From the NCBI GenBank assembly GCA_964371195.1, contig CAYJLD010000002.1:159-64158 (forward strand): 64,000 nucleotides of DNA, written 5' to 3'. The notes below the pieces were generated by a model, which ran no database searches, had not been told where the DNA came from, and worked only from the letters and a program-made list of their open reading frames with translations. Source of the stretch: an uncultured Desulfovibrionaceae bacterium (GTDB taxonomy: Bacteria > Desulfobacterota > Desulfovibrionia > Desulfovibrionales > Desulfovibrionaceae). Positions 1 through 64,000 of the stretch are shown one piece after another. How positions within the stretch are numbered: the first letter of the stretch is position 1; every line of letters starts with the position of its first letter. The translations under genes were made by a program, and so were the position numbers.

Positions 1-341
1 TTAAGAGTTTTAAGTAAGTCACTTGCAACGTAAGTCTGGTTGCTTATACGCTGTACAGAGTTTTTCTTATTAAAAATGCCTTTATTCACACTTGGAAAAT
101 AGCTTATCATACTCTTAATTTATAGTATATTTATTTATCGTTTTTAATGCTAACAAATTATTGTTTCTAATAATATTATTTTTCGCAATATCAATCGATT
201 AACTACAATAATCAAAAAAACGTAATGAATACACTTGCAATTTATATAAATTTTGACTAGTTAGAACCCTGACTTGCGATATATTTTTTGCAAAAAAAAT
301 CTAATTTTTATCCAAAATACTTTTATACTACACCCATAATT

Positions 342-1115
342 ATGAAAACAATTACCGTAAATTTTATAGTTTTTTACCTACTCTTTGCGCTAAGTTCATG
401 GGCCAATGCAAAGCCAGATTTAGAGCTTTACCTTGGCAAACCATACTTTGCTAATCCACTCGGTGAAGGACCTAATAGCCCTTATGCAAAAGGGCCAATA
501 TTTAGGGATGATGGCTTTGACTGTACAACATATGTTGAAACAGTCTTGGCTAAAGTCAAAGCAAAAAATTCTAAACAAGACTTCCTAAATAACATAAAGC
601 AATTACGCTATATAGATGGCAAGGTAGACTTCTTTTCTCGAGCTCATCTTATGGAATATCACTGGATACCTAATGCCATAAAGTATGAATTTATAAGCCC
701 ATACAACATAGCTGGTACAAAAAAAACCAATTTTCAACTTGGTTTACGTCAATGGTTTTTAGAAAATAAAGAAGTAAAATTCAAAGACCAAACATATATT
801 CAATTGGCCAAGCTCCAACCTACCCACATACAAACCAGTATTCCCTACATTCAATCAAAAAAAATTGACATCAAACTCTTAAATTCATTACCAAACTTTA
901 TGGTTGTTTTTTTTATTAAATCATTACCATCCCAAACTTGGCCAGGACAAAATCAAGAACAAGAATGCATCACACACATGGGACTACTAATAGATAAAAA
1001 TCTATACCACGCAAGTCGTACTAACAAATCAGTTTCTCAAATTAATCTAATAGATTACCTAAGAAATAAACCTTCGTTTATTGGGGTTAGTTTTTATAAT
1101 GTAAACTACCCATAA
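342..1115 (+). CDS. secreted DUF1460 / N-acetylmuramoyl-L-alanine-amidase-like protein
   Basis: ORF 288..1115 begins with TTG. The first ATG at 342 gives a signal-peptide-like N-terminus, MKTITVNFIVFYLLFALSSWANA. The motif DGFDCTTYVETVLA recalls the DUF1460 amidase-like family (memory only, not searched). Confidence 0.55.
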   Translation: MKTITVNFIVFYLLFALSSWANAKPDLELYLGKPYFANPLGEGPNSPYAKGPIFRDDGFDCTTYVETVLAKVKAKNSKQDFLNNIKQLRYIDGKVDFFSRAHLMEYHWIPNAIKYEFISPYNIAGTKKTNFQLGLRQWFLENKEVKFKDQTYIQLAKLQPTHIQTSIPYIQSKKIDIKLLNSLPNFMVVFFIKSLPSQTWPGQNQEQECITHMGLLIDKNLYHASRTNKSVSQINLIDYLRNKPSFIGVSFYNVNYP

Positions 1116-1323
1116 GTGTGTTCAAGTGCAAACTCATCACAAAAAATAAACTAAACATTATACATATAATACATTGAAATAATAATATTTATTTTATAGA
1201 CTTTATCTCAAATAAGTCATAAAACCACAAAAATGTATTTTTTCATAAAAAAACTTGCTCAATTAAAACTTAAATGTTATTTGAAAACCATGGAAGTAAA
1301 CATTAATACAAAAAGGGGTTGCT

Positions 1324-2757
1324 ATGTTAAAAAAAATACGTCCAATTTTATGTTTTTTATTTGTTCTTTTTATTGCAGTGCCGTGCTTTGCAGCTGCTGA
1401 TAAATCTAAAGACAGAATGTGGGGTAATGGTAAAGCCAGTGGTGTTCCTTATGAACTTAAAGAACAAAATCCTACTGCAGGCCATGTTACTACCATGTCT
1501 GAAACTGTAAACTCTGTTATCAGGACTCATAAGTCTTTAAAGGCCATTCAAGAAAACAGAGTCACTGCCCAACAAGAACTCACTCGCTCCAAAGCAGGCT
1601 ATGGTCCACGCTTGGATTTGACAGCCAGCGGGGGCATGAGCAACTTAAGTGACTCTAGCACTCGCGCGTTAAATAAGCAAAGTAATTTCTATGGTGTAGG
1701 TCAAGTACAACTTTTACTTACCCAACCTATTTGGGATGGCTTTGCCACACGTAGCCGTGTACGTGCAAGCCAAGGCGTACTTGATTCAACCACTAGTCGT
1801 GTTATTGATAATGCAACAACACTTGCGCTTGATGGTATCATTGCACACGTTGACCTTATTTGGCGTCGCATAACTGTAGACTTATCTCAAGACAATGTAG
1901 CAACTCACGAAAGAATATTATCCCTCACACGTGACCGCGAAGCAACTGGTGCAGATACAATTGCCAACGTAACTCAAACTCAAGGTCGTTTAATTAATGC
2001 TTTGAGCACACTAGAAGACTCAAAAGCTTCACTTATTCAAGGTGAAGACTCTTATACACGCCTTACAGAGTTACCAGTTCCAACATCACTTGGTCCTATT
2101 AAACAACCTATAAAGATGTTTTCTAGCCCACAAGAAATTATTGACTATGCTAAAACTAATAATCCCAAAATTATTGCATACCTAGCAGATGTTCGTACAG
2201 CACAAGCTAACAAAGAACTCACTGAATCTGCATTTTATCCAACCATCAATATTGAAGCTGGACCAAGCTTTTCTACAACTGGTTACAGAAACACCGATAG
2301 TGAAGATTATTGGACTTCAGGCATGGACGTTTTTGGAACTATGCGTTGGAACTTATTTAACAGCGGTGCAGACTTAGCTGGAAGCAAAGCAGATGCTGCA
2401 CGTGTGCGTGAAGCTAGATATACTGCCAATAGTTTCCTTGATGATCTAACTCTACAAATTAATAATTCCTGGACTGACTACCAAACAGCTGTAACTCAGC
2501 TTTCTTATCACTTAGAAGCCATCGGTTACAACATACAAACTCGTGACTTATATATGGAGCAATTCCTCATTGGGCAACGTACACTATTAGACGTACTTGA
2601 TGCTGAAAGTGAATTATATAACTCTGAAATTCAAGCTGTTACTGCCCGTGCCAACATCATTATTAGTGCCTATACACTATATGCATTAGCTGGCATGCTT
2701 CTTCCTGAGCTGCAAATCCCAGCAGAACAAGTATTAGTGGTACCTGCTGCTCAATAA
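1324..2757 (+). CDS. TolC-family outer-membrane channel of a type I secretion system (LapE-like)
   Basis: 477 aa with a signal peptide (LFIAVPCFAAAD). Two-repeat TolC-like sequence with long helical segments (LLLTQPIWDGFATRSRVRASQ, WNLFNSGADLAGSKADAARVREA). Sits directly upstream of the ABC and HlyD genes. Confidence 0.85.
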   Translation: MLKKIRPILCFLFVLFIAVPCFAAADKSKDRMWGNGKASGVPYELKEQNPTAGHVTTMSETVNSVIRTHKSLKAIQENRVTAQQELTRSKAGYGPRLDLTASGGMSNLSDSSTRALNKQSNFYGVGQVQLLLTQPIWDGFATRSRVRASQGVLDSTTSRVIDNATTLALDGIIAHVDLIWRRITVDLSQDNVATHERILSLTRDREATGADTIANVTQTQGRLINALSTLEDSKASLIQGEDSYTRLTELPVPTSLGPIKQPIKMFSSPQEIIDYAKTNNPKIIAYLADVRTAQANKELTESAFYPTINIEAGPSFSTTGYRNTDSEDYWTSGMDVFGTMRWNLFNSGADLAGSKADAARVREARYTANSFLDDLTLQINNSWTDYQTAVTQLSYHLEAIGYNIQTRDLYMEQFLIGQRTLLDVLDAESELYNSEIQAVTARANIIISAYTLYALAGMLLPELQIPAEQVLVVPAAQ

Positions 2758-2778
2758 TTATTAATAGAAATGTACTTA

Positions 2779-2815
2779 AAAGGTCGGCTTTGCTTTGAAA
2801 AGCCGACCTTTTTTA
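2779..2815 (+). terminator. Rho-independent terminator after the TolC-family gene
   Basis: Stem AGGTCGGCT (2781..2789) pairs with AGCCGACCT (2801..2809) and is followed by TTTTT. Confidence 0.7.
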
Positions 2816-3069
2816 ATAATAATCCAGCAAATGCCAACTGCAGGCTCAAAATTACAAAATCATGATTATTTAAAAATTAAAAACCATAAAGATTTGTAAT
2901 TTTACCTGTATACAATGCACAACAAACTTTAGTGAATATATAAACAAAAAAATTGATTAGCTAAATATACAAATTAGTAAAAATTACTTTTTCAAAAAAA
3001 CATAGTAAAAAGCTAAGAAAAACTAATAAGAAAATATAGGACTTATTTGAAAGCTTGACTAACAAATAG

Positions 3070-3098
3070 TTGACAGACATAGATTTTATTCTTATCTT
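3070..3098 (+). promoter_or_regulatory. candidate sigma70-type promoter for the ABC-HlyD-receptor operon
   Basis: TTGACA (3070..3075), a 17-nt spacer, then TATCTT (3093..3098). It lies about 38 nt upstream of ATG 3136, which has a GAGG 7 nt upstream. AT-rich context, so a chance match is possible. Confidence 0.3.
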
Positions 3099-3135
3099 TG
3101 ATACACAAGACAACCTTTACGCACGAGGCAGATTT

Positions 3136-5898
3136 ATGTCTAAAGACGATGCTAACAATGCGCAAAAGGATTTGAATTCTAAAAATAGCAATAATCAAAG
3201 TCCTTCTGTATTTGATGATATTTTTAATTCACAAACCGTAACAGACAATATACCTACAAACCTAGCTAAGAATGCAACAGAAAATGTAGCAAATATTGCT
3301 AAAAGTAAAGTGGGAGTTAGATCAACTCCACTTGCACCAATTGCAAGCTCAGATCTACAAGGGGCACAAAGCATAATGTCAAATAATAAAAAAATAAATA
3401 ATACACCAGCACCAGCGTCAAACGATGCAAATGCCACAACTAGTGCTAAAAACCAAGCACAGCCTGTAGTAAATAATACTCAAGCTGAAGCTGCTTCTAG
3501 CTCGGTTGAACAAAGTAAGTCTGAGCAAAATGTGCCTACAGCAGCGCCTAAGGACACTTTGCAAACTACTTCTGCCTCTAAGGTACCGCAAGTAGACCAA
3601 GGCTCACAACCAAGTCCTACACCTAATGCGAATGAGCCAAGCCAAGATGAACAAAAAGAAGCGGCTGCTAATCCAAACCTAACACCTAAGGATAGTGAAG
3701 GGTTTGCACAATTATCTCCATCCGAAGTGGACTTTATACCACCTTTATTGCGTAGTTTAAGTACCTTAATGCGCTTACGTGGTAAAAACATTTCACCACA
3801 ATTCTTATATGCTGGCCTTGCTGGAGTAGGTGAAGTAACACCAGGTGAATGCATGCGTGCAGCAGCTCGTGTAGGTCTACAGGCGCGCATTATTCCACGT
3901 AACAGCATACAAGACATCTCTCCCATGACCCTGCCTTGTGTTTTACTTTTGCAAAATGGGCGTTCATGTGTACTGACAGCCTTTAAGCGTCAAGTGGCCA
4001 CGGTTATATTTCCAGAATCTGGTGAAGAGCCATATCAAGTTAATATTGATACATTAAACAAAGATTACACTGGATATGCAGCTTTTGGTTCCATAGAAAA
4101 AAAGGCTGACAGACGTATTGATACATTTAGACATGAAGGTGGAAAACGGTGGTTTTGGGATGCCATTAAGCACTATGGACCAATTTATCGCCATGCTGCT
4201 TTTGCTAGTGTGATAATTAACCTTATTGCGCTTGGTAGTCCATTATTCGTCATGAATGTTTATGACCGTGTTGTACCTAACCATGCTTTAGAGACCCTAT
4301 GGGTTTTAGCTTTAGGTATAACTCTTGCGTATTTATTTGACTTTTTATTAAGAACATTACGCAATTACTTTGTTGATACTGCTGGTCGTAATGCTGACGT
4401 AGTAATTTCTAGTATGCTAGTTGATAAAGTTCTAACCATGCAGCTTGATCACAAACCAGAATCCACAGGGGCACTTGTTAATAATGTGCGTGAATTTGAG
4501 GCCTTGCGTGAGTTTTTTAGCTCATCAACTCTACTTTCATGCATAGACCTACCCTTCTTGGTATTATTCTTACTCTGCCTAAGCTTTATTGGTGGACCGT
4601 TAGTTCTTTTACCTCTCATAGCCATGCCCATTATGTTTGGGGCTGGATTTATCTTACAATCTTTAGCCAAACGAGCGGCCGAAAAAAGCTATGCCCAAAG
4701 TATGCATAAAAATGCCCTACTGACTGAAATGGTAAATGGACTTGAAACCCTAAAGTGTTGTCAAGGTGAAAACCGTATGCAACGTGTGTGGGAGACAGTG
4801 GTAGAAAACTCCGCACAAGCCAATGCTGAAACCAAGAAATATGGTTCATTAGCTGTTGGATTTTCAGTATTTATTACTCAATTTGTTACTGTTGGCATGG
4901 TGGTTTGGGGTGTATATTTAATTTCTGAAGGCACTTTAACCATGGGTGGCCTTATTGGTAGTAATATTTTAGCTGGTCGTGCCATGGCTCCTTTAATGCA
5001 AATGGCAGGACTTATTACACGTTACCAAAATTCACGCATTTCGCTTGACGCTTTAAATATGCTTATGGCTCTGCCTTCAGAAGATAGACAAGCCCAAGCT
5101 ACTGTGGACTTTGGCCCCTTGCAACCATCGTTTACCTTTGAAAATGTAAGTTTTGCCTATCCTAACTCAGCGCGTACCGCCGTTGACAACCTATCCTTAC
5201 ACATAGAACCAGGTGAAAAAGTTGGTGTTATTGGGCGTATGGGCTCAGGTAAATCTACATTAATACGCTTACTTATTGGCTTATATCAACCCAAGGATGG
5301 TGCAGTAAAATTTGGTGGGGTTGATATTCGTCAGCTAGCTGGTGCAGATTTACGTGCAAGAGTTGGTTTTGCCCCGCAAGATACTGTACTTTTTTATGGT
5401 AGTATACGCGACAATATTGTACTTGGAGATCCAAGTGTAAACGATTTACGTACTATTAGAGCGGCCAATTTATCTGGGGTAATTGAATTTGTGCGCACCA
5501 ACCCTGAAGGCTTTGGGGCACAAGTTGGAGAGCAAGGTAAATCCCTTTCAGGTGGTCAACGTCAAGCAATTGGTTTAGCAAGAGCCCTTGTGCGTGACCC
5601 AGAAGTGCTTATATTAGATGAACCAACAAGTAATATGGATACATCTTCTGAACAAGCCGTGCAATCACGCCTTATGAAGATAATGAAATATAAAACTTTG
5701 ATACTTGTAACCCACCGCATGAGCATGCTTAAAATGGTGGACAGACTAATTGTTATGGATCAAGGGCGTATTGTTGCTGATGGTCCCAAGGACGAAGTTA
5801 TACAAAAATTACGCTCAGCAATTCCACAAGCTGCTAGGCAAAATGCAGAGGTTAGTGACTTAACTGCACAAGCAGCAAAGGTAGCACAAAATAGCTAA
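3136..5898 (+). CDS. type I secretion ABC permease/ATPase (LapB/LssB type) with a Cys-less C39-like domain and a long low-complexity N-terminal extension
   Basis: Walker A GRMGSGKST, signature LSGGQRQ, Walker B VLILDEPTS, H-loop LVTHR. TM region FASVIINLIALGSPLFVMNVYDRV. The C39-like segment (LPCVLLLQNGRSCVLT) shows no catalytic Cys motif. The ORF track starts at TTG 3070; ATG 3136 has the better RBS and promoter geometry. Confidence 0.9.
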   Translation: MSKDDANNAQKDLNSKNSNNQSPSVFDDIFNSQTVTDNIPTNLAKNATENVANIAKSKVGVRSTPLAPIASSDLQGAQSIMSNNKKINNTPAPASNDANATTSAKNQAQPVVNNTQAEAASSSVEQSKSEQNVPTAAPKDTLQTTSASKVPQVDQGSQPSPTPNANEPSQDEQKEAAANPNLTPKDSEGFAQLSPSEVDFIPPLLRSLSTLMRLRGKNISPQFLYAGLAGVGEVTPGECMRAAARVGLQARIIPRNSIQDISPMTLPCVLLLQNGRSCVLTAFKRQVATVIFPESGEEPYQVNIDTLNKDYTGYAAFGSIEKKADRRIDTFRHEGGKRWFWDAIKHYGPIYRHAAFASVIINLIALGSPLFVMNVYDRVVPNHALETLWVLALGITLAYLFDFLLRTLRNYFVDTAGRNADVVISSMLVDKVLTMQLDHKPESTGALVNNVREFEALREFFSSSTLLSCIDLPFLVLFLLCLSFIGGPLVLLPLIAMPIMFGAGFILQSLAKRAAEKSYAQSMHKNALLTEMVNGLETLKCCQGENRMQRVWETVVENSAQANAETKKYGSLAVGFSVFITQFVTVGMVVWGVYLISEGTLTMGGLIGSNILAGRAMAPLMQMAGLITRYQNSRISLDALNMLMALPSEDRQAQATVDFGPLQPSFTFENVSFAYPNSARTAVDNLSLHIEPGEKVGVIGRMGSGKSTLIRLLIGLYQPKDGAVKFGGVDIRQLAGADLRARVGFAPQDTVLFYGSIRDNIVLGDPSVNDLRTIRAANLSGVIEFVRTNPEGFGAQVGEQGKSLSGGQRQAIGLARALVRDPEVLILDEPTSNMDTSSEQAVQSRLMKIMKYKTLILVTHRMSMLKMVDRLIVMDQGRIVADGPKDEVIQKLRSAIPQAARQNAEVSDLTAQAAKVAQNS

Positions 5899-5914
5899 TT
5901 AATTCGAGGTTGTT

Positions 5915-7339
5915 ATGCAAAATAATCAAAATGGAGGCTTTTTTTCGGGCCTTAGAAACTTTATACAAATGCTTAAGGATGGCGCGTCATCAACAAATTT
6001 TGACCAAGATAATCAACGCCAAAAACTTGATACTTCTGAGCTAGCCTATGCCGATGTGGTGGAAGCAGCTATGCAGCGTAAACCCACTATGCAAGCGCGC
6101 TTATTATCACTTGCTACAGGACTTTTTATTGCTATATTCATTGCTTGGGCAGCTTGGGCAGAGGTAGACGAAGTAACGCGTGCTGAAGGTAAGGTTATTG
6201 CTTCACAACGCACGCAGATTATTCAAAACCTTGAGGGTGGTATCTTGCAAGATATTTTGGTGCGTGAAGGTCAAATCATCACCAAGGGCACACCATTAGC
6301 CCGTATTGATAACGAAATGGCAGCCAGTACTTATAGAGATGCACTTAGCAAATCGCTTGAACATACAGCTGCAATTATACGCCTAGAATCAGAGCTTACA
6401 GACGTTGAGCCAGTTTATCCTGAAGAAATTGTTCGTGATGCTCCGCAGGTTATTGCAGACCAAAATTCAGCCCTTGCTGCACGTAAACTACAACGTGATA
6501 GTGAAATTATTGTATTAAAATCTCAATATGAGCAACGCCTTCAAGAGGTTGAAGAACAACAAGCTCGTAAACGCTCAGTTGACCGTAATTTAGCTTTAGC
6601 CATTGAGCAACGTAATACTGTATTGCCACTACTTAAGCGTAAGAATTATTCACGCATTGAATTCTTAAATTTGGAACAAGAAGTTGCCAATCTTGAGGGT
6701 GAGCTTGAAGGGCTGACTGTATCTATACCCAAGGCTCAAGCTGCCGCTGATGAAGCTTTGCAACGTATTGCTTTTCGTGAGGCTGAACTTGACACAGCCA
6801 TTACCGAAGAGATTAATGAGCGCCGTGCTGAGCTCAATTCACTAAAAGAAACTATTTCGGCCGGTAGTGACCGTGTCACTCGTACTGTAGTGCGCTCGCC
6901 AGTCAATGGTACAATACAACAAATTCATCTTAACACTCTTGGCGGTGTTGTAAAACCTGGTGAAGCCATAATGGAAGTTGTGCCTATTGATGATACACTA
7001 TTAGTGGAAGTTAGAGTGCGCCCCTCAGATGTTGCTTTTTTACACCCAGACCAAAAAGCTATGCTCAAATTTTCCGCCTATGACTTTGGTGTTTATGGTG
7101 GGCTTGATGGTGTTCTTGAACAAATAAGTGCTGATACTATTGAAGATAAACAAGGTGAGGTTTTTTATCTTGCCAAGTTACGTACTAATAAAACCGGAAT
7201 TACACATCGGGGAGAAATCTTACCTATTATTCCAGGTATGACTGCAACAGCAGACATTCTCACCGGACGTAAGACCATTCTCGATTATATACTAAAACCC
7301 ATTCTCAAAGCACAACAAAACGCACTACGCGAAAGGTAG
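5915..7339 (+). CDS. HlyD-family type I secretion periplasmic adaptor (LapC-like)
   Basis: Single N-terminal TM (LLSLATGLFIAIFIAWAAWA), a long coiled-coil middle, and the C-terminal signature ILPIIPGMTATADILTGRKTILDYILKP. A 16-nt gap separates it from the ABC gene. Confidence 0.9.
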   Translation: MQNNQNGGFFSGLRNFIQMLKDGASSTNFDQDNQRQKLDTSELAYADVVEAAMQRKPTMQARLLSLATGLFIAIFIAWAAWAEVDEVTRAEGKVIASQRTQIIQNLEGGILQDILVREGQIITKGTPLARIDNEMAASTYRDALSKSLEHTAAIIRLESELTDVEPVYPEEIVRDAPQVIADQNSALAARKLQRDSEIIVLKSQYEQRLQEVEEQQARKRSVDRNLALAIEQRNTVLPLLKRKNYSRIEFLNLEQEVANLEGELEGLTVSIPKAQAAADEALQRIAFREAELDTAITEEINERRAELNSLKETISAGSDRVTRTVVRSPVNGTIQQIHLNTLGGVVKPGEAIMEVVPIDDTLLVEVRVRPSDVAFLHPDQKAMLKFSAYDFGVYGGLDGVLEQISADTIEDKQGEVFYLAKLRTNKTGITHRGEILPIIPGMTATADILTGRKTILDYILKPILKAQQNALRER

Positions 7340-7345
7340 AATGGT

Positions 7346-9418
7346 ATGCGCCAAAATAAGTCTGGCAAAAAAGTTCATTATCGTAGCTTTTGGCTACTTG
7401 GTTTATTAATGGTAGCTCTACTCGGTGTTACCTCCATGTTTGCAATGTACACCACAAATTATGTGGCACAAAGCATGGAGCAAAACCTTGCTATTACCCT
7501 AACATCTAATGCCAAGGGTAAGACTGAAGCTATTAACTTGTGGCTTACAACTATTGACCAAGACACAAAACGTTTTGTGGATCGTGATATGATTCGCTTG
7601 TTTTGTGCTGAGTCAGTATTAAAAGCTCAAGGTAGTGCTACATCCACTCAGCTAGGGCAAATGGAAGCATTGCAAGAAGATACTGGAAAACTTGAAAATA
7701 TTCGTGACCTTATCATTCAGCAGCTCATGACATTTATTGAAACTACAAGCTTTACTGCTGGAGGTATTTGGGATGCTAACTTAAAGAGTTTACTTTTTAC
7801 CAATGGTTTAGAGGAAACTCTTTCAGAAGAACAAAAAGTACTAGTTGAGCAAACCTTAAATACTGGTGAAGTTACATTTTCTAATGTGCATGATGGATTA
7901 GCTGGGCTTATGATTACTATGGTCTATCCCATATTCCCACCAGAATACACTGAACTTCCAAAAGAAAGAGCTGTTGCTACCTTGCTACTTGAAATACCTC
8001 TTGAAGCTCCCATATCTAAAATATTTAAAGGTGCAGAAGATAAAAATCAAGAGGCAACACCATATCGCCTATTCCAATGGACTGCACAAAGTAGTGCTTT
8101 ACAGTTCATTAATTTAGAAACAGGTCAACTGATCACTTTTGATGAGTGGAAAACCCCAAAAAACGAAGAACTGCCTATTATGAAGCGCGTACTGCCAGAC
8201 GGTAGTTTTGTTTACTCTCTTGGTATACCAATAGCCAATAAAAATCTATTGGTTAGTAGCGAAGAACCTGCTCACATTGCAGAAGACTTTTATGCTAATT
8301 TCCGTAACTTTATGATTATATTTGTGGCAGGGGCCATCATAGTTACTGGCCTTTTACTTTGGGCTTGTTGGTGGTTCTTTGTGGGAAGGTATGAGCGTAA
8401 GGTTGAAGCCAGCATGCGTAAGCTCAATGAAGACGTGAATACGCAGCAACAAATTATTGATAGTATTAATGCTACTCTGACTGACGGTGTTGTTTTAACA
8501 GATACACTGGGTAATATTATATATTCCAATGCAAGTTTTGCTAAAATGGTCTATCATGAAAATAGTGATGACATTGTTGGATTTAAGATGGGTAGCATAC
8601 TTAATCCAGATGCGGCTGAAATGCTCCAAAATCACCTCGATAGAGTGGTTAGATCTGAAAAAGATCATGATTTTGAAGAAAAACTTACCATACAAGGCAA
8701 GGATGTGTATTGGCAAGCAATATACAGTCCATACTTTGGAGATCACGAACATGTAAGTGGTGTAGTTGCTGTTTACCGCGATACAACAAAGATGGTGGAA
8801 GAACGTGAAGCCGAACAAGCCAGAATTGAGCAACTAATTCAAGTACTAACCATGTCGGTTGGCTTGGTAAACCCATATCTTAGAGGTCACTCCATGCATA
8901 TGGGAGAGTTGGCAGAAAACATTGCTAAACTCATGGAATGCACTAAGGAAGAGCAAAAAACCATTGGCATGGCTGCTGCGTTAAGCCAAATGGGTATGAT
9001 TAGTTTACCTAAAGAAATTATTAATAAAAAAGGTGCACTAACAGATGAAGAACGTGAAATCATGAAAACTCACGTTTCAAAAACATGTGATATGCTAGCT
9101 GACTTTGACTTTGGCCTCCCAGTACAAGAAACCATACTTCAAATGAATGAAAACATGGATGGTAGCGGATATCCACGTCAATTAAAAGGCGATCAAATTA
9201 GCATGAATGCGCGTATCTTACACTTAGCAAACTCATTTTGCGCCATTTTGCGCCCAAGAGTATATAGGCAAGCTAGAAGCTTAAGCGATACCATAGCAAT
9301 TCTCGACAAAGAACAAAATATTTACGATTTCGAAGTATTGAAAATGTTAAAGGTATTTGTCATAAGCCCAGAAGGAAAAGTTTTTGTAAATAAATTACAA
9401 CGTAAACACGCAAAGTAA
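7346..9418 (+). CDS. transmembrane receptor: TM - periplasmic domain - TM - PAS - degenerate HD-GYP (LapD-analogue candidate, paralog 1)
   Basis: TM1 FWLLGLLMVALLGVTSMFAMY and TM2 FMIIFVAGAIIVTGLLLWACWWFFVG. PAS-like segment IIDSINATLTDGVVLTDTLGNIIYSNASFAKMV. HD-GYP-like C-terminus with AAALSQMGMISLP (HD replaced by SQ) and QMNENMDGSGYP (HHE lost, GYP kept). Confidence 0.7.
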   Translation: MRQNKSGKKVHYRSFWLLGLLMVALLGVTSMFAMYTTNYVAQSMEQNLAITLTSNAKGKTEAINLWLTTIDQDTKRFVDRDMIRLFCAESVLKAQGSATSTQLGQMEALQEDTGKLENIRDLIIQQLMTFIETTSFTAGGIWDANLKSLLFTNGLEETLSEEQKVLVEQTLNTGEVTFSNVHDGLAGLMITMVYPIFPPEYTELPKERAVATLLLEIPLEAPISKIFKGAEDKNQEATPYRLFQWTAQSSALQFINLETGQLITFDEWKTPKNEELPIMKRVLPDGSFVYSLGIPIANKNLLVSSEEPAHIAEDFYANFRNFMIIFVAGAIIVTGLLLWACWWFFVGRYERKVEASMRKLNEDVNTQQQIIDSINATLTDGVVLTDTLGNIIYSNASFAKMVYHENSDDIVGFKMGSILNPDAAEMLQNHLDRVVRSEKDHDFEEKLTIQGKDVYWQAIYSPYFGDHEHVSGVVAVYRDTTKMVEEREAEQARIEQLIQVLTMSVGLVNPYLRGHSMHMGELAENIAKLMECTKEEQKTIGMAAALSQMGMISLPKEIINKKGALTDEEREIMKTHVSKTCDMLADFDFGLPVQETILQMNENMDGSGYPRQLKGDQISMNARILHLANSFCAILRPRVYRQARSLSDTIAILDKEQNIYDFEVLKMLKVFVISPEGKVFVNKLQRKHAK

Positions 9419-9430
9419 TAGGGGAATGAT

Positions 9431-10645
9431 ATGAAGATTATATTTTTGCCTCAGCATTTTCCAGGGCCTTTTCGCTATACAGCTGCAAGACTTGCAGCAG
9501 ATAAAAGCAATAAAGTTATTTTTATAACTGACCGTTCGCGCCGTGATGTGCGTATACCTGGAGTTAGGCGAATTCTTATATCAATTCCTCAAGGACCACA
9601 TATTGCTGATCGCGCTGAACATGAAGCTGTGCGCTCCATTAAAAGAGGAACACAAATTGCTAATGCCTTGCTACACCTAAAAAACACAGGGTTCATACCG
9701 GATATTATAATAGGTAATGCCGGATATGGTTGCAGTCTTTATGCTAAGGACATTTTTCCTGATGCTTTTTTAGCTATCTATGCCGATGGCTATCAAGGTA
9801 GCAGTAGTATGTTAACCACCTTAAAGCCACGCCATGCCTATCCAACAGTTAACTTTTCCCCTGAGCGTGTGCGTAATTTATTTCAATGGGATGCTTTTAA
9901 TGATTGCCAAATGGCTTTTACATCTACAAATTGGCAAAAATCTCTTTATCCAAAATCGCTAACCAAGCAAATTCAAGTGCTACACGAAGGCATTGATACA
10001 CAATTTTTTAGCCCAAAACCAGGACAAAAATTTTGTATAGAAGGTTGTGATTTATCTCATGTTGATGAACTTGTAACCTTTTCTGGGCGCAGTATTGATA
10101 CTAGACGTAACTTCCCACAATTTTTACATAGTATACCTCAAATACTTATAGAAAGACCAAATTGCCATGTGGTAGTTATGGCAGGTTCGCAAGAAAGAGA
10201 ATCAGCAATTGACGCATCTTGGTCAGAATTATTATTTAATAAATATGATGTAGATAAAAATCGTGTGCACTTTCTTAGCTTTAGACCATATAAAGATTAT
10301 CGAATGATGCTTCAAGCTTCTTCTGTGCACGTATTCTTATCCACACCAAACGCACTTTCCACAGGACTTTTTGAAGCCATGAGTTGCGGTTGCCTTGTAA
10401 TTGCTGGGGATACTGACCCAGTGCGTGAAGTCATAGAGCATGGGCGTAATGGATTTTTATATGATATTTGGAATGCTGAATCCTTGACCCAAACTATTAT
10501 TGGAGTGTTAAGCGCATATAAACGCATGGAAACATTGCGTGATCTTGCACGTCAAGAAATGTGCAAATCATATGATTCACATACGCAAACCGAACACAAT
10601 GTTCAAAGCATTTTACAAAACTATGCTAAATGGAAAAAAAAGTAA
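9431..10645 (+). CDS. GT4-family (GT-B) glycosyltransferase
   Basis: C-terminal GT1/GT4 signature FEAMSCGCLVIAGDTDPVREVIEHGRNGFL (E-x7-E-type motif). 404 aa. Confidence 0.8.
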   Translation: MKIIFLPQHFPGPFRYTAARLAADKSNKVIFITDRSRRDVRIPGVRRILISIPQGPHIADRAEHEAVRSIKRGTQIANALLHLKNTGFIPDIIIGNAGYGCSLYAKDIFPDAFLAIYADGYQGSSSMLTTLKPRHAYPTVNFSPERVRNLFQWDAFNDCQMAFTSTNWQKSLYPKSLTKQIQVLHEGIDTQFFSPKPGQKFCIEGCDLSHVDELVTFSGRSIDTRRNFPQFLHSIPQILIERPNCHVVVMAGSQERESAIDASWSELLFNKYDVDKNRVHFLSFRPYKDYRMMLQASSVHVFLSTPNALSTGLFEAMSCGCLVIAGDTDPVREVIEHGRNGFLYDIWNAESLTQTIIGVLSAYKRMETLRDLARQEMCKSYDSHTQTEHNVQSILQNYAKWKKK

Positions 10646-10671
10646 TAGTATCTTCAGATAAACAATAATAT

Positions 10672-11355
10672 ATGCATCATATAGCCCTAATGCAAACAAA
10701 ATTAGTGCCGAAGAGCTTGCTAATCCTTATTGCCATGAGCATGTTTTTTTTCATGTCTTCATGGCATATGGCGTATGGTGCGGAGGCAAAAAAAAGTGAT
10801 CGGGTAAAACTTTTTGGTTCCATTGAGTTTAGAGGTACATTAAAAGGCCTACCTCAATGGTTAAAGGTTCAAGATAAGCATAACAAAAATGACATACTTC
10901 AAAATGGTGTAAAACTTAATGCTGGAACAACTTGGGAAGGATTAAAAGCAAAGGTTGAAGGAAAACCATTAATAGAGCAAATAAAAATTGTAAATTCCTT
11001 TTGGAATCAATGGCCTTATAAGCAGGATTCCGCACTTTATAAAGCTCCGGACTATTGGGCTGCACCATATGAATTTAGAAAACGGTCCGGAGATTGCGAA
11101 GACTATGCTATTACTAAATATTTTACCCTGCGCGCTCTAGGAGTGCCCATGGAAAAATTACGAATAGTAGTTGTTAAAGACTCAATTTTAAATCTTGCTC
11201 ATGCCATCCTTGCTGTCTATATTGATGGAGATGCATATATATTGGATAATCTTTCAAGAAACGTACTTTCTCATACGAGAATACGCAACTATATACCTCA
11301 ATATTCTGTCAATGAAAAGAATAGATGGATGCATGTAATGCCCAAAAAAAAATAA
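10672..11355 (+). CDS. periplasmic bacterial transglutaminase-like cysteine protease (BTLCP, LapG family)
   Basis: Signal/TM LLILIAMSMFFFMSSWHMAYGA. Candidate C-H-D triad: SGDCEDYAITKY (Cys codon 11095..11097), LAHAILAVY, AYILDN. The 227-aa size is typical for LapG. Confidence 0.85.
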   Translation: MHHIALMQTKLVPKSLLILIAMSMFFFMSSWHMAYGAEAKKSDRVKLFGSIEFRGTLKGLPQWLKVQDKHNKNDILQNGVKLNAGTTWEGLKAKVEGKPLIEQIKIVNSFWNQWPYKQDSALYKAPDYWAAPYEFRKRSGDCEDYAITKYFTLRALGVPMEKLRIVVVKDSILNLAHAILAVYIDGDAYILDNLSRNVLSHTRIRNYIPQYSVNEKNRWMHVMPKKK

Positions 11356-13464
11356 ATGGAGATGGCTATGTACGAAGAACATAACGACTTACTTTCAAAT
11401 GATACCCAAAGTAGTAAGAAAAAATCACGACTGGCTCTTTTTGTGGGTGTAGTTTTAGTTTTTTGTGGTGTAACAGCCCTTATTTGTCATACTTTTTATA
11501 GCGCACAAAAAAATGATATATTAGCCACTCAAGAAGAACGCCTCATGCTCACTGCTGAAGCAGCTATGGAAAGTATACGCCTTTGGGGAGTAAGCCTTGA
11601 TAGTCAAGCACGCCGTGTTAGCGAGTCAGAATTATACCGCATGTTTGCTCAAGATATTGCGCAAGTTGATGAGCAAAAAGCTGGTATGCTAAATGACCCA
11701 AATGCTACTAATATACTTGATGAAGACATAGCTTTTTTGGCCGAACAAATACCAATGATGCGTACCATCTTATTAGATTTTATGAATTATAATGGACTTC
11801 AAGATGCAAGACTTGTAAGCCCAGATGGCAAAACATTACTTTCATCCTTAGCAAGGCCAATACCTATTCAAGAAGAGCAAGCTAATGCAGTGCGTAAAGC
11901 TGCTGAAACAAATAAAACTACTTATGCCCCTATTCGCCCATCTTCTACCGGACTAGTGCTAGACTACGCTACTCCATTATTACCAGCCATGCTAAGTGAT
12001 GAAAAAGCAAAGCCTGTGGGTGCATTTTTGCTTAGTGTTCCTGTTACAGGGCAAATTGCAAACTTTACCTCTCGCGGCTCTGGTGCATCACATCGAGAAA
12101 TACAAAGTAATATATTACAATATGATGGAAAGCAGTGGGAAGTTATACGTCCAGATAGCACCCAATCTATTCCAGCTGATTTTAAACTTAATGCGGACAC
12201 AAAGTCCATACCCTTTGCTAAACGTATTGATGTAAGTGGCAAAGAAGAAGTTTATTCTGCAGGTATCTTAGTGCCTAATATTGGTTGGTTAGTAGTAGAA
12301 GAGTTACCAGCTAGCATTGTTGATACACAATTAAATCGAGCTTTTAATCTAGTATATGGAGCTGGGGCATTTTTATGTTTAAGTGTATTGCTTATGTTAG
12401 CTTTAGTTTGGTGGATAATGATTGGGCGTGAACAGCGCAGTGTTGCACAAAAATTTAGACAACTATATCAAGTAATCAGACAACAAAAACATTTATTGGA
12501 CAGCATTAATATTTCTCTTGATGTAGGACTTATGATGGTTGATGTTAGCGGAAAATTACATCTTGTAAATCGTGCTTTTGCGCTCATTGTTGGCAAAAAA
12601 GAAGATGAGTTACAAGGTCAAAATCTGCACAGTATTATGCCTGACAATGTGGCCTTGCAAGTACAAGAAGCTGTAGCTAGTGTATCTAATAGCAATGAAT
12701 CTAAAAGCATTGAGATTAAATTAACCCTACAAGGTGAAGAAAGACTGTTTCGCGCAACTCTATTCCCCTTTGAAGATAAAGAAGATGGAAGCACCAGTGC
12801 CGCTGTTATAACCATTCAAGATATTACTGAATTCCGTAGAAGTAGTGAGAAGCGTAATAAGCAACAAATGAGTACCATTGAGGCATTGGTAAGCACCATT
12901 GAGCGTGTTGACCCATATTTAGCAGGTCACTCCACTTTGATGCGACGCCTTGCTGAGCTAGTAGCCGATAACATGAACCTTGACCCCAAGGATAAGGACA
13001 CCATCACTACGGCTGCTGTATTATCACAAATTGGTAGAATATTTGTTCCGCGTGACTTGCTTGCAAAAACCGATAAGCTAACCCCAGAAGAACAAGCTGA
13101 AATAGCTAAAATTCCTGAATATGCTTACAACATTCTTAGCACCATTGATTTTGGCAATCCAGTTCCAGCGGCTGTGGTGCAAATGAATGAAAAACTAGAC
13201 GGTTCCGGCACACCACACCATTTATCAGGCGACGCCATATCGTTGCATGGGCGCATTCTTGGTGTTATTAACACCTTCTGCGCCATGGCAAGCCCACGCG
13301 CTTTCCGAGCAGGATTGCCCATGGACGTAGCCCTTGGTATACTGCGCAAGGATAACCAAGCTTATGACCAACAAATTGTTGAAAATTTAGCAACTGTGCT
13401 TACCAGCTCCCAAGGTGCTGAAGCCATAGCCGCACGCCTTGCAGAAGTAACAGCTGAAAAATAA
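11356..13464 (+). CDS. transmembrane receptor: TM - periplasmic domain - TM - PAS - degenerate HD-GYP (LapD-analogue candidate, paralog 2)
   Basis: Same architecture as 7346..9418: TM1 LALFVGVVLVFCGVTALICHTF, TM2 GAGAFLCLSVLLMLALVWWIMIG, PAS LLDSINISLDVGLMMVDVSGKLHLVNRAFALIV. Degenerate motifs are AAVLSQIGRIFVP and QMNEKLDGSGTP. The ATG abuts the protease stop (TAAATG). Confidence 0.7.
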   Translation: MEMAMYEEHNDLLSNDTQSSKKKSRLALFVGVVLVFCGVTALICHTFYSAQKNDILATQEERLMLTAEAAMESIRLWGVSLDSQARRVSESELYRMFAQDIAQVDEQKAGMLNDPNATNILDEDIAFLAEQIPMMRTILLDFMNYNGLQDARLVSPDGKTLLSSLARPIPIQEEQANAVRKAAETNKTTYAPIRPSSTGLVLDYATPLLPAMLSDEKAKPVGAFLLSVPVTGQIANFTSRGSGASHREIQSNILQYDGKQWEVIRPDSTQSIPADFKLNADTKSIPFAKRIDVSGKEEVYSAGILVPNIGWLVVEELPASIVDTQLNRAFNLVYGAGAFLCLSVLLMLALVWWIMIGREQRSVAQKFRQLYQVIRQQKHLLDSINISLDVGLMMVDVSGKLHLVNRAFALIVGKKEDELQGQNLHSIMPDNVALQVQEAVASVSNSNESKSIEIKLTLQGEERLFRATLFPFEDKEDGSTSAAVITIQDITEFRRSSEKRNKQQMSTIEALVSTIERVDPYLAGHSTLMRRLAELVADNMNLDPKDKDTITTAAVLSQIGRIFVPRDLLAKTDKLTPEEQAEIAKIPEYAYNILSTIDFGNPVPAAVVQMNEKLDGSGTPHHLSGDAISLHGRILGVINTFCAMASPRAFRAGLPMDVALGILRKDNQAYDQQIVENLATVLTSSQGAEAIAARLAEVTAEK

Positions 13465-13495
13465 ATAATGTAAATGTATATACGCTAAATTCTAT

Positions 13496-13532
13496 GGGGG
13501 AACCTTTTTTGCAAACAAAAAAGAGTTCCCCC
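13496..13532. terminator. bidirectional hairpin terminator between convergent genes
   Basis: GGGGGAACCTTTTTTG / CAAAAAAGAGTTCCCCC long stem with internal A/T runs on both arms. Lies between the + gene ending at 13464 and the - gene ending at 13585. Confidence 0.6.
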
Positions 13533-13584
13533 AGACTCACTCCAGAAAAACTCTAATATATAATCACATGTTATATATACTATA

Positions 13585-14172
13585 CTAGCTATCAGCAGCA
13601 GTGCGCAAGCTTTGCCATAGTGCATCAAGCCCAAGTCTTGTACTTGATGAAGTAACAATGGGCACAGTACCATTTAGCAGCTTAGCCCATTGATTTTGAC
13701 GCATAGCACGTTCTTTTTGTTTACACTTATCACCCTTAGTTAGAATGGGTAAGAGTGGTATCTGATGATTTAGTGCAAATTCAACCAATTGTACATCAAG
13801 TTTTTGTGGATCTAGGCGGCAATCAAGCAATATGGCAAGGGCTTTTAGCTCTTCACTTGTAGTCAGGTAACTTTGCATGAGCTGACCCCATTTTTGACGC
13901 TCAGTTTTGCTACAACGCGCATAACCATACCCTGGCAAATCAACAATATAGAAGTTATCAGGTTCAGCTTTATAAAAATTAAGTGAACGAGTCTTACCGG
14001 GGGTTGCACTAATTTTAGCTAATGACTTTCTACCAGCAAGAGCATTGACCAAGGATGATTTACCCACATTAGAGCGACCAGCAAGGGCAATTTGTGCTAT
14101 ACCATGGGTAGATGCGGTGGTAATTTGTTCAAAAGTATAGGCAGTTGCCTCTAAAATCAAAGTAGATTGCAT
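13585..14172 (-). CDS. engB: ribosome-biogenesis GTPase EngB/YihA
   Basis: G1 [15 protein letters not shown]3 DLPGYGYA, G4 TKGDK. The ORF track starts at 14223, but the internal ATG at 14172 (MQSTLILEA...) gives the usual length. Confidence 0.85.
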
Positions 14173-14307
14173 ATGCTTTCTCGTAGGCTTTAACTTGACA
14201 ATATAGTAAAAATACGCAAACATCCGGCGTCTAAATCGACGTTTTCAACACTTTATTAATTATATACAACAATTATATTTGTCGCAAGGTAAATAGCGAG
14301 CAAAATT

Positions 14308-14745
14308 ATGAAAATTCTTATTATAAATGGTCCAAATCTAGGAGCACTTGGTATACGCCAACCGCAGATTTATGGAACTCAAACTATGAATGTTGTGCCT
14401 GATTTGGTACAAAAATTAGTGCAAAAACCTGTAGAGTTAGAATTTTTTCAGTCAAATTCAGAAGGCGCTCTTATAGATAGAATTGAGCTTGCACGTAAAG
14501 AACAAATACAAGGCATTGTATTAAATGCCGGTGCTTATACACATACAAGCCTAGCACTTGCAGATTGCTTAGCTTGGGTGGAAATTCCTTGTGTTGAGGT
14601 GCATTTAAGTAATGTTTTAGCAAGGGATGAGAAAATTAGGCAAACAAGCTATATTGGAAAACACGTTATAGGCGTTATTGCCGGATTTGGGATAATGAGT
14701 TATGCTTTGGCTGTTCAAGCCTTGGTTGAGCATATAAACAATTAG
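14308..14745 (+). CDS. aroQ: type II 3-dehydroquinate dehydratase
   Basis: INGPNLG, QSNSEGALID, AYTHTSLALAD and EVHLSNV motifs. 145 aa. Confidence 0.9.
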   Translation: MKILIINGPNLGALGIRQPQIYGTQTMNVVPDLVQKLVQKPVELEFFQSNSEGALIDRIELARKEQIQGIVLNAGAYTHTSLALADCLAWVEIPCVEVHLSNVLARDEKIRQTSYIGKHVIGVIAGFGIMSYALAVQALVEHINN

Positions 14746-14757
14746 TTAGGAGTTAAT

Positions 14758-15315
14758 ATGTATTCTACAACTGATTTTAGAAAGGGCCTAAAAATAGAAA
14801 TTGACGATACCCCTTTTGAAATATTAGACTTTCAACACTTTAAACCTGGTAAGGGCGGAGCAATGATACGCACAAAGTTGCGTAATATTTTAAATGGCCG
14901 TGTAGTAGATAACACCTTCCGCTCAGGTGAAAAGGTTGCTCGTCCAGATTTAGAAACACGCGATATGCAATTTCTATATCGTGAAGGTGATGAACTAATT
15001 TTTATGGATATGACCAGCTATGAACAATTACAAATGAAGGAAGAAATTACTTCTGGTAAAGCAGGTTTCCTTAAAGATGGTCAAGAATGTCGTGTGCTTT
15101 TGTATAAGGGAAATCCATTGGACATTGATATTCCGGTGTCCTTAGTATTACAAGTTGTTGCCACAGAGCCAGGGGCTAAGGGTGATACTGTAAGTAATGT
15201 AACCAAACCTGCTACTCTTGAAACTGGACTAGTCATACAAGTGCCTATATTTGTTAATGAAGGCGATAATGTAAAGGTTGATACACGTAGTAAAGAATAT
15301 TTAGGTCGCGAATAA
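14758..15315 (+). CDS. efp: elongation factor P
   Basis: [43 protein letters not shown] is the hallmark EF-P N-terminus including the KPGKG loop. 185 aa. Confidence 0.95.
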
Positions 15316-15357
15316 TCTTATAATTATACACAAACAGTGCCTTAGCACAAGGAGGAT

Positions 15358-17574
15358 ATGCTTACGGACATGCGCAAGCTAGCCCGTGAGTTTTTTGGGC
15401 TATTCCTACTTTTTTTTGCATTATTGGTGCTTTTAAGTCTTATAACACATAGTTCTACGGACCCAAGCATCAATCATGTTATTAGCAATGACGTTACCAT
15501 ACAAAATAATGCTGGTTTACTTGGAGCATATCTTTCCGGCATATTAAATGATGTTTTTGGCATTGCGTCTTATGTATGGCCCTTAGTTTTTGGGGCAGTA
15601 GGGGTTGCTTGTATTTCCACACTTTATGAGCTTGTATGGTGGAGATGGCTTGGTTACTTTTTACTAACCTTATGCTTGTTATGTGTTGGTGCCGCCTTTA
15701 ACATTAACTTTGGAGATGTAGAAGGTGGTGGCATGCTTGGTAGGGCCATCTATCAAAATGCTGCTTTATTATTAAGCCCTAGCGGTTCAGCGCTCATGTG
15801 GTTTTTCTTGTTTATCTTGGGCACACAATTATCCTTTGGTATATCTTGGTTTAATTTATTAAAAAAAGTTGGCTTTAAACTTAAGGATAGAACACCACAT
15901 ATTGCTTGGCCTCAAATTAAAATACCTGAAAGCATAAAAAATATTTTCAAGCCCAAGGTAAAAGATCAAACCTTACCTGATGTAATGGTTGATGATAACT
16001 ATATAAACGCTGAGCAAGAAGTTGAAGAAATAGAGCAAGATATACTCATTATCCCTAATGATGACAATGATACAAAAGAGCATGATTACTCACCTAATGA
16101 GCAAGTAAGCATGCTTGAGCAAAAGCAAGCAATACCCAGTAAACCCCGAAACAAAAAGGTAGCACTTCCACCAATTACCTTATTACAAGGTGCTGGTCCT
16201 GCATCACCAACTGCTAAAGAAGAAATGGAAGAGCGAGGTCAACGCCTTATGGTATGCCTTACTGACTTTGGCATTCAGGGTGAGTTGGTGCGTATTACGC
16301 CTGGACCAGTGGTGACCATGTATGAAGTGCGGCCAGCCGCTGGGGTTCGGGTTAATCGCATTGCCAACTTAAATGATGACCTAGCTTTAGCACTTAAGGC
16401 TATTGCTGTACGTATCCAAGCTCCTATACCTGGATCTGATACTGTGGGCATTGAAATACCTAATGCCAAGCGCGGCATGGTAAACTTTCGTGAAATTCTT
16501 GAATCGAACGCCTTTACACGTGGAGCTGGCCCATTAAGTATGGCCCTAGGTAAAGACATAGCTGGTAACCCATTTGTATATGATTTATCACGCATGCCAC
16601 ACTTATTAGTAGCTGGAGCTACTGGGGCTGGTAAAAGTGTTGGCCTAAATTCTATTTTATTAAGCTTGCTCTATACAGCTTACCCAGAAGATATGCAGCT
16701 TTTACTTATCGACCCAAAGCGTATAGAAATGGCGATTTATGCAGATTTACCCCACTTAGTCCACCCTGTTGTAACTGAAATGCATTTAGCCAAAACCGCT
16801 CTTGATTGGGCCGTTAATGAAATGGAGTCACGCTATTCGGCCATGGCGCGCCTAGGAGTACGTAATATTGCAAGCTACAATCAAAAAATTGCCGCCTTTG
16901 GTGACTCAAAACCACAAGATGTAGCAAACTTAGAGCATATGCCATACCTTGTTATTATTATTGATGAACTTGCAGATCTTATGCTTACAGCAGCACGTGA
17001 AGTTGAAACAAGCATTGTTCGTCTAGCTCAGCTTGCAAGGGCAGCTGGTATTCATATGGTTCTTGCAACTCAGCGCCCAAGTGTGGATGTAGTAACCGGA
17101 CTCATCAAGGCTAATTTTCCTTGTCGTATATCTTTTCAAGTAAGCAGTAAGCACGACTCACGCACAATTTTGGATACCGTGGGAGCTGAGCACTTGCTTG
17201 GCAAGGGTGATATGCTCTTTAAGCCCAGCGGTGGACGTCTTATGCGCCTTCATGGTCCATTTGTGCCCGATGAAGAAGTACAAGCGGTGGTAGAGCATTG
17301 GAAAAAGCAATTACCTCCATCTTATAAAGTAGATTTTTCAGACTGGGGTAATACAGTAAGTGAAAATAGCGCTTCAGCCATAGGTGGAGAGCAAGATCCC
17401 CTATCTGATGAAGTGCGTAGCTTTGTTCAAGAGCAAGGTAAAGCATCCATTTCCCTAATCCAGCGTCGTTTCAAAATTGGGTTTAACCGCGCTGCAAGGC
17501 TTATGGAACAATTGGAACATGAAGGCATCATTGGTCCAGCTGATGGCAGTAAACCACGTAGCGTTATAAGATAA
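15358..17574 (+). CDS. ftsK: DNA translocase FtsK
   Basis: N-terminal multi-TM region and an acidic linker. Walker A GATGAGKSV, Walker B IIIDELADL, and C-terminal gamma winged helix SISLIQRRFKIGFNRAARLMEQLEHEGIIGP. GGAGG RBS before the ATG. Confidence 0.9.
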   Translation: MLTDMRKLAREFFGLFLLFFALLVLLSLITHSSTDPSINHVISNDVTIQNNAGLLGAYLSGILNDVFGIASYVWPLVFGAVGVACISTLYELVWWRWLGYFLLTLCLLCVGAAFNINFGDVEGGGMLGRAIYQNAALLLSPSGSALMWFFLFILGTQLSFGISWFNLLKKVGFKLKDRTPHIAWPQIKIPESIKNIFKPKVKDQTLPDVMVDDNYINAEQEVEEIEQDILIIPNDDNDTKEHDYSPNEQVSMLEQKQAIPSKPRNKKVALPPITLLQGAGPASPTAKEEMEERGQRLMVCLTDFGIQGELVRITPGPVVTMYEVRPAAGVRVNRIANLNDDLALALKAIAVRIQAPIPGSDTVGIEIPNAKRGMVNFREILESNAFTRGAGPLSMALGKDIAGNPFVYDLSRMPHLLVAGATGAGKSVGLNSILLSLLYTAYPEDMQLLLIDPKRIEMAIYADLPHLVHPVVTEMHLAKTALDWAVNEMESRYSAMARLGVRNIASYNQKIAAFGDSKPQDVANLEHMPYLVIIIDELADLMLTAAREVETSIVRLAQLARAAGIHMVLATQRPSVDVVTGLIKANFPCRISFQVSSKHDSRTILDTVGAEHLLGKGDMLFKPSGGRLMRLHGPFVPDEEVQAVVEHWKKQLPPSYKVDFSDWGNTVSENSASAIGGEQDPLSDEVRSFVQEQGKASISLIQRRFKIGFNRAARLMEQLEHEGIIGPADGSKPRSVIR

Positions 17575-17709
17575 AACTATTATTATTAAATAGTTATATT
17601 TTTCATTCCTATAAATAACTTGCTAAGAACATCTTAATATGCTAGGCGTTGCTGTAGTTAGCATGAAATATACAAATTATTTAAGTGGTTTTAAAGTTGT
17701 GGGGAACAT

Positions 17710-18102
17710 ATGGTCTATGACAACCTTTCTGCCCTAAATGCCTTTTCCAATGGCATGGCTGTTAGTGCGCATAATATTGCCAATGTTAGCACGCCCAACT
17801 TCACAAGTTGGGAGTATCACTATGGTGCAGGTCCTGGCGGTACTGTGCAATTGCAAGTCAACAATAGCCCCATTCGTCTAGATAATGCCGATGCCTTAAA
17901 CCCACTACCACCCACCTTTAATGAAAGTGAAACCATTGGTATGGCTAATAATACTGTTGACTTAGCTACCGAATTTACTCACCAAATTTCCACCCAAAAT
18001 GCCTTTGAAGCCAATGCCATAGCCATACGCAGTCGTGATGAAATGTATGACAGCCTTTATCATCAAACATATGGCCCTGGCCTTATATCATACCGAGTAT
18101 GA
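17710..18102 (+). CDS. small flagellar basal-body rod-like protein (FlgB/FlgC-type N- and C-terminal motifs)
   Basis: The N-terminal segment GMAVSAHNIANVSTPNFTS resembles the rod-protein ANNIAN..T.GF motif. The C-terminal segment DLATEFTHQISTQNAFEANAIAIRSRDEMYDSL resembles the rod C-terminal helix. No other flagellar gene is nearby. Confidence 0.5.
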   Translation: MVYDNLSALNAFSNGMAVSAHNIANVSTPNFTSWEYHYGAGPGGTVQLQVNNSPIRLDNADALNPLPPTFNESETIGMANNTVDLATEFTHQISTQNAFEANAIAIRSRDEMYDSLYHQTYGPGLISYRV

Positions 18103-18134
18103 TTTTTCATAACTAGCTAGTAATAAGGACAACT

Positions 18135-20198
18135 ATGCCAACAGATATGCGCATGCTAAACCTAGGTTGTGGAGATATTTACCATACCGACTGGGTGAAT
18201 GTAGACTTACAAGCTAAGCAAAATGCCATACTTGGCTATGATTTACGTCTGGGCATTCCTTTTGCTGACGCTAGCTTTGACGTGGTATATCATGCACATT
18301 TATTAGAATACATGCCTAAACCTTGGGCTGAATACCTTCTGCGTGAATGCTATAGGGTACTTAAGCCTGGTGGTACTTTACGAGTAGTAGTGGCAGACTT
18401 TGCCAATATGGTGCAAGCCTATATGCAAAGTCTTGTAGATATAGATGAGCATAAAGAGCATGCTCATGCTAAGCATGGATGGATGCTACAAGAAATCTTA
18501 ACTCCACTTATTAGTCCAGTAAGTAATAAACAGCTAAATGAATTTGCACAAAAACTATCCCCAAGCTTAGATAGTTTCATTCAAGATAGACTAGGTACAA
18601 AGCCGCGCAACTCATCACCACAAGACCAAGCACACTCTAAACAACAAATAAATATATTTGATGAACCCAAACACCCCATACCTCCAAGCCAAGATTTTTT
18701 AAGCTCCATGCAGCAAAAGCACTGGATGTATGATTACATATCCCTAAGCACACTTTTTACTCAGTGTAAATTTACTGAAATAACTAAACAAACTCACATC
18801 ACAAGCTTCATACCTCAGTTACAAAGATTTGAACTTGATAGCCACGCCGATGGAAGTGCGCGCCATACTAATTCCATCTACCTTGAGGCTAAAAAACAAC
18901 AACAAAATACAACAATAACCCCACGTATAGCCATGCTTTGTACAGCTGACCACGGTGGAGCTGGCAATGCTGCAGTGCGATTGCATGACGCTTTGCGATT
19001 GGAGGGTATGTCTAGTAATTTTTATGTAGCTCACCAGCGCGATTATAGTGAAAATGTTTATGTAATACCGGCTTATAGTGGACACATTGCATACATAGGC
19101 CAACACTTTGATAATGCCATACGCAGTGAGCTGCAACGCTGCTCACAAAAATTACATCATGAACTTTCACGCTATCCGAACCGCCCAGAAGGCTGCGAGC
19201 ACTTTTCCATACCAGCCCAATGCCTACCCTTAGAGCAAATAAGCATCTTAAGTGATTTTGACATATTACACTTGCACTGGATATCTGGCCTTTGTGACCC
19301 AAGCCTTGCAGTAGATTTTTTACGTAATAAAAAAATTGTTTGGACTTTACATGATATGAACGCCATGACAGGTGGCTGTCATTATAATGATGGATGCCGT
19401 AAATTTGAACAAGCTTGTGGGGCTTGCCCACAACTTGGTTCTACTCAAAACAATGATTTAGCTAATCAAACTTGGCGTTTACGTATGCAAACCTATAAAG
19501 AACTTGATTTGCACATTGTAACCCCAAGCTCTTGGCTTGCTAAAGAGGCAAAAAAAAGTGCCCTATTAAAAAATTTCCCCATACATACCATAGCATATGC
19601 CCAACCATTACATATCTTTAGGCCTATGCAACGCGAAAGTTTACGCGCATCACTAAATATTAACCAAAACAGATTAGTCCTTTTGTTTGCATCCCAAGTA
19701 CTTAACAACCGCAGAAAAGGAGCTATATATCTTTTAGAATTATTACAGGTACTTGTCAATACACCCTATAAAGATAATACCACTATCTTACTGCTTGGTA
19801 ATGCTAACAACACAGCTTTTAGCCATAGTGGCATGGATATTAAATACCTTGGACACATTAACGATAATGAGCAAATGGCCGCTATGTATAACATAGCTGA
19901 CGCCACTATTGTACCTTCGCTTGAGGACAATCAACCCAATGTAATTTGTGAATCATTAGCTTGTGGTACGGCCGTAGTAGCTTTTGCTGCTGGCGGCATC
20001 AGCGAAATGATAAAGCATAAAGAAACCGGATTTCTTGTAGAGCCCAAAAACCTTGAGCAATTAATAGCTGGCGTGCAATGGGCGCATAGTGTTTACCAAA
20101 ACCCAATAACCCGCAGACTATGCCGCGCTTATGCTATGGAACAATATAATATGTCTAAAAGTGCTAAATTATATCAAGATTTATACGCTAATCTCTAG
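18135..20198 (+). CDS. fusion protein: class I SAM-dependent methyltransferase (N) + GT4-type glycosyltransferase (C)
   Basis: The N-terminus LNLGCGDIYHTDWVNVDL ... YRVLKPGGTLRVVV is Methyltransf_11-like. The C-terminus EDNQPNVICESLACGTAVVAFAAGGISEMIKHKETGFLVEP is a GT-B signature. Confidence 0.75.
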   Translation: MPTDMRMLNLGCGDIYHTDWVNVDLQAKQNAILGYDLRLGIPFADASFDVVYHAHLLEYMPKPWAEYLLRECYRVLKPGGTLRVVVADFANMVQAYMQSLVDIDEHKEHAHAKHGWMLQEILTPLISPVSNKQLNEFAQKLSPSLDSFIQDRLGTKPRNSSPQDQAHSKQQINIFDEPKHPIPPSQDFLSSMQQKHWMYDYISLSTLFTQCKFTEITKQTHITSFIPQLQRFELDSHADGSARHTNSIYLEAKKQQQNTTITPRIAMLCTADHGGAGNAAVRLHDALRLEGMSSNFYVAHQRDYSENVYVIPAYSGHIAYIGQHFDNAIRSELQRCSQKLHHELSRYPNRPEGCEHFSIPAQCLPLEQISILSDFDILHLHWISGLCDPSLAVDFLRNKKIVWTLHDMNAMTGGCHYNDGCRKFEQACGACPQLGSTQNNDLANQTWRLRMQTYKELDLHIVTPSSWLAKEAKKSALLKNFPIHTIAYAQPLHIFRPMQRESLRASLNINQNRLVLLFASQVLNNRRKGAIYLLELLQVLVNTPYKDNTTILLLGNANNTAFSHSGMDIKYLGHINDNEQMAAMYNIADATIVPSLEDNQPNVICESLACGTAVVAFAAGGISEMIKHKETGFLVEPKNLEQLIAGVQWAHSVYQNPITRRLCRAYAMEQYNMSKSAKLYQDLYANL

Positions 20199-20304
20199 CT
20201 TTCTATACTTGACCTTTATTCCATGTTGGCCTAGCATAAACTTGAATAGTTCATAAAAATACATTTTTGCATTACGCATCAATAACCACCTAGGACAGAA
20301 AATA

Positions 20305-22725
20305 ATGTCTACTAAGCAGCATTCGCCAGTTAAAATTAACTCTAATGACCCTCATAGTGAGGCAAGGGCATTGCTTTGTGAGAATGAGTATTTTTCTACT
20401 CTTTGGACTGAAGACTTAAAGCTAATTGATGCTAATAAGGCTACATTAGAACTCTTTGCAATGGATAAAGAAAGCCTTTTAGCTTCTTTTTTTGATTTAT
20501 TCCCACCTTTTCAGCCCAATGGAGAAAACTCTGTCAGTGCAGCTATAAAAAAGCTAAATGACGCTTTAGAAAATGGGTTTACAGGATTTGAGTGGTCATT
20601 CTTAACCAAACAAGGACAAATGTTTTCTGCGCAAACGGCCTTAGTGCGCCATCGCATAAATGATAAATTTTATATTATTTCGCACTCTGCTAAAATCATA
20701 ATACAAACGAAACAATCAATAGAGCAAAATTATGAAAGAGGGCAAATTATACTTAAACATTTACCCTTTGGAGTAGATTTTTGGACAGATAAATTTGAAC
20801 TTGTTGATTGCAATGAAGGATCATTAAACTTATTTGGTTTGTCTTCAAAACAAGAATATTTTGATAATTTCCACACCTTTTCTCCAGAGTATCAACCTAA
20901 TGGACAACGCTCTGCTGACCTCATACCTCAGCACCTCAACAGAGCACTGCAAGAAGGTTATACAAAATTTGAATGGATGCACACCACACCCAAAGGAGAA
21001 GAACTACCTATTGAAGCAACCTTAGTTTGCGCTGAAAATAATGGTGAAAAATCTATTATAGTATATTACAAAGATTTACGTGAGATTAAACAAGGTATTA
21101 AAAAAACAAAAAAAATAGAACAACGCTTAATTCATATTCTTAATGCTGCTCCCTACTCTATCACTTTATGGAATAAAGACGCACAACCTATTGATTGTAA
21201 CGATGCAACACTAGTCTTTTTTGGTTTTGACTCGAAAGAGGAATACTTCACCAAATATTATCATGCCCTACCTTCTTTCAAAAGAACTGGTATTCTTGGT
21301 GAAGGTCCATTCTACGACATTTTCAAGCAAGTTTTTGAAGAAGGCTATGCTTTTTATGAAGGAGAAATTGGTCATTATAAAAGTGATGATTTATTTTTTG
21401 TAGAAGTAATAATTAGAAGGGTTATTATTGATGATGAAGTCTTTGCTATATCATATCTAAATGATTTGACATATCAAAAGGCTATGCTTAATGAAATTGT
21501 TAAAAGCCACAGAGAAGCTTCCATAGCACGTGATGTTGCAGAAAGAAGTACCAAGGTTAAAAGTGAATTTCTAGCTAATATGAGTCATGAGATTCGTACG
21601 CCAATGAATGGAATTCTTGGTCTTATTCATTTACTTAGCTTTACTAATTTTGATGAGCAACAAAAAGAATATGTTGATAAAATTCGTTACTCGGCAGAAA
21701 GCTTGTTAAGAATTATCAATGATATTCTTGATTTTTCAAAAATTGAAGCCGGTAAACTTGAAATAGAGAATACAAGCTTCACTTTAGAAGAAATTAAAGA
21801 AGAACTCTATGCTCTATTTGAAGCTAAATTTGCAGAAAAAAATCTAAATGGCCAAATATTCAATGAAAATACTGAAAATATTAAACTTATTGGTGACCCG
21901 CTTCGTTTAAAACAGGTGCTACTTAATTTAATTGGTAATGCTATTAAATTTACTGATGAAGGCTCTATTGTTGCCGATGTTACCTTAGATGTTGACTATG
22001 ATAATAATAAAGTACATTGCAAGTTTAGTGTTACAGATACTGGCATTGGTCTAAGCATTGAGCATAATAAGCGACTTTTTAGCGCTTTTAGTCAAGCCGA
22101 TGCTTCAACTACCAGAAAATATGGCGGTACAGGACTTGGTCTTGTTATATCTAAACGCATCGTAGAAATAATGAACGGAAAAATATGGGTAGAAAGCGAA
22201 GAAGGCAAAGGTTCTAAGTTTTACTTTACTGCCGAATTTGCGCTTGATACCACACCCATGCCCGAACTTGAAGACTTCGCTAATTTAGATAACATTAAAA
22301 ATATGGAAGGTGTAGACTCTGCTCTAGAAGATGACCCTAGCCAGAACCATTTTGGATATATCTTATTGGTAGAAGATAATGAAATAAATCAACTAATCGC
22401 CAATGAGTTACTCACGATTAAAGGACATAAGGTTGACATTGCAAATAATGGTCAAGAAGCAATTGAAATGATACATAAAAATAATTATGACATTGTCCTA
22501 ATGGACATACAAATGCCCATATTGGATGGCCTCACAGCTACAAAAACATTACGTGAAGATCAAAAATATAAAGACTTGCCAATTATTGCTATGTCAGCTC
22601 ATGCCATGAAGGGAGATAGAGAAATTAGCCTAAGCCATGGAATGAATGATCACTTATCAAAACCTATTAATCCTCAAGATTTATATACTTGCCTTAACTC
22701 TTGGATTATAAAAAAATCAATATAG
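20305..22725 (+). CDS. cytoplasmic multi-PAS hybrid sensor histidine kinase / response regulator
   Basis: H-box FLANMSHEIRTPMNGILG, N box IGNAIKFT, G boxes DTGIGL / GGTGLGL, receiver DIVLMDIQMPILDG ... LSKP. No TM segment was seen. Confidence 0.85.
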   Translation: MSTKQHSPVKINSNDPHSEARALLCENEYFSTLWTEDLKLIDANKATLELFAMDKESLLASFFDLFPPFQPNGENSVSAAIKKLNDALENGFTGFEWSFLTKQGQMFSAQTALVRHRINDKFYIISHSAKIIIQTKQSIEQNYERGQIILKHLPFGVDFWTDKFELVDCNEGSLNLFGLSSKQEYFDNFHTFSPEYQPNGQRSADLIPQHLNRALQEGYTKFEWMHTTPKGEELPIEATLVCAENNGEKSIIVYYKDLREIKQGIKKTKKIEQRLIHILNAAPYSITLWNKDAQPIDCNDATLVFFGFDSKEEYFTKYYHALPSFKRTGILGEGPFYDIFKQVFEEGYAFYEGEIGHYKSDDLFFVEVIIRRVIIDDEVFAISYLNDLTYQKAMLNEIVKSHREASIARDVAERSTKVKSEFLANMSHEIRTPMNGILGLIHLLSFTNFDEQQKEYVDKIRYSAESLLRIINDILDFSKIEAGKLEIENTSFTLEEIKEELYALFEAKFAEKNLNGQIFNENTENIKLIGDPLRLKQVLLNLIGNAIKFTDEGSIVADVTLDVDYDNNKVHCKFSVTDTGIGLSIEHNKRLFSAFSQADASTTRKYGGTGLGLVISKRIVEIMNGKIWVESEEGKGSKFYFTAEFALDTTPMPELEDFANLDNIKNMEGVDSALEDDPSQNHFGYILLVEDNEINQLIANELLTIKGHKVDIANNGQEAIEMIHKNNYDIVLMDIQMPILDGLTATKTLREDQKYKDLPIIAMSAHAMKGDREISLSHGMNDHLSKPINPQDLYTCLNSWIIKKSI

Positions 22726-22976
22726 CACAAAAAAATGTAATAAAATTCATTGCAGTGCTCGTGTGATTAGTTAGTCGAAACTGGATAACATAACAATTAG
22801 TTAAAACAAAATAGTTTTGCAGGTGAAATAAACCAATAAAATTATCAGAAACAAATGCATATAATGCGAATTTCTGGCAATTTTTATAATGCAAGGAGAC
22901 AATTTTTCATCTGACTACTAACAAAGTTTTTCTAAAAGAAAATTTTTGCACGGCGTAAAACGGGCAGGCTTATCTT

Positions 22977-23507
22977 TTAGTCGTCTAAAAACTCACAATG
23001 TGTAAGGCTCACATAATCATCATTAAACAAGCCTTTGCTAATACCAGCCAGAGTCACCTCCGCCCCTACCTCCAATTGTGCGAGTCGTTTTTTAGCACTA
23101 GTTGGAAATTCACAACGAACACCAGTTACACCAAAGGCATCCAGTGCAAACACAATTTCTGGAAAACCTAGAGCAGAGGTTCCTACCTTATGGACCTTAC
23201 CGTGTACGGAAATAAGTAAGTCTGAATACAGTTCCGTAGCAACTAATATATGCTCCATATATAGATGATAAAGTTCATTTACACTAAATTTTCTTTGCAG
23301 AGCATATTTTTTACGACACTGCTTTTCCACATCACTCTTATTGTCCGCCTTTTGAGCTTTTTCTAAGCATTTTTTATATTCACCTCGCTCACGTATTAAC
23401 TCTTGCATCATAGTATGTTTTTTTCTGCCACCTATTTCATGTGCTTCCATAACACTTGGACTTAGCATGCAAAATATAATCAAAAAGCCGAAAATATTAA
23501 GTTTCAT
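22977..23507 (-). CDS. secreted hypothetical protein with an OB-fold (tRNA_anti-like) C-terminal pattern
   Basis: Signal peptide MKLNIFGFLIIFCMLSPSVMEA. The C-terminal pattern ELYSDLLISVHGKVHKVG ... VRCEFP ... LEVGAEVTLAGISKG ... LTHCEF resembles OB-fold lipoproteins (memory only). Confidence 0.45.
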   Translation of the reverse strand: MKLNIFGFLIIFCMLSPSVMEAHEIGGRKKHTMMQELIRERGEYKKCLEKAQKADNKSDVEKQCRKKYALQRKFSVNELYHLYMEHILVATELYSDLLISVHGKVHKVGTSALGFPEIVFALDAFGVTGVRCEFPTSAKKRLAQLEVGAEVTLAGISKGLFNDDYVSLTHCEFLDD

Positions 23508-23576
23508 TATAACCTCAATTTAACATTAGTAAAAAGATAATAATAGTTCACTAGCCTATTAAATAATTTCTTTTAC

Positions 23577-23610
23577 ACAAAAAACGCCACGCCCTAAAAG
23601 AGCATGGCGT
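23577..23610 (-). terminator. Rho-independent terminator of the 1251-aa (from ATG 27391) hybrid kinase gene
   Basis: On the minus strand, ACGCCATG pairs with CGTGGCGT (23603..23610 / 23584..23591, one G-U pair), followed by TTTTTT. Confidence 0.65.
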
Positions 23611-23635
23611 CTTGCATTATATTAAAGAAACAAAA

Positions 23636-26600
23636 TCAATTGCGCTTGCCAAGATACATTTTCAATATATCTATCAATTTTTCCATGTCTATAGGTTTAG
23701 CCACATGCCCATTCATGCCGCTTTCAAAGGCCATATCTATATCATCTTGGAATGCATTAGCTGTCATGGCTACAATGGGTACACTCTGTGCATCAATGCG
23801 TTCAAGTTTACGTATAGCTTTTGAAGTTTCATAACCATTCATCTTAGGCATTTGAATATCCATAAATATTAAATCATAGAAGCCTTCTTCAGAGGCTGCA
23901 AATATTTCCACTGCCTCAGTACCGTCACAAGCTTCATCAATAACAAGCTCAAAAGGAGATAACAATTCCATGGCTATGATACGATTTATATCCACATCAT
24001 CAACTAACAATACACGCTTACCAGGTGTTATAGCCATGGTATCGTCACTTTCTTCAGTTGAGAGTGCAGTCACATCTTCCTTAAGCCATAGAGAGAAGTG
24101 GAAATCACTTCCTTTGTTTTCTTCACTTTGCACACTAATGTCACTACCTAAGAGCATAGCAATACTACGGCTAATAGAAAGACCAAGACCAGTGCCTCCA
24201 TATACCCTAGTTATATGCCCACCACCTTGCTCAAATGGAACAAACAGTGACTTTAATTTTTCAGGAGCAATACCAATACCTGTATCTGCCACTGAGAAAT
24301 ACACTAAGGTTTTACCATCTTTGCGTTCTTTTTGCTGTAAAGTAAAAGTAATATCACCCAGTTCTGGAGTAAATTTAACAGCATTTCCGAGTAAATTAAT
24401 GAGTACTTGACGCAAGCGTAAGACATCTGAGACAAAACGTTTATGCTCAAGCCCATCGATATTAACTGTAAATTTAATATTCTTACTAATACAACGCGGA
24501 GTGATAATTGATGCAACATCATCCACTAATTTTGATATATCAAAACTTTCTTCACTAAGTTCAATTTTGCCAGCTTCAATCTTGGATATATCAAGAATAT
24601 CATTTAGCAAACCAAGCAAGTGCATGGATGAGGATTCAATTTGATGCACATGTGGCAGCAAATCTTCCTTAGTGCACGCACGTTCTCCCAATTTACGTTT
24701 AGTAATGTTGGTCATGCCAATAATAGCATTCATAGGTGTACGTATTTCGTGGCTCATGCGGGCCAAGAATTCACTCTTAGACTTACTGGCATTGGTAGCT
24801 TCTGTCACGGCTTGAATAAGATCCGTTTGAATTTGGCGAAGCTCCTTCTCAGCAGCAACACGTGAAGAAACATCGCGCCCTACCCCAAGTATGCCACGAA
24901 TAGAGCCATCATGTGCAAAAATAGGTGTACGTACAATATCTAATATTTCTTCATGGCCATCGGCAAATGAAATTCGATATTCATTATATGTCGATTTTCC
25001 ACCCTCTAATACCTCGCGATCATTGTCAGAACTATTTTGATATAACTGTTCTGACAGTAACTCTTTATCAGATCTACCATGTATTTCTTCTGGGGTAAGA
25101 CCAAGCAAAGCAGAAAAACGTGGATTTACAGCCAGATACACACCTTCGGTTGACTTATACCAAATCAAATCTGGTGAAGCTGAAAGTACCATATCAAGCA
25201 TAGCGCGTTCACGCTCAATACGTTCTTGTTCTGTAATTAAATTGGTTATATCTTCTGAGCTTATAATATAGCCAACCTTATTACCCGCTTTATCCAATAA
25301 GTAGGCAGCTGTGCCTTTATAGTACTTTTGTTGCACATTAGAAAAATGGATAGGAAATTCTTTACCTTCCAAAAGTGCATCAATAGGGCAATTATACGTA
25401 CCAAACAAACTAATGGTACTATAATTTTCACCTATTATCTCATCAAGTTGCTTATTAACAACAGCCAAGGCAAAATCATTAACATAAATTACATTACGGT
25501 CAATATCAGTAATAACCATTGGATTTTTAACACTGGTTACAATACTGTTAAATAAATCATCAAGTGAGTTACATAGGATGCCTAGTTCGTCTTTTACTTC
25601 TTCATTAAACCTAAAGCTACGCTCACCTAAACTAAAACGTGAAATACCCCTAATAAGCCTTGTAATATTCTTAGTTATGCTAGAAGCCATGATAACAGCA
25701 ATAAAGATAACTAACAAAGTCATAACTAGTGTGGAGAGAGAAAGACTTGTGGCTGTATTCCATAAGTTTCTAGTAATTGCTTCAAAGGTCAACTCTGAAA
25801 CGGCAGTGAGTTCTTTATCTGTATTTTCAACAAGTTGCTGTATTGTTGCTTGTGTTTCTAATGCGGGGCGATGGAAATCATCAACACCAACGGTAACAGT
25901 AACAATACCAAAACCACGTAAGTTATTACCATATTGACCAGTGTAATAGGGTATGGCTGAAACAGTAGTAAGCTTCCATAAGCCACTCCATAATATGAGG
26001 AATGAACCAGACCCACCATCTTGAGATAAATTATACCAACCCGTGCATTGTGGAGCAAAGTTTAAATAGCGACAATCAAGCCCCACAAGACCTTGCTTAA
26101 CCAAGTCAATGGCTGGTTTTACTTCTCGGCGTTGATCTGTAAATTCTGGTTCACCTACAATGAACTCTGCGTAGCTTTGTCCACTTTCTTGCCATTTCTT
26201 ATATGTGTCAGCATCAAGAAAAGGCATTGTGGGGTCACCAGTTTCTGGGTCATACCCAGCAATAGAGTGATGCCTTGGGTGGGCAATACTACGACCTTTG
26301 TGGTCCCATATGAAGGTGTAGTTTCCTGCTGCTGCGCTGGAAATATCAGAGTAACGCTCTGATTGTGGGACTAAATTTTCCACTGCAGCTAAAATATGAT
26401 CATGATTAAGAGCCATGGTCACATAGCCAACTATCTTATCATTTTTAACAACAGGTGTTGCCCAACGAACTATACCTACAAAACGCTTACCATTGGGATT
26501 TTCATCACCCACGTAGGCTGACTTTTCTGGTTCATAAGGTATACCTTTCTTCTCGGCAGCTTCAGGTGTATACATACCAATGATTTTGGTTCCTACATAT

Positions 26601-27391
26601 TCACCAATAACGTCAGAAACGTATATTTCACCAGGCTTAAGCTCTTTTAGCTTCTCAAAATAATTCTCAGCCCTACAAAAGGTATTTTTCTTATCAGATA
26701 CATCCTTCAGCTCAGGATCCATAACATCAGATGATGTAACTTTGATCTTTTCCTGACCATTTAAATCAATATAGGTTAATTCACGATAAATAGGGACAAA
26801 TTCATATTCAAAATTGTCTGGCGGACGATAGCGATAACGAGTACTATTTTGTTCATTAACTAGGCTAATTTCTGGAGATTTTTTAAATTCAGTTGTGGGC
26901 ACCCAAGATTTGCCATCTTCTGCAAGTTCCCATTTTCTTGGTTTAACAATACGCTCAACTTTATCTCGAATAAATACCTTAAAAGTTTCTTCACTGATGG
27001 GAATAGAAGATAAAATACGTAAATCAGTATCACGATTATATAAAAAGCTTGAAACACGTAGTGCCGTGTCCGTAGTCATACGCTCAATTTCTTCTGTGGC
27101 TCTATCATCAAGCGCTTCAACAGCATCACTAACGGCAATATCACCGGCATTAGCAAATTCACGCACAGCCTGCTGGGCCATATTTTCTGTACGTGTGCGC
27201 ATTTCGTCTCCAAGGTTCACCGCTTGATTCCACGCCACTAGGGCAATAAGAATTAAGGGTACAACCTTAATCACAACAAATAGTAAAATTAACTTGGCAC
27301 GCATGCCCAACCCCATATTGGTAAGAATTTTACCAATCCATGAAGAAGCGGCATTTATGGGCGAATTGTGAGATGAATTTGTATTTTTCAT
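23636..27391 (-). CDS. membrane hybrid sensor histidine kinase / response regulator with a large periplasmic (Cache-like) domain, HAMP and two PAS domains
   Basis: TMs LILLFVVIKVVPLILIALVAW and LSTLVMTLLVIFIAVIMASSI. H-box FLARMSHEIRTPMNAIIG, GNAVKFT, DTGIGI, GGTGLGLSI, receiver DLIFMDIQMPKMNG. The ATG at 27391 (MKNTNSS) is preferred over the alternative start at 27415. Confidence 0.85.
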   Translation of the reverse strand: MKNTNSSHNSPINAASSWIGKILTNMGLGMRAKLILLFVVIKVVPLILIALVAWNQAVNLGDEMRTRTENMAQQAVREFANAGDIAVSDAVEALDDRATEEIERMTTDTALRVSSFLYNRDTDLRILSSIPISEETFKVFIRDKVERIVKPRKWELAEDGKSWVPTTEFKKSPEISLVNEQNSTRYRYRPPDNFEYEFVPIYRELTYIDLNGQEKIKVTSSDVMDPELKDVSDKKNTFCRAENYFEKLKELKPGEIYVSDVIGEYVGTKIIGMYTPEAAEKKGIPYEPEKSAYVGDENPNGKRFVGIVRWATPVVKNDKIVGYVTMALNHDHILAAVENLVPQSERYSDISSAAAGNYTFIWDHKGRSIAHPRHHSIAGYDPETGDPTMPFLDADTYKKWQESGQSYAEFIVGEPEFTDQRREVKPAIDLVKQGLVGLDCRYLNFAPQCTGWYNLSQDGGSGSFLILWSGLWKLTTVSAIPYYTGQYGNNLRGFGIVTVTVGVDDFHRPALETQATIQQLVENTDKELTAVSELTFEAITRNLWNTATSLSLSTLVMTLLVIFIAVIMASSITKNITRLIRGISRFSLGERSFRFNEEVKDELGILCNSLDDLFNSIVTSVKNPMVITDIDRNVIYVNDFALAVVNKQLDEIIGENYSTISLFGTYNCPIDALLEGKEFPIHFSNVQQKYYKGTAAYLLDKAGNKVGYIISSEDITNLITEQERIERERAMLDMVLSASPDLIWYKSTEGVYLAVNPRFSALLGLTPEEIHGRSDKELLSEQLYQNSSDNDREVLEGGKSTYNEYRISFADGHEEILDIVRTPIFAHDGSIRGILGVGRDVSSRVAAEKELRQIQTDLIQAVTEATNASKSKSEFLARMSHEIRTPMNAIIGMTNITKRKLGERACTKEDLLPHVHQIESSSMHLLGLLNDILDISKIEAGKIELSEESFDISKLVDDVASIITPRCISKNIKFTVNIDGLEHKRFVSDVLRLRQVLINLLGNAVKFTPELGDITFTLQQKERKDGKTLVYFSVADTGIGIAPEKLKSLFVPFEQGGGHITRVYGGTGLGLSISRSIAMLLGSDISVQSEENKGSDFHFSLWLKEDVTALSTEESDDTMAITPGKRVLLVDDVDINRIIAMELLSPFELVIDEACDGTEAVEIFAASEEGFYDLIFMDIQMPKMNGYETSKAIRKLERIDAQSVPIVAMTANAFQDDIDMAFESGMNGHVAKPIDMEKLIDILKMYLGKRN

Positions 27392-27544
27392 AATAAATAC
27401 CAATTGCACTAGCACCCAGAGTGGATGAGTTAGACTTTAACGAAACACCGTGAATTAATATACACAAATACAATACGATTGTCACTAATATTTTGAGCAA
27501 AATTATATTTTTTTATCAAAAAAAATCTGTAAAATCACCACAAA

Positions 27545-27714
27545 AGAGCAAAAAATAATATATTGAGAGTGCTGACAAAGTCAGCACGACCGATAAATCA
27601 GGAATAGGCGGAGCTTTGCTTCGCCGTTAAGTGACTGATTTTCGTGCCTTACTGCCAAGACAGCTTGCCTGCCTTCGGCGGCACAAACGCCTGAAAGGGG
27701 GTTTGTCATCAGTC
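27545..27714 (-). ncRNA. candidate structured RNA of unknown class (strand assignment tentative)
   Basis: GC-rich island in an AT-rich spacer. Hairpins: 27569..27587 (8 bp perfect) and 27608..27626. GTGCC/GGCAC (27644..27648 / 27680..27684) encloses two small hairpins. Also CAAAC/GTTTG (27684..27688 / 27701..27705), and a 7-bp closing helix GACTGAT/ATCAGTC (27633..27639 / 27708..27714). On the minus strand a TACAAT box (27724..27719) precedes the element, and the 27587..27569 hairpin is followed by a U-rich tail. Confidence 0.3.
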
Positions 27715-27741
27715 TGATATTGTATACTGTTTGTAAGAATG

Positions 27742-28425
27742 TTAAAAGAAAGCTGCTAAAATAGGGCTCAAAAAAATCGCTGGTAACATGTTACCGATAC
27801 GTATTTTTGTACAATCAATTACATTAAGGCCAATGGCTATCATAATTATGCCACCAGTTGCACTTAGCTGCACCATAAGTGGTTCAGTAATAAAGCCAAC
27901 TAAAACATTAGCAAGCAAAACAAAAATACCCTGATAAATAAATACAGAAAAGCCAGAAAATAATACTCCAATGCCTAGGCTAGCAGCCAAGATTATTGCA
28001 GCAAAAAAATCTATTATTGCTTTAGCATAAACAATATCGCGAACCCCTCGCAAACCTTCTTCAATGGAACCCAAAATGCCCATAGCACCGATGCAAAAAA
28101 GCAAAGAGCCATTAACCAAACCCTCTGTAAACCGTGGGTTTGAAGAGCCAACCATGGATTTAACTCTATCACCAATGCGGGTTAGCCAATCTTCAATATG
28201 CAAAAGCTCACCAATAATACTTCCACCCACAATACTAATAATAGTAAGCAAGGCATTTGTACCTTGAAGCGCTGACTGTACACCAAGCACTATAATGCAA
28301 AGACCAAGACCTTGAAAAACAAGCTCTCGCATCTTTTCTGGCATGCGTGCACCAAAAACCATGCCTAAAGCACCACCTAGAGCTACAGCAAGACCATTTA
28401 CTAGAGCACCTAAGGGAAATATCAT
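27742..28425 (-). CDS. DUF554-family (YdfK/YqgA-like) integral membrane protein
   Basis: 227 aa, very hydrophobic, Gly-rich TM helices (MIFPLGALVNGLAVALGGALGMVFG ...). Overlaps the upstream radical SAM gene by 4 nt. Confidence 0.65.
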   Translation of the reverse strand: MIFPLGALVNGLAVALGGALGMVFGARMPEKMRELVFQGLGLCIIVLGVQSALQGTNALLTIISIVGGSIIGELLHIEDWLTRIGDRVKSMVGSSNPRFTEGLVNGSLLFCIGAMGILGSIEEGLRGVRDIVYAKAIIDFFAAIILAASLGIGVLFSGFSVFIYQGIFVLLANVLVGFITEPLMVQLSATGGIIMIAIGLNVIDCTKIRIGNMLPAIFLSPILAAFF

Positions 28426-29780
28426 TGTGAAATTAAATCCTTAAACTTATCAGTAGCTATTAATATATTTTGCCATTGACCAGGCATAGGAGCTACAATT
28501 TCGGCCTTATCACCAAGCCATGGATTAAAATACCCAAACATAAGCCACGGACATTGTTTAGATAATCTTTTTTTGAAGTTTGTAAAGCCCATGGATGGCC
28601 CAAAATTAATTTGGCCAAGCAAATTAATATACATTTCTGGGTCAATATTTAAATTGCGCAGCTGAATAAAACTCACACCGCAACTACCAACCAAATCCAC
28701 CAAGGCTTCCACTTCTTCTTCTGTGTCTGTAATACCTGGAAAATACAAAAGATTTAATGACACAAAAACACCTAATTTACGTGCTGCAATTATGGACTCG
28801 CGTACATTTTCAAGCTTATAGCCCTGAGGACGATAGTAAGCATTATACACATCTTCGCGCACAGAATTTAAACTAACTCTAAGCGAAGTAAGTCCTACTC
28901 TAGAAAGTTCAGCCACAGCATCTGGATACGAAGCATTAGAATTCAAATTCACAGTACCCTTACCACCAGCTTGCCTAAAAGTATGTACAGCTTCAATTAA
29001 CAAAGGAGCTTGTGTTAAAGGTTCACCTTCACAACCTTGACCAAAAGAATATATAGGCTGTTGCTTTTCGTGAGCCTCATGATGACGCATAACTTCAACA
29101 ATTTCAGCAACAGAAGGTGTAAAATCCATGCGACATTGTGGCGTTGTTACAATAGGTGAACCTTCATCTTGCAAAGAAATACAAGCTACACATCGCGCAT
29201 TACACGCCCTTGATGTAGGTAACGGAGCCTCATATCTACCAAGAGCTAAATTCTTCGCTGCTGGACAATCATATTGCAATACACACTTATGCATAATATG
29301 CTGCATAAGGCGATTTTTAGGATATTGATTAATAATTTTATGGGCTTTACGAGCAATCTCCTTCCCAGCAACACGCCTAAACTCTTGCCTTGTATCAGAG
29401 TCAACTTTGCGCGCGCACACATAAAAACGCCCACGCGCATAACCCACAGCACCATAAGCAAATAAAGGCAAAGCAGGCGCATGCTTGTTGCTTACAAAAG
29501 CAGTATGAGCAGTTAGTGTGTATGCCGGTGCTCCAAAAGCAGAAACAGCTAAACTATCCAAAACCTCAGTAGTACCTGTTTTGGGGTCAAGCCCCACAGC
29601 ATTGCGCCCAGGCATCATAAATAGTTCACTTTCTGGAGGTAATACTATAAGTTCGTCGGGGTGAGGCAACATCCATTCACGCCCTCGACGACACACCATA
29701 AGAAGTTGTGGATGTTCAAGAATGTTTCCATTTTCATCAACGGTCAAAAGACGTGGTCTAAGTGAGTTTTTGCTTCGCAT
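28422..29780 (-). CDS. radical SAM protein with an about 190-aa uncharacterised N-terminal domain
   Basis: CX3CX2C cluster motif CNARCVAC, followed by GQGCEGEP and a TIM-barrel-like pattern. 452 aa. Confidence 0.8.
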   Translation of the reverse strand: MRSKNSLRPRLLTVDENGNILEHPQLLMVCRRGREWMLPHPDELIVLPPESELFMMPGRNAVGLDPKTGTTEVLDSLAVSAFGAPAYTLTAHTAFVSNKHAPALPLFAYGAVGYARGRFYVCARKVDSDTRQEFRRVAGKEIARKAHKIINQYPKNRLMQHIMHKCVLQYDCPAAKNLALGRYEAPLPTSRACNARCVACISLQDEGSPIVTTPQCRMDFTPSVAEIVEVMRHHEAHEKQQPIYSFGQGCEGEPLTQAPLLIEAVHTFRQAGGKGTVNLNSNASYPDAVAELSRVGLTSLRVSLNSVREDVYNAYYRPQGYKLENVRESIIAARKLGVFVSLNLLYFPGITDTEEEVEALVDLVGSCGVSFIQLRNLNIDPEMYINLLGQINFGPSMGFTNFKKRLSKQCPWLMFGYFNPWLGDKAEIVAPMPGQWQNILIATDKFKDLISQ

Positions 29781-30086
29781 AATAAATAAAAAAATTAAAA
29801 TTTGATGGATTAAAGCTTAAATATTTCAATTGCACAATACATTATTTCATTAATATGATAACATATTTTTAGTCATCATTAACGTCATTTCAATTTTGTT
29901 TTTTAGGGCAAAATTTGCTAACAAGAAAATTTTCCAAAAAAAATTTTGCAAAACGAAATCACATATACTACCCAAAGCCTTCTATAAAATATACTTGCTT
30001 ATATTAGGCTTGTTTGCTAGAATAACACCCATAAAATGCTTTTAGATTTTCCTTAACCAACAATAGAAAAACACAAAAGGTCACTT

Positions 30087-30383
30087 ATGTCCATGATGAT
30101 TTTTAGCACCCTCTTTTTTTTAGGCCTTTTTATTATGTTTTTCTTTATCTTGCGCAATCAAGATATTTTGTTAAAAACCGTGCGCAATGAGCTGGCCCAG
30201 ACTAGGGCTAAATTGCACCTTGTTGAGATGCGCCTTGCAAGCTTAACCGGTGAAGAAGTTGACTCTAATTTACAAGATTTACAAATGAGTACCAAAAACT
30301 CATCACCCACAGTGCCCGACGATACAAAATTAGAATTGCGTCTTGACTCCCCTATAAACATTAAAGAAGAAAATAAATCTTAA
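30087..30383 (+). CDS. small hypothetical membrane-anchored coiled-coil protein
   Basis: N-terminal TM MIFSTLFFLGLFIMFFFIL followed by a short helical region. No recognisable family. Confidence 0.4.
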   Translation: MSMMIFSTLFFLGLFIMFFFILRNQDILLKTVRNELAQTRAKLHLVEMRLASLTGEEVDSNLQDLQMSTKNSSPTVPDDTKLELRLDSPINIKEENKS

Positions 30384-30400
30384 AACCCAAAGCAAATCCT

Positions 30401-31390
30401 CTATACCCCAAGAGCAGCTTTTAAATAAATTTCTCGTAATTCTTCTTTCTGCATAACATCCGCAAACAACAAGTATATCTGGCGAAGCCATACTTTACGT
30501 ACACTTGGTGCATTTTGCAAACGTGCATTAATAATCTCTTGTCTAGGTATGCTATGGATTAAATTACTTAAAGCCTGAGCACGATGTAGGGCGCGATGTT
30601 TTTTATCAATTTCCATAAGTCCTTGCTGTGCTAAACTTTGACGTACATTAGCATTAGCAAGTAAATACTCTATGCACTTGGCAGCATCTTTAGCATTGCC
30701 TGATTCATAAGTAACAAGGTGCTTTTTATTAATAAAAAGTTTATCTAAACCATGCCCCACTTGTGGCGTAACCAAAACACCGCCACAACCTAAAGCCTCA
30801 AACACCCTAAAATTCAAATCTTCATTTTCACAATGATTAAGCAAAACACGTCCCAAGGGAAACAGCTTTGCATAATTACCTTGTAAAACGTGCAAACTAG
30901 GCATGTACTCCTTAAGTTCTTCTATAAACTTCACACGCTTAGCTAAGTTTTCAGCATTGACATTTCCCACAAAAAGACAATCATGTTCTGGGGATATTTG
31001 GTCATTAGGAGCGTCAGTATCACGAGCAAAAGGAGGGCTCCACAAAATACGTTCAGACGCTAAGTTTTTATGTCTAAAAAAATCAACATGATCATGTAAG
31101 CTAACTAAGCATAGGTCAAAAGCTTGGGCATAATTTGCAAACCAGCTATGTATATGGCTATCAACAGCATAAAAAACAGTAAGACAAGGAAAATTCTCCA
31201 TTCCCAAAACAAATGGTGGCAAACTTTTATCAGCCACAACCAAAACGTCAGGTTCATATCCAGCTATTTCTACAATTCTTTCCCAATTAAACACTTCAAA
31301 TTCATTAAAGTTAAAATAGCGCACCTCAAAGCCGCACAAAGGTAAAGAGGTTTGAAAATAATCATGTCCTATCCAAAAAAGACGTAGCAT
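30401..31390 (-). CDS. CgeB-like / DUF3880-type glycosyltransferase-family protein
   Basis: The pattern PDVLVVADKS ... FYAVDSHIHSW ... FDLCLVS ... RVFEALGCGGVLVTP resembles CgeB-type GT1-like proteins (memory only). Confidence 0.5.
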   Translation of the reverse strand: MLRLFWIGHDYFQTSLPLCGFEVRYFNFNEFEVFNWERIVEIAGYEPDVLVVADKSLPPFVLGMENFPCLTVFYAVDSHIHSWFANYAQAFDLCLVSLHDHVDFFRHKNLASERILWSPPFARDTDAPNDQISPEHDCLFVGNVNAENLAKRVKFIEELKEYMPSLHVLQGNYAKLFPLGRVLLNHCENEDLNFRVFEALGCGGVLVTPQVGHGLDKLFINKKHLVTYESGNAKDAAKCIEYLLANANVRQSLAQQGLMEIDKKHRALHRAQALSNLIHSIPRQEIINARLQNAPSVRKVWLRQIYLLFADVMQKEELREIYLKAALGV

Positions 31391-31554
31391 AAATTATACC
31401 TGTAATTGTGTTGCATGATTAACCTAAACATTATATTATGGTGAAGGCGTATTATTGAAAAAAATAAATGGAACTTGTCTTAATAAAGAAAAATCTTTGA
31501 TTACAATAAAAACAATTTTATCGCACACAACATTTAAATTACAGTACCTTATGT

Positions 31555-34500
31555 ATGAATAAGCGTCAAGCACCTATGACCAAACATACACAAAAAAACA
31601 TATTTTCCTTTTACTCCTTACACATTGGGCGTTGGTGTATGTATATTTTAATAAGCTTAATACTTTTAGTTTTATTGGTTTTTTCTGGATTGTCTCTTTT
31701 TTTGTATAAAAACCCTGAGGCACTGTCTAATTATATTACCACAAAAATAAAAGCACATACCGCTGTTGAAGTAAACTTTTCTTCAGTGGATGTAACCCTA
31801 TTCCCCTTACCAGCCCTTGCTTTCAGCGATGTGACCATAGAATATGAACAGCTAAAGCTTGACATTGCATACGCCACAGCAAGACCTGCCATTTGGCCTT
31901 TATTTAAAGGAAATTTTGCCATAGGCCATGCGTCTTTATTGCGACCTAATATTTCTGGAAATATTGCTAATGCCAATAAAAAACAAGAGTCACCTGAAAG
32001 TTCCCAGATAAGCACCATAGATTATTTACAAAATAATCCCATCTTGCTACCCATACCCACTATGCTTTGGGGGTGCGATTTAGACATTTTAAATGGTAAT
32101 GTAGATTTAATTCAAGACAATACACGCATTATTATTGAAAACATACGCGCAGATATAAATATTAACCGTCATGGACATACCAATGCATCCATTAATCTTG
32201 ACTCAAGTGAATTAATAGAAAACAAATCTGTACTAATACACACAAATGCCTTGGCCTTTGAAGTAGATGGCATACAGCCACAAGGCAATTATGATCAACT
32301 AACTCTTAGCCTTAATACCAAGGTAAATATTCCAGACGCACTAGAACAAGTAAAAATTGACCTAACATGTTCTATGCAATCCACAGGCACAGCCAATGAA
32401 AATTATTTAACAAACATGCTAGACATGCTCAATGCTTCTTTAAGTATTGAGGGTAATATCATATGGCATAAGCAAGCCATACCCTTTGCAATTATGGGTG
32501 ATTTAAGAGGGCATGCAGATGCATCTCTGGAGTTTATCAATACTCATGTAGAATTAGATCGCGATAGTCTAGTCTTAAACGCCACCCTAAATAATGTATT
32601 TTCCAAAAGTCCCTCCTTGGATGGACACATTGACCTTGAGCGTCTTAGCCTTACACAATGGTTTGGGTTTGCAAGAAATCTACCCCCTGGACTTCAAAAG
32701 ACTTTAGATCATATTACTGATGGCGAATTACAATTTAGCATTGATGAAAACAGTCTTAAAGTACCTCATATTAAAGCCAGTGCTGTAGATGCCAATTTTA
32801 CAGGTAAGGGTGGTGTATCTAGCTGGAAAAAAATAATAGTTTTTCTAGACCTCATAGCACCAGATGTCTCTTTATTAAAGGCTTTTCCTGAGACTGAAGG
32901 TGTTGAAGTTACGGCACCATCCTTCCCCTATCCTCCCCTCACTCCCATACCAGGAAGCATAGAAGCCATAACTTCCAGCGGGCCAACTATTGATTATGAT
33001 ATCAATATAGGTGCCAAAAGTGTAACGACCTGGGATCTTACTGTTAATAATGTAGCATTTAAATGCATACCTGCAGATGGGCCAAAGACTAATCCTAAAA
33101 ATCATCCCAATGCTGTGTTACTAGATATTGGCATTGGCAAGTTTTATGGTGGGCGTGGTGAATCTAAGACAATACTTTTTAGAACTGAAGACAATCGTTC
33201 TGGTTATGACATTACGGCCATTTTGCGTAATGTAAATGCAAAAACTCCTCTTGAAATACTTGCTGGGCGAGAAATCATGGGTGGTCAACTTTCCTTAGAT
33301 GCATCAGTTTTGTCTTATGGAAAAAACTTAGGACAATTTTTAATTAGTAAGCAAGGTGAGGTATCATTACGTGTAGATAATGGATATTTTACCAGTAAGG
33401 AAAAAAATCGCACAAACTTTACCAAATTTGATGCCGCTGGAAAATTTGACTCTGCCCCATTAACCAGAAAAATGGTTAAAAATATGCCTGAAATTTTGCG
33501 TTATAATGGGCAGTGGGCTACCAACCTCAAAAGGTCAGATTTACTTATAGAAAGCAACTTAAACGGCATACTTACATTTGCAGGCAGAAACTATACCGAT
33601 CTCATATTTAGTAATGTACCTAGTAAAACTGTACTTATTATACAACCTGAACTAAGCACTCTGAAGCAAGAATTAATATCAGATATTAACGGTGACTTAT
33701 CGCTAAATACGCAAAAAAGCACTACCAGTTTAAGTTCAGCACATATTAACTTTAGGGATTTTGCAAACTTAAGTCTGACAGGTGATATAGCACTTAATTA
33801 CATTAATGACTTAGAATGGCATGCCAATTTAGATGCAAGTACCGAAGAACTCTCAATCCTGCTTGCAAAATTAAGTAACGATGGTAAAAGTCCTCTGGCT
33901 AGCACTGCCCCCCAAAAACTGCGCATGCAAAGCAGTATAACCAGTGATGCAAAAAAAACACAAATTAATAATCTTAAAATTGAACTGGGTGACATGTCTG
34001 CCAGTGGCAGTATTCATAAAACTTTAGGGACAAAACCAAGTTATGACGTTAAATTAAAATTTGGTTTACTTGATTTGGATACATTGTTTTTAAACCCAGA
34101 TGCAAAGAAAGTTAAAACCACAAATCAAACTAAGCCTTGGTCTTTAGCTTGGCTTAGAGATAACGATGCTAGCGGAATAATAGATATCGAAGTATTGCGT
34201 ATATATAAAACCAACGCTACCGCCGTGCATATCCCTATCAGTATGAGTGATGGAACACTAAATATTAAACCATTTGTAAGTTCATTCTATGGAGGTCCTG
34301 CACGTATTAATTTTATGGGTAAGGCTGTAAATGATGCTTTGCACATTCAAGGCGGTGTTGAAGTAGATAAAGCTGATATGCTACCCTTAAGCAATGATCT
34401 AAAACTCGAAACTATTATAGGTGGTAAGGGGTCAATATGGCTTTCGGCTCAAGGTGTTTTAACTAATAGTAATACTATTTTACCGCTACTTGATGGTACA

Positions 34501-34899
34501 TGGCGTATAAAGATTGATAATGGTTTTTTCCAAGCTAAGCAAAAAGAAGGTACAGTTGTAAAACAGCCTACAATGATTGATGAAATGCAAGATGCTGGGC
34601 CCCTATCCAATGGTATATTATATAGTAAAAATCTTGTTATAAAAGGTCCTGGTCTTAATGTAACTGGTAGCGGTAAGGTTGATTTAATTCAATCCAAGCT
34701 TGATATGAACTTAGTAGCTTCCATGTCTGGTATTAATAATATAAAAGTACGCTATTATGGAAATCTAGACGATCCCCAACGCGATATCCATACAGGTTCA
34801 CTTATTGTGGGTGCATTAAGCACTTTTGGTACTGGTATTTTTGATATTATTGGCGGTGTTTTTGATGGTTTATTTAGCTTATTAAAGCCAAAAAAATAA
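31555..34899 (+). CDS. AsmA-family outer-membrane biogenesis protein
   Basis: 1114 aa. N-terminal TM MYILISLILLVLLVFSGLSLFL followed by NPEALSNYITTKIK ... VTLFPLPALAFSDVTIE (AsmA N-terminal pattern). Long beta-rich body and an AsmA_2-like C-terminus GSGKVDLIQSKLDMNL. Confidence 0.65.
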   Translation: MNKRQAPMTKHTQKNIFSFYSLHIGRWCMYILISLILLVLLVFSGLSLFLYKNPEALSNYITTKIKAHTAVEVNFSSVDVTLFPLPALAFSDVTIEYEQLKLDIAYATARPAIWPLFKGNFAIGHASLLRPNISGNIANANKKQESPESSQISTIDYLQNNPILLPIPTMLWGCDLDILNGNVDLIQDNTRIIIENIRADININRHGHTNASINLDSSELIENKSVLIHTNALAFEVDGIQPQGNYDQLTLSLNTKVNIPDALEQVKIDLTCSMQSTGTANENYLTNMLDMLNASLSIEGNIIWHKQAIPFAIMGDLRGHADASLEFINTHVELDRDSLVLNATLNNVFSKSPSLDGHIDLERLSLTQWFGFARNLPPGLQKTLDHITDGELQFSIDENSLKVPHIKASAVDANFTGKGGVSSWKKIIVFLDLIAPDVSLLKAFPETEGVEVTAPSFPYPPLTPIPGSIEAITSSGPTIDYDINIGAKSVTTWDLTVNNVAFKCIPADGPKTNPKNHPNAVLLDIGIGKFYGGRGESKTILFRTEDNRSGYDITAILRNVNAKTPLEILAGREIMGGQLSLDASVLSYGKNLGQFLISKQGEVSLRVDNGYFTSKEKNRTNFTKFDAAGKFDSAPLTRKMVKNMPEILRYNGQWATNLKRSDLLIESNLNGILTFAGRNYTDLIFSNVPSKTVLIIQPELSTLKQELISDINGDLSLNTQKSTTSLSSAHINFRDFANLSLTGDIALNYINDLEWHANLDASTEELSILLAKLSNDGKSPLASTAPQKLRMQSSITSDAKKTQINNLKIELGDMSASGSIHKTLGTKPSYDVKLKFGLLDLDTLFLNPDAKKVKTTNQTKPWSLAWLRDNDASGIIDIEVLRIYKTNATAVHIPISMSDGTLNIKPFVSSFYGGPARINFMGKAVNDALHIQGGVEVDKADMLPLSNDLKLETIIGGKGSIWLSAQGVLTNSNTILPLLDGTWRIKIDNGFFQAKQKEGTVVKQPTMIDEMQDAGPLSNGILYSKNLVIKGPGLNVTGSGKVDLIQSKLDMNLVASMSGINNIKVRYYGNLDDPQRDIHTGSLIVGALSTFGTGIFDIIGGVFDGLFSLLKPKK

Positions 34900-34918
34900 T
34901 AACTTAAAGCGAGCATTT

Positions 34919-36304
34919 ATGGACAGATTTCTCAAAAAAACCTTGCCCAATGCTAAACCCATAGCAACCACAATATTTGACCTCTTAAAATGCGGTCCTG
35001 GTCCATCATCATCACATACCATAGCTCCCATGAAAGCTGCATTTAATTTTTTAGAATTTTGCAATATAGAAAAACCTAGCCAACCTCATGCTTTTAAAGT
35101 TCATTTATTTGGGTCATTAAGCGCTACAGGTCATGGACATGGAACACATATTGCCATTATAGCCGGTCTATTAGGGCACGAACCACAAAAGTGTCCACCT
35201 CATTTACTCAAAGAAATTACCCCTGAAAAAATATATAATCAAGAAGTGGCAGGTCAAGAAATATCTGTTAATATAAATGATGTAATATTTGAAAGTATTG
35301 AGAAAAAATTTGAGCATGCCAATACCATGATTTTTACCCTTGTCGATAAAAGTAATACTATTTTACTGGAAAGGGAATATTATTCATTAGGTGGTGGATT
35401 TATTGCGTTTAAGGGACAAAAACTAGAAAAACGCGGCAAGCCGAAGCATAAATATAATTCAATGACTCAATTACAAGAGATTATAGAAGAAACTGGACTA
35501 AACCTACATGAAGTGCTTATTGAAAATGAAATGAGTATTACTGGTCTAAGTCGTAAACAAATTAATAACCAACTAGATGAACTAATTGAACTTATGCTGC
35601 AAAGTGTTGAACGTGGTTTAAGTCAAGATGGCCTCCTACCTGGTTCATTAAAAGTCAGCCGCCATGCAAAAAATCTTTATGCAAAGGCTCTTAAGTGTTC
35701 ACGTGAACCCGATAAGTCTATTATGCTTATTAACTCCTATGCCTTTGCCGTTGCTGAAGAAAATGCCGATGGTGGAGTTATAGTTACAGCTCCTACTTGT
35801 GGAGCAGCTGGAGTTATTCCGGCTCTATTATATAACCTTAAGCATGATGTAAATGTGGGGCATGTATCATTGCGTGAAGGGCTTTTGGCTGCCGTGGCCA
35901 TTGCATTCTTGGCTAAACACAATGCTGCCATAGCTGGTGCTGAGGTGGGATGCCAAGGAGAAATTGGAGTTGCATCTGCCATGGCCGCAGCCATGCTTGC
36001 CTATATTAATGGACATGATGCTGAAATTGTAGCCAATGCAGCAGAAATTGCCTTAGAACATCACCTTGGGCTAACTTGTGATCCCATTGCGGGCTTAGTG
36101 CAAATTCCCTGTATTGAACGTTGTGCTATAGCTTCAATAAAAGCATATAATGCTTACTTATTATCCATTACACGTTCACCAAAAACGCATAAAGTTTCTC
36201 TTGATTGTAGTATTAATGCTATGAATGAAATTGGACGTGAAATGAGTTGTAAGTTTAGAGAGACAGCCCTTGGAGGTTTGGCAACATCATATATTAACTG
36301 CTAG
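34919..36304 (+). CDS. sdaA: L-serine ammonia-lyase (iron-sulfur dependent, single-chain)
   Basis: FDLLKCGPGPSSSHTIAPMKAA N-terminal hallmark, TAPTCGAAGVIPA, and the CDPIAGLVQIPCIERCA cluster region. 461 aa. Confidence 0.9.
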   Translation: MDRFLKKTLPNAKPIATTIFDLLKCGPGPSSSHTIAPMKAAFNFLEFCNIEKPSQPHAFKVHLFGSLSATGHGHGTHIAIIAGLLGHEPQKCPPHLLKEITPEKIYNQEVAGQEISVNINDVIFESIEKKFEHANTMIFTLVDKSNTILLEREYYSLGGGFIAFKGQKLEKRGKPKHKYNSMTQLQEIIEETGLNLHEVLIENEMSITGLSRKQINNQLDELIELMLQSVERGLSQDGLLPGSLKVSRHAKNLYAKALKCSREPDKSIMLINSYAFAVAEENADGGVIVTAPTCGAAGVIPALLYNLKHDVNVGHVSLREGLLAAVAIAFLAKHNAAIAGAEVGCQGEIGVASAMAAAMLAYINGHDAEIVANAAEIALEHHLGLTCDPIAGLVQIPCIERCAIASIKAYNAYLLSITRSPKTHKVSLDCSINAMNEIGREMSCKFRETALGGLATSYINC

Positions 36305-36319
36305 TTTTGCACTATAAGC

Positions 36320-37804
36320 TTAAAATGGCAAAGCTTCTCCCAAGCATTGCAACAATTCATCAAGTCCAATACCTTGCATGGCAGAAATGGGTATGGCATG
36401 TGGGTAGGCTATGCGCAAAATTTCTTGCTCCTCTTCATCTAACATATCCCACTTATTTAATGCTAAAACTAAGGGTATATCTTGAAGCCCCATATCACAT
36501 AATACATCATTCACTGAAGCTATTTGTTGCTCAAAGTAAGCATGAGAAACATCAGTTACATGTAAAAGCACATCAGCTGCTTCTAATTCCTCCAAAGTAG
36601 CCCGAAATGAATTTTTTAATTCATCTGGTAGGTTACGAATAAATCCCACTGTATCAGCTAAGATTACTTCTTGCTCTTTAGGAAAGCGCAAGCGCCTTGT
36701 AGTAGGGTCAAGAGTTGCAAACAACTTATTTTCTGCAATAACCTCTGACTTGGTCAAAGTGTTCAGCAAAGTAGACTTTCCGGCATTGGTATAACCAACT
36801 AAGGCAATGAGTGGCACACTTTGACGTGAACGCCTAGCCCTAGTAAATGCACGTTGTTTTCGTAATCCATCCAGCTCTTTATTAATTTTAGAAATACGAT
36901 CTCGAATGCGACGACGATCGGTCTCAAGTTTAGTCTCACCAGGACCACGCCCACCAATGCCACCCATAAGCCTATCCATGGCTCTATTCTTACCCACAAG
37001 GCGTGGCTGAGTATACTTTAATTGCGCCATCTCCACTTGTAATTTACCAGCCCTGCTAACGGCATGCTGAGCAAATATATCCAATATAAGTTGAGTTCTA
37101 TCTAAAACCTTGCGCTCTGTAATATCTGCTAAATTATGCAATTGCACCGGAGAGAGCTCCCCATCAAAAATTAAAACCGAGGCATGACCTTGCAAAGCTT
37201 GTACCTCAAGCTCAGACATCTTGCCTCGACCCATAATAAATTTAGGGTTTAACTTACTCACCCGCTGTACCATTTTACCAACTACATTAAGTCCAGCTGT
37301 ACGCGCAAGTTCAGATAATTCTTCTAAATGCTGTTCTTGAACCAGACGTGGAGCAATGCCCACAGAAATTAACATGGCTCTATCACCATCGCCAGTTTCC
37401 CTGGCGTGTTCAAACTCTCGCCCAAGTTCTTCTTCCAAGGCTTCAGCCACATCAGCAAAATTTACTTGGGCATTATGCCAAGGTTTGGCTGCATGTACCA
37501 TATATGGTTTTTGTTCAGGATTTGGCGGTAAAAGATGAGCATATTGCCACTGCACCGGTTCACCATATGGGCTAACACTAAGTACACAAATGGCATCAAG
37601 ACGCAAAAATAGCATATCCATGAGGTCTTCTTGCGAAAGTAAATCCACACCTAGATGAGTATGCAAAAGGCGCAAGCCACGCAAACGACCAGCACCGCTA
37701 CGCCCTCTAGATAGTGCAGGAATAAGTATACTTCCAAAATCACCAACAATAACCAGCTCAACCCTTCCACGCCTATCAAGCAAAAGGCCAAGCTGGCGCC
37801 CCAA
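36320..37804 (-). CDS. hflX: GTPase HflX (minimum extent; the frame stays open 60 codons further upstream, see findings)
   Basis: G1 GYTNAGKSTLLN, G3 ADTVGF, G4 NKWD, and the HflX N-domain RLRGLRLLHTHL ... EDLMDMLFLRLD. The track start at 37804 is a TTG without an SD. Confidence 0.85.
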   Translation of the reverse strand: MGRQLGLLLDRRGRVELVIVGDFGSILIPALSRGRSGAGRLRGLRLLHTHLGVDLLSQEDLMDMLFLRLDAICVLSVSPYGEPVQWQYAHLLPPNPEQKPYMVHAAKPWHNAQVNFADVAEALEEELGREFEHARETGDGDRAMLISVGIAPRLVQEQHLEELSELARTAGLNVVGKMVQRVSKLNPKFIMGRGKMSELEVQALQGHASVLIFDGELSPVQLHNLADITERKVLDRTQLILDIFAQHAVSRAGKLQVEMAQLKYTQPRLVGKNRAMDRLMGGIGGRGPGETKLETDRRRIRDRISKINKELDGLRKQRAFTRARRSRQSVPLIALVGYTNAGKSTLLNTLTKSEVIAENKLFATLDPTTRRLRFPKEQEVILADTVGFIRNLPDELKNSFRATLEELEAADVLLHVTDVSHAYFEQQIASVNDVLCDMGLQDIPLVLALNKWDMLDEEEQEILRIAYPHAIPISAMQGIGLDELLQCLGEALPF

Positions 37805-37941
37805 AACATGTGAGAGTGCCGCAAGCTCCTTGGCTTGTTCAGCACTAAAGGCCTCATGTTGAGGGAAGCGCCGCGCCTTAAGATTGTTTAAAGCCCTGAG
37901 CTGGCTTGGCTTAAGACCTTGTATGTTACCTTCAACCTTGG

Positions 37942-38544
37942 CTATGACACATCCTCCTGCCCAAGATATGAGCTCACCAATGCATCATAACGTGAAGTTT
38001 CTTCAAAGGTTTTTACTGCCATATTTTTACGAAATTCAAGGGCCACTTGCATATTATTTTTACGCATTTCACTCATGGCTTCGCGATAATACTTGCTCGC
38101 AGGCAAAACCAAAACACTATGATAATTTTTTGCTGCAGCCCTAAGCATACAAGGGCCACCAATGTCTATTTCTTCCACTGCTTGCAAAAGCGAAAGCTTA
38201 CGTTGTACGGCGCCTGCAAAATCATATAAATTGACACATACCAAATCAAATGGTTTGATACCCATATCAGAAATACTTTGCATATGTTCAACATTGTCCT
38301 TATCAGCCAAAATACCGCCATGCATATGTGGATGCAATGTTTTTACTCGCCCACCCAATATCTCTGGAAATCCTGTTACGGAACTTACTTGGGTAACTGG
38401 TAAACCTTCGGCCTCTAAAAATGCACAAGTACCTCCCGTGGAAACTAATTCCACACCATTTTCTACCAAAAAAATACCAAATTCCATAAGGCCAGTTTTA
38501 TCTGTAACTGACAATATAGCTCTCTTAACTTGCAATAATTCCAT
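37942..38544 (-). CDS. purH: IMP cyclohydrolase, stand-alone MGS-like N-terminal domain of PurH
   Basis: KRAILSVTDKTGL ... LVSTGGT ... FPEILGGRVKTLHPHMHGGILA ... DLVCVNLYDF matches the PurH N-terminal domain. The protein stops at 200 aa with no AICAR transformylase domain. Confidence 0.8.
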   Translation of the reverse strand: MELLQVKRAILSVTDKTGLMEFGIFLVENGVELVSTGGTCAFLEAEGLPVTQVSSVTGFPEILGGRVKTLHPHMHGGILADKDNVEHMQSISDMGIKPFDLVCVNLYDFAGAVQRKLSLLQAVEEIDIGGPCMLRAAAKNYHSVLVLPASKYYREAMSEMRKNNMQVALEFRKNMAVKTFEETSRYDALVSSYLGQEDVS

Positions 38545-38913
38545 ATATTTTCTCCTTATGAACTTTAATCACTACGCGCGTTTATCCTTGTATAAAATCA
38601 CTATTTATTACTGCATATTATTTCATATTATATATAATTAAAATCATACCTTAGTATATTAAAAAACATTAACACCGCAATCTTAAGATTAAACATAAAA
38701 AAATCAATTACGAAAATTATCACATGCTCTTCAAAATGCCAAGGTCGAAAATGCATGAGCATTTAGAATTTTTCTATTAATACATACTTTTCTAAATTTA
38801 TTTGAAGCAGAATACATTTTCAATCTTGGCATTTTTAGTAGTATATGATAGGAGACTGATGTTACATCGGTAATACTTTTTTATTAACCTGTACTTAAAA
38901 AGGAAATTTTGGA

Positions 38914-40476
38914 ATGAACGACAAACATGAAGGATATGTATTTGATATTCCATATGAAAGCCATTTTTATCGTGATTTAAACCCTAAACAAATTGAAGCA
39001 GCACTTTGGTTTTCCGGCTTAAGTCTACCCAAGCGCGAAGCTCATGAGCCTTTACGCTATTTAGAGCTTGGCTATGGTCAAGGCATGAGCTTAAATATAA
39101 ATGCAGCCACCAGCCAAGATGAATTTTGGGGTACAGACTTTAACCCCAACCACACTATCGCAGCACAAAACATTGCTAGGCACTCAGGTACAACTTGTAA
39201 TTTCTTAAATGACTCATTTGAAGAACTTTATGCCAAATCACAAGCTGGCCTATTACCTCAATTTGATATCATTGCCTTACACGGTGTTTGGTCTTGGATT
39301 AGCTCAGAAAGTCGAGATTATATTTTACATATTATTTCTCGTAACCTAAAAGTTGGTGGTGCAGTATATATTAGTTATAATTGCATGCCTGGCTGGGCTA
39401 ATTTTACTCCTTTACGTGATTTACTCACTTATCATGCTAAAACGCAAAATGCCTCTGCAAATACCCACACCAAGGTTAAAGAGGCCTATAGCTTTGCATC
39501 TAAACTTAAAGATTTTAATGCCCTATATTTTGCAACAAACCCAAGTGCCACTGCAAAGTTTAATAATATTGCTGATAAATCTATTTCATATATTGCGCAT
39601 GAATACTTTAATGAAGACTGGTATGTTCCGTACTTTAAGGATGTTGCTACCGAGTTAGAAAAAGCAAAGTGCATTTTTGCCACCAGCACAAGATTACTCT
39701 CAAGAGTTGACATGGCTTTACCTGCAGAACTACGTCAATATTTAGCTGAAATCAAAGATACAAATTTGCGTGAAACAGTGCGCGATTATGCCCTAAACAC
39801 CCAGTTTAGAACAGATATTTTTGTCAAAGGTTACATGCCACGTGTATCTCAAAACGAACAAGCCGACAATATTACTTTTGCTCTATGCACGCATAAAGAA
39901 GCCATTTCATATGAAATAAACGTACCTACTGGCAAATTACAACTTAAGGAAGAAGCCCACAAGCCTATAATAGAATTCCTTGCAAGTGATAATTACAAAC
40001 CTAAGAGCATTGAAGACATACAAAATGCACTGCCTGATTTAAACCAGCAGAATATAATGCAAAGTATTTATCTATTTTTTGCAGCTAATATTTTACATTT
40101 TGCTACTGATGCTGCCAATATTAAAGATGAGCAAAAAGATACCTCGCGTCGCTTTAATACTGCAATGCTAGCGCAAACCATGCGTGGAGCTTCTCCACAT
40201 ACTTTAGCTTCACCTGTTCTTGGTGGCGGATTTATGACCAATACCATAGAAATTCTTTTCTTAGCAGCCTTACAGCAAGGCCTAGAAAGTCAAACCGAGC
40301 GTTGCAAATGGGTATATGACATGATGCAAAAGCAAGGTCGTCATATGAAAAAGGAAGACGCAATTCTATCTGAAGAAGAAAGCATTACCAAACTACAAGA
40401 AATGATTACACAGTTTGAGAAAGAACGCCTACCCTTAGTACAAGCGTTAAATATTGAACTAAACTCATTGAATTAA
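38914..40476 (+). CDS. class I SAM-dependent methyltransferase with a C-terminal methyltransferase-regulatory-type domain
   Basis: YLELGYGQGMSLN (motif I) ... FDIIALHGVWSWIS ... LKVGGAVYISYN. The about 520-aa architecture resembles methyltransferase + regulatory domain proteins (memory only). Confidence 0.65.
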   Translation: MNDKHEGYVFDIPYESHFYRDLNPKQIEAALWFSGLSLPKREAHEPLRYLELGYGQGMSLNINAATSQDEFWGTDFNPNHTIAAQNIARHSGTTCNFLNDSFEELYAKSQAGLLPQFDIIALHGVWSWISSESRDYILHIISRNLKVGGAVYISYNCMPGWANFTPLRDLLTYHAKTQNASANTHTKVKEAYSFASKLKDFNALYFATNPSATAKFNNIADKSISYIAHEYFNEDWYVPYFKDVATELEKAKCIFATSTRLLSRVDMALPAELRQYLAEIKDTNLRETVRDYALNTQFRTDIFVKGYMPRVSQNEQADNITFALCTHKEAISYEINVPTGKLQLKEEAHKPIIEFLASDNYKPKSIEDIQNALPDLNQQNIMQSIYLFFAANILHFATDAANIKDEQKDTSRRFNTAMLAQTMRGASPHTLASPVLGGGFMTNTIEILFLAALQQGLESQTERCKWVYDMMQKQGRHMKKEDAILSEEESITKLQEMITQFEKERLPLVQALNIELNSLN

Positions 40477-40488
40477 TAATTTAAAGCA

Positions 40489-40516
40489 CTGCCCTCTATG
40501 TAAACATAGGGGGCAG
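40489..40516. terminator. hairpin between convergent genes (possible bidirectional terminator)
   Basis: CTGCCCTCTATG - TAAA - CATAGGGGGCAG. The flanking U-tracts are weak on both strands. Confidence 0.4.
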
Positions 40517-40580
40517 AAAACCAATTTAGTTATATCATTTTTTTAATGGCATCTTACATTACTTACATAAGAGCCATATC

Positions 40581-41231
40581 TTACTCAACGCTTTCTGCTT
40601 TTTTATTACGCTTTTTAATGTAGAGCACTACCACAGAAAATAATACCAAAACTACAATAGATACAATAAATGCTAAGGGATTATCTTTAACATTGGCTGC
40701 ACTATGCCCTAAATACACATACACAAATGTACCAGGAAGCATGCCAAGAAATGTAGCTATAGTATAGTGCAAATATTTTATCCCAATAATACCAGACAGA
40801 TAATTTACAGCACCAAAAGGAAAAACTGGAATAAGTCTAGCATACATCATAAATATAAAGGCATTGTCCTTAGCTTTTTTAGCAGCTTCGTCAACAAAGG
40901 AGCCAGATTTAAGACGTTTCGTTATAAACTCTTCACCTAAGAATTTTGCTAAGAAGTATGAAAGCTGACAACCAATATTAGAAGCAATAACAGTTAAAAT
41001 AAGCCCCCACCAAAATCCAAAAAAAGGCCCAGAAATTAGCGTAAAGGCCGAAGCTGGAAACAAAAAGGTTACAGAAACAGCATAAAGAACCACAAAAACA
41101 ATAGGCGCATAAGGTGAAGCCTTTATGGAGTCTAAAAACTCCAGCATGGCATCAACATTAAACACATCACGAAAATAAAACAAGAGTGCCGCAACAACTA
41201 AGATTATGCCAATAACAATAATTTTTTTCAC
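40581..41231 (-). CDS. TVP38/TMEM64 (DedA-related, SNARE-associated) family membrane protein
   Basis: 216 aa, multi-TM, with the pattern FPASAFTLISGPFFGFWWG ... ARLIPVFPFGAVNYLSGI typical of the family. Confidence 0.8.
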   Translation of the reverse strand: MKKIIVIGIILVVAALLFYFRDVFNVDAMLEFLDSIKASPYAPIVFVVLYAVSVTFLFPASAFTLISGPFFGFWWGLILTVIASNIGCQLSYFLAKFLGEEFITKRLKSGSFVDEAAKKAKDNAFIFMMYARLIPVFPFGAVNYLSGIIGIKYLHYTIATFLGMLPGTFVYVYLGHSAANVKDNPLAFIVSIVVLVLFSVVVLYIKKRNKKAESVE

Positions 41232-41234
41232 GAC

Positions 41235-42707
41235 TTACAACCTTTTTATTTTTTTTATAAATTCGCTACGCCTAATTTTTTCCATGCACTCACTACGCAC
41301 AATTTTTTTAAGTAAATCTTTTTGCCATGCCTTCGCTCTTGAAGCAAAGTCTTTATAGGCTATGGATTTAACAATTTCACCCTGAATAGGATATTGATAT
41401 ATCACAGAAAATAATGCTGATAGTTTCATTTTTTTGGTTACTAATAATGAAAGTATGGGGAGCATCTCTCCAGCTTTATCCCCCATGATAGTAGCTCCAA
41501 TTACACGTGCCCTTCTATCAAGAATAACCTTCACAAAGCCATGACGATCATTTTCAGCCTTGGCGCGGTCATTGGCATCGATGGGTAAAATTTGTGTAGT
41601 ATATTTAAGGCCTTTTTTACGCACCTCATCCTCTAAATATCCCACATGAGCAACTTCCGGTGCAGTATATGTTGTCCAAGCTATTTTGTAATAATCTGTT
41701 TTAAAAATAGGATAAAGTAGCGCGTTTTTAGCTACTATTTCCGCTTCATAAGAAGCAGTGTGTGTAAAGAGATAACCACCCTTCACATCACCGCAAGCAA
41801 AAACGTTAGGCACTGTGGTTTGTAAATACTCATTAACCTTAATATACCCACGCTTATCAACTCCAATCCCAACCCCTTTAAGGTTAAGATTTTTAGAATT
41901 TGGTACACGCCCAACGGCAATAAGCAGGGCATCAGCTGTTAAGTGTTCAACTTGGCCATTGCATTCGAGCTCAAATTTAATGCCATCCCCATCTGGTGCA
42001 ACACTTTTAATGCTAGTTTTAAAATGTAACTTAAGGCCGTCGTCTTCCAAAACTTTTTGCATTATTGGAGCAACTTCTGGCTCATCGCGCACAAATAATT
42101 TATCATCACGAATAATCATATGTGTTTCACTGCCAAGGTTAGCAAAACCCTGCCCAAGCTCAAGCCCAATGGGACCTGCACCTAAAACCACAAGTTTTTT
42201 TGGTAATACCTCAAGGTCAAAAATATTTTCATTGGTATAATATTTAATTTCATCAAGCCCATCTATTTCTGGCATGGCTGGACTTGAGCCGGTAGTAATG
42301 GCAATATTTTTTGTGCTATAAATTTTTCCATTTACCTTAACTTCATTGGCAGAAACTAGTTCACCATGCCCTAGTTCAACCTGCACCCCAAGACCAGTAA
42401 AACGCTCCACAGAGTCATGCGGAGCAATCTCTGCGATAACATCTTTAACTCTTTGCATGACAGCCTTAAGCGACACTTCTGGCTGTGCTGTTGTTATACC
42501 ATAATCTTGAGATGATTTAATTTGCTTGGCAAGATGCGCCGATTTAAGGAAGGTTTTGCTAGGTACGCAACCATAGTTTAAACAGTCGCCACCCATTTTA
42601 TGATTTTCGATAAGTAATGTCCTTGCTCCCATATTTGCAGCCACTGCCGCAAGAAATAGGCCACCACTGCCAGCACCAATAATTGCTAAATCAAAATCAT
42701 ATTTCAT
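41235..42707 (-). CDS. pyridine nucleotide-disulfide oxidoreductase (dihydrolipoyl dehydrogenase / mercuric-reductase-like)
   Basis: FAD motif IIGAGSGG, redox-active disulfide GGDCLNYGCVPSK, NAD motif VLGAGPIGLELG, ACGDV. Basic C-terminal tail. Confidence 0.85.
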   Translation of the reverse strand: MKYDFDLAIIGAGSGGLFLAAVAANMGARTLLIENHKMGGDCLNYGCVPSKTFLKSAHLAKQIKSSQDYGITTAQPEVSLKAVMQRVKDVIAEIAPHDSVERFTGLGVQVELGHGELVSANEVKVNGKIYSTKNIAITTGSSPAMPEIDGLDEIKYYTNENIFDLEVLPKKLVVLGAGPIGLELGQGFANLGSETHMIIRDDKLFVRDEPEVAPIMQKVLEDDGLKLHFKTSIKSVAPDGDGIKFELECNGQVEHLTADALLIAVGRVPNSKNLNLKGVGIGVDKRGYIKVNEYLQTTVPNVFACGDVKGGYLFTHTASYEAEIVAKNALLYPIFKTDYYKIAWTTYTAPEVAHVGYLEDEVRKKGLKYTTQILPIDANDRAKAENDRHGFVKVILDRRARVIGATIMGDKAGEMLPILSLLVTKKMKLSALFSVIYQYPIQGEIVKSIAYKDFASRAKAWQKDLLKKIVRSECMEKIRRSEFIKKIKRL

Positions 42708-42869
42708 AATAAGCCACGCAATAGTTAAGGTTAATCAACAATCAATATAACCGCAAAAATCTAATACAAGCCAAGAATATAGTATTTGAGTTTAAAATTC
42801 AAGACTTAGTATTTTTTTGTAGATTTTTGTGCAGTCAATATGTCGACTAACTTAATGCTGCTTATTATT

Positions 42870-43172
42870 TTATTCAAGCATGCTAAGTAAGCGTGCTACG
42901 CGCTCAGGGTCAATACCATTATGAGCATTTAGCATATCTTGAGAGTTATGCTGAACTTGCTCAAGAGCTAAACCAGCTTGGTCATCACTTAGCTGTGTTG
43001 GTCTTGGAGCAGCTTGACTTGGCAAGGCATGGGCTGCTTGGGCAGAAACTACCACACTGTCATGTGCGATAACGTCTTGATTTAGAATAGGAGTTGGAGT
43101 GCGAAATGCACTAAAGGCCGCTGTACGGTCTTGATTGACTGAAAATATTGGACGACTAATTTGCTGAGACAT
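42870..43172 (-). CDS. hypothetical 100-aa protein
   Basis: GGAG lies 8 nt upstream of the ATG. Low-complexity A/Q/P-rich sequence with no recognisable motif. Confidence 0.4.
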   Translation of the reverse strand: MSQQISRPIFSVNQDRTAAFSAFRTPTPILNQDVIAHDSVVVSAQAAHALPSQAAPRPTQLSDDQAGLALEQVQHNSQDMLNAHNGIDPERVARLLSMLE

Positions 43173-43282
43173 AAATCACTCCTTGTAAAAACGAGAATTC
43201 AACATGAAACTACTGTGCCGCATGCAAGAGCTGCAATATGGACAATTTTTCCATCCAATATTTCCAATGCAAATTAGATACC

Positions 43283-43325
43283 AAAAAAACCTACAAGCCT
43301 AACTTTTTACTGTTAGACTTGTAGG
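43283..43325 (-). terminator. Rho-independent terminator after the TPR gene
   Basis: On the minus strand, CCTACAAGTCTAAC - loop - GTTAGGCTTGTAGG followed by TTTTTTT. Confidence 0.7.
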
Positions 43326-43361
43326 TAATAATAAAAACAAATTTTAAATAGTCTTAAAAAA

Positions 43362-43988
43362 CTATTTTCTATGCGGCTTAAGGTCTTCTAAAAATTCATT
43401 ACGCACTTCAAAACCAAGAGCAATTGCTTTATCTGCAGCTTCCACAGAACGAGCAAACTCACCTAGTTCAAAAAAAGCTAAAGATAAATTATTCCATGCC
43501 GGAGCAAAGTTTGGCTCGCGCTTTATAACCTCATTACAAGCTTCTTCACAGGCCTTATAATCGCCTTGCATGAAATAAGCAGTGGCAAGCGCATTATGAG
43601 CTTGAATAAAGCCTGGCTCCCATTTTATGGCTTTTTTCAATGCAGAGATGGCCTTATCTGGCTCACCACGTTGCAAATGCACAAAACCAATATTACCCCA
43701 AGGCACAGGGAATTTAGCCCTACAATTAGCTGCTTCTTCATTATAACGTAAGCAACCATCCAAATCACCACGCTCAAGACAAATACCCCCAAGCTGAACA
43801 AAAGCCTCAGCCAAACGAGGAGAGTGACGTACCGCTGTCAAAAAACTATCTTCAGCACCAACGAAATCACGTTTGCTAAGTAAAGCTAGACCTAAGTTAT
43901 AATGATGATTAGCACATTGCTCGAATTTTTCAATTTCATGTTTTAAATCGGCAATATATTCATCAATGTCGTCATATGTTTTCTTCAT
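43362..43988 (-). CDS. tetratricopeptide-repeat (TPR) protein
   Basis: Consecutive 34-aa TPR-like units (HHYNLGLALLSKRDFVGAEDSFLTAVRHSPRLAEA, AHNALATAYFMQGDYKACEEACNEVIKREPNFAPA, and others). Confidence 0.75.
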   Translation of the reverse strand: MKKTYDDIDEYIADLKHEIEKFEQCANHHYNLGLALLSKRDFVGAEDSFLTAVRHSPRLAEAFVQLGGICLERGDLDGCLRYNEEAANCRAKFPVPWGNIGFVHLQRGEPDKAISALKKAIKWEPGFIQAHNALATAYFMQGDYKACEEACNEVIKREPNFAPAWNNLSLAFFELGEFARSVEAADKAIALGFEVRNEFLEDLKPHRK

Positions 43989-44379
43989 TTTTTATAAGTC
44001 CTTCCTTTTTAAGTAAGTCATGATACCAAAGGCAAAAATCAAAAATGCCCAAATATTTATCATCACGATTAACCACACCCAAGGCGCATTCCAAAGCCCC
44101 GCGCCCATAATCATTACTATAATGACCTTTTTGGGCCGCCACTTGCAAAAATTCTCGTACCAATTGCTGAGTTGTGCGTTTAGTAGCATCTAAACGAATA
44201 TCTAGAGGATCATTGGGTTTTTGAAATGGGTCCCAATTATCATAGCCAATACGATCAATAAACTTGCGCCGTCTTGGATGCATTTTTTCATAAATATTTC
44301 GTTTAATGGCTTCTTGCTCTTCTGTAAGGTTTTGAGGAGTACCATCACGAAAAACTGATGCAGGAATCATCTCAAGCAT
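43972..44379 (-). CDS. hypothetical protein (operon partner of the YkgJ-like and TPR genes)
   Basis: ORF 43972..44406. The ATG at 44379 (MLEMIPAS) avoids overlapping the upstream stop and has an AAGGA upstream. No family recognised. Confidence 0.45.
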   Translation of the reverse strand: MLEMIPASVFRDGTPQNLTEEQEAIKRNIYEKMHPRRRKFIDRIGYDNWDPFQKPNDPLDIRLDATKRTTQQLVREFLQVAAQKGHYSNDYGRGALECALGVVNRDDKYLGIFDFCLWYHDLLKKEGLIKNEENI

Positions 44380-44383
44380 AGAC

Positions 44384-45049
44384 TTATTCCTTTTTAGCAG
44401 CTCCAATACCTAAGTATTGTTCATTATAATTTGTCATCAAAGCCATAGACATGGGTACATATACTAAATGTAACTCTTTAAAACGGCTCTTTACAGCTTC
44501 TGCAATATCACGCGAAAGGCCATCTAGACGCTGCTGAATGGCATTCATATTTACAGTGGGATAATCATTTCCCTTACTAAATTTCGTTTTTCCACAAACA
44601 TGGCCCGTGCCATTTATATTTAAAGGAACACCATAAAGACGGCATGTTATAGGACGTTTTTCATAGAGCATACATCGTAAATCTGCATTGAGCAAAGGAC
44701 AAGGAAGGCGCAAGCGAGCTGCACTCTCCATTATATCTTCAGCAGGTTGTCCTGCTTTAGATGCACTATAAAATTCGCGCTTCATGCGCACAGCCTTACG
44801 ATCAAGCTCTGAGGCCAAAGTTAAAATATCAGAGCGCTCCTTGCCATAAGGAATAGTATTGGCAAAGGCCTGGTTTATATACATAGCCTCAACCAAAGAA
44901 AGATCAAACAAGGCATTGCAACAATCACTACAGCCAGGCTCACAAGTAACACATTCAGTATGCGCACCACGAATATGAGCAAAAATACTATCTACTTCAG
45001 CAACTAAGGCTTCATAGCGCACAAAAATATCAGAAAGGTCAGGTATCAT
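44384..45049 (-). CDS. YkgJ-family (UPF0153) cysteine-cluster protein
   Basis: N-terminal CVTCEPGCSDCC plus the later CPLL ... CMLYEKRPITCRLYG pattern. Confidence 0.7.
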   Translation of the reverse strand: MIPDLSDIFVRYEALVAEVDSIFAHIRGAHTECVTCEPGCSDCCNALFDLSLVEAMYINQAFANTIPYGKERSDILTLASELDRKAVRMKREFYSASKAGQPAEDIMESAARLRLPCPLLNADLRCMLYEKRPITCRLYGVPLNINGTGHVCGKTKFSKGNDYPTVNMNAIQQRLDGLSRDIAEAVKSRFKELHLVYVPMSMALMTNYNEQYLGIGAAKKE

Positions 45050-45162
45050 AAATAATTCTTCTAAAAATTGTTAATAAACCACTATGACAATACAAAAACT
45101 TAATTTCTAGCTACAAACTTATACCTAAAAATAACTGTGTAAACATGTAATTTTATTAGAAT

Positions 45163-45191
45163 GCCGTCGAGCGCACAAAACGCCCGACGGC
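45163..45191 (-). terminator. GC-rich hairpin downstream of the ferredoxin gene (possible terminator)
   Basis: GCCGTCGGGCG / CGCTCGACGGC on the minus strand with one mismatch. The U-tract is weak. Confidence 0.35.
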
Positions 45192-45310
45192 AATAAATCT
45201 GTTTGGGCCATAAAAGAAATAATACTTTTTATTCCATTGGCAATAGCCTACAAAAAAAATAAAGCTATATAATCAATATTCCTTCATAGGCCCCAAGAAA
45301 TTGTATCAAA

Positions 45311-45499
45311 TTACATTTCTTCTACAGAAACAGCACCAGTTTCACAAACCTCAACACAAGATTCGCAACCTAGACATTCATCTTCGTTTACTGGAGCGGA
45401 CTTGCCATCTTGAAGTTCATACACTTCTACAGGGCAAACGTCTATACATTCGCCACAGCCAGTACATTTGTCAGCGTCAACACTTACATTCCAACCCAT
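45311..45499 (-). CDS. 2x[4Fe-4S] ferredoxin (62 aa)
   Basis: CTGCGECIDVCP and CLGCESCVEVCE motifs. The ATG at 45499 is preceded by GGAGGA with a 4-nt spacer; the longer track ORF to 45565 lacks support. Confidence 0.85.
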   Translation of the reverse strand: MGWNVSVDADKCTGCGECIDVCPVEVYELQDGKSAPVNEDECLGCESCVEVCETGAVSVEEM

Positions 45500-45790
45500 T
45501 GTTTCCTCCAATGTTTGCTCAAGGTGATACATAGTATCCTTTAAGCATAATGATTTGATTTGCAAGATTTACAACCTTGCACGAAATGCATATCTTTAGG
45601 GCCTAAAGGTGTCAAGTCTTTGAGACAGTTTTTATTGTTTATGTGTAATATATAAAATATTTTACTGTAATATCAGCCAATTAAATAGATATTTTTTCAA
45701 CACAGTATTTGTGCAGTTGTCATTATGCTTTAAGCTGTGTAGAATAAAAAATATTTTCCATAAAAACATTAACGTACTTCAAAGGTAGCT

Positions 45791-46867
45791 ATGCAAAACG
45801 CACTAGACAAAATCATTTCAAACATCAAGCCTGTGAATTTTAACTTAAAACAAAATGCTCAAGCGCATTTAGACAATCTAACCAAACCCCAAGGAAGTCT
45901 TGCCCGCCTTGAAGAGTTGGCAGCACAAATTTATTGCATTCAAAATGCGCCAAATCAAATTGTTGTCGATAAGGCGCGTATGTTTACTGTGGCAGCAGAC
46001 CACGGCATAGTAGCAGAAAAAATTGCATCCTACCCCCAAGAAGTCACAAGGCAAATGGTATTAAATTTCTTGGCTGGGGGAGCTGGTATTAGCGTTTTAT
46101 GTAAGCTTAATCAAATAGATCTTAGTGTAGTTGATTCTGGATGTGTTGGTGGTCCATTTCAAGCCCATGAAAGTTTAATAGATTTGCGCCTTGGTGATGG
46201 CACTGCTAACTTTGCCAAAGAGCCTGCCATGAGTAGACAATTATGCTTAAAAGCCCTACATAATGGTTTTGAACTTGCTACAGATGCAGCAAAAAAAGGA
46301 TATAAAACCATTGGTATAGGAGAAATGGGCATTGGAAATACTACAGCTGCCACGGCTATTTTTTGTGCCATATTTAACCTTGACCCTAAGCATGTAGCGG
46401 GACCAGGGGCCGGAGCTAGTGCTGAACTGATTGCGCATAAAGCTGAGGTAATCAAGGAAGCTTTAAACTTACACAGCAATATACTGTCTAGTGGTGATGG
46501 TATTGATATATTGGCCTGCGTTGGCGGATTTGAAATTGCTACCATGGCTGGTATTATACTTGGTGCGGCACACAATGGCTGTATATTGGTTGTAGACGGT
46601 TTCATTTCCAGTGCAGCTTACGTGGCTGCAAGACATATATGTCCTGAGGTTGAAGGATACTGTATTCTATCGCACACATCTGCTGAACCAGGCTATACGC
46701 ACATATTAAAAGAACTAAATACTACTCCCTTACTAAATTTAGGCTTGCGCCTTGGCGAAGGAACTGGAGCAGCTATTGCTATACCTTTATTAAGGGCAGC
46801 GGCCACCATTTTTAATGATATGGCAACATTTAGTGATGCAGGTGTCACAGGTGAAACATGCCATTAA
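45791..46867 (+). CDS. cobT: nicotinate-nucleotide--dimethylbenzimidazole phosphoribosyltransferase
   Basis: KPQGSLARLEELA, TVAADHGI, GIGEMGIGNTT, and LGEGTGAAIA near the C-terminus. Confidence 0.9.
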   Translation: MQNALDKIISNIKPVNFNLKQNAQAHLDNLTKPQGSLARLEELAAQIYCIQNAPNQIVVDKARMFTVAADHGIVAEKIASYPQEVTRQMVLNFLAGGAGISVLCKLNQIDLSVVDSGCVGGPFQAHESLIDLRLGDGTANFAKEPAMSRQLCLKALHNGFELATDAAKKGYKTIGIGEMGIGNTTAATAIFCAIFNLDPKHVAGPGAGASAELIAHKAEVIKEALNLHSNILSSGDGIDILACVGGFEIATMAGIILGAAHNGCILVVDGFISSAAYVAARHICPEVEGYCILSHTSAEPGYTHILKELNTTPLLNLGLRLGEGTGAAIAIPLLRAAATIFNDMATFSDAGVTGETCH

Positions 46868-47823
46868 ATAGCCCACCCACCCTTGAAGTTAAAAAGCTTA
46901 CTCGCAACTTTACAATTCAACGTGGTATCTTGAGTGAACAAGTCACGTTGCGTGCTGTAAATGATGTTGATCTTTGCGTAAATGAAGGGCAAAGTCTTGG
47001 GTTAGTTGGGGAGTCAGGTTGCGGTAAATCAACGCTTGGACGCATGATTGTAGGTTTGCTTGCACCATCATCAGGTCACATACTTATGCATGGCCAATCA
47101 TTATATGATGAACAAGGTAAACTTAAGCTAAATAATATGGCTCAAATGGTTTTTCAAGATCCATTTTCATCACTTAATCCACGTCTATCCATTGGGCATT
47201 CCATTGCAGAGCCGCTTATAGTACAAAAAGTAGAAGCCAAGGATCGCCAAGAACGCATGTTAGAAATGCTTAATTTAGTCGGCCTGTTACCAGAACAGGC
47301 TAAAAGATATCCGCATGAATTTTCTGGCGGACAACGGCACCGCATTGCCGTAGCAAGGGCCTTAATTACTAATCCTAAAGTTTTGGTTTGCGATGAACCA
47401 GTTTCAGCTCTTGATACCTCTGTACAAGCCCAAGTGCTAAATTTATTGCGTGACGTACAAGAAAAGTTTAAGCCAGCTTGTGTATTTATTTCACATGACC
47501 TTGCTGTAGTTGGTTTTATATGTGAGCGCATGGCAGTTATGTATCTTGGATCTGTGGTGGAGCTAGCCTCACGTGAAGATATTTTTGAACGCGCAGCCCA
47601 CCCATATACCGAGGCTCTGCTTGCTTCCATTCCATCCCATGACCCAGACAAACATATTACAAAGGCACCCTTAAGTGGTGAGTTACCAAGTCCTATAAAC
47701 CCACCTAGCGGCTGTACATTTCATCCACGCTGCAAAAGGGCCTTAGACATATGCAAGCATGAACTGCCCAAATGGTATGAACTAAGCAAAGACCATAAGG
47801 TACGCTGTCACCTTTATGGTTAA
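46858..47823 (+). CDS. oligopeptide/dipeptide-type ABC transporter ATP-binding protein (OppF/DppF-like), orphan
   Basis: Walker [10 protein letters not shown], signature FSGGQRHR, Walker [14 protein letters not shown]-terminal oligo_HPY tail [12 protein letters not shown] ... [10 protein letters not shown]. Overlaps the cobT end by 10 nt. Confidence 0.85.
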
Positions 47824-47832
47824 TGGTAATTG

Positions 47833-48909
47833 TTAAGAATCATAGCCCAAGGCTTTATTAAGCTCTACTCCGCCATGTTCAGCAAAAATTTTCTCAACTC
47901 TATCTGACCATATTTCGTCAGTAGATGAAAGCTTACCTGAAAATGTAAGTGTTTGTTTACCTGTGGACTCATTTAAAGCTGAAATAATTACATCCTTATC
48001 AACATTAAGAATGCTAGTAAGATTTTGTATGGATGCATTATTTTCTTTATCTTCAGCAACTAAATCTTCAAAAAGTACTACAGTCTCAGGATATGCCTGA
48101 ACCCACTGAACAATACTTTTCGTCACATTAAGCATATAAGTAAATTCACCAGATTGCATAAAGGAATATAAAGCTTCTTCAGTACAATCCATGCCCAACC
48201 ATCCTTCACCACTTGTATCTCTTTTTTGCCTATAGCGCATAAGGGAAACAAGGGCCACACGCAACTCACGCACAGAGCAAATTTTGGTTTTAAAACTCAA
48301 ATCTTCATTCCAACTAAAGGGTAAATGCCCCACCACAAATTGTCCTGGTTGAACTAAGTGCGTTTGAATGTATGATGATACCTTATAATAAGTAATTGTC
48401 TGGTCAGAAAATTTATTAAAATCTAATGCTCTTGAATCTGTTAAAGTATCCCCTGCGTGAAAACCTGCGTTTTGATATGAAAGCTTACGCAGCATACTTT
48501 CAAGCAGGTATGTGCCTGACTTTGGCAAAGTAATTACAAATAATGGGGGACGATTACTTAAATTTTCTAATGGCTTTTGAAAACAAATCCTGCCCTCACT
48601 TGTTCTTTCAAGTCTTAATCTTAGTGGAGGCACATTCATGGTGGGGATATAAATATCACTATCTTTATCAAAGTTCATCATGGCATTAAAAAGTGCAATT
48701 TGTAATTCATTAATATGTGAAATTTGATTATTAATCATGATGTTTTGTTTTACATTGGCATCATGTACTCGGTGCAACTCTCGATGTAACTCGCGGTAAA
48801 ATTCCGATAAAATAACCTCTTGCACTTGGTTTAAATGTGCGGTCACTGTTTCTTGTAAATGCGTTGTACCGCAAACTTTACGTATCAGGTTTAATATATA
48901 TTTTTTCAT
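47833..48909 (-). CDS. sulfotransferase-like protein, paralog 1
   Basis: 5'-PSB-like loop ITLPKSGTY (48511..48525 = PKSGT) and a 3'-PB-like SVRELRVALVSLMRY. The ATG at 48909 (MKKYILNLIRKVCGTT) is conserved with the paralog. Confidence 0.55.
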   Translation of the reverse strand: MKKYILNLIRKVCGTTHLQETVTAHLNQVQEVILSEFYRELHRELHRVHDANVKQNIMINNQISHINELQIALFNAMMNFDKDSDIYIPTMNVPPLRLRLERTSEGRICFQKPLENLSNRPPLFVITLPKSGTYLLESMLRKLSYQNAGFHAGDTLTDSRALDFNKFSDQTITYYKVSSYIQTHLVQPGQFVVGHLPFSWNEDLSFKTKICSVRELRVALVSLMRYRQKRDTSGEGWLGMDCTEEALYSFMQSGEFTYMLNVTKSIVQWVQAYPETVVLFEDLVAEDKENNASIQNLTSILNVDKDVIISALNESTGKQTLTFSGKLSSTDEIWSDRVEKIFAEHGGVELNKALGYDS

Positions 48910-49005
48910 AACACCCACCACCTCTATTACAATCACTTTTAAACAAGTCAGGTGATTACACTAAATTATTTACTATATACCATTTATATTATCTTAAAAT
49001 ACAGA

Positions 49006-50046
49006 TTAGTTGTATCCTAAGGCTTTATTAAGTTCGACCCCACCATACTCAGCAAAAATCTCCTCAACTCTATCTGACCATATGTCGTCTATAGATGAAA
49101 GCTTACCTGAAAATGTAGGCGTTTGCTTGCCAGTGGACTCATTTAAAGCTGAAATAATAGCATCCTTGTCAACATTAAGAATTGCACTAAGATTTTGAAT
49201 AGATGCATTATTTTCTTTATCATTAGTAATTAAGTCTTCAAAACGCACTACGGTTTCAGGATATGCCTGCACCCATTTCGCCATCTCCTCAGCTGCTCCA
49301 AACATAAACGGACGTTCTCTAGATTGGATAAATTGGTATAAAGCTTCTTCTGTATTGCCAAGTCGCATCCAACCGCCGCTGACTTGATCCCTTTTTTGCC
49401 TAAAGCGCATTAAGGAAACCAAGGCTACTCGTAAATCTCTAATGGAGCAAATTTTTACGCGTGAATATAGATGGTTATTCCAATAAAAAGGTAAATGCCC
49501 TGCCACAAATTGGCCAGGTTGAACTAGCATGGTTTGCATAAAGGGTGTTACATTATATTGAACTATTTTTGACATACCAAAGCTATCAAAATCAACAGTT
49601 CTCGAATCTCCCAAGCCTAGGCTATCCCTAGTTGGATAGTCAGCATGAAAGCCGGCATTTTGATATTTAAGGTGAGTAAAGATTTTTTCTAAGAAATATG
49701 TTCCTGATTTTGGTAATGTGATTACAAAAACTGGAGGGCGTAAACTCAAATTTTCTATGGGTTTTTGAAAGCAAACCCCACCATCAGAGGTTCTCTCAAT
49801 ACGCAAAGAACGAGGTGGGTTATCCAGAGTTGGAATAATGATATCATCACTCTTATTTTGCATGCCATTAAATAGAGCCATTTGTAAGTCATATATGGCA
49901 GCGAATTGATTTTGATTTCTTTCATGTTGCTCATTGAGCTTATCATGAATTTTTTGTGTCTCACTGTATAATTCTGCTAAAAATATATCCTTCAACAGTG
50001 TTGTACCACAAATTCTACGTATTATATTAAGTATGAGCTTCTTCAT
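49006..50046 (-). CDS. sulfotransferase-like protein, paralog 2
   Basis: ITLPKSGTYF (49699..49713 = PKSGT) and SIRDLRVALVSLMRF. The C-terminal roughly 70 aa are nearly identical to paralog 1. ATG at 50046 (MKKLILNIIRRICGTT). Confidence 0.55.
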   Translation of the reverse strand: MKKLILNIIRRICGTTLLKDIFLAELYSETQKIHDKLNEQHERNQNQFAAIYDLQMALFNGMQNKSDDIIIPTLDNPPRSLRIERTSDGGVCFQKPIENLSLRPPVFVITLPKSGTYFLEKIFTHLKYQNAGFHADYPTRDSLGLGDSRTVDFDSFGMSKIVQYNVTPFMQTMLVQPGQFVAGHLPFYWNNHLYSRVKICSIRDLRVALVSLMRFRQKRDQVSGGWMRLGNTEEALYQFIQSRERPFMFGAAEEMAKWVQAYPETVVRFEDLITNDKENNASIQNLSAILNVDKDAIISALNESTGKQTPTFSGKLSSIDDIWSDRVEEIFAEYGGVELNKALGYN

Positions 50047-50152
50047 GCGTAAATACCCCACAAATTTATTCACAATAACAATTTACTTCTGTTATTAACC
50101 AAACTTTGAATGGTAACAAAAAGCGCTCAAAGAATCAATTACAATGAGGGTA

Positions 50153-52459
50153 TTAGGAAATATTTTCGCTTATAGGTATTGAAGTATCAACACAATGCGC
50201 CACACGCCCTTCTTTGCGTCCCCAACGAATGTAGTGATAGAAGGGATTTAGCTTACAAGTAACTATACTAGGATCATGTGCTATATATTTTTTTGTATCA
50301 AACCACGGCGCGGGATTACGTCCCTCCTTAGCACCACGAGAAATATAATGCCATAAAGGCTCCATACCACTATCTAGCACGTCGGGATTACAATTTAAAT
50401 AATAATTTGCGTCAAAACAGCCTGAACGCCTAAGATAATAAAGCTCAGCCAAGGGCATATATACAAGCTGCACAATACGTTCAATAAGTGGTGTTTTATC
50501 CATTTTGGGAATACATGGCTCATCTACATGATAATGCAGCATCATAGCTTGATTTAATTTTTCATTTAAATAATTGCTTGCATAATTATATTTAGTCAAT
50601 CTCTCCCTAGCAAGGCATGGTAATATTGCTTCTTTATCTAAACGTGCCAATGAATCTATATCAAGCTTTGCTTGGGGCAATTTTTCATTGGCTATAGAGC
50701 TAATTTCATCTGTAATTATAGTATTTTGCAATGCCTTTACACCTAAAGGTTGTCCATATATATCTTGTTTGCTTTTTGCAACACCAAACGATGCTAAAAG
50801 GCTCTTACCATTACAAAATAATTTACTAGGTCGAAAAGCAGTTGAATTATAATTTAACATTTTCATCATGGTAAAAATAATAAAAAGTAATCTATTAGGT
50901 TTTGCTTCTTGAAAATTAATTGTATTTTTTAAAAAATCATATGCAGGTTCACCAAAGTGGGCTTTTACTAAGCTCTTTGTCCTAGGGCGACAAAACTCTT
51001 CTTTTAATATCTCAAAGGGATGTACCTCATTAGCACAAAATTCTTGAAAATCAGTAAATTCCAGTGTTTTTAAATTAATATCATATTGTCTTGTGCTCAC
51101 AGAATATGATCTTAATTCATTAATTTTAATAGCCTTTTGAACACAATCTAAATCCAACAATTTATTATTAAGTGGAATATCAACTAATTTTTTATTAATT
51201 TTTGTAAAAATTAATGCCGATAGAATATGGCGATATTCCCCTTCATAAGGTGTCAAATTTAATTGTTTTAACTCTTCATCCCAAAGTGGTGATAAAACAA
51301 ATTTATTATAAAATCTTCGCTCAATTGTATCCACAGCAAAATGATGTCTAAGTCTTGACTCATTATAGAACACACTTAAAAGACGTCCATCATCCTTGGT
51401 CGTAAAAAACTTATTATCTAATAATGCATGAATTTTAGCTAACTCTTTTGCTAAAAAATTTCGGGTAAGCTTATTTGTATCTGCATTAACTCGATGGCTA
51501 TTTCTTAGCTTGCTACCAAGTTCACTTACTGGAGAAAGCCAATAGCCTCTAAGAGTACCTTCTCCCCCAAAGCCAGTAAAACTAAGCTGTAGATTATCAT
51601 ATGTTTGTATAATATCATTCGCAAAACTAGTCTCTGAATGCAGACCAAAGCGAGTAAGTAAGGCAATGTTCCATGAGTCTGCATGGGACATAGTCCTTGA
51701 AGGGTATGCAATATGATTTAGTTGGAAGTTAAAAGTCTGGCTTAATTGCTTTGCTATTTCAAAATCATATGGGGCATGAGCTGGGCTCAGCGCATTAAAA
51801 TTAATTTTCGCAAAATCTATTCCTGAAGCCAAAAATAAAGCCAATGTTAATCTAGTATCAAAGCCACCGGAAAGATCTAAGCTTATATTATAATTAGCAT
51901 CCACAGCACTCTTAATTATGCTTGCCCATTTGTTAATCCAATTTTCAATAATGCTTTGCCCTTCATGGGAGTCTATTTCAACCGTGCCATAGCTTGATAA
52001 GTCTGGGAAGTCATATTGCAATGAGTTATTTTTTATGTTGATTTGCAGGGTGGTTTTACTTGGAATTAAATTAATCTGTTCGCATGGAGTTGCAGTATAT
52101 GCAATAGATGCAAATCCATCCTCTAAAAAATGCGCTATATATTCATAGTTTACATTAAGTTTTTTTTGCTTTTCAAACAATAGATATTCATAAAGAAGTA
52201 TAAATGAATTGGCTATGGCAAAATAATTATCATCCTCATATATAAATAGTTCGTATGTACCAATATTATCTTGATAAAACTTAATTACGTCGTCATCACG
52301 CTTAATCGCAATAAATGAACCTGAGGAGTTTTTATGCTTTTGTTCATCAAATTCATGAATATTATCAAATATCTTATCATCAGTTACAGCATAACCATAC
52401 ATCCTTGATGTAACTTCATACATGTTATTTGAATCTATTATAAAAAATTGATCACGCAT
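50153..52459 (-). CDS. asparagine-synthetase-like PP-loop ATP-pyrophosphatase lacking the glutaminase Cys, with C-terminal tandem repeats (paralog 2)
   Basis: PP-loop DLSGGFDTR (SGGFDT = 51854..51871). The N-terminal Ntn-like domain begins MRDQ rather than MC. The C-terminus carries two FD...Y...NPDV/DPSI...HY...G..EGR repeats (50204..50416). Confidence 0.6.
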   Translation of the reverse strand: MRDQFFIIDSNNMYEVTSRMYGYAVTDDKIFDNIHEFDEQKHKNSSGSFIAIKRDDDVIKFYQDNIGTYELFIYEDDNYFAIANSFILLYEYLLFEKQKKLNVNYEYIAHFLEDGFASIAYTATPCEQINLIPSKTTLQINIKNNSLQYDFPDLSSYGTVEIDSHEGQSIIENWINKWASIIKSAVDANYNISLDLSGGFDTRLTLALFLASGIDFAKINFNALSPAHAPYDFEIAKQLSQTFNFQLNHIAYPSRTMSHADSWNIALLTRFGLHSETSFANDIIQTYDNLQLSFTGFGGEGTLRGYWLSPVSELGSKLRNSHRVNADTNKLTRNFLAKELAKIHALLDNKFFTTKDDGRLLSVFYNESRLRHHFAVDTIERRFYNKFVLSPLWDEELKQLNLTPYEGEYRHILSALIFTKINKKLVDIPLNNKLLDLDCVQKAIKINELRSYSVSTRQYDINLKTLEFTDFQEFCANEVHPFEILKEEFCRPRTKSLVKAHFGEPAYDFLKNTINFQEAKPNRLLFIIFTMMKMLNYNSTAFRPSKLFCNGKSLLASFGVAKSKQDIYGQPLGVKALQNTIITDEISSIANEKLPQAKLDIDSLARLDKEAILPCLARERLTKYNYASNYLNEKLNQAMMLHYHVDEPCIPKMDKTPLIERIVQLVYMPLAELYYLRRSGCFDANYYLNCNPDVLDSGMEPLWHYISRGAKEGRNPAPWFDTKKYIAHDPSIVTCKLNPFYHYIRWGRKEGRVAHCVDTSIPISENIS
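52260..52459 (-). repeat. 200-nt near-identical tract shared with 54605..54804 (5' ends of the two AsnB-like genes)
   Basis: By-eye alignment shows 3 mismatches in 200 nt. The rest of the two genes is much more diverged. Confidence 0.85.
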
Positions 52460-52512
52460 AATGTAGTCTACTATGAATTTACGCTACGAATTTATGAATT
52501 CACTAAGTGCTA

Positions 52513-54804
52513 TTAGTTATCATCAATAAACATATCAACAAAATATGCTACTCGTTCTTCTCTTCGCCCCCAAATAATATAGTGGCAGAAAGGGTTTAGT
52601 TTACTAGCAACTATATCGGGATTTTTCGCTACATATTTTTTTGTATCAAACCAAGGTGCAGGATTGCGCCCCTCACTAGCACCATAGAAAATATAATGCC
52701 ACAAAGGATCTACACCGCTATTTAGAACATCTGGGTTACACTTCAAATAAAAACTAGCGTCAAAACATCCTGTACGTCTAAGATATAAAAGTTCAGCCCT
52801 TTGCCTAGAGATGCGTTTTAAGGCACGCATCCAGAACGGCATTAATCCTACATCTGGAACACATGGTTCTTCAATATAATGGCACATTTTACTAACAAAG
52901 TTTAGCCTTTTACTTAAAAGACTTTCAGCATCATTATATCTAGTAAGCTCACTCTTAGTCAAACATGGCAATATGTCATCCTTACTCCAATGATCTAAGG
53001 ATGACATAGATATCTTAGCTGGCTGAATATAGTGATTTATATCAAAAGTAGTGTCATTGGTATGAGAATTAAGTATGCCATTTACAGCTAAACTTTGATT
53101 ATCATCCATGCTCTGATCTATTAAGCTAGGTGTAAATAACTCCACAAGTTTTTTATTTTTATAAAATAATTTATTGGGAATAAAAGCTGATGATTGATAA
53201 TTTAGCATTTTGACTATGGTAAAAACAAGAAAAGCAGCTCTATTAGGAATTTTATCCTCAAAATTTATGATTTCTTTAAAAAATAAATACAGAGATTTTC
53301 CAAAATATGCATCCAACAAACCCTTTGTTTTTAGATTATAAAATACTTCTTTAAGCCTTTCATGAGGGTGTTGGTCATTTGCGTTAAATTCTTCATAGTA
53401 TTTAAAATCATGAGGCTGCAAACTAATATGATAATCTCTTGTATTTATTGCATATGACCTTGAAGAATTCATCTTAATGGCCTTATTAACGCAATCCTTA
53501 TCCAAATATTTACCGTTAAGTGGAATATCAATTAATTGCTTATTAAGTTTAGTAAAAATTAATGCCACCAAGATATTACGCTCTTTTCCCTCATAAGGTT
53601 TTAGATTTAACTTTTTTAGCTCTTCATCACAAAGTGGGGACAAAACAAGTTTATTAAAAAACTTTCTCCCAACATTACCAACACCAAAATGATGTCTAAG
53701 TCTTGTTTCATTATAAAATAAATTCAACAAACTACCATCATCTTTTTTATCCAAACCTTGCTGATTTGATAATGCCCAAACCTTACTCAGCTCTTTTCTT
53801 AAAAACTGTCTAGTCAAGCCTTTTACCCTAGCATCTAATTTTTGACTATTGCGCTGCATAACTTCCAACTCTTCCACAGGGCTAAACCAAGTGCTTCTAA
53901 TTACTTCCCCCCCAAAACCTGTAAAATTAAGCTGTATATTATCAGTAATTTGTGTAAGGTCATGCGCAAAGTTAGTCTCAGCATGAGCACCAAAGCGAGT
54001 AAGTAAAGCAATGTTCCATGAGTCTGCATGGGACATGGTCTTTGAAGGATATTTAATATTATTTAATTGGAAGTTAAAAGTTTGGCTTAATTGTTGAGCT
54101 GTTTCAAAGTCAAGTGGTGCATGTGCTGGGCTTCTGGCATTAAAATTAATTTTCGCTAAATCTACCCCTGAAGCAAGAAACAAAGATAGAGTTAATCTAC
54201 TATCAAAGCCACCAGAAAGATCTGAACTAATATAATATTTTTTATCAACAGCACTTTTTATTATACTTGTCCACTTGTTAATCCAACTTTCAATGATGCT
54301 TTGTCCCTCATTTGAATCAATATCAATAGTGCCGTAGTGTGACACATCAAAGAATTCAAAATTAAGAGTATTACTATCAATATTTATTTTAAATTTTGTT
54401 TTGCTTGGAATTAAATTTATCTGTTCACATAAAGTAGCTGTAAAAGCCAGAGAAGCAAAGCCATCCTCCAAAAAATGTGCTATATATTCAAAGTTTACGT
54501 CAAGCTTTTTATGCTTTTCAAACAACAAATACTCATAAAGTAAAATAAATGAGTTAGAAACAGCAAAATAATCTTCTTCCTTATAAACAAATATACCATA
54601 AGATCCAATATTATCTTGATAAAACTTAATTACGTCGTCATCACGCTTAATCGCAATAAATGAACCTGAGGAGTTTTTATGCTTTTGTTCATCAAATTCA
54701 TGAATATTATCAAATATCTTATCATCAGTTATGGCATAACCATACATCCTTGATGTAACTTCATGCATGTTATTTGAATCTATTATAAAAAATTGATCAC
54801 GCAT
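52513..54804 (-). CDS. asparagine-synthetase-like PP-loop ATP-pyrophosphatase lacking the glutaminase Cys, with C-terminal tandem repeats (paralog 1)
   Basis: PP-loop DLSGGFDSR (54199..54216). The ATG at 54804 has a GGAG 5 nt upstream, and the GTG at 54810 overlaps that SD. C-terminal repeats at 52552..52764. Confidence 0.6.
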   Translation of the reverse strand: MRDQFFIIDSNNMHEVTSRMYGYAITDDKIFDNIHEFDEQKHKNSSGSFIAIKRDDDVIKFYQDNIGSYGIFVYKEEDYFAVSNSFILLYEYLLFEKHKKLDVNFEYIAHFLEDGFASLAFTATLCEQINLIPSKTKFKINIDSNTLNFEFFDVSHYGTIDIDSNEGQSIIESWINKWTSIIKSAVDKKYYISSDLSGGFDSRLTLSLFLASGVDLAKINFNARSPAHAPLDFETAQQLSQTFNFQLNNIKYPSKTMSHADSWNIALLTRFGAHAETNFAHDLTQITDNIQLNFTGFGGEVIRSTWFSPVEELEVMQRNSQKLDARVKGLTRQFLRKELSKVWALSNQQGLDKKDDGSLLNLFYNETRLRHHFGVGNVGRKFFNKLVLSPLCDEELKKLNLKPYEGKERNILVALIFTKLNKQLIDIPLNGKYLDKDCVNKAIKMNSSRSYAINTRDYHISLQPHDFKYYEEFNANDQHPHERLKEVFYNLKTKGLLDAYFGKSLYLFFKEIINFEDKIPNRAAFLVFTIVKMLNYQSSAFIPNKLFYKNKKLVELFTPSLIDQSMDDNQSLAVNGILNSHTNDTTFDINHYIQPAKISMSSLDHWSKDDILPCLTKSELTRYNDAESLLSKRLNFVSKMCHYIEEPCVPDVGLMPFWMRALKRISRQRAELLYLRRTGCFDASFYLKCNPDVLNSGVDPLWHYIFYGASEGRNPAPWFDTKKYVAKNPDIVASKLNPFCHYIIWGRREERVAYFVDMFIDDN
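54605..54804 (-). repeat. 200-nt near-identical tract shared with 52260..52459
   Basis: Same alignment as the partner repeat. Confidence 0.85.
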
Positions 54805-54871
54805 AAACACTCCTTATCATAAAAATTCACATACTGCGTAGCAATTTTAAATGGAGTTGCTATCTATAGCT

Positions 54872-55681
54872 TTAACCCACCTCAAGGCATAAGCCCACGG
54901 GGCAATGGTCTGAGCCATAAACATGGCTTTCAATCCATGCATCCTTAATAGCTGGCCGCAATTCTTCAGAAACAAAAAAATAGTCAATACGCCATCCCAC
55001 ATTATTTTGGCGCGCACGAGCTTTATATGACCACCAAGAATAATACCCTTCCACATCCCCATTATGTGCTCTAAAGGTGTCCACATATCCGGCCTTGGTA
55101 AAAGCATCAAGCCATGCTCTCTCTTCTGGTAAGTAACCTGTATTGCATTCATTTTGCTTAGGTCTTGCTAGGTCAATGGGTTTATGCGCAATGTTGAAAT
55201 CACCACACACAACTATGGGCTTTGTTTTTCTAAGTTCTTCTGCATAATTTAAAAATGCATCAAAAAAACCCATTTTGTAAGGAACGCGCTTAAACTTACC
55301 GGTAGGCTTGCCAAGTTCATTTAATTCAGGCGCGCCACCATTGGGAAAATATACATTAAAATAATGAAACCATTCAAATTCCATATGTACCAAGCGGCCT
55401 TCACCTTGGTAGGTACTATCTGGTAATTCCGCATGCATGGCTAAAGGAACTATGCGGCTAAATGCAGCCACGCCAGAATACCCCTTCTTGACCACCGATG
55501 AAGCAAAAATACTATTCCAACCATTTGGATTAACAAGTTCTTCTTTAAGTTGGTCTGGATGGGCCTTTGTTTCTTGTAAACCAATAATTTGTGCATCACT
55601 ATCACCAAACCAAGACCAATCTGGTTTAGCTGATACAGCCCGCAACCCGTTGACATTCCATGAAAGCATTTTTATTTGCAT
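54872..55681 (-). CDS. xth: exodeoxyribonuclease III
   Basis: MLSWNVNGLRA, LQETK, VVCGDFNIAH, WSYKARAR ... GWRIDY, SDHCPV motifs. Confidence 0.9.
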   Translation of the reverse strand: MQIKMLSWNVNGLRAVSAKPDWSWFGDSDAQIIGLQETKAHPDQLKEELVNPNGWNSIFASSVVKKGYSGVAAFSRIVPLAMHAELPDSTYQGEGRLVHMEFEWFHYFNVYFPNGGAPELNELGKPTGKFKRVPYKMGFFDAFLNYAEELRKTKPIVVCGDFNIAHKPIDLARPKQNECNTGYLPEERAWLDAFTKAGYVDTFRAHNGDVEGYYSWWSYKARARQNNVGWRIDYFFVSEELRPAIKDAWIESHVYGSDHCPVGLCLEVG

Positions 55682-55869
55682 GGGGTCTCCTTATCAAACA
55701 CTAAGTTTTTCTATCGCCCCCAAGAAGGGCACATACCTAATATGAACGCATTGATAAAGCTTGAACAAACAAAGTCACCTGTAGGTAACAAAACTATATT
55801 CCCCTTAATATATAAAAGGGAAAAGCCAAGAAAGCCTTCCCCTTCAATATTTTACCATACAGGATGTAA

Positions 55870-57513
<1,644 letters not shown>

Positions 57514-57735
57514 CTATAATTCCCGTCAATTATAAATGTTTACAAAGTGTTAAGAAGTAAATGTGCATTACTTCTCTAGTATATACAGATTGCTTATAAA
57601 AAGCTAGCATTGACCTTGACATAAAACATATTTATTATGCGGCCATTCAATGGTACTGAAATTTAGGCATTTATCAGCCTTTGAAAAAATTTATACAATA
57701 AAATTATTACAATATCACTTGTAAAGGAGCTAAGC

Positions 57736-58542
57736 ATGGGTAGTGTAAATACACTAGTTATAACAGGTTACGGTACGAACTCTCATCTAGAAACTGCACA
57801 TACAGCACGCTTAGCTGGTTCTGACAAGGCTGATATTGTTCATTTTTCTGATATCGTTAATGCTAAAATACGCCTTAGTGACTATCATTTTTTAATTTTT
57901 CCTGGCGGATTTTTGGATGGTGACGACCTTGGAGCTGCCCAAGCTGCTAGTATGCGCTGGAAATACCTTGAAGATATTCACAAAACTCCATTACTTGAAC
58001 ATCTAAAAAACTTCATAGCTGAGGGAAAGCTCATTTTAGGTATTTGCAATGGCTTCCAACTCATGGTTAAGCTTGGTCTATTGCCAAGCTTTGATGGTCA
58101 AAACTTTGTGCGTCACGTAACCCTTGGACATAACGACTCAGCTCGCTATGAAGACCGTTGGGTGAATATGCGAGTTAATCCGAATAGTGCTTGCGTTTTC
58201 ACCAAGGGTCTTGAGTATATTACTTGTCCTGTACGTCATGGCGAGGGCAAAATTATTCCCACTAGTGAAGATTGCCTTAAACGTCTGCAAGATGAAGAAT
58301 TAATTGCTCTGCAATACGTTGATGAAAACTTAAACATTACCCAAGATTATCCAGCTAACCCCAATGGCTCACCTCTAGGTATTGCTGGGATTTGTGACCC
58401 CAGTGGGCGCATGCTTGGACTTATGCCTCATCCTGAGGCCTTCCACCACGTTACTAATCATCCAGGCTGGACCAGAGGTGAAGTGTCACCTCCTGGAACA
58501 TTACTCTTTGTAAATGCTGTTAAATACTTAAGAACATTATAA
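57736..58542 (+). CDS. purQ: phosphoribosylformylglycinamidine synthase glutaminase subunit (PurQ-type class I amidotransferase)
   Basis: FPGGF ... nucleophile elbow LGICNGFQLM ... MPHPE catalytic His-Glu region. 268 aa. Confidence 0.75.
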   Translation: MGSVNTLVITGYGTNSHLETAHTARLAGSDKADIVHFSDIVNAKIRLSDYHFLIFPGGFLDGDDLGAAQAASMRWKYLEDIHKTPLLEHLKNFIAEGKLILGICNGFQLMVKLGLLPSFDGQNFVRHVTLGHNDSARYEDRWVNMRVNPNSACVFTKGLEYITCPVRHGEGKIIPTSEDCLKRLQDEELIALQYVDENLNITQDYPANPNGSPLGIAGICDPSGRMLGLMPHPEAFHHVTNHPGWTRGEVSPPGTLLFVNAVKYLRTL

Positions 58543-58717
58543 TTCTTGCCTTTTTATAACATAAAGCACGATTTTATGAGCTATTTTTTAATGGGGGAGA
58601 AAAAAACCCTTTTGCTTGCGCTAAAAAGTTTTTTCCTTTCCCAAAACGACTAATTACTCGATCTGTTTGCCTTAAGCACAAAAGTATGTTTCTAAAATAT
58701 ATTAAAATATTTAAATT

Positions 58718-59068
58718 TTACTTTAAATATTCATTTGAATCCTTGGGAGCGTACTCTCTTTGTGTATTGGTATATTCACGCACTACAGAAGTTACTGTTA
58801 TCTTATAGCTTTCAAAAAGCTCTGTCTTTCCTTGTAGTTGGCTCATTCTGTGTTCAACAGTATTACGCCAGCGACACAAGGCCTCTTCGCTCTCCCACAC
58901 ATTCATGGAGAGCACTTTGCTTTCATCCTGCAAACTTTGAAAACGTTCCATCTTTACAAAACCATCAAAGCCTTCCAACATAGGCTTTAACATGGCAGCA
59001 AGTTCTAAGTATTTAGCTTTGCCCTGCTGAGATGGAATTACCTCAAATAATACTATATATTTACTCAT
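58718..59068 (-). CDS. antibiotic-biosynthesis-monooxygenase (ABM) fold protein
   Basis: 116 aa. The pattern FERFQSLQDESKVLSMNVWESEEALCRWRNTVEH is typical of ABM/Dabb domains. Overlaps the ogt stop by 4 nt. Confidence 0.6.
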   Translation of the reverse strand: MSKYIVLFEVIPSQQGKAKYLELAAMLKPMLEGFDGFVKMERFQSLQDESKVLSMNVWESEEALCRWRNTVEHRMSQLQGKTELFESYKITVTSVVREYTNTQREYAPKDSNEYLK

Positions 59069-59529
59069 TTATTTTTATTTTCCATATCAAGTAAAAACTT
59101 CTTCATCTCAAGGCCACCTGCGTAACCTACCAATTTTCCAGAACTACCAATAACCCTATGACAAGGTACAATGATTGTAATTGGGTTTTTGTTATTAGCC
59201 AAACCTACGGCACGACTAGCCTTGCCATTACCAACTGCAAGAGCAATATCCTTATAAGTACGTGTTTCTCCGTAAGGAATAGTACAAAGAGCTTGCCACA
59301 CCTTCTTTTGAAACTCTGTGCCATAAAACTTATATGATACATCAAAAAACTTTCTTTTTCCTGCTATATACTCACAAAGTTGCGCATAAACATTATCAGT
59401 TAAAGGTGTTTTAGTTCCAAAATACTGTACAGTTTCATCATGAATTTTTTTAATAAAAACTATGTGCTCATGCTCATAGGCTATCTTAAAAAAACCCAAA
59501 GAGGTTTCATATATGGCAAAATTGTCCAT
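59065..59529 (-). CDS. ogt: methylated-DNA--protein-cysteine methyltransferase
   Basis: Active site IIVPCHRVIGSSG, plus YGETRTYKDIA and NKNPI motifs. Confidence 0.9.
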   Translation of the reverse strand: MDNFAIYETSLGFFKIAYEHEHIVFIKKIHDETVQYFGTKTPLTDNVYAQLCEYIAGKRKFFDVSYKFYGTEFQKKVWQALCTIPYGETRTYKDIALAVGNGKASRAVGLANNKNPITIIVPCHRVIGSSGKLVGYAGGLEMKKFLLDMENKNK

Positions 59530-59803
59530 AATACATCCTTAAAAGAAATTTTAAAGCTCTTTCACAATTTTTTAGCATCATGCGGTAAATCATTAAATTG
59601 TTACTTTCAAATATGCAAGGGCTACATCTTAAAATTTCATAAAACACATAAAACGATTTATAATAATAAATATTTTACAATATGTTACTAAACTATTTTT
59701 TCAATACCATCAAAATCAACACAAAACAAAGCCCTTGACAAAGCAAGAAAAAAAGTCCATACACCGCTAATGCCGCAAGGACATTACATATATTTCTTAC
59801 AAA

Positions 59804-59838
59804 ATGCTTTCTATGTTTTAACAAGAAAGCATTTTTTT
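59804..59838 (+). terminator. terminator-like hairpin in the nif3 leader (possible attenuator or sRNA 3' end)
   Basis: ATGCTTTCT (59804..59812) pairs with AGAAAGCAT (59824..59832), then TTTTTT. It ends 16 nt before the nif3 ATG, and no + strand gene ends upstream. Confidence 0.4.
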
Positions 59839-59854
59839 ATGCGGAGCACCCTAC

Positions 59855-60646
59855 ATGAAACTATATGAAATAATAGAAATTATTGAAAAAGTAGCACCAC
59901 CACATTTAGCAGCTTCGTGGGATAATTGTGGCGTACAGGTAGCCTCATTAAAAGACGACATAACCTGCCTAGCGCTTTGCCTTGATCCAAGTCCTACTTC
60001 CATAAAACAAAGTATAGATTGCAATGCTGAGCTTATTTTGTCCCACCACCCTCTACTTATGCAGGGGCGCTTGCCAAGCACTCTTGACCACTACCATGAA
60101 GTTTTACGCTTATTATTTACCAATAATGTAGCTCTATATGCTGCCCATACCTCACTAGACATAAACCCTCAAGGCCCAGTGGGTTGGTTAGCTCAAGCTC
60201 TTGATTTACAAAATACAGAAGTAATCGAAGAAGTTGGATTACTAGAAAATGACTGTAGAGCTGGTTATGGTTTAGTTGGCGATTTGAAAAAACAGATGAA
60301 ATATGCTGAATTATTTGCCCTCTTGCAAGAATATATTGACCTTAGCACTGCCACCATTTGTGGTGAATTACCAAAAGAAATTAGACGTGTTGCATATTGC
60401 ACTGGATCTGGTTCATCGTTTATGCAAAAAGCCTATGAGCGCGGTGCTGACATATATATTACCGGTGATGTTAAATATCACAGTGCATTAGAAAGCCCAC
60501 TTTGTACTATAGATGTGGGTCATCATAGTTTAGAAGAAGAAATGATGCATAAATTTAGCATCTTACTTGCAGAACTATTACCTAATATAAAGATACAATT
60601 TGTACCATCAGCATCGCCATTACGGCTTGCCAAGGTACAAATTTAA
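59855..60646 (+). CDS. Nif3-like dinuclear metal-centre protein (YbgI/GTP cyclohydrolase 1 type 2 family)
   Basis: WDNCGVQV, ELILSHHPLL, YAAHTSLD, ITGDVKYH, DVGHHSLEE motifs. Confidence 0.85.
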   Translation: MKLYEIIEIIEKVAPPHLAASWDNCGVQVASLKDDITCLALCLDPSPTSIKQSIDCNAELILSHHPLLMQGRLPSTLDHYHEVLRLLFTNNVALYAAHTSLDINPQGPVGWLAQALDLQNTEVIEEVGLLENDCRAGYGLVGDLKKQMKYAELFALLQEYIDLSTATICGELPKEIRRVAYCTGSGSSFMQKAYERGADIYITGDVKYHSALESPLCTIDVGHHSLEEEMMHKFSILLAELLPNIKIQFVPSASPLRLAKVQI

Positions 60647-60680
60647 TTATTTTTTACCATTAACAAATGAGGAGAATGTC

Positions 60681-61460
60681 ATGAGCTTGTATCTTAAACA
60701 AATTGAACAACTTGTTGCTTTGCAAAAGGTTGATGATGCCATACACGCTGTTAAAACTGAGTTAGAATTAGCCCCGTTAGAGTTAGAAGAATTGGAGGGT
60801 CGTTTTAACACTGCTGAAGAGCAAAGAAATAGAGTTCTTGAAAAAATTACTCATATAACTGAGCAACAAAAGCGTATAGGACTTGAAATTGACGATGATA
60901 CTGTGCGTATTAAAAAAAGCAAAAACAAGCTTATGCAGGTTAATAATCAGCGTGAATATCACGCAATGATGCGCGAAATGGACAATATGGAAAAACAAAA
61001 CCGTAATCGCGAAGAGGAAAAAATTGTCCTAGTTGAAGAGCTAGAAAATCAAAATGAAGCTTTAAAAACTATTGATGGTGATTACTTAGCTCTTAAGGCT
61101 GAGCTTGAAGTTAAACGCGAAGGCTTACAAGAGCGTATGAATGTAGCAGAAAAAAAGCTTAACGAATTACAATCAACTCGCTCTAATACCGGCTCTATTG
61201 TGCCACCAGCAGTTTTTCAGCGTTATGAATTCATACGTAGACGCTTAGATCACCCTGTTATTGTACCAGTACATAATGGTATTTGTGCAGGTTGCCATAT
61301 AGCCATTCCACCCCAAGAATTTATTGAATTACAACGCGGCCAGCAAATTTTAAGTTGCCCCAACTGTCAAAGGCTCATTTATTGGTGTGAACATTTTACC
61401 AATCCTGATGATGCATGTGAGCAAGAAAAGACTAAGGTAGTAGTTGTAAAAGAGGATTAA
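60681..61460 (+). CDS. coiled-coil C4 zinc-ribbon protein (COG1579/DUF164 type)
   Basis: Long coiled coil, then CAGCHIAIPPQ ... CPNCQRLIY. ATG at 60681 with a GAGGAG RBS; the track start at 60600 overlaps the nif3 end. Confidence 0.8.
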   Translation: MSLYLKQIEQLVALQKVDDAIHAVKTELELAPLELEELEGRFNTAEEQRNRVLEKITHITEQQKRIGLEIDDDTVRIKKSKNKLMQVNNQREYHAMMREMDNMEKQNRNREEEKIVLVEELENQNEALKTIDGDYLALKAELEVKREGLQERMNVAEKKLNELQSTRSNTGSIVPPAVFQRYEFIRRRLDHPVIVPVHNGICAGCHIAIPPQEFIELQRGQQILSCPNCQRLIYWCEHFTNPDDACEQEKTKVVVVKED

Positions 61461-61473
61461 TTTATAATATTTA

Positions 61474-61824
61474 CAAGAGTCGGATGGGTCGTCGCTGCGT
61501 AAATTTTACGGAGAGGAAAGTCCGGGCTCCACAGGGCACAATGCTGGGTAACACCCAGGAGGGGCGACCCTCGGCAAGCGCAACAGAAAGTAAACCGCCA
61601 TTATGGTAAGGGTGAAACGGTAGGGTAAGAGCCTACCAGTTATCGTGGCGACACGGTAAGCTGGGCAAGCCCCATTGGGAGCAAGGCCAAATAGGAAAGG
61701 TGATCTGCCCGGTCAAACCTTTCGGGTAGGCTGCTTGAGGGTATGAGTAATCATACTTCTAGACTAATGACGACCTCTTAACTTTTAGTTAATGACAGAA
61801 CCCGGCTTATAGTCCGGCTCTTGT
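61474..61824 (+). ncRNA. rnpB: RNase P RNA, bacterial type A
   Basis: Universal blocks GAGGAAAGTCCGGGCTCCACAGGGCA (CR-I), ACAGAAAGTAAACCGCC, GGTAAGGGTGAAACGGT, GAGCAAGGCCAAATAGG and ACAGAACCCGGCTTAT (CR-V). The 5' AAGAGTCGG pairs with the 3' CCGGCTCTTG (P1). End coordinates are good to a few nt. Confidence 0.92.
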
Positions 61825-61865
61825 AACGAAATATATTAACTTCAACTTAGTAAACTTAAATAGCT

Positions 61866-63059
61866 ATGATAGGCAAAAAAATTACTACTTGGGCCATAAT
61901 TCTTGCAGCAGGACAAGGCTTAAGACTTTCTAGTCAAACGCAAGGTATTCCTAAACAGTTTTTAAGCTATAACAATCTCCCCCTATACTATCATTGCGCT
62001 AGAACATTCAGTCATAATGCGCGCATTCAAGGCATTATATTTGTACTGCCTAAAGAATATTTGGCAGAAGAAAAAAGTCGCCTTCATGAATTAGAAAAAC
62101 AAAATTCTCTTGGATTACCATGGCTTTGTGTCGCTGGTGGCAAAAGACGTCAAGATTCGGTTTATGAGGGTCTATTAGCTCTTCCCCCCCACTGTAGCCA
62201 TGTGCTCATTCATGATTCAGCCCGCCCATTTATGACTGCAAAATTAGTAGAAAATATTTGCACAGCACTTGAAGCCGGACATGCAGGAGTTATACCTGGA
62301 CTAAAACTAATTGATACCATTAAGCAGGTAGAAAATAATATTATTACAAAAACATTAGACCGCAGTAAACTTTTTGCAGTACAAACCCCACAAGGTTTTC
62401 AACAAAATATTCTACTAGATGCACATAATAAAGCTAGAGAGGAAGATTTAGATGTAACTGATGACGCATCCTTGCTTGAACATTGTAATCATTCAGTATT
62501 TATGATAGAAGGCGAAAGTAAGAATATAAAAATTACCGAGGCTGAGCATATGCATTTATTAAATGATAACATTGCAACGCGCCCTTGTAGTGGTTTTGGC
62601 TACGATGTACATCGCTTTGGTCAAGGTCGTCCCCTAAAGCTTGGGGGAGTTCTTATGCATGGGGGTATGGAAGTTATGGCTCATTCTGACGGTGACGTGG
62701 TTTTACACGCCATCATGGATGCCATACTTGGATTAGCAGGACTTGGAGACATTGGACTACATTTTCCCGATAGTGATGTAGAATTTGATAATATAGACTC
62801 AGCCATATTATTACACAATGTCTTACAATTAATTATTGAAAAACGTATCAAAATAACTAATATTGATGTGACAATTATTACCCAAAAACCTAAGATTGGT
62901 CCTCAGCGCACTGCCATTGTAAAAAACATAGCGCACCTTCTAAATCTACCCCATGAGCGCGTTAATGTGAAGGCTACCACCGAAGAGGGTCTTGGGTTTA
63001 CTGGAAGCGGTCAAGGTATTAAGGCCATTGCACTAGTTAATGCATTGGCAAGTGAATAA
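61866..63059 (+). CDS. ispDF: bifunctional 2-C-methyl-D-erythritol 4-phosphate cytidylyltransferase / 2-C-methyl-D-erythritol 2,4-cyclodiphosphate synthase
   Basis: IspD part ILAAGQGLRL ... VLIHDSARPF. IspF part GFGYDVHRF ... HSDGDVVLHAIMDA ... TTEEGLGFTG. Confidence 0.95.
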   Translation: MIGKKITTWAIILAAGQGLRLSSQTQGIPKQFLSYNNLPLYYHCARTFSHNARIQGIIFVLPKEYLAEEKSRLHELEKQNSLGLPWLCVAGGKRRQDSVYEGLLALPPHCSHVLIHDSARPFMTAKLVENICTALEAGHAGVIPGLKLIDTIKQVENNIITKTLDRSKLFAVQTPQGFQQNILLDAHNKAREEDLDVTDDASLLEHCNHSVFMIEGESKNIKITEAEHMHLLNDNIATRPCSGFGYDVHRFGQGRPLKLGGVLMHGGMEVMAHSDGDVVLHAIMDAILGLAGLGDIGLHFPDSDVEFDNIDSAILLHNVLQLIIEKRIKITNIDVTIITQKPKIGPQRTAIVKNIAHLLNLPHERVNVKATTEEGLGFTGSGQGIKAIALVNALASE

Positions 63060-63087
63060 TCATTAAATCATATTATTAGAGCTAATT

Positions 63088-64000
63088 ATGTCCACAGAAC
63101 AACAAGTAGATCTTAGTCCTTGGTTACAAAATTACGATGATGGCGTACCGCACACAGTTGATAACTTTAATGAACCTATTTTTGCTATGCTTGATGCTGC
63201 AGCACAAAAATACCCTACACGTCCAGCCATAATTTTTCAAAATACTAAAATTAGCTATGCAGAACTAAAAGAAAAGGCTGAAATATTTGCATCTTCACTT
63301 AGACTCTCAGGTGTAAATCATGGTGATCGTGTTGCTATTATGCTCCCAAACCTACCCCAAACCATCATTGCTTTTTGGGGTGTTATGAAGGCAGGAGCCG
63401 TAGGGGTCATGACTAATCCCCTATATATGGAGTCAGAGATTGTCCATCATATGCAAGATTCTGGTGCAACACATCTTATCATGCTAGATTTACTTTGGCC
63501 TAAAATTGCTCCCTTACGCTCACGTCTTCCCGTACAAAAATATATTGTGACAGGCATTGCCGATGGCCTCTCCTTCCCCCTAAATTATCTTTATAAATTT
63601 AAAGAAAAACGTGGGGCCAATTATGTACCTATTCCCTATGACGATGAAAATGTAATTCCTTGGAAAAGATTGCTTGCTTCAAAGCAAAGATATAGTGCCA
63701 AACAATTTATCAATCCAGACAACATTGCCCTCTTGCAATATACTGGTGGCACTACTGGTCATCCTAAGGGTGTTATGCTAAGTCATAATAATATTGGTAC
63801 TAACTGTAAGCAAATACTTGCTGTCATACAAGATCTATCCAATGAGCATCATCAATTAGTGGCACTATTACCATTTTTTCATGTTTATGGACTTTGTGTT
63901 GGTATAATTGTTCCCACTGCGCTTATGGGCACCTCATTGCCAATGCCACGTTATGTACCGCAAGATGTTCTAAAGCTAATCAAAAAGCATAGACCCAGCA
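63088..64000 (+). CDS. long-chain fatty-acid--CoA ligase / AMP-dependent synthetase, 5' partial (runs off the window)
   Basis: My own translation from ATG 63088: MSTEQQVDLSPWLQNYDDGVPHTV ... and the AMP-binding motif LQYTGGTTGHPKGVMLSH. No stop codon before 64000, so it is absent from the ORF track. Confidence 0.85.
   Translation, partial: MSTEQQVDLSPWLQNYDDGVPHTVDNFNEPIFAMLDAAAQKYPTRPAIIFQNTKISYAELKEKAEIFASSLRLSGVNHGDRVAIMLPNLPQTIIAFWGVMKAGAVGVMTNPLYMESEIVHHMQDSGATHLIMLDLLWPKIAPLRSRLPVQKYIVTGIADGLSFPLNYLYKFKEKRGANYVPIPYDDENVIPWKRLLASKQRYSAKQFINPDNIALLQYTGGTTGHPKGVMLSHNNIGTNCKQILAVIQDLSNEHHQLVALLPFFHVYGLCVGIIVPTALMGTSLPMPRYVPQDVLKLIKKHRPS

Follow-up and report, generated by a model that had tools for sequence, protein, structure and literature searches.

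A predicted Dvh-type adhesin-retention operon with two DvhD-family receptors and a glycosyltransferase gene in an uncultured Desulfovibrionaceae bacterium

Introduction

How might release of a surface adhesin be controlled where two degenerate HD-GYP receptors, rather than one, flank a single LapG-type protease? We assessed this for seven genes within a window of 64 kb, the whole stretch of DNA analysed, from an uncultured Desulfovibrionaceae bacterium. A preliminary description of this DNA had proposed a Lap-like type I secretion (T1SS) and adhesin-retention locus, in which proteins of TM-periplasmic-TM-PAS-degenerate-HD-GYP layout occupy the position of LapD. We found all seven + strand ORFs, with the family identities given there, and the analysis supports the Lap-like reading. 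The replacement of LapD was likewise borne out, yet it has already been published as DvhG/DvhD of Desulfovibrio vulgaris (PNAS 2024; Nat Commun 2026; PMC10990149, PMC13090378); the description had correctly mentioned a LapG/LapD-like pair from that species, which removes most of the novelty it claimed. By homology, we read the block as an operon of Dvh type, the form that the Lap system takes in Desulfovibrionaceae. The locus is ordinary in kind, a copy of the described Desulfovibrio Dvh system; so far undescribed by anyone are the second, anciently diverged receptor (R1, as opposed to the protease-adjoining R2) and the secretion-linked glycosyltransferase (GT4). We assign a probability of roughly 0.6 to a reading in which R2 gates the protease DvhG, R1 is a second c-di-GMP transducer acting on the same retention step and GT4 is a T1SS-linked accessory.

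Gene order and conservation

The order TolC, ABC, HlyD, R1, GT4, DvhG, R2 recurs in ~30 species-level genomes, all from one uncultured, low-GC Desulfovibrionaceae clade, with intergenic gaps of 0–30 nt and dN/dS of 0.01–0.14 across every one of the seven genes, indicating purifying selection. Counts of related loci cover 80 of the 145 genome matches, which leaves room for further loci with two receptors.

The block opens, as related loci do, with the gene for a TolC-family outer-membrane channel (1324..2757, + strand; counterpart of DvhE/LapE), in which Pfam found the two expected OEP repeats (E 1.8e-45) and which scored slightly under the TIGR01844 type_I_sec_TolC cut-off (212 vs. 225 bits). 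An intrinsic-terminator-like hairpin (14-bp stem, 7-nt loop, U6; 2778..2818, + strand) lies 3' of this gene (dG −21.2 kcal/mol, z −7.08; none of 200 shuffles folded as stably), and is followed by an AT-rich spacer that matched no Rfam family. Both the hairpin and the spacer of ~320 nt had been noted earlier and were confirmed: the spacer measures 312 nt to a TTG at 3070 and 378 nt to an ATG at 3136, the latter preceded by GAGG and the more likely start of the exporter gene.

The exporter is an LssB/LapB-type T1SS ABC permease/ATPase (3136..5898, alternative TTG start 3070, + strand; counterpart of DvhB), scoring 898 bits with the LssB-type profile TIGR03375 (cut-off 693) over residues 225–916 of the 942-aa frame. 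A low-complexity N-terminal extension of ~200 aa (S27 A26 N26 Q17 P17 T15 in the first 200 aa) precedes a C39-like domain, a transmembrane domain and a nucleotide-binding domain. The N-domain matched the C39-like domain of PDB 3B79 (E 6e-12), while Pfam Peptidase_C39 was sub-threshold with an alignment starting at profile position 17. No Cys occurs in PLLRSLSTLMRLRG, the segment that aligned with 3B79, which is consistent with a Cys-less C39-like domain, as read from the 3B79 alignment and not from the catalytic column of an active C39 peptidase. The HlyD-family periplasmic adaptor (5915..7339, + strand; counterpart of DvhC) has a single N-terminal hydrophobic segment and, as anticipated, matched TIGR01843 (371 bits vs. 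cut-off 209).

The protease gene (10672..11355, + strand) encodes a DvhG/LapG-type BTLCP cysteine protease, as the preliminary description had stated, matching PF06035 at 2.1e-19 and PDB entries 4FGO (Legionella LapG, E 1.4e-25) and 4U65 (E 2.2e-22) with motifs aligned. Catalytic residues C142, H177 and D192 lie within GDCEDYA, LAHAIL and ILDN, and the D-C-E calcium site is present (D141, E143). Its hydrophobic N-terminus, ending AYG/AE, is a probable signal peptide as judged by eye. The R2 start codon adjoins the DvhG stop in the TAAATG junction (11353–11358) reported before.

Comparison with Lap and Dvh systems and the missing cargo

Like the Lap system of Pseudomonas fluorescens (LapA, LapEBC, LapG, LapD), the locus would combine a T1SS-anchored adhesin released by a periplasmic BTLCP protease with an inner-membrane c-di-GMP receptor that checks the protease, and it shares the LapG-homologous protease and the LapB/LssB-type ABC exporter. 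However, LapD is absent and the receptor fold is unrelated to it, and the protease scores far under the NCBIfam LapG equivalog cut-off (111 vs. 320 bits). Similarity is closer to the Dvh system of Desulfovibrio (Nitratidesulfovibrio) vulgaris Hildenborough, which comprises DvhE/B/C, DvhG (DVU1019), DvhD (DVU1020) and the adhesins DvhA and DVU1545 (PMC10990149, PMC13090378). Both have a TolC/LssB-type ABC/HlyD T1SS and a BTLCP protease that carries the C-H-D triad and the D-C-E calcium site, and in both the protease gene is immediately followed by a receptor gene. The receptor is of dCache-TM-PAS-HD-GYP architecture, with SQ in place of HD and MN in place of HH, and its c-di-GMP pocket is conserved. 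The locus differs in having a second receptor from the other deep DvhD branch and the GT4 gene between HlyD and protease, no adjacent adhesin gene, GTP instead of GYP in R2, the exporter extension and a short signal-peptide-like N-terminus on the protease, where a transmembrane anchor is reported for the D. vulgaris DvhG.

Pfam detected no GGDEF, EAL or RTX domain in the 37 window proteins scanned, nor LapD_MoxY_N or HAMP in the proteins scanned; the scan covered every ORF of at least 450 aa apart from an FtsK-like 738-aa ORF, and all but five of the ORFs of 250–450 aa. GG[DE]EF motifs and RTX nonapeptides were absent from every open frame of the window. The earlier statement that the 64 kb hold neither GGDEF/EAL nor a giant repeat or RTX cargo was thus borne out within the proteins scanned, and the substrate is assumed because no cargo adhesin occurs in the 64 kb. 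Its absence from the neighbourhood is real and had been put forward as new, but it is the norm, an adjacent giant gene being missing in nearly all of the 80 related loci. In D. vulgaris, too, a second adhesin, DVU1545, is encoded at a remote site (PMC13090378).

By homology with the studied system, TolC, the ABC exporter and HlyD would export a large adhesin resembling LapA/DvhA, the gene for which would lie at another place in the genome. The N-terminal retention module of this adhesin would plug the TolC channel and keep it on the cell. The exported, calcium-dependent DvhG would cleave a [T/A/P]AAG site and free the adhesin. A DvhD-type receptor (dCache, TM, PAS, catalytically dead HD-GYP) would bind c-di-GMP in the cytoplasm and restrain DvhG by inside-out signalling at high c-di-GMP, such that the adhesin is cut loose as c-di-GMP falls.

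Two receptors from deep DvhD branches

Both receptors carry two hydrophobic segments followed by PAS and HD_5, in agreement with the expected PAS plus HD-GYP-type HD, and the best PDB matches of both were the DvhD structures 9RC0, 9RBZ and 9RC2, far above other solved proteins. R1 (7346..9418, + strand; 9RC0 9e-59, 9RC2 2.5e-15) consists of TM1 (13–37), a dCache-like periplasmic domain, TM2 (about 315–348), PAS, a stalk and a degenerate HD-GYP with SQ for HD, MN for HH and GYP retained; its AF2 model (pLDDT 82.6) returned 9RC0, 9RBZ and 9RC2 as top Foldseek matches (target TM-scores 0.78–0.89). R2 (11356..13464, + strand; 9RC0 1.5e-63, 9RC2 4.9e-27) consists of TM1 (23–50), dCache, TM2 (329–359), PAS and a degenerate HD-GYP with SQ, MN and GTP replacing GYP, and its alignment to 9RC2 spans the whole periplasmic domain. 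In 99 of 99 aligned receptors, SQ stands at the HD motif and Met replaces the first His of HH, as in DvhD (PMC13090378). Active HD-GYP phosphodiesterases (PmGH 4MCW, PA4781 4R8Z, V-cGAP3 5Z7C) share the fold but not these replacements of the metal ligands, so hydrolysis is not expected, as shown for DvhD (PMC13090378).

Residue conservation is what suggests c-di-GMP binding by the receptors. At the positions matching DvhD Y523, L577, K582, Y621, R650 and Y652, R1 carries Y, L, R, Y, R and Y/W, respectively, in 28 of 28 sequences. In this clade, R2 has lost the DvhD phosphate contacts K582 (to Q) and Y621 (to S/T/G) in 26 of 26 sequences, and changes of this kind are common in single-copy DvhDs.

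In neighbour-joining trees, the only kind built for the receptors, R2 clustered with all single-copy DvhDs, while R1 fell in a branch with receptors of loci L089, L091 and L090 (bootstraps 50/50) that appears as a deep sister of the canonical DvhDs. R1 and R2 share 31% identity in their cytoplasmic and 18.5% in their periplasmic parts. The duplicated receptor of the preliminary description is real and conserved, but not a simple paralog pair: judged from sequence, R1 and R2 descend from two deep DvhD branches and are not recent duplicates.

R2 abuts DvhG, groups with canonical DvhDs and retains the periplasmic residues that are near-invariant across DvhG-adjacent DvhDs, which marks it as the predicted cognate gate of the protease. 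Its periplasmic distances co-varied with those of DvhG after T1SS divergence was removed (partial r 0.47, p 0.001). R1 retains 13 of 29 canonical periplasmic positions; R152, R194 and D203, which are near-invariant in every DvhD adjoining a DvhG and which the DvhG-adjacent receptors of branch B, L089 and L091, retain, are replaced in the R1 clade and L090. These differences suggest that R1 and R2 are non-equivalent on the periplasmic side.

The same results bear on the earlier model, in which both receptors directly sequester or inhibit one DvhG equally, so that adhesin release would be under two-input (OR/AND) or antagonistic control. In its favour, R1 and R2 alike possess the complete DvhD architecture with a conserved nucleotide pocket, evolve under purifying selection and bracket the protease within a single operon across ~30 species, and L089 and L091, sister receptors of R1, are the only DvhG partners at their loci. 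Because these nearest relatives whose neighbour is known act as ordinary partners of DvhG, R1 may simply bind DvhG too. Against equal roles stand the loss in R1 of 16 of the 29 canonical positions, including R152, R194 and D203, an R1-type receptor in L090 with T1SS and GT4 and no DvhG nearby, and the lack of covariation between the R1 periplasmic domain and DvhG, a weak test since R1 distances approach saturation and covariation with DvhG was seen for GT4 as well. We hold this model as a tentative alternative, and favour R1 as a second c-di-GMP-gated inside-out transducer that would act on the same retention step through a different periplasmic surface or input, and so would not be a redundant copy of R2.

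Could the two instead form a heterodimer, with R1 giving the better c-di-GMP site and R2 the DvhG-docking periplasmic face? DvhD acts as a dimer via its stalk helices (PMC13090378), R1 and R2 are strictly co-inherited, and their losses are complementary, R1 keeping Y621 and a basic residue at 582 without the periplasmic triad and R2 the reverse. Their cytoplasmic parts also co-vary (partial r 0.50, p 0.005), but this is non-specific since GT4 co-varies as well, and the cytoplasmic identity is low. Furthermore, R1 ends before the HD-GYP core in L012 and L035, where GT4, DvhG and the R2 gene persist (R2 intact in L012, split in two in L035). Taken together, we judge heterodimerization improbable. 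Such truncations, and the finding that R1 is the fastest-evolving of the seven proteins, would also fit a decaying, functionless relic of a former Dvh locus; this is very hard to reconcile with intact full-length R1 ORFs in ~26 species, R1 dN/dS of 0.01–0.11, 41 periplasmic positions at least 90% conserved within the clade and invariant pocket residues.

A secretion-linked glycosyltransferase

Between R1 and the protease lies the gene for a cytoplasmic GT-B glycosyltransferase of family GT4 (9431..10645, + strand; PF12000 Glyco_trans_4_3 6.9e-34, PF00534 Glycos_transf_1 2.8e-18), in which no hydrophobic segment was found. The nearest folds to its AF2 model (pLDDT 90.3) were MshA, PglA and BshA at 14–17% identity. 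R1-branch receptors are always followed directly by a glycosyltransferase gene (gaps −4 to 44 nt outside one truncated-R1 locus). This association, the lost periplasmic triad and sister locus L090, which has an adhesin, T1SS, R1-type receptor and GT4 without R2 and with no DvhG within 10 kb downstream, would fit an R1 that does not act on DvhG and instead couples c-di-GMP or a periplasmic signal to T1SS/GT4, for example by gating cargo secretion or glycosylation. However, glycosyltransferases also occur directly after HlyD without a receptor and after canonical-branch DvhDs, so the enzyme does not need R1, and no DvhD-family function is known besides DvhG control (PMC13090378). The L090 adhesin bears a PAAG site, hence that genome probably encodes a DvhG-type protease at another site. 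We consider such coupling doubtful, and retain R1 as a transducer on the adhesin-retention step.

The embedded glycosyltransferase, described earlier as a new point, is present but recurs as an accessory at Dvh loci and at T1SS loci of other kinds: PF12000-type enzymes were found in eight other Dvh loci and in Bilophila-like loci, as well as after HlyD in one RTX/T1SS locus without DvhDG, and one appears, uncommented, in the published Dvh neighbourhood table. Most likely, GT4 acts ahead of export, modifying either the secreted cargo itself or a surface glycan that cargo display requires; the fold does not indicate the acceptor. Dvh loci that have one receptor and end with a glycosyltransferase gene (Bilophila-like L089 and L091; L039, L040 and L043) share the T1SS, DvhG, a DvhD-family receptor and the PF12000 enzyme, and their receptor-then-glycosyltransferase order parallels R1-then-GT4 here, but their one receptor follows DvhG and keeps the periplasmic R/R/D positions.

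The operon encodes a Dvh system with two receptors

The proteins of the block at 1324-13464 were assigned to families with Pfam and NCBIfam, and all seven + strand open reading frames claimed in the preliminary description were present, with exact coordinates and agreeing families. These encode a TolC-family channel (1324-2757; OEP twice, and TIGR01844 at 212 bits, slightly below the cut-off), an LssB/LapB-type ABC exporter (3070 or 3136 to 5898; TIGR03375, 898 bits), an HlyD adaptor (5915-7339; TIGR01843, 371 bits), the receptor R1 (7346-9418; PAS and HD_5), a GT4 glycosyltransferase (9431-10645; PF12000 and PF00534), a BTLCP protease (10672-11355; PF06035) and the receptor R2 (11356-13464; PAS and HD_5), whose start codon abuts the protease stop as TAAATG, a gap of 0 nt. 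The protease aligned to Legionella LapG (4FGO) and to 4U65 with GDCEDYA, AHAIL and ILDN in register, which puts the catalytic positions at C142, H177 and D192 and the D-C-E calcium site in register with LapG.

In Desulfovibrio vulgaris Hildenborough, the receptor DvhD (DVU1020) governs the LapG-like protease DvhG (DVU1019) by c-di-GMP (PMC10990149), and DvhD as solved has a dCache domain in the periplasm followed by PAS and HD-GYP domains, the last with SQ in place of HD and MN in place of HH and binding c-di-GMP without hydrolysing it (PMC13090378). We found that the DvhD structures 9RC0, 9RBZ and 9RC2 are the best solved relatives of both receptors of the window. R2 matched 9RC0 at 1.5e-63 and 9RC2 at 4.9e-27 across the entire periplasmic domain, and R1 matched 9RC0 at 9e-59 and 9RC2 at 2.5e-15 over the first 165 residues. 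The AlphaFold model of R1 (pLDDT 82.6) superposes on all three structures, the whole dCache included (target TM-scores 0.78-0.89). Both receptors carry the SQ and MN motifs; SQ for HD and Met for the first His of HH are shared by all 99 aligned relatives, the second His being N, Y or G across the receptors aligned, so that neither R1 nor R2 has the metal motifs of an active HD-GYP phosphodiesterase. Because R1 and R2 are nearest to DvhD and both have SQ/MN, the locus is a Dvh system, comprising LapEBC-like type I secretion system (T1SS) genes (TolC, an LssB-type ABC exporter with a C39-like domain, HlyD), a BTLCP/C93 protease with a Cys-His-Asp triad and flanking Asp/Glu calcium site, and TM-dCache-TM-PAS-HD-GYP receptors homologous to DvhD, of which there are two. 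R2 follows the protease gene directly, as in the Dvh order, whereas R1 departs from it, lying upstream of the protease gene with the glycosyltransferase in between.

The receptor of a canonical Lap system is missing from the window: no LapD_MoxY_N, HAMP or degenerate GGDEF-EAL receptor occurred among its 37 Pfam-scanned proteins. The scan covered every ORF of at least 450 aa except an FtsK-like one of 738 aa, and left aside five ORFs of 250-450 aa. It bore out the earlier statement that GGDEF, EAL and RTX domains are absent from the 64 kb, and a GG[DE]EF or RTX motif was absent from every open frame of the window. The headline claim of the preliminary description, that degenerate HD-GYP proteins take the role of LapD, holds by homology to DvhD, yet both it and this kind of system were already published for D. 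vulgaris (PMC10990149, PMC13090378); the known logic of the Dvh system is unchanged and the gain incremental. By homology to that system, the T1SS would export a LapA/DvhA-like adhesin, DvhG would free it by cutting at a di-alanine site, and a c-di-GMP-loaded DvhD-type receptor would hold DvhG in check.

Within the secretion genes, a hairpin 3' of the TolC gene has a 14-bp stem followed by U6 (dG -21.2 kcal/mol, z -7.1), and the TolC-ABC spacer measures 312-378 nt depending on the choice of start codon. In the 378-nt spacer Rfam detected neither a c-di-GMP riboswitch nor one of another class, giving only sub-threshold matches to the terminator hairpin. The N-domain of the exporter matches the C39-like domain of 3B79, and the Pfam C39 model stays below threshold on it, with an alignment that begins at profile position 17. 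Ahead of this domain (3136-3740) lies a cytoplasmic extension of ~200 aa, rich in S, A, N, Q, P and T and with no family match; within the two-receptor clade the ABC open frames span 800 to 1265 aa, compared with 737-764 aa for the exporters of the related loci L089-L091. Directly upstream of the TolC gene is an AmiA-like amidase-family protein (288-1115), in the place held in D. vulgaris by the adhesin gene.

Conservation of the two-receptor form

A DvhD profile was run against a single genome for each GTDB species; we fetched the best 80 of 145 matches and mapped the seven proteins onto these loci. The order TolC, ABC, HlyD, R1, GT4, DvhG, R2 was identical in ~30 species-level MAGs among the best 80, and the other fetched loci (from Mailhella, D. 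desulfuricans, D. falkowii, a Thermoguttaceae MAG and more) carry a single receptor, located after DvhG. All two-receptor MAGs came from study ERP123703, all but one labelled 'uncultured Desulfovibrionaceae', and the loci sampled have 38-45% GC. Gaps were kept as well, at 6 nt between HlyD and R1 in most and at 20 nt or less between DvhG and R2 in all but one. This conserved operon, uniting two deep DvhD branches, is new.

R1-type proteins are rare. A HMMER search with the R1 periplasmic domain against 1.84 billion representatives returned 61 proteins, of which the majority have the length of a DvhD and just four or five are R1-type, and 241 million metagenome records held no R1-type receptor, only three distant DvhDs (29-30% identity). 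A published list of 78 DvhD homologues has two entries each for D. legallii, D. fairfieldensis, D. intestinalis, D. desulfuricans, Pelagibius marinus and Maridesulfovibrio ferrireducens (PMC13090378, Supplementary Data 1), pairs that are not discussed there (PMC13090378).

That R1 is decaying is very improbable. The R1 HD-GYP core is missing in two species, in which the frame stops near residue 517-535 and the SQ...GYP core is lost (L012, 6082-7674; L035, 5985-7520), and in L035 R2 is also broken into two pieces (10001-12083); these short and split frames could reflect gene decay or assembly error. Pairwise dN/dS was 0.01-0.14 for all seven genes, so none is generally decaying.

A cargo gene is seldom adjacent

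A giant adhesin with an N-terminal retention module and a [T/A/P]AAG cleavage site was absent from the 64-kb window, and no large adhesin gene was found within 10 kb of the related two-receptor loci. Open frames longer than ~1300 aa are absent from the 10 kb around almost all of the 80 loci (the best 80 of 145), and D. vulgaris has a second adhesin gene remote from its Dvh locus (PMC13090378), so a locus without cargo is normal. The absent cargo gene is thus evidence neither for nor against the Dvh model.

Two deep receptor branches

R1 and R2 are 31% identical over their cytoplasmic parts and 18.5% identical over their periplasmic parts, and R1 resembles the R2 of its own genome no more closely than it does any other DvhD. 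In a neighbour-joining tree with a distant HD-GYP protein as root, the family divides into two branches (50/50 bootstraps). Branch A contains R2 and all single-copy DvhDs of the fetched loci, and branch B contains the R1 clade, its sister L090 and the receptors of the Bilophila-like loci L089 and L091, every branch-B receptor being immediately followed by a PF12000 glycosyltransferase. A recent tandem duplication is therefore rejected, R1 being no nearer its own R2 than other DvhDs and lying on a separate deep branch. That the two receptors act as an R1/R2 heterodimer we consider improbable.

L089 and L091 have the order TolC, ABC, HlyD, DvhG, receptor, GT4, which makes their receptors ordinary DvhG partners. 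L090 (59% GC; ENA ERZ1700604; 1-1555 on the - strand, and 2267-11221) encodes a giant adhesin divergent to a block of TolC, ABC, HlyD, R1-type receptor and GT4, with no DvhG or second receptor in the 10 kb downstream of the block. Unlike the window, it has a retention-module-type protein (>2631 aa), with LQPAAGG near residue 92 and VCBS repeats after it. Its T1SS proteins are 60-74% identical to those of the window, on a par with many members of the two-receptor clade. DvhG of the window is 59-61% identical to Mailhella-type DvhG, compared with 47-48% to that of L089 or L091, and R2 shows the same trend. From these relationships we infer that the operon arose when a T1SS-R1-GT4 block was joined to a branch-A DvhG-R2 pair, and is not the product of tandem duplication.

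Periplasmic and nucleotide-binding residues of R1 and R2

Among 71 branch-A receptors, 29 periplasmic positions are at least 85% conserved; the R1 clade retains 13 of the 29 and has its own set of 41 positions conserved to at least 90%. Three charged residues, R152, R194 and D203 (R2 numbering), are 94-99% conserved in branch A and kept in the DvhG-adjacent branch-B receptors of L089 and L091, whereas L090 and the whole R1 clade have C or G for R152, H or Y for R194 and N for D203. This near-invariant triad has been lost specifically from the branch whose genes no longer neighbour DvhG, a finding that is new. In the R1 model these positions fall on strands of the membrane-distal lobe, the usual location of Cache pockets.

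A mirror-tree test, comparing distance matrices after removal of T1SS divergence, gave a partial r of 0.47 (p = 0.001) between DvhG and R2 periplasmic distances and r = -0.09 (p = 0.72) between DvhG and those of R1. This covariation is weak evidence, because R1 periplasmic distances are near saturation and GT4 likewise co-varies with DvhG.

We also compared the c-di-GMP pocket at DvhD contact positions in 28 R1-clade sequences and 26 R2 sequences of the same clade. L577 and R650 are invariant in both sets (28/28 and 26/26), and Y523 is Y in 28/28 R1 and in 25/26 R2 (F in one). K582 is R in 28/28 R1 and Q in 26/26 R2; Y621 is Y in 28/28 R1 and S, T or G in 26/26 R2; Y652 is Y or W in 28/28 R1 and F in 26/26 R2; and M646 is I in 27/28 R1 (M in one) and M in 25/26 R2 (I in one). 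Relative to DvhD, R1 of the window thus retains every contact, two of them in substituted form (R for K and I for M), and R2 of the window keeps Y523, L577, M646 and R650, with Q580, T619 and F650 instead of the others. R2 of the two-receptor clade has lost two phosphate contacts relative to DvhD, but comparable substitutions are frequent in single-copy DvhDs, so these losses are not proof of failed binding. In R2 of the window (11356-13464) and its orthologues in L002-L032, G[S/T/G]P replaces GYP in 26/26, and all 28 R1 sequences have the Y of this motif. The contrast between the pockets may reflect a division of labour in nucleotide binding.

From these results, R1 appears to be a second c-di-GMP receptor with its nucleotide switch intact and its periplasmic domain remodelled, and R2 is the predicted canonical cognate partner of DvhG. 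R1 is most likely a second, non-redundant input to the same retention step. Equal control of DvhG by both receptors, close to the two-input control suggested earlier, accords with the pocket of R1 and sits less easily with the loss of its triad; we regard it as possible but doubtful. It is unlikely that R1 output is aimed instead at secretion or glycosylation. A further tentative and rather unlikely reading has the R1 type as a separate DvhD-like subfamily uncoupled from the protease and controlling something else at the T1SS via a dead HD-GYP c-di-GMP switch and remodelled dCache; it might act on secretion of the cargo, on its glycosylation by the linked GT4, or on a checkpoint that depends on a periplasmic ligand. 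If this were true, one adhesin would be under two mechanistically different c-di-GMP outputs in one operon, and, as a corollary, a dedicated PF12000 glycosyltransferase would glycosylate the T1SS adhesins of Desulfovibrionaceae in the cytoplasm.

Dvh is the sole characterised non-LapD route by which c-di-GMP controls the release of an adhesin; how its receptor acts on the protease is stated to be unknown (PMC13090378). Here two anciently diverged DvhD-family receptors accompany one protease, one keeping the R/R/D triad and the other having lost it, a natural comparison for the periplasmic residues that dock or regulate DvhG.

A glycosyltransferase linked to type I secretion

GT4 is a soluble GT-B enzyme (model pLDDT 90), and because a fold search gave only generic retaining GT4 relatives in the PDB (MshA, PglA, BshA; 14-17% identity), the acceptor cannot be read from the fold. 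Homologues with this PF12000 and PF00534 pair lie after the receptor in L036, L039, L040 and L043 and also in Bilophila-like loci. In L049 and L053 the homologue precedes the ABC gene, and in L076 and L078 it lies just upstream of TolC, in L078 following HlyD. The L049 and L076 proteins match PF12000 only, that of L076 slightly below the Pfam threshold, and the glycosyltransferases of L040, L043, L053 and L078 were recognised by tblastn, not Pfam. In Maridesulfovibrio zosterae (L085, 400-11227), a 573-aa HemolysinCabind (RTX) protein, two unknown proteins, a C39-ABC exporter and HlyD are directly followed by the PF12000 glycosyltransferase, and neither DvhG nor DvhD is encoded, which ties the enzyme to type I secretion in itself. 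No T1SS lies near the more distant homologues of a cyanobacterium and a groundwater organism. These settings therefore indicate that the association is with type I secretion in Desulfovibrionaceae, not with R1. Glycosyltransferases are present without comment in the published table of DvhD neighbourhoods (PMC13090378); the T1SS-linked PF12000 enzyme is new. Our best guess is that GT4 modifies the cargo; a search of the literature turned up no earlier case of adhesin glycosylation linked to a T1SS. The recurrent PF12000-T1SS link, with or without DvhDG, raises the question of whether large T1SS adhesins are glycosylated in gut and environmental Desulfovibrionaceae, Bilophila-like organisms included.

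Neighbouring genes

Several ORFs were considered as cargo and rejected: one of 1114 aa is YhdP-like (a weak, sub-threshold match), one of 1259 aa is a hybrid kinase, and tandem paralogs of 768 and 765 aa (50153-52459 and 52513-54810, - strand) have a PP-loop-like SGGFD[ST]R motif, no repeats and no Pfam match. Two proteins adjoining the paralogs (47833-48936 and 49006-50073) are also without a family match, making a four-gene cluster in all. Up to 15 kb downstream of the operon are a methyltransferase-glycosyltransferase fusion and two PAS-containing hybrid histidine kinases (18135-20198, 20305-22725 and 23636-27415, - strand), which may serve in regulation or in modification of the envelope. 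Related genomes differ in what flanks the seven-gene block (for example L001 and L093).

What the first reader, a model, noticed from the sequence alone, without database searches (positions are those of the whole stretch)
8984..9175. Receptor paralog 1: HD-GYP domain has lost its metal-ligand residues but keeps GYP
Canonical HD-GYP phosphodiesterases carry an ..LHDIGK.. block and an HHE..DG.GYP block that supply the metal ligands. Here the aligned positions read AAALSQMGMISLP (HD -> SQ, codons 8984..8989) and LQMNENMDGSGYP (HHE -> MNE, GSGYP retained, 9140..9175). The leading H..RV-type histidine context reads GHSMHMGEL. This looks like a pseudo-enzyme retained as a ligand or partner-binding module, analogous to the dead EAL domain of LapD.
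Basis: partly seen in the sequence, partly recalled or inferred. Interest (0 to 1): 0.6.

Follow-up and report, generated by a model that had tools for sequence, protein, structure and literature searches.

The report
Dead HD-GYP c-di-GMP receptor, DvhD family

Summary
ORF 7346..9418 (690 aa) has an HD-GYP domain (Pfam HD_5, E 8.5e-44). In it, HD reads SQ (8984-8989) and HH reads MN (within 9140-9175), while DG.GYP is kept. Only 2 of the 8 PmGH metal ligands survive.

This is not new. The best PDB matches, by sequence and by fold, are the three crystal structures of D. vulgaris DvhD (9RBZ, 9RC0, 9RC2). DvhD carries the same SQ and MN substitutions. It binds c-di-GMP at about 0.1-0.3 uM, does not hydrolyse it, and controls the LapG-like protease DvhG.

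The window is a Desulfovibrionaceae MAG with the full system:
- TolC-ABC-HlyD secretion genes
- receptor 1
- a GT4 glycosyltransferase
- the DvhG protease
- receptor 2

LapA-like adhesins with a PAAG cleavage site lie elsewhere in the genome. Receptor 1 keeps 7 of DvhD's 9 canonical c-di-GMP contact residues and has conservative changes at the other two. Its HD-GYP domain is under strong purifying selection (omega about 0.02).

The modestly new part is that receptor 1 belongs to a sister branch of characterised DvhD. In 7 genera this branch is followed by a GT4 gene. Receptor 2 falls on the branch that holds characterised DvhD.

Verdict: a new member of a known kind, of low to moderate interest.

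The parts
1324..2757 (+). TolC-like outer-membrane component of the type I secretion system
   Evidence: Pfam OEP, E 1.8e-45. Position conserved in relatives.
3070..5898 (+). Type I secretion ABC permease/ATPase (LssB/LapB type) with an N-terminal extension of about 220 aa
   Evidence: NCBIfam TIGR03375, E 2.9e-270, over residues 225-916. Pfam ABC_membrane and ABC_tran.
5915..7339 (+). HlyD-family membrane fusion protein
   Evidence: Pfam HlyD_3, E 5e-18.
7346..9418 (+). Receptor paralog 1 ('D1'), a DvhD-family receptor with the layout TM, dCache, TM, PAS, degenerate HD-GYP (690 aa). This is the gene that holds the finding.
   Evidence: BLASTP against DvhD (L058): 29% identity over 700 columns, E 1e-88. 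AF2 model pLDDT 84.8. Foldseek top hits are 9RC0, 9RBZ and 9RC2.
7451..8305 (+). Periplasmic dCache-like domain (residues about 36-320) between two transmembrane helices
   Evidence: The AF2 model shows the secondary structure. Foldseek hit to the DvhD periplasmic domain 9RC2: E 3.2e-15, TM-score 0.79 normalised to the target. Pfam finds no domain here.
8468..8791 (+). Cytoplasmic PAS domain (residues 375-482)
   Evidence: Pfam PAS_4, E 2.7e-13.
8852..9337 (+). Degenerate HD-GYP domain (residues 503-664)
   Evidence: Pfam HD_5, E 8.5e-44. 9RBZ, E 4.6e-42, ungapped over 204 aa. omega about 0.02 against the closest relative.
8984..8989 (+). S547-Q548 in place of the HD metal ligands
   Evidence: DvhD has the same SQ (PMC13090378).
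9140..9175 (+). QMNENMDGSGYP: M600-N601 replace the HH ligands; E602, D605 and G608-Y609-P610 are retained
9431..10645 (+). GT4 glycosyltransferase, the conserved downstream partner of D1-type receptors
   Evidence: Pfam Glyco_trans_4_3 (E 6.9e-34) plus Glycos_transf_1. It lies directly downstream of 21 of the 22 D1-type genes examined, across 7 genera.
10672..11355 (+). DvhG/LapG-like BTLCP cysteine protease with a signal-peptide-like N-terminus and a D-C-E calcium/catalytic motif
   Evidence: Pfam Peptidase_C93, E 2.1e-19. NCBIfam LapG, E 4.7e-32 but below the curated cutoff. The sequence contains GDCEDY.
11356..13464 (+). Receptor paralog 2 ('D2'). It falls in the branch that holds characterised DvhD. 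It has SQ and MNE but GTP instead of GYP.
   Evidence: BLASTP against DvhD: 33% identity, E 1e-111. 9RBZ, E 5.5e-49. Tree. Residue map.

Best explanation
ORF 7346..9418 encodes a DvhD-family inner-membrane receptor for c-di-GMP. Its HD-GYP domain is a pseudo-enzyme. Six of the eight metal ligands are replaced (HD to SQ, HH to MN, E to Y, D to N), so it cannot build the di- or tri-metal centre needed for hydrolysis. The residues that hold c-di-GMP in the DvhD crystal structure are retained.

By analogy with DvhD, c-di-GMP binding at the canonical site, probably with a bridging site at the dimer interface (P555), would splay the stalk helices between PAS and HD-GYP. That change would pass through the membrane to the periplasmic dCache domain. 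The dCache domain would then restrain the BTLCP protease encoded two genes downstream (10672..11355). At high c-di-GMP, the type-I-secreted adhesins with an N-terminal retention domain and a PAAG site stay on the cell surface. At low c-di-GMP, they are cleaved and released.

What is shown here: homology, architecture, loss of ligands, conservation of contact residues, purifying selection, and the operon context. What is inferred: binding, lack of hydrolysis, and control of the protease by this particular paralog.
For: 1. The HD-GYP domain is real and its ligands are lost.
2. The best sequence hits in the PDB are DvhD 9RBZ and 9RC0 (E 4.6e-42, ungapped over 204 aa).
3. The protein is colinear with DVU1020 over its full length (29% identity, E 1e-88).
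4. The AF2 model (pLDDT 84.8) has 9RC0, 9RBZ (TM-score 0.87-0.89 normalised to the target) and 9RC2 (TM-score 0.79) as its top Foldseek hits, covering all three soluble domains.
5. The nine canonical-site c-di-GMP contacts named in PMC13090378 map as follows: Y523 to Y511, L577 to L565, K582 to R570, Y621 to Y609, M646 to I634, R650 to R638, Y652 to Y640, E668 to E656. The bridging-site residue P567 maps to P555. Within 22 D1-type sequences, Y523, R582, Y621, R650 and P567 are invariant.
6. omega is 0.02-0.06 for the HD-GYP domain against the two closest relatives, the lowest of the three domains. dS is above 1, so these values are rough.
7. DvhD, with the same SQ/MN residues, binds c-di-GMP (Kd 99 nM and 322 nM), does not hydrolyse it, and regulates DvhG in a reconstituted system (PMC13090378, PMC10990149).
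8. The operon runs TolC-ABC-HlyD-D1-GT4-DvhG-D2 with gaps of 6, 12, 26 and 0 nt between the last five genes. This order is conserved across the window's genus and one other.
9. The genome has 6 GGDEF matches. It also has adhesins with a retention domain followed by ELMPAAG (C74:4701-9110) and RTX repeats.
10. In genus g61, a D1-type receptor is the only copy and sits directly after the protease gene. So D1-type receptors are placed as the protease's partner there.
Against: No biochemistry exists for this protein or for any D1-type member. It is only 29% identical to DvhD overall.

The tree places it in the sister group of the branch that contains characterised DvhD. Paralog 2, not paralog 1, occupies the DvhD-like position directly downstream of the protease.

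In three genera the T1SS-D1-GT4 block is unlinked from the protease-D2 pair. That would fit an output other than the protease.

The polar bridging-site residues of DvhD (K520, R569) are V508 and E557 here. They vary across the whole family.

E668, the guanine-specific contact, is kept in this protein but varies within the D1 group.
Confidence: 0.8

Rival explanations
1. Paralog 1 is a c-di-GMP-binding DvhD-like receptor, but its output is not the BTLCP protease. It acts instead on the type I secretion machinery or on the co-encoded GT4 glycosyltransferase, for example by coupling adhesin export or glycosylation to c-di-GMP. Paralog 2 would then be the protease regulator.
For: A GT4 gene lies directly downstream of 21 of 22 D1-type genes, across 7 genera. 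In genera g2, g58 and g68, T1SS-D1-GT4 and protease-D2 sit on different contigs or loci. D1 and D2 form separate groups with 99% SH-aLRT support. Paralog 2 and DvhD share the position immediately after the protease gene.
Against: In g61 a D1-type receptor is the only copy and follows the protease gene. Periplasmic positions such as W66, R84, P195, Q244, R281, Y290 and S291 are conserved across both groups, and the dCache fold matches 9RC2. Both points suggest the same periplasmic function. The GT4 is cytoplasmic, and no interaction is known.
Confidence: 0.15
2. The domain's physiological ligand is another nucleotide, such as 3'3'-cGAMP or pGpG, and not c-di-GMP.
For: [quoted passage not shown] The position equivalent to E668 varies within the D1 group.
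Against: This protein keeps E656 (equivalent to E668) and all the phosphate and base contacts. The genome encodes GGDEF cyclases. DvhD prefers c-di-GMP about five-fold (PMC13090378). Hypr-type cyclases were not looked for.
Confidence: 0.05
3. The domain is still an active phosphodiesterase that uses a non-canonical or reduced metal site.
For: H515, H576, E602 and D605 remain. HD-GYP metal sites are known to be heterogeneous; PMC13090378 cites reviews on this.
Against: Six of the eight PmGH ligands are lost, including the HD dyad and both HH histidines. DvhD, with identical residues at these positions, is inactive with every ion tested, and its crystal structure shows no metal (PMC13090378).
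Confidence: 0.03

Closest known systems
DvhD (DVU1020) of Desulfovibrio (Nitratidesulfovibrio) vulgaris Hildenborough; PDB 9RBZ, 9RC0, 9RC2; PMC10990149 and PMC13090378
   Same: Same bacterial family (Desulfovibrionaceae). Same TM-dCache-TM-PAS-HD-GYP layout and similar length (690 vs 701 aa). The same HD-to-SQ and HH-to-MN substitutions with GYP retained. The c-di-GMP contact residues are conserved. It is encoded with a type I secretion system and a LapG-like BTLCP protease, and LapA-like adhesins with a [T/A/P]AAG site are present in the genome.
   Different: Only 29% identical overall, and about 39% in the HD-GYP domain by Foldseek. It belongs to a sister group (D1). It sits between HlyD and a GT4 glycosyltransferase, not directly after the protease gene. 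It coexists with a second, more DvhD-like paralog in the same operon. The DvhD bridging-site residues K520 and R569 are V and E here, and the Lys of the HDxGK-like motif (K563) is Met. The protease here has a signal peptide instead of DvhG's transmembrane anchor and long linker.
LapD of Pseudomonas fluorescens (GGDEF-EAL c-di-GMP receptor controlling LapG)
   Same: The functional logic is the same. An inner-membrane receptor with a catalytically dead c-di-GMP-metabolising domain signals inside-out to control a periplasmic BTLCP protease. That protease releases a type-I-secreted adhesin.
   Different: There is no sequence or domain homology. This protein has no LapD_MoxY_N, HAMP, GGDEF or EAL domain. 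It binds the nucleotide through HD-GYP, and its periplasmic module is a dCache domain.
Active HD-GYP phosphodiesterases: PmGH (4MCW), PA4781 (4R8Z), V-cGAP3 (5Z7C)
   Same: Same fold, and a retained DG.GYP loop.
   Different: Six of the eight metal ligands are lost, so enzymatic activity is not expected.

Membership tests
DvhD-type c-di-GMP receptors | Full-length colinear homology to DVU1020 | tested here: met
   BLASTP: 29% identity, residues 13-684 aligned to 21-698, E 1e-88. L058 is the DvH chromosome: its length of 3,570,858 bp matches my recollection of the published DvH chromosome length, and the hit lies at 1.12 Mb.
DvhD-type c-di-GMP receptors | Architecture of TM, periplasmic dCache, TM, PAS, HD-GYP | tested here: met
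   Pfam PAS and HD_5. AF2 model. Foldseek hits: 9RC2 with TM-score 0.79, 9RC0 with 0.72, 9RBZ with 0.87-0.89, all normalised to the target.
DvhD-type c-di-GMP receptors | HD replaced by SQ and HH replaced by MN, with GYP retained | tested here: met
   S547-Q548, M600-N601 and G608-Y609-P610.
DvhD-type c-di-GMP receptors | Canonical-site c-di-GMP contact residues (Y523, L577, K582, Y621, M646, R650, Y652, E668) and bridging-site P567 | tested here: met
   Seven are identical, K to R and M to I are conservative changes, and P567 is kept. This was tested at the sequence level only.
DvhD-type c-di-GMP receptors | Encoded with a BTLCP (DvhG) protease and a type I secretion system | tested here: met
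DvhD-type c-di-GMP receptors | Same orthologous branch as characterised DvhD | tested here: not met
   The tree separates a D1 group (this protein) from the D2 group holding DvH DvhD and paralog 2, with SH-aLRT 99. It is a paralogous subfamily within the family.
DvhD-type c-di-GMP receptors | Measured sub-micromolar c-di-GMP binding, no hydrolysis, and c-di-GMP-dependent control of the protease | not testable with these tools
   This needs ITC, HPLC and reconstitution experiments.
Catalytically active HD-GYP phosphodiesterases | Complete set of His/Asp/Glu metal ligands (PmGH E185, H189, H221, D222, H250, H276, H277, D305) | tested here: not met
   Only the H189 and H250 equivalents remain.
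Catalytically active HD-GYP phosphodiesterases | GYP loop | tested here: met
   DGSGYP at residues 605-610.
LapD family | LapD_MoxY_N periplasmic domain plus HAMP, GGDEF and EAL domains | tested here: not met
   None of these domains was found by the Pfam scan at E up to 0.1.

The most novel reading that the evidence does not exclude
D1-type receptors (this gene) form an undescribed, GT4-glycosyltransferase-linked subfamily of DvhD-like receptors. In this genus they act alongside a second receptor whose nucleotide pocket is remodelled (GYP to GTP/GSP, Y652F, K582Q, H588I). One LapG-like protease, or adhesin export or glycosylation, would then be under dual control by two receptors with different ligand affinity or specificity.
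Probability: 0.25. Interest if true: 0.55.

Novelty: new member of a known kind. Interest (0 to 1): 0.3.

Why it matters
The dead HD-GYP domain used as a c-di-GMP sensor is already an established, structurally solved mechanism (DvhD). This locus therefore mainly confirms how widespread and conserved that solution is: 168 of 301 sampled Desulfovibrionaceae genomes have a homolog, and the SQ/M.E/DG.GYP signature is nearly invariant.

Its added value is comparative. About a fifth of the positive genomes (35 of 168) carry two receptor copies, including all 14 genomes of this genus. One branch is consistently tied to a GT4 glycosyltransferase, and neither DvhD paper discusses this. The second copy in this genus has changed several nucleotide-contact residues. 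That gives a natural test case for how c-di-GMP receptors split functions after duplication, and for whether adhesin glycosylation or export is linked to the switch.

Tried and rejected
1. Intact metal ligands elsewhere in the domain. Rejected: the alignment to 9RBZ is ungapped and those to four other solved HD-GYP structures have at most short gaps. All place SQ and MN at the ligand positions.
2. A LapD-type receptor. Rejected: no LapD domains are present.
3. Degeneracy as a genome-wide or assembly artefact. Rejected: four other HD-GYP proteins in the same genome keep the HD motif and three keep HHE. The substitutions are also fixed across 57 homologs.
4. Paralog 1 as the direct ortholog of DvhD. 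Rejected by the tree and by gene order; paralog 2 is closer.
5. Assigning a specific function to the GT4. NCBIfam and PDB searches gave only generic, sub-threshold GT4 hits, and a literature search for PF12000 found nothing relevant.
6. Checking for alternative His/Asp clusters in 3D.
7. dN/dS for more distant pairs. Synonymous sites were saturated, so only the closest pairs are informative.

Full report
**Observation.** The ORF at 7346..9418 (+) encodes a 690-aa protein. Bases 8984-8989 read AGC CAA, which is S547-Q548. Bases 9140-9175 read QMNENMDGSGYP. Pfam assigns residues 503-664 to HD_5, the HD-GYP type of HD domain, at E 8.5e-44 across almost the whole profile. Residues 375-482 are a PAS domain. 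HMMER alignments to the solved active enzymes PmGH (4MCW), V-cGAP3 (5Z7C) and PA4781 (4R8Z) each put SQ under their HD and MN under their HH.

I used PmGH's eight metal ligands as I recall them from Bellini et al. 2014, and checked the numbering against the 4MCW alignment. They map as E185 to Y511, H189 to H515, H221/D222 to S547/Q548, H250 to H576, H276/H277 to M600/N601, and D305 to N629. Two of eight remain.

Four other HD-GYP proteins in the same genome keep HD.G. Three of them keep HHE..DG.GYP, and the fourth (C16) reads HHHQRWDGKGYC. The degeneracy is therefore specific to this protein family.

**What it is.** The best PDB sequence hits are 9RBZ and 9RC0, annotated 'HD domain/sensory box protein', at E 4.6e-42 and ungapped over 204 residues. 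[quoted passage not shown] It reports that no metal is seen in the structure and that the domain fails to hydrolyse c-di-GMP with any ion. The domain binds c-di-GMP with Kd 99 nM, or 322 nM in PMC10990149. The dimer takes two canonical c-di-GMP molecules and one bridging molecule. DvhD controls the LapG-like protease DvhG in a reconstituted system.

The window protein aligns colinearly with full-length DvhD at 29% identity and E 1e-88. An AF2 model built on a 57-sequence alignment has mean pLDDT 84.8. Its top Foldseek hits in the PDB are 9RC0, 9RBZ (TM-score 0.87-0.89 normalised to the target) and 9RC2, the DvhD periplasmic dCache domain (E 3.2e-15, TM-score 0.79). All three soluble domains match DvhD.

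**Ligand site.** The c-di-GMP contacts named for DvhD map onto paralog 1 as follows:
- Y523 to Y511
- L577 to L565
- K582 to R570
- Y621 to Y609
- M646 to I634
- R650 to R638
- Y652 to Y640
- E668 to E656
- bridging-site P567 to P555

The weak polar bridging contacts K520 and R569 are V and E here, but they vary across the whole family. Nei-Gojobori omega for the HD-GYP domain is 0.02 against the closest relative and 0.06 against the next, the lowest of the three domains. dS exceeds 1, so these values are approximate. The dead domain is under strong constraint, as expected for a ligand-binding module.

**Context.** The window comes from a 2.27-Mb MAG with 39% GC. Its nearest relatives are titled 'uncultured Desulfovibrionaceae bacterium' and Mailhella.

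The genes form a same-strand block:
- TolC (1324-2757)
- LssB-type ABC exporter (3070-5898)
- HlyD (5915-7339)
- receptor 1 (7346-9418)
- GT4 glycosyltransferase (9431-10645)
- BTLCP/LapG-like protease (10672-11355)
- receptor 2 (11356-13464)

The gaps between the last five genes are 6, 12, 26 and 0 nt.

The genome has six GGDEF matches. It also has a second, orphan BTLCP gene on C43. Contig C74 carries two adhesins whose N-termini are a beta-rich retention-type domain. The first is followed by ELMPAAG and the second by DLMPALG, each before a Gly/Ser-rich linker. The complete adhesin has VCBS-like and RTX repeats. All parts of a Dvh/Lap-type adhesin-release system are therefore present.

**Family survey.** A six-frame search of 301 Desulfovibrionaceae genomes found homologs in 168 at E <= 1e-30. 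Of these, 35 had two or more matches, including all 14 genomes of the window's genus. I fetched 40 loci and classified their neighbours.
- DvH and most genera have T1SS, protease, receptor.
- The window's genus and g21 have T1SS, D1, GT4, protease, D2.
- g2, g58 and g68 have T1SS-D1-GT4 and protease-D2 at separate places.
- g61 has T1SS, protease, D1-like, GT4 with a single receptor.

A maximum-likelihood tree of 57 receptors separates the GT4-linked D1 sequences from the D2 group with SH-aLRT 99. The D2 group contains DvH DvhD and paralog 2. Paralog 2 is also more similar to DvhD, at E 1e-111 and 33% identity and 9RBZ E 5.5e-49.

The SQ/M.E/DG.G.P signature is shared by both groups. The loss of catalysis therefore predates their split. 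The two DvhD papers do not mention paralogs or the glycosyltransferase in their main text. GT genes appear only in a supplementary neighbourhood table.

**Mechanism.** The best explanation is that paralog 1 works like DvhD. It binds c-di-GMP without turnover and changes conformation through the PAS-HD-GYP stalk. It signals inside-out to its dCache domain to restrain the protease, so that adhesins are retained at high c-di-GMP. Homology, architecture, ligand loss, contact conservation, selection and operon context are shown here. Binding, inactivity and protease control are inferred for this protein.

The main rival is that D1-type receptors have a different output, either the secretion system or the GT4. 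The tight D1-GT4 linkage and the unlinked arrangements in three genera support this. The g61 arrangement and the periplasmic residues conserved across both groups argue against it.

**Novelty and verdict.** The protein is a new member, from a paralogous GT4-linked subgroup, of a known kind. Earlier notes from this scan reached the same DvhD/DvhG identification at other loci. They are not independent evidence. Interest is low to moderate.

Noticed in passing
window 11356-13464 (paralog 2), especially 13180-13215: Paralog 2 has GTP instead of GYP (Y621 to T619). It also has Y652 to F650, K582 to Q580 and H588 to I586, which are changes in DvhD's c-di-GMP contacts. The Y-to-T/S change is shared by all 14 D2 copies of this genus plus g21, forming one clade and so probably one event. 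D2 copies in other genera keep GYP. This may mean altered ligand affinity or specificity.
   Followed up: partly
window 9431-10645: A GT4 glycosyltransferase (Glyco_trans_4_3 plus Glycos_transf_1) lies directly downstream of 21 of 22 D1-type receptor genes across 7 genera. No specific function could be assigned, and only generic GT4 hits were found.
   Followed up: partly
window 3070-5898: The LssB-type ABC exporter has an extension of about 220 aa before the region matched by TIGR03375 (residues 225-916). The length of the homolog ranges from about 710 to 1255 aa among relatives.
   Followed up: no
genome contig C74:4701-9110 and C74:9811-10860 (outside the window): Two tandem adhesin genes share an N-terminal retention-type domain. 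The first is followed by ELMPAAG and the second by DLMPALG. The first (1470 aa) has VCBS-like and RTX repeats, and the second runs off the contig. They are candidate protease substrates, and the Ala-Leu variant may not be cleavable.
   Followed up: partly
genome contig C43:56-748 (outside the window): A second BTLCP protease with a signal peptide, 36% identical to the operon's protease, sits among housekeeping genes with no receptor or secretion genes nearby.
   Followed up: partly
genome contigs C69, C39, C14, C16 (outside the window): Four HD-GYP proteins that keep the HD motif. C69 (REC-HD-GYP), C39 (HD-[HD-GYP]-like) and C14 keep HHE..DG.GYP. C16 (metallo-beta-lactamase-like plus GAF plus HD-GYP) reads HHHQRWDGKGYC. 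The organism probably has active HD-GYP phosphodiesterases alongside the two dead receptors.
   Followed up: partly
window 7346-9418, residue 551: The Lys of the HDxGK-like motif (DvhD K563) is Met in 20 of 22 D1-type proteins, Arg in this genus's D2 copies, and Lys in most others. The significance is unknown.
   Followed up: no

Follow-up and report, generated by a model that had tools for sequence, protein, structure and literature searches.

We analyzed a 64,000-nt stretch of DNA (the window) from an uncultured Desulfovibrionaceae bacterium whose genome is of the gut type. Four co-oriented minus-strand genes, in the order A1, A2, S2, and S1, fill the interval between an OppF-like gene and xth (Table 1), with the layout and flanks that the first-pass annotation had described. 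Pfam recognizes ABC_tran and oligo_HPY in the flanking OppF-like gene, DBI_PRT in cobT, and Exo_endo_phos in xth; pyrG (546 aa, 55870-57510) was identified from reading of its translation only. With revised starts, the intergenic gaps measure 53-106 nt. No extra ORF of at least 80 aa lies within the block on either strand, and no terminator is predicted between the four genes. An alternative GTG start of S1 at 48936 is probably not real, since an SD sequence precedes the ATG at 48909. The four ORFs are more than a product of chance: ORFs of ~760 aa occur in 32% GC DNA, both paralog pairs are under purifying selection (dN/dS 0.22-0.27; 0.22 in the A enzyme core), and homologs number in the hundreds.

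Table 1. Genes and sequence features of the block (positions in the window).
Feature	Position	Strand	Details
A1	52513-54804	-	763 aa; ATG start MRDQ; AAGGAG 7 nt upstream
A1 domains	52513-54804	-	Degenerate Ntn-like ~1-190; PP-loop synthetase ~191-540; C-terminal region ~220-230 aa; fold inferred from A2 model
A1 gene-conversion tract	54610-54804	-	Codons 1-65; partner of A2 tract
A1 PP-loop DLSGGFDSR	54196-54222	-	Residues 195-203; S, G, G, D, R invariant in 23 family members
A1 C-terminal double repeat FDxxYYLxxNPDV...HYxxxGxxEGRxP	52549-52764	-	Residues 681-752; motif scan
A2	50153-52459	-	768 aa; A1 paralog, same architecture; no clear RBS upstream of ATG
A2 gene-conversion tract	52265-52459	-	Codons 1-65; 97-98% nucleotide identity to A1 tract
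A2 PP-loop DLSGGFDTR	51851-51877	-	Residues 195-203; family alignment and hhalign
A2 C-terminal double repeat	50201-50416	-	Residues 682-753; motif scan
S2	49006-50046	-	346 aa; start revised to MKKLILN, in agreement with 346-aa NCBI product P0024
S2 5'-phosphosulfate-binding loop PKSGTY	49696-49713	-	Family alignment; profile alignment
S2 3'-phosphate-binding motif RDLRVALVS	49414-49440	-	Family and profile alignment
S1	47833-48909	-	358 aa; S2 paralog; start revised to MKKYILN; SD sequence GAGGTGGTGGG before ATG 48909
S1 5'-phosphosulfate-binding loop PKSGTY	48508-48525	-	P, K, S, G, T invariant in 17 family members
S1 conserved GH (His 195)	48316-48330	-	Upstream of 3'-phosphate motif; H invariant
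S1 3'-phosphate-binding motif RELRVALVS	48244-48270	-	Both R and S invariant

Is the block foreign, as its AT-richness had been taken to suggest? Its GC content is 0.32-0.37 versus 0.40-0.43 in the flanking genes. This deficit lies in codon positions 1 and 2, and the GC3 of the block (0.23-0.30) falls within the host range (0.279 +/- 0.022, n=37). Because GC3 equals that of host genes, it is the amino-acid composition that makes the block AT-rich; at synonymous sites, the argument from composition for a foreign origin fails. As first noted, the 64-kb window holds no tRNA, and inspection of its ORFs, some of which were scanned against Pfam, turned up no obvious integrase or IS element; neither deviant synonymous composition nor mobility genes, the marks of a horizontally acquired island, were found. 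The block is missing from two close relatives, and its location coincides with a synteny breakpoint. We therefore call it accessory, as opposed to a conserved core operon of known function.

What are A1 and A2? The two proteins are 63% identical and, judged by the predicted structure of A2, belong to the AsnB-type superfamily, combining an Ntn-like domain with a PP-loop synthetase domain. The AF2 model of A2 has a pLDDT >80 over most of residues 1-470 and of 50-80 to about residue 540, from which point the protein is predicted to be disordered or is modeled at low confidence. Foldseek searches with residues 1-540 returned TsnB9 (1.2e-10), CarA (2.5e-8), beta-LS (4e-8), and AsnB (3e-6), with human ASNS also among the matches. 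Alignments to 7ylz, 1q15, 1jgt, 1ct9, and 6gq3 span 430-550 columns and both domains, and the Ntn-only proteins GlmS and PurF match more weakly. In profile searches, A1 and A2 match no Pfam or NCBIfam model, including Asn_synthase, GATase_7, and the AsnB models, and the A-family profile finds no match among PDB sequences. Asn_synthase is matched by only 4 of 23 family members, at E 0.0078 or weaker, and the weak Pfam matches within the family are all to PP-loop/GATase families (Asn_synthase, tRNA_Me_trans, QueC, NAD_synthase, ThiI, and GATase_7). Across these 23 sequences, which apart from A1 are 21-31% identical to A2, the PP-loop and ~30 other positions are invariant, and hhalign aligns the PP-loop with LLSGGLDSS of AsnB. 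The two-domain structural matches and the invariant DLSGGFD(S/T)R loop bear out the AsnB-like placement made in the first-pass annotation. So does the start of each protein bear out its claim that neither could act as a glutaminase: both begin MRDQFF, the first Cys is residue 126, and no Cys is conserved in the 23-sequence alignment, in which homologs carry N-terminal extensions of varying length ahead of an invariant FFIIDS strand. Since A1 and A2 have no N-terminal nucleophile, AsnB-type glutamine hydrolysis is excluded.

S1 and S2 had been described as sulfotransferase-like with PAPS-binding motifs, and family alignment, profile comparison, and predicted structure all agree. R223, R226, S231, and H204 (numbering of the alignment) are invariant in 17 family sequences, and GHLPF is present in both S1 and S2. 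The S-family profile matches SULT3A1 (E 6e-6), with PKSGT aligned to SULT3A1 and SULT7A1 and family motifs aligned to RNPKDVLIS and SSHIPY of SULT3A1. Foldseek searches with the AF2 model of S1 (pLDDT 84.6) returned SULT7A1 (4.8e-5), TPST1/2, SOT16/18, HS 3-OST, and NDST. Scores against Sulfotransfer_1 (S2, 19.4 bits, E 7.8e-4; S1, 19.8 bits) lie below the Pfam cut-off of 22, and several S homologs carry precomputed PF00685. By predicted fold and motifs, S1 and S2 are divergent PAPS-type sulfotransferases. They share with Sulfotransfer_1 proteins, SULTs, TPSTs, NodH, Stf0, and rhizobial LpsS/KpsS a P-loop-like fold, the PKSGT 5'-PSB loop, an R..R/D....S 3'-PB motif, a conserved His base, and, for S homologs, a place in glycan loci. 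They differ in being only 13-16% identical to solved structures and in an N-terminal extension of ~120 aa that comprises a long helix and a small beta unit and opens with the conserved MKKxILNxIRRICGT. Neither profile nor fold searches placed A1/A2 outside the AsnB/PP-loop enzymes or S1/S2 outside the sulfotransferases. No PAPS synthesis genes are visible in the 64-kb window.

At 50% identity, the A family forms about 770 clusters (E<=1e-30) or about 1650 (E<=1e-10); no Pfam or NCBIfam model covers it, and none of its members has been characterised. Its members come mostly from gut/rumen anaerobes: Methanobrevibacter, Methanosphaera, Selenomonadaceae, Lachnospiraceae, spirochaetes, and animal-gut Desulfovibrionaceae. 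GT2-like genes make up 15% of the ORFs within 2 kb of A homologs versus 3.5-5% at 6-10 kb, and 25 of 141 immediate neighbors are GT2-like. LicD, a TagF-type transferase, an ABC-2 permease, UDP-glucose dehydrogenase, DegT, and NTP-transferase/aminotransferase are found among the other neighbors. C-terminal modules are common to A homologs and adjoining GT2 or DUF6270 proteins, and one protein, P0192, joins GT8, GT1/4, and an A domain. The C-terminal repeat of A1 and A2, for which there is no Pfam model, recurs in a Methanosphaera A homolog, in non-A neighbors, and in a sulfotransferase-like ORF that adjoins an S-like enzyme at locus L094. Four of the five S-homolog neighborhoods examined are glycan loci, one of which (L090) also contains flagellin; the fifth (L085) is a 3.2-kb contig without glycan genes. 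Gene neighborhoods and domain fusions of both families thus lend independent support to a surface glycan among the products originally listed. No glycosyltransferase, nucleotide-sugar gene, or exporter adjoins the block itself, and within the window GT genes come no closer than 17 kb.

We favor, with about even confidence, a reading in which the block encodes accessory tailoring enzymes for a cell-surface glycopolymer, be it LPS/O-antigen, capsule, or a glycoprotein glycan such as that of flagellin. Together, the four genes would most likely bring about amidation and sulfation of a surface glycan. A1 and A2 would act as amide synthetases of the AsnB type that adenylate a carboxylate at the expense of ATP; their PP-loop domain would bind ATP and turn a carboxyl into an acyl-AMP. 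The substrate is likely a uronic or other acidic sugar, either as a free nucleotide sugar or within the polymer, and attack of an amine on the acyl-AMP would yield the amide. Because the Ntn-like domain lacks an N-terminal nucleophile, the amine would have to be either free ammonia or one that is already formed, such as an amino acid or amino alcohol; this degenerate, strongly conserved domain probably serves to bind either that amine or the acceptor. The role of S1 and S2 would be sulfation, with PAPS as the donor and hydroxyl or amino groups on the same glycan, or on a related one, as the acceptors. Why keep two copies of each enzyme? Each is an old pair maintained by selection, which points to two sites or substrates, or else to heteromeric enzymes. 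Counting against this reading are the lack of an adjoining glycosyltransferase, nucleotide-sugar gene, or exporter, the lack of A-S pairing elsewhere among the loci surveyed, the failure of A1 and A2 to reach any curated model, the hints of a non-cytoplasmic location for some A-family members, and the absence of visible PAPS synthesis genes from the window.

How does this proposal compare with known systems? Beta-lactam synthetase (BLS) and carbapenam synthetase (CarA), both Cys-less AsnB homologs, belong to a family that adenylates a carboxylate with ATP and then forms an amide. A1 and A2 resemble them in the two-domain Ntn-like plus PP-loop synthetase fold (Foldseek E 2.5e-8 to 8e-7), in the SGGxDS-type PP-loop, and in having no N-terminal Cys and hence no glutaminase activity. 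They differ in that identity is only 10-14% with no sequence-level match, that an extra C-terminal region with a repeat module is present, that the A family strongly conserves its N-domain, and that the context is glycan loci, not beta-lactam clusters, with no CEAS, CarB, or CarC. The best structural match to A2 is the hydroxyamidotransferase TsnB9 (PDB 7ylz; 547 columns), which has AsnB-type architecture and 11% identity. TsnB9 joins a nitrogen nucleophile other than ammonia to an adenylated carboxylate, retains a working Ntn nucleophile, and belongs to a Streptomyces gene cluster, where its substrate is a polyketide acid. Lasso-peptide cyclases of the McjC type belong to the Cys-less AsnB homologs and make their amide via acyl-AMP, but they require a precursor peptide, a leader peptidase, and an RRE nearby, none of which is found at this block. 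Enzymes of the WbpS/WbtH type are glutamine-dependent, AsnB-like, and form uronamides in O-antigen clusters. These enzymes and the peptidoglycan mDAP amidotransferases AsnB/LtsA amidate carboxylates on envelope polymers or on polymer precursors; they keep the Cys, use glutamine, and match GATase_7 and Asn_synthase, whereas A1 and A2 match neither.

The two pairs might instead be functionally unrelated, with S1 and S2 sulfating one glycan, A1 and A2 modifying another envelope target (peptidoglycan, a protein side-chain carboxylate, or a polymer-bound acid), and their adjacency reflecting a common insertion at a rearrangement hot spot. The position at a synteny breakpoint fits this account. In 79 A loci and 11 S loci, A and S homologs were never found side by side, so functional coupling of A and S rests on adjacency in one genome. 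Two Desulfovibrionaceae A homologs (L064 and L072) lie amid housekeeping-looking genes (thrS, infC, and lepA, as read from their N termini only), and the ORFs listed there include no glycan genes. AsnB-family enzymes (AsnB/LtsA) are known to amidate cell-envelope carboxylates, namely the mDAP of peptidoglycan (PMC8554201, PMC5485061, PMC7920481). However, the four genes share one orientation and are separated by short gaps in which no terminator is predicted, the paralogs have diverged similarly in both pairs (dS about 1.0-1.3), and the A1/A2 repeat also occurs on the L094 sulfotransferase-like protein beside an S-like enzyme. We consider independent roles for the two pairs rather unlikely.

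It is distinctly unlikely that A1 and A2 are catalytically inactive scaffold, regulatory, or carbohydrate-binding proteins with an AsnB-like fold, leaving the sulfotransferases as the sole enzymes. All curated AsnB/PP-loop models score below threshold, the glutaminase nucleophile is lost, and the low-confidence or disordered region from residue 540 could be read in the same way; against this, the invariance of the PP-loop and ~30 positions is of a kind typical of active PP-loop enzymes, and the low dN/dS of the enzyme core points the same way.

Very improbable is a small-molecule/RiPP tailoring cassette in which A1 and A2, in the manner of beta-lactam/carbapenam synthetases or lasso-peptide cyclases, would make an amide within or between peptide or metabolite molecules and S1 and S2 would sulfate the product, in analogy to Tyr sulfation by RaxST/TPST-type sulfotransferases and to sulfated-carbapenem enzymes: carbapenam and beta-lactam synthetases are among the best structural neighbors of A, S1 also matches tyrosylprotein sulfotransferases, and no glycosyltransferase is adjacent, but the short gaps and the lack of an opposite-strand ORF of at least 80 aa leave no room for a precursor gene, a leader peptidase, RRE, CarB/CarC, CEAS, and exporter are all absent nearby, homologs of both families reside in glycan loci rather than biosynthetic gene clusters, and the A domain occurs fused to GT8/GT4. 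The small-molecule or lasso-type product first considered has no local support. Matches of the block proteins to PADLOC defence models are at noise level (QueC, E 0.02; PDC-S05, E 0.015).

For surface-glycan tailoring, the reading we prefer, the block is genetically an ordinary accessory tailoring cassette, and we do not claim its chemistry as new. The A family is an unannotated enzyme family, and recognizing it as AsnB-type, glutamine-independent, and PP-loop-containing, with ties to glycosyltransferases, yields a testable idea about an unexplained step in surface-glycopolymer decoration, the addition of amide-linked substituents to acidic sugars. A tentative possibility is that the family is an undescribed class of glycopolymer-modifying amide ligases, widespread among gut/rumen archaea and bacteria, in which the dead Ntn glutaminase domain now serves a new purpose, the binding of a pre-formed amine or of the glycan acceptor. 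Uniquely joined here with dedicated sulfotransferases, it would give an amidated and sulfated surface glycan, possibly mimicking host sulfated glycans. Sulfation of bacterial glycans is rare; a sulfate reducer that amidates and sulfates its surface glycan would, if this is true, be relevant to host-microbe interaction.

In some members of the A family, a hydrophobic N-terminal segment or Ig-like domains hint at a location outside the cytoplasm, which would be hard to square with ATP use. Across the gene-conversion tract that A1 and A2 share, dS between them is 0.03, versus about 1.0 in the rest of the genes.

ORF calling placed four long minus-strand ORFs at 47833-54810, and the plus strand of this interval held no competing ORF of at least 80 aa. 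The ATG of A1, which with A2 forms a pair of Cys-less, AsnB-like PP-loop paralogs, is preceded at 7 nt by AAGGAG. For S1 and S2, divergent paralogs of the PAPS-type sulfotransferases, the called GTG starts are probably too long; the starts were revised on the family alignment, and that of S2 is also the start of the database product P0024. Upstream of the S1 start lies GAGGTGGTGGG, and a weaker G-rich stretch precedes that of S2. All motifs that the first-pass annotation had quoted in the four proteins were found, and its statement that there is no tRNA was borne out by a tRNA scan of the whole window. Rfam gave zero matches at 47-56 kb, and the signals in a promoter and terminator scan were no better than chance.

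Block genes, flanking genes, window glycosyltransferase (GT) genes and examples of C-terminal modules (L numbers are homolog or relative loci)
Feature	Coordinates	Strand	Remarks
A1	52513-54804	-	763 aa; ATG start at 54804, MRDQFF
A2	50153-52459	-	768 aa
S2	start 50046	-	346 aa; MKKLILN start from family alignment
S1	start 48909	-	358 aa; MKKYILN start from family alignment
OppF-like gene			ABC_tran and oligo_HPY; convergent with S1, stop 9 nt away
cobT			flank gene; DBI_PRT domain
xth	54872-55681	-	same strand as block, upstream
pyrG			upstream of block; identified only by reading the translation
GT gene	9431-10645		GT4; not adjacent to block
GT gene	18135-20198		next to flagellar-rod-like gene; not adjacent to block
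GT gene	30401-31390		not adjacent to block
A1/A2 double repeat	50201-50416 and 52549-52764		window
Double repeat elsewhere	L010:7154-7279; L047:813-1052; L094:1589-1717
RIDIKN module	L015:12202-15099; L015:8397-9770; L023:15663-17186; L016:16952-18508; L009:8499-9926; others

What kind of enzymes are A1 and A2? Searches against Pfam and NCBIfam returned zero matches, and neither phmmer nor a 23-sequence family profile found anything among PDB sequences. An AlphaFold2 model of A2 was built from the family alignment; pLDDT exceeds 80 over most of residues 1-470, lies at 50-80 to about 540 and is below 50 for 558-768. Its top Foldseek matches in the PDB were exclusively AsnB-type enzymes: TsnB9 (7ylz, E 1.2e-10), carbapenam synthetase (1q15, E 2.5e-8), beta-lactam synthetase (1mc1 and 1jgt, E 4e-8 and weaker), human ASNS (9b6c, E 1.6e-7) and E. 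coli AsnB (1ct9, E 3e-6). These alignments span 430-550 columns and thus cover both domains, in agreement with the two-domain, AsnB-like architecture first proposed for the pair; weaker matches covered the Ntn domain only (GlmS, PurF, glutamate synthase) or the PP-loop domain only (NAD synthetases). By hhalign, the family of A1/A2 homologs (the A family) aligned with E. coli AsnB at E 0.0067, limited to the PP-loop region, where DLSGGFDSR falls on LLSGGLDSS, and a D..IA..IA motif after it on AsnB residues 279-293. A lenient Pfam scan of 23 A members recovered tRNA_Me_trans (six members) and Asn_synthase (four) most often, QueC, NAD_synthase, ThiI and GATase_7 in one member each, and otherwise gave weak matches to scattered, unrelated families. 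No canonical asnB was found in the loci fetched for profile building.

The A family alignment has 33 invariant positions, among them F5, F6, I8, D9, S10, Y21, G22, Q63, D64, G67, N84, S85 and F86 in the N-domain, S197, G198, G199, D201 and R203 in the PP-loop, and also G296 and R304. It has no conserved Cys, and the number of residues ahead of the first strand varies from 0 to about 90, which excludes an Ntn-type N-terminal nucleophile; the earlier claim that A1 and A2 cannot act as glutaminases therefore holds. Since the N-domain is the best-conserved part of these proteins, we infer that it took on a new role and did not simply decay. A1 and A2 differ from AsnB in the missing Cys and in matching no curated sequence model, and they constitute a distinct, unannotated branch.

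For S2 and S1 the Pfam Sulfotransfer_1 model scored 19.4 and 19.8 bits, under the cut-off of 22, and PF00685 is annotated on several of 17 homologs (the S family). The S family profile retrieved mouse SULT3A1 (E 6e-6), with the PKSGT, the His of GH and RDLR....S aligned to the 5'-PSB loop, catalytic His and 3'-PB motif of that enzyme. In a model of S1 (pLDDT 84.6), a long N-terminal helix (residues 2-88) and a small beta unit (93-111) precede a sulfotransferase domain that matches SULT7A1, TPST1/2, plant SOT16/18 and the heparan-sulfate 3-OST/NDST enzymes. S1 and S2 accordingly share both motifs and fold with PAPS sulfotransferases, as the first-pass annotation had supposed, and add an N-terminal extension of their own, which is novel.

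Identity is 63% between A1 and A2 and 60-64% between S1 and S2. All four are old genes maintained by selection: dS between paralogs is near 1, and dN/dS is 0.27 in the A pair and 0.22 in the S pair. Codons 1-65 of A1 (54610-54804) and A2 (52265-52459) share 97-98% DNA identity, with a dS of 0.03 as against about 1.0 over the remaining codons; the pattern marks a recent gene-conversion tract whose edge falls exactly at the ATG. Unusual similarity is seen in the S pair too, over the last 65 codons (3') of S1 and S2 (dN 0.07, dS 0.69).

An exhaustive A profile search over 1.84 billion representatives retrieved 769 proteins at E<=1e-30; relaxing the cut-off to 1e-10 and 1e-3 raised this to 1655 and 2712. 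At 90% identity A1 and A2 are singletons, their nearest relatives being about 30% identical. One-genome-per-species data gave 92 A relatives, each at most 33% identical to A2 and nearly all from rumen or gut, in the archaea Methanobrevibacter and Methanosphaera and in the bacteria Selenomonadaceae, Quinella, Lachnospiraceae, Clostridia, Spirochaetes, Brachyspira, Bacteroides, Ruminobacter and Desulfovibrionaceae. Tandem A paralogs recur, with three copies at two loci (L049 and L054) and two at four others.

ORFs were called at 79 A loci and those within 6 kb were clustered. The commonest neighbour family is that of GT2 glycosyltransferases (64 ORFs in 31 loci), and GT2-like genes make up 15% of ORFs within 2 kb of A, against 3.5-5% at 6-10 kb, and 25 of the 141 immediate neighbours. 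UDP-glucose dehydrogenase, an NTP-transferase/aminotransferase fusion, LicD, TagF-type CDP-glycerol transferase, ABC-2 permease and DegT also occur; several clusters of similar size look like housekeeping genes from their representative sequences. Glycan loci likewise surround S homologs in four of the five neighbourhoods examined: a methyltransferase with several GT2 genes (L004/L005); epimerases, GT2 genes and a radical SAM enzyme (L089); GT25, an ABC exporter, a double GT2, UDP-galactopyranose mutase and flagellin in Allorhizobium (L090); and GT4, an RfbT-like methyltransferase and ManC (L091). The fifth, a 3.2-kb contig carrying the S homolog P0026 (L085), has an adjoining cytochrome c peroxidase-like ORF, read from its translation only. 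In Methanobrevibacter the gene of the A homolog P0004 (L001/L002, 8283-9601) has cas2 and cas1 directly upstream, an adjacency that is probably coincidental.

Module sharing and fusions of A point toward a glycan context, as the neighbourhoods do. A module of about 140 aa (RIDIKN..G...NSD...P.W...G.G..I.S..G.L.L...C...G.L...LRG.D.RD...R.P..IDYT) forms the C-terminus of most A homologs and also of adjacent GT2, DUF6270, esterase-like and other proteins; Pfam has no model for it, and it is absent from A1 and A2. These two proteins end instead in a double repeat, FDxxYYLxxNPDV...HYxxxGxxEGRxP, which likewise has no Pfam model and is a mobile module: it recurs on a Methanosphaera A homolog and on coiled-coil proteins adjoining A homologs, and at two metagenome loci (L093, L094) it ends a sulfotransferase-like ORF adjoining an S-like enzyme. 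A third (L095) has the same repeat-then-sulfotransferase order, seen by tblastn only. The 1845-aa protein P0192 fuses GT8, GT1/4, DUF1796 and an A domain, and P0226 and P0261 carry C-terminal Big_1/Big_3_5 Ig-like domains behind theirs. In columns 1-95 of the family alignment, P0003, P0008, P0013-P0017 and P0020 show a Lys-rich tail at the N-terminus and a single hydrophobic segment ahead of the invariant FFIIDS strand. Such segments and Ig-like domains on some homologs pose a topology puzzle for a presumed ATP-dependent enzyme.

What might the block do? In our analysis it is best read as a cassette that tailors a surface glycan, a target suggested by the neighbourhood, module-sharing and fusion associations of the homologs. 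A1 and A2 would work like other Cys-less AsnB homologs, adenylating a carboxylate at the PP-loop site and coupling it to ammonia or a pre-formed amine, since no glutaminase is possible; S1 and S2 would carry out sulfation with PAPS as donor. These steps are modelled on the characterised AsnB-type and SULT-fold enzymes (AsnB, BLS, CarA, TsnB9, lasso cyclases and SULTs), every one of which, to our knowledge, performs adenylation/amidation or PAPS sulfation. The A family is sizeable and uncharacterised, and its proposed chemistry gives it a concrete hypothesis. An envelope-polymer precedent exists in AsnB and LtsA, which amidate peptidoglycan mDAP (PMC8554201, PMC5485061, PMC7920481) and, unlike A1/A2, depend on glutamine.

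The pairing of A with S was seen only in the window: tblastn found no S homolog beside A at the 79 A loci, the A-family HMM no A homolog beside S at 11 S loci, and a metagenome scan with the S profile yielded five loci and zero pairings. It is thus possible that two unrelated modules simply lie side by side. Literature searches found nothing relevant on glycan pathways that combine an AsnB-like enzyme with a sulfotransferase. That A1 and A2 are inactive proteins is unlikely given their motif conservation and purifying selection. A RiPP or beta-lactam-type cassette is rejected as unlikely, as the block has no precursor, peptidase or partner enzymes and the contexts of A and S homologs are wrong for such clusters. 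A defence system is rejected too, since PADLOC matches were at noise level only.

How did the tailoring cassette, if such it is, come to lie here? Xth is 84-87% identical to proteins of NCBI MAGs and about 65-72% to those of Desulfovibrio, Desulfovibrionaceae and Mailhella MAGs, which makes the host an uncultured member of the Desulfovibrionaceae. Two close relatives (L086, L087) have hflX, an MGS-domain gene and xth side by side; in the window the first two lie at 36320-38562 and xth is inverted, 16 kb apart, which places the block exactly at the rearrangement junction between oppF and xth. One of these relatives (L086) has cobT-oppF followed by DUF1850-DctM, both missing from the window, and no A or S homolog was found in the available sequence of either. 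AT-richness had suggested foreign origin, but this compositional argument fails: in this host of about 39% GC, block GC3 is 0.23-0.30 against 0.279 +/- 0.022 in 37 other genes, so that composition makes no case for horizontal transfer. The deficit lies in codon positions 1 and 2 (GC1 0.41-0.47 against about 0.53), and on our reading of the translations it stems from an abundance of Asn, Lys, Ile, Phe and Tyr in the proteins. Either the block has been resident for a long time or its donor was similar in composition.

Elsewhere in the window, 17710-22725 may be a flagellar glycosylation context away from the block; the order there is a short flagellar-rod-like gene (Flg_bb_rod/Flg_bbr_C), a 687-aa methyltransferase-GT4 fusion and a low-GC (0.337) protein of 806 aa, whose likeness to a PAS hybrid histidine kinase was judged by eye alone. 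The GT4 gene nearest the start of the window is flanked by two paralogous PAS and HD-GYP-type (HD_5) signalling proteins, at 7346-9418 and 11356-13464.
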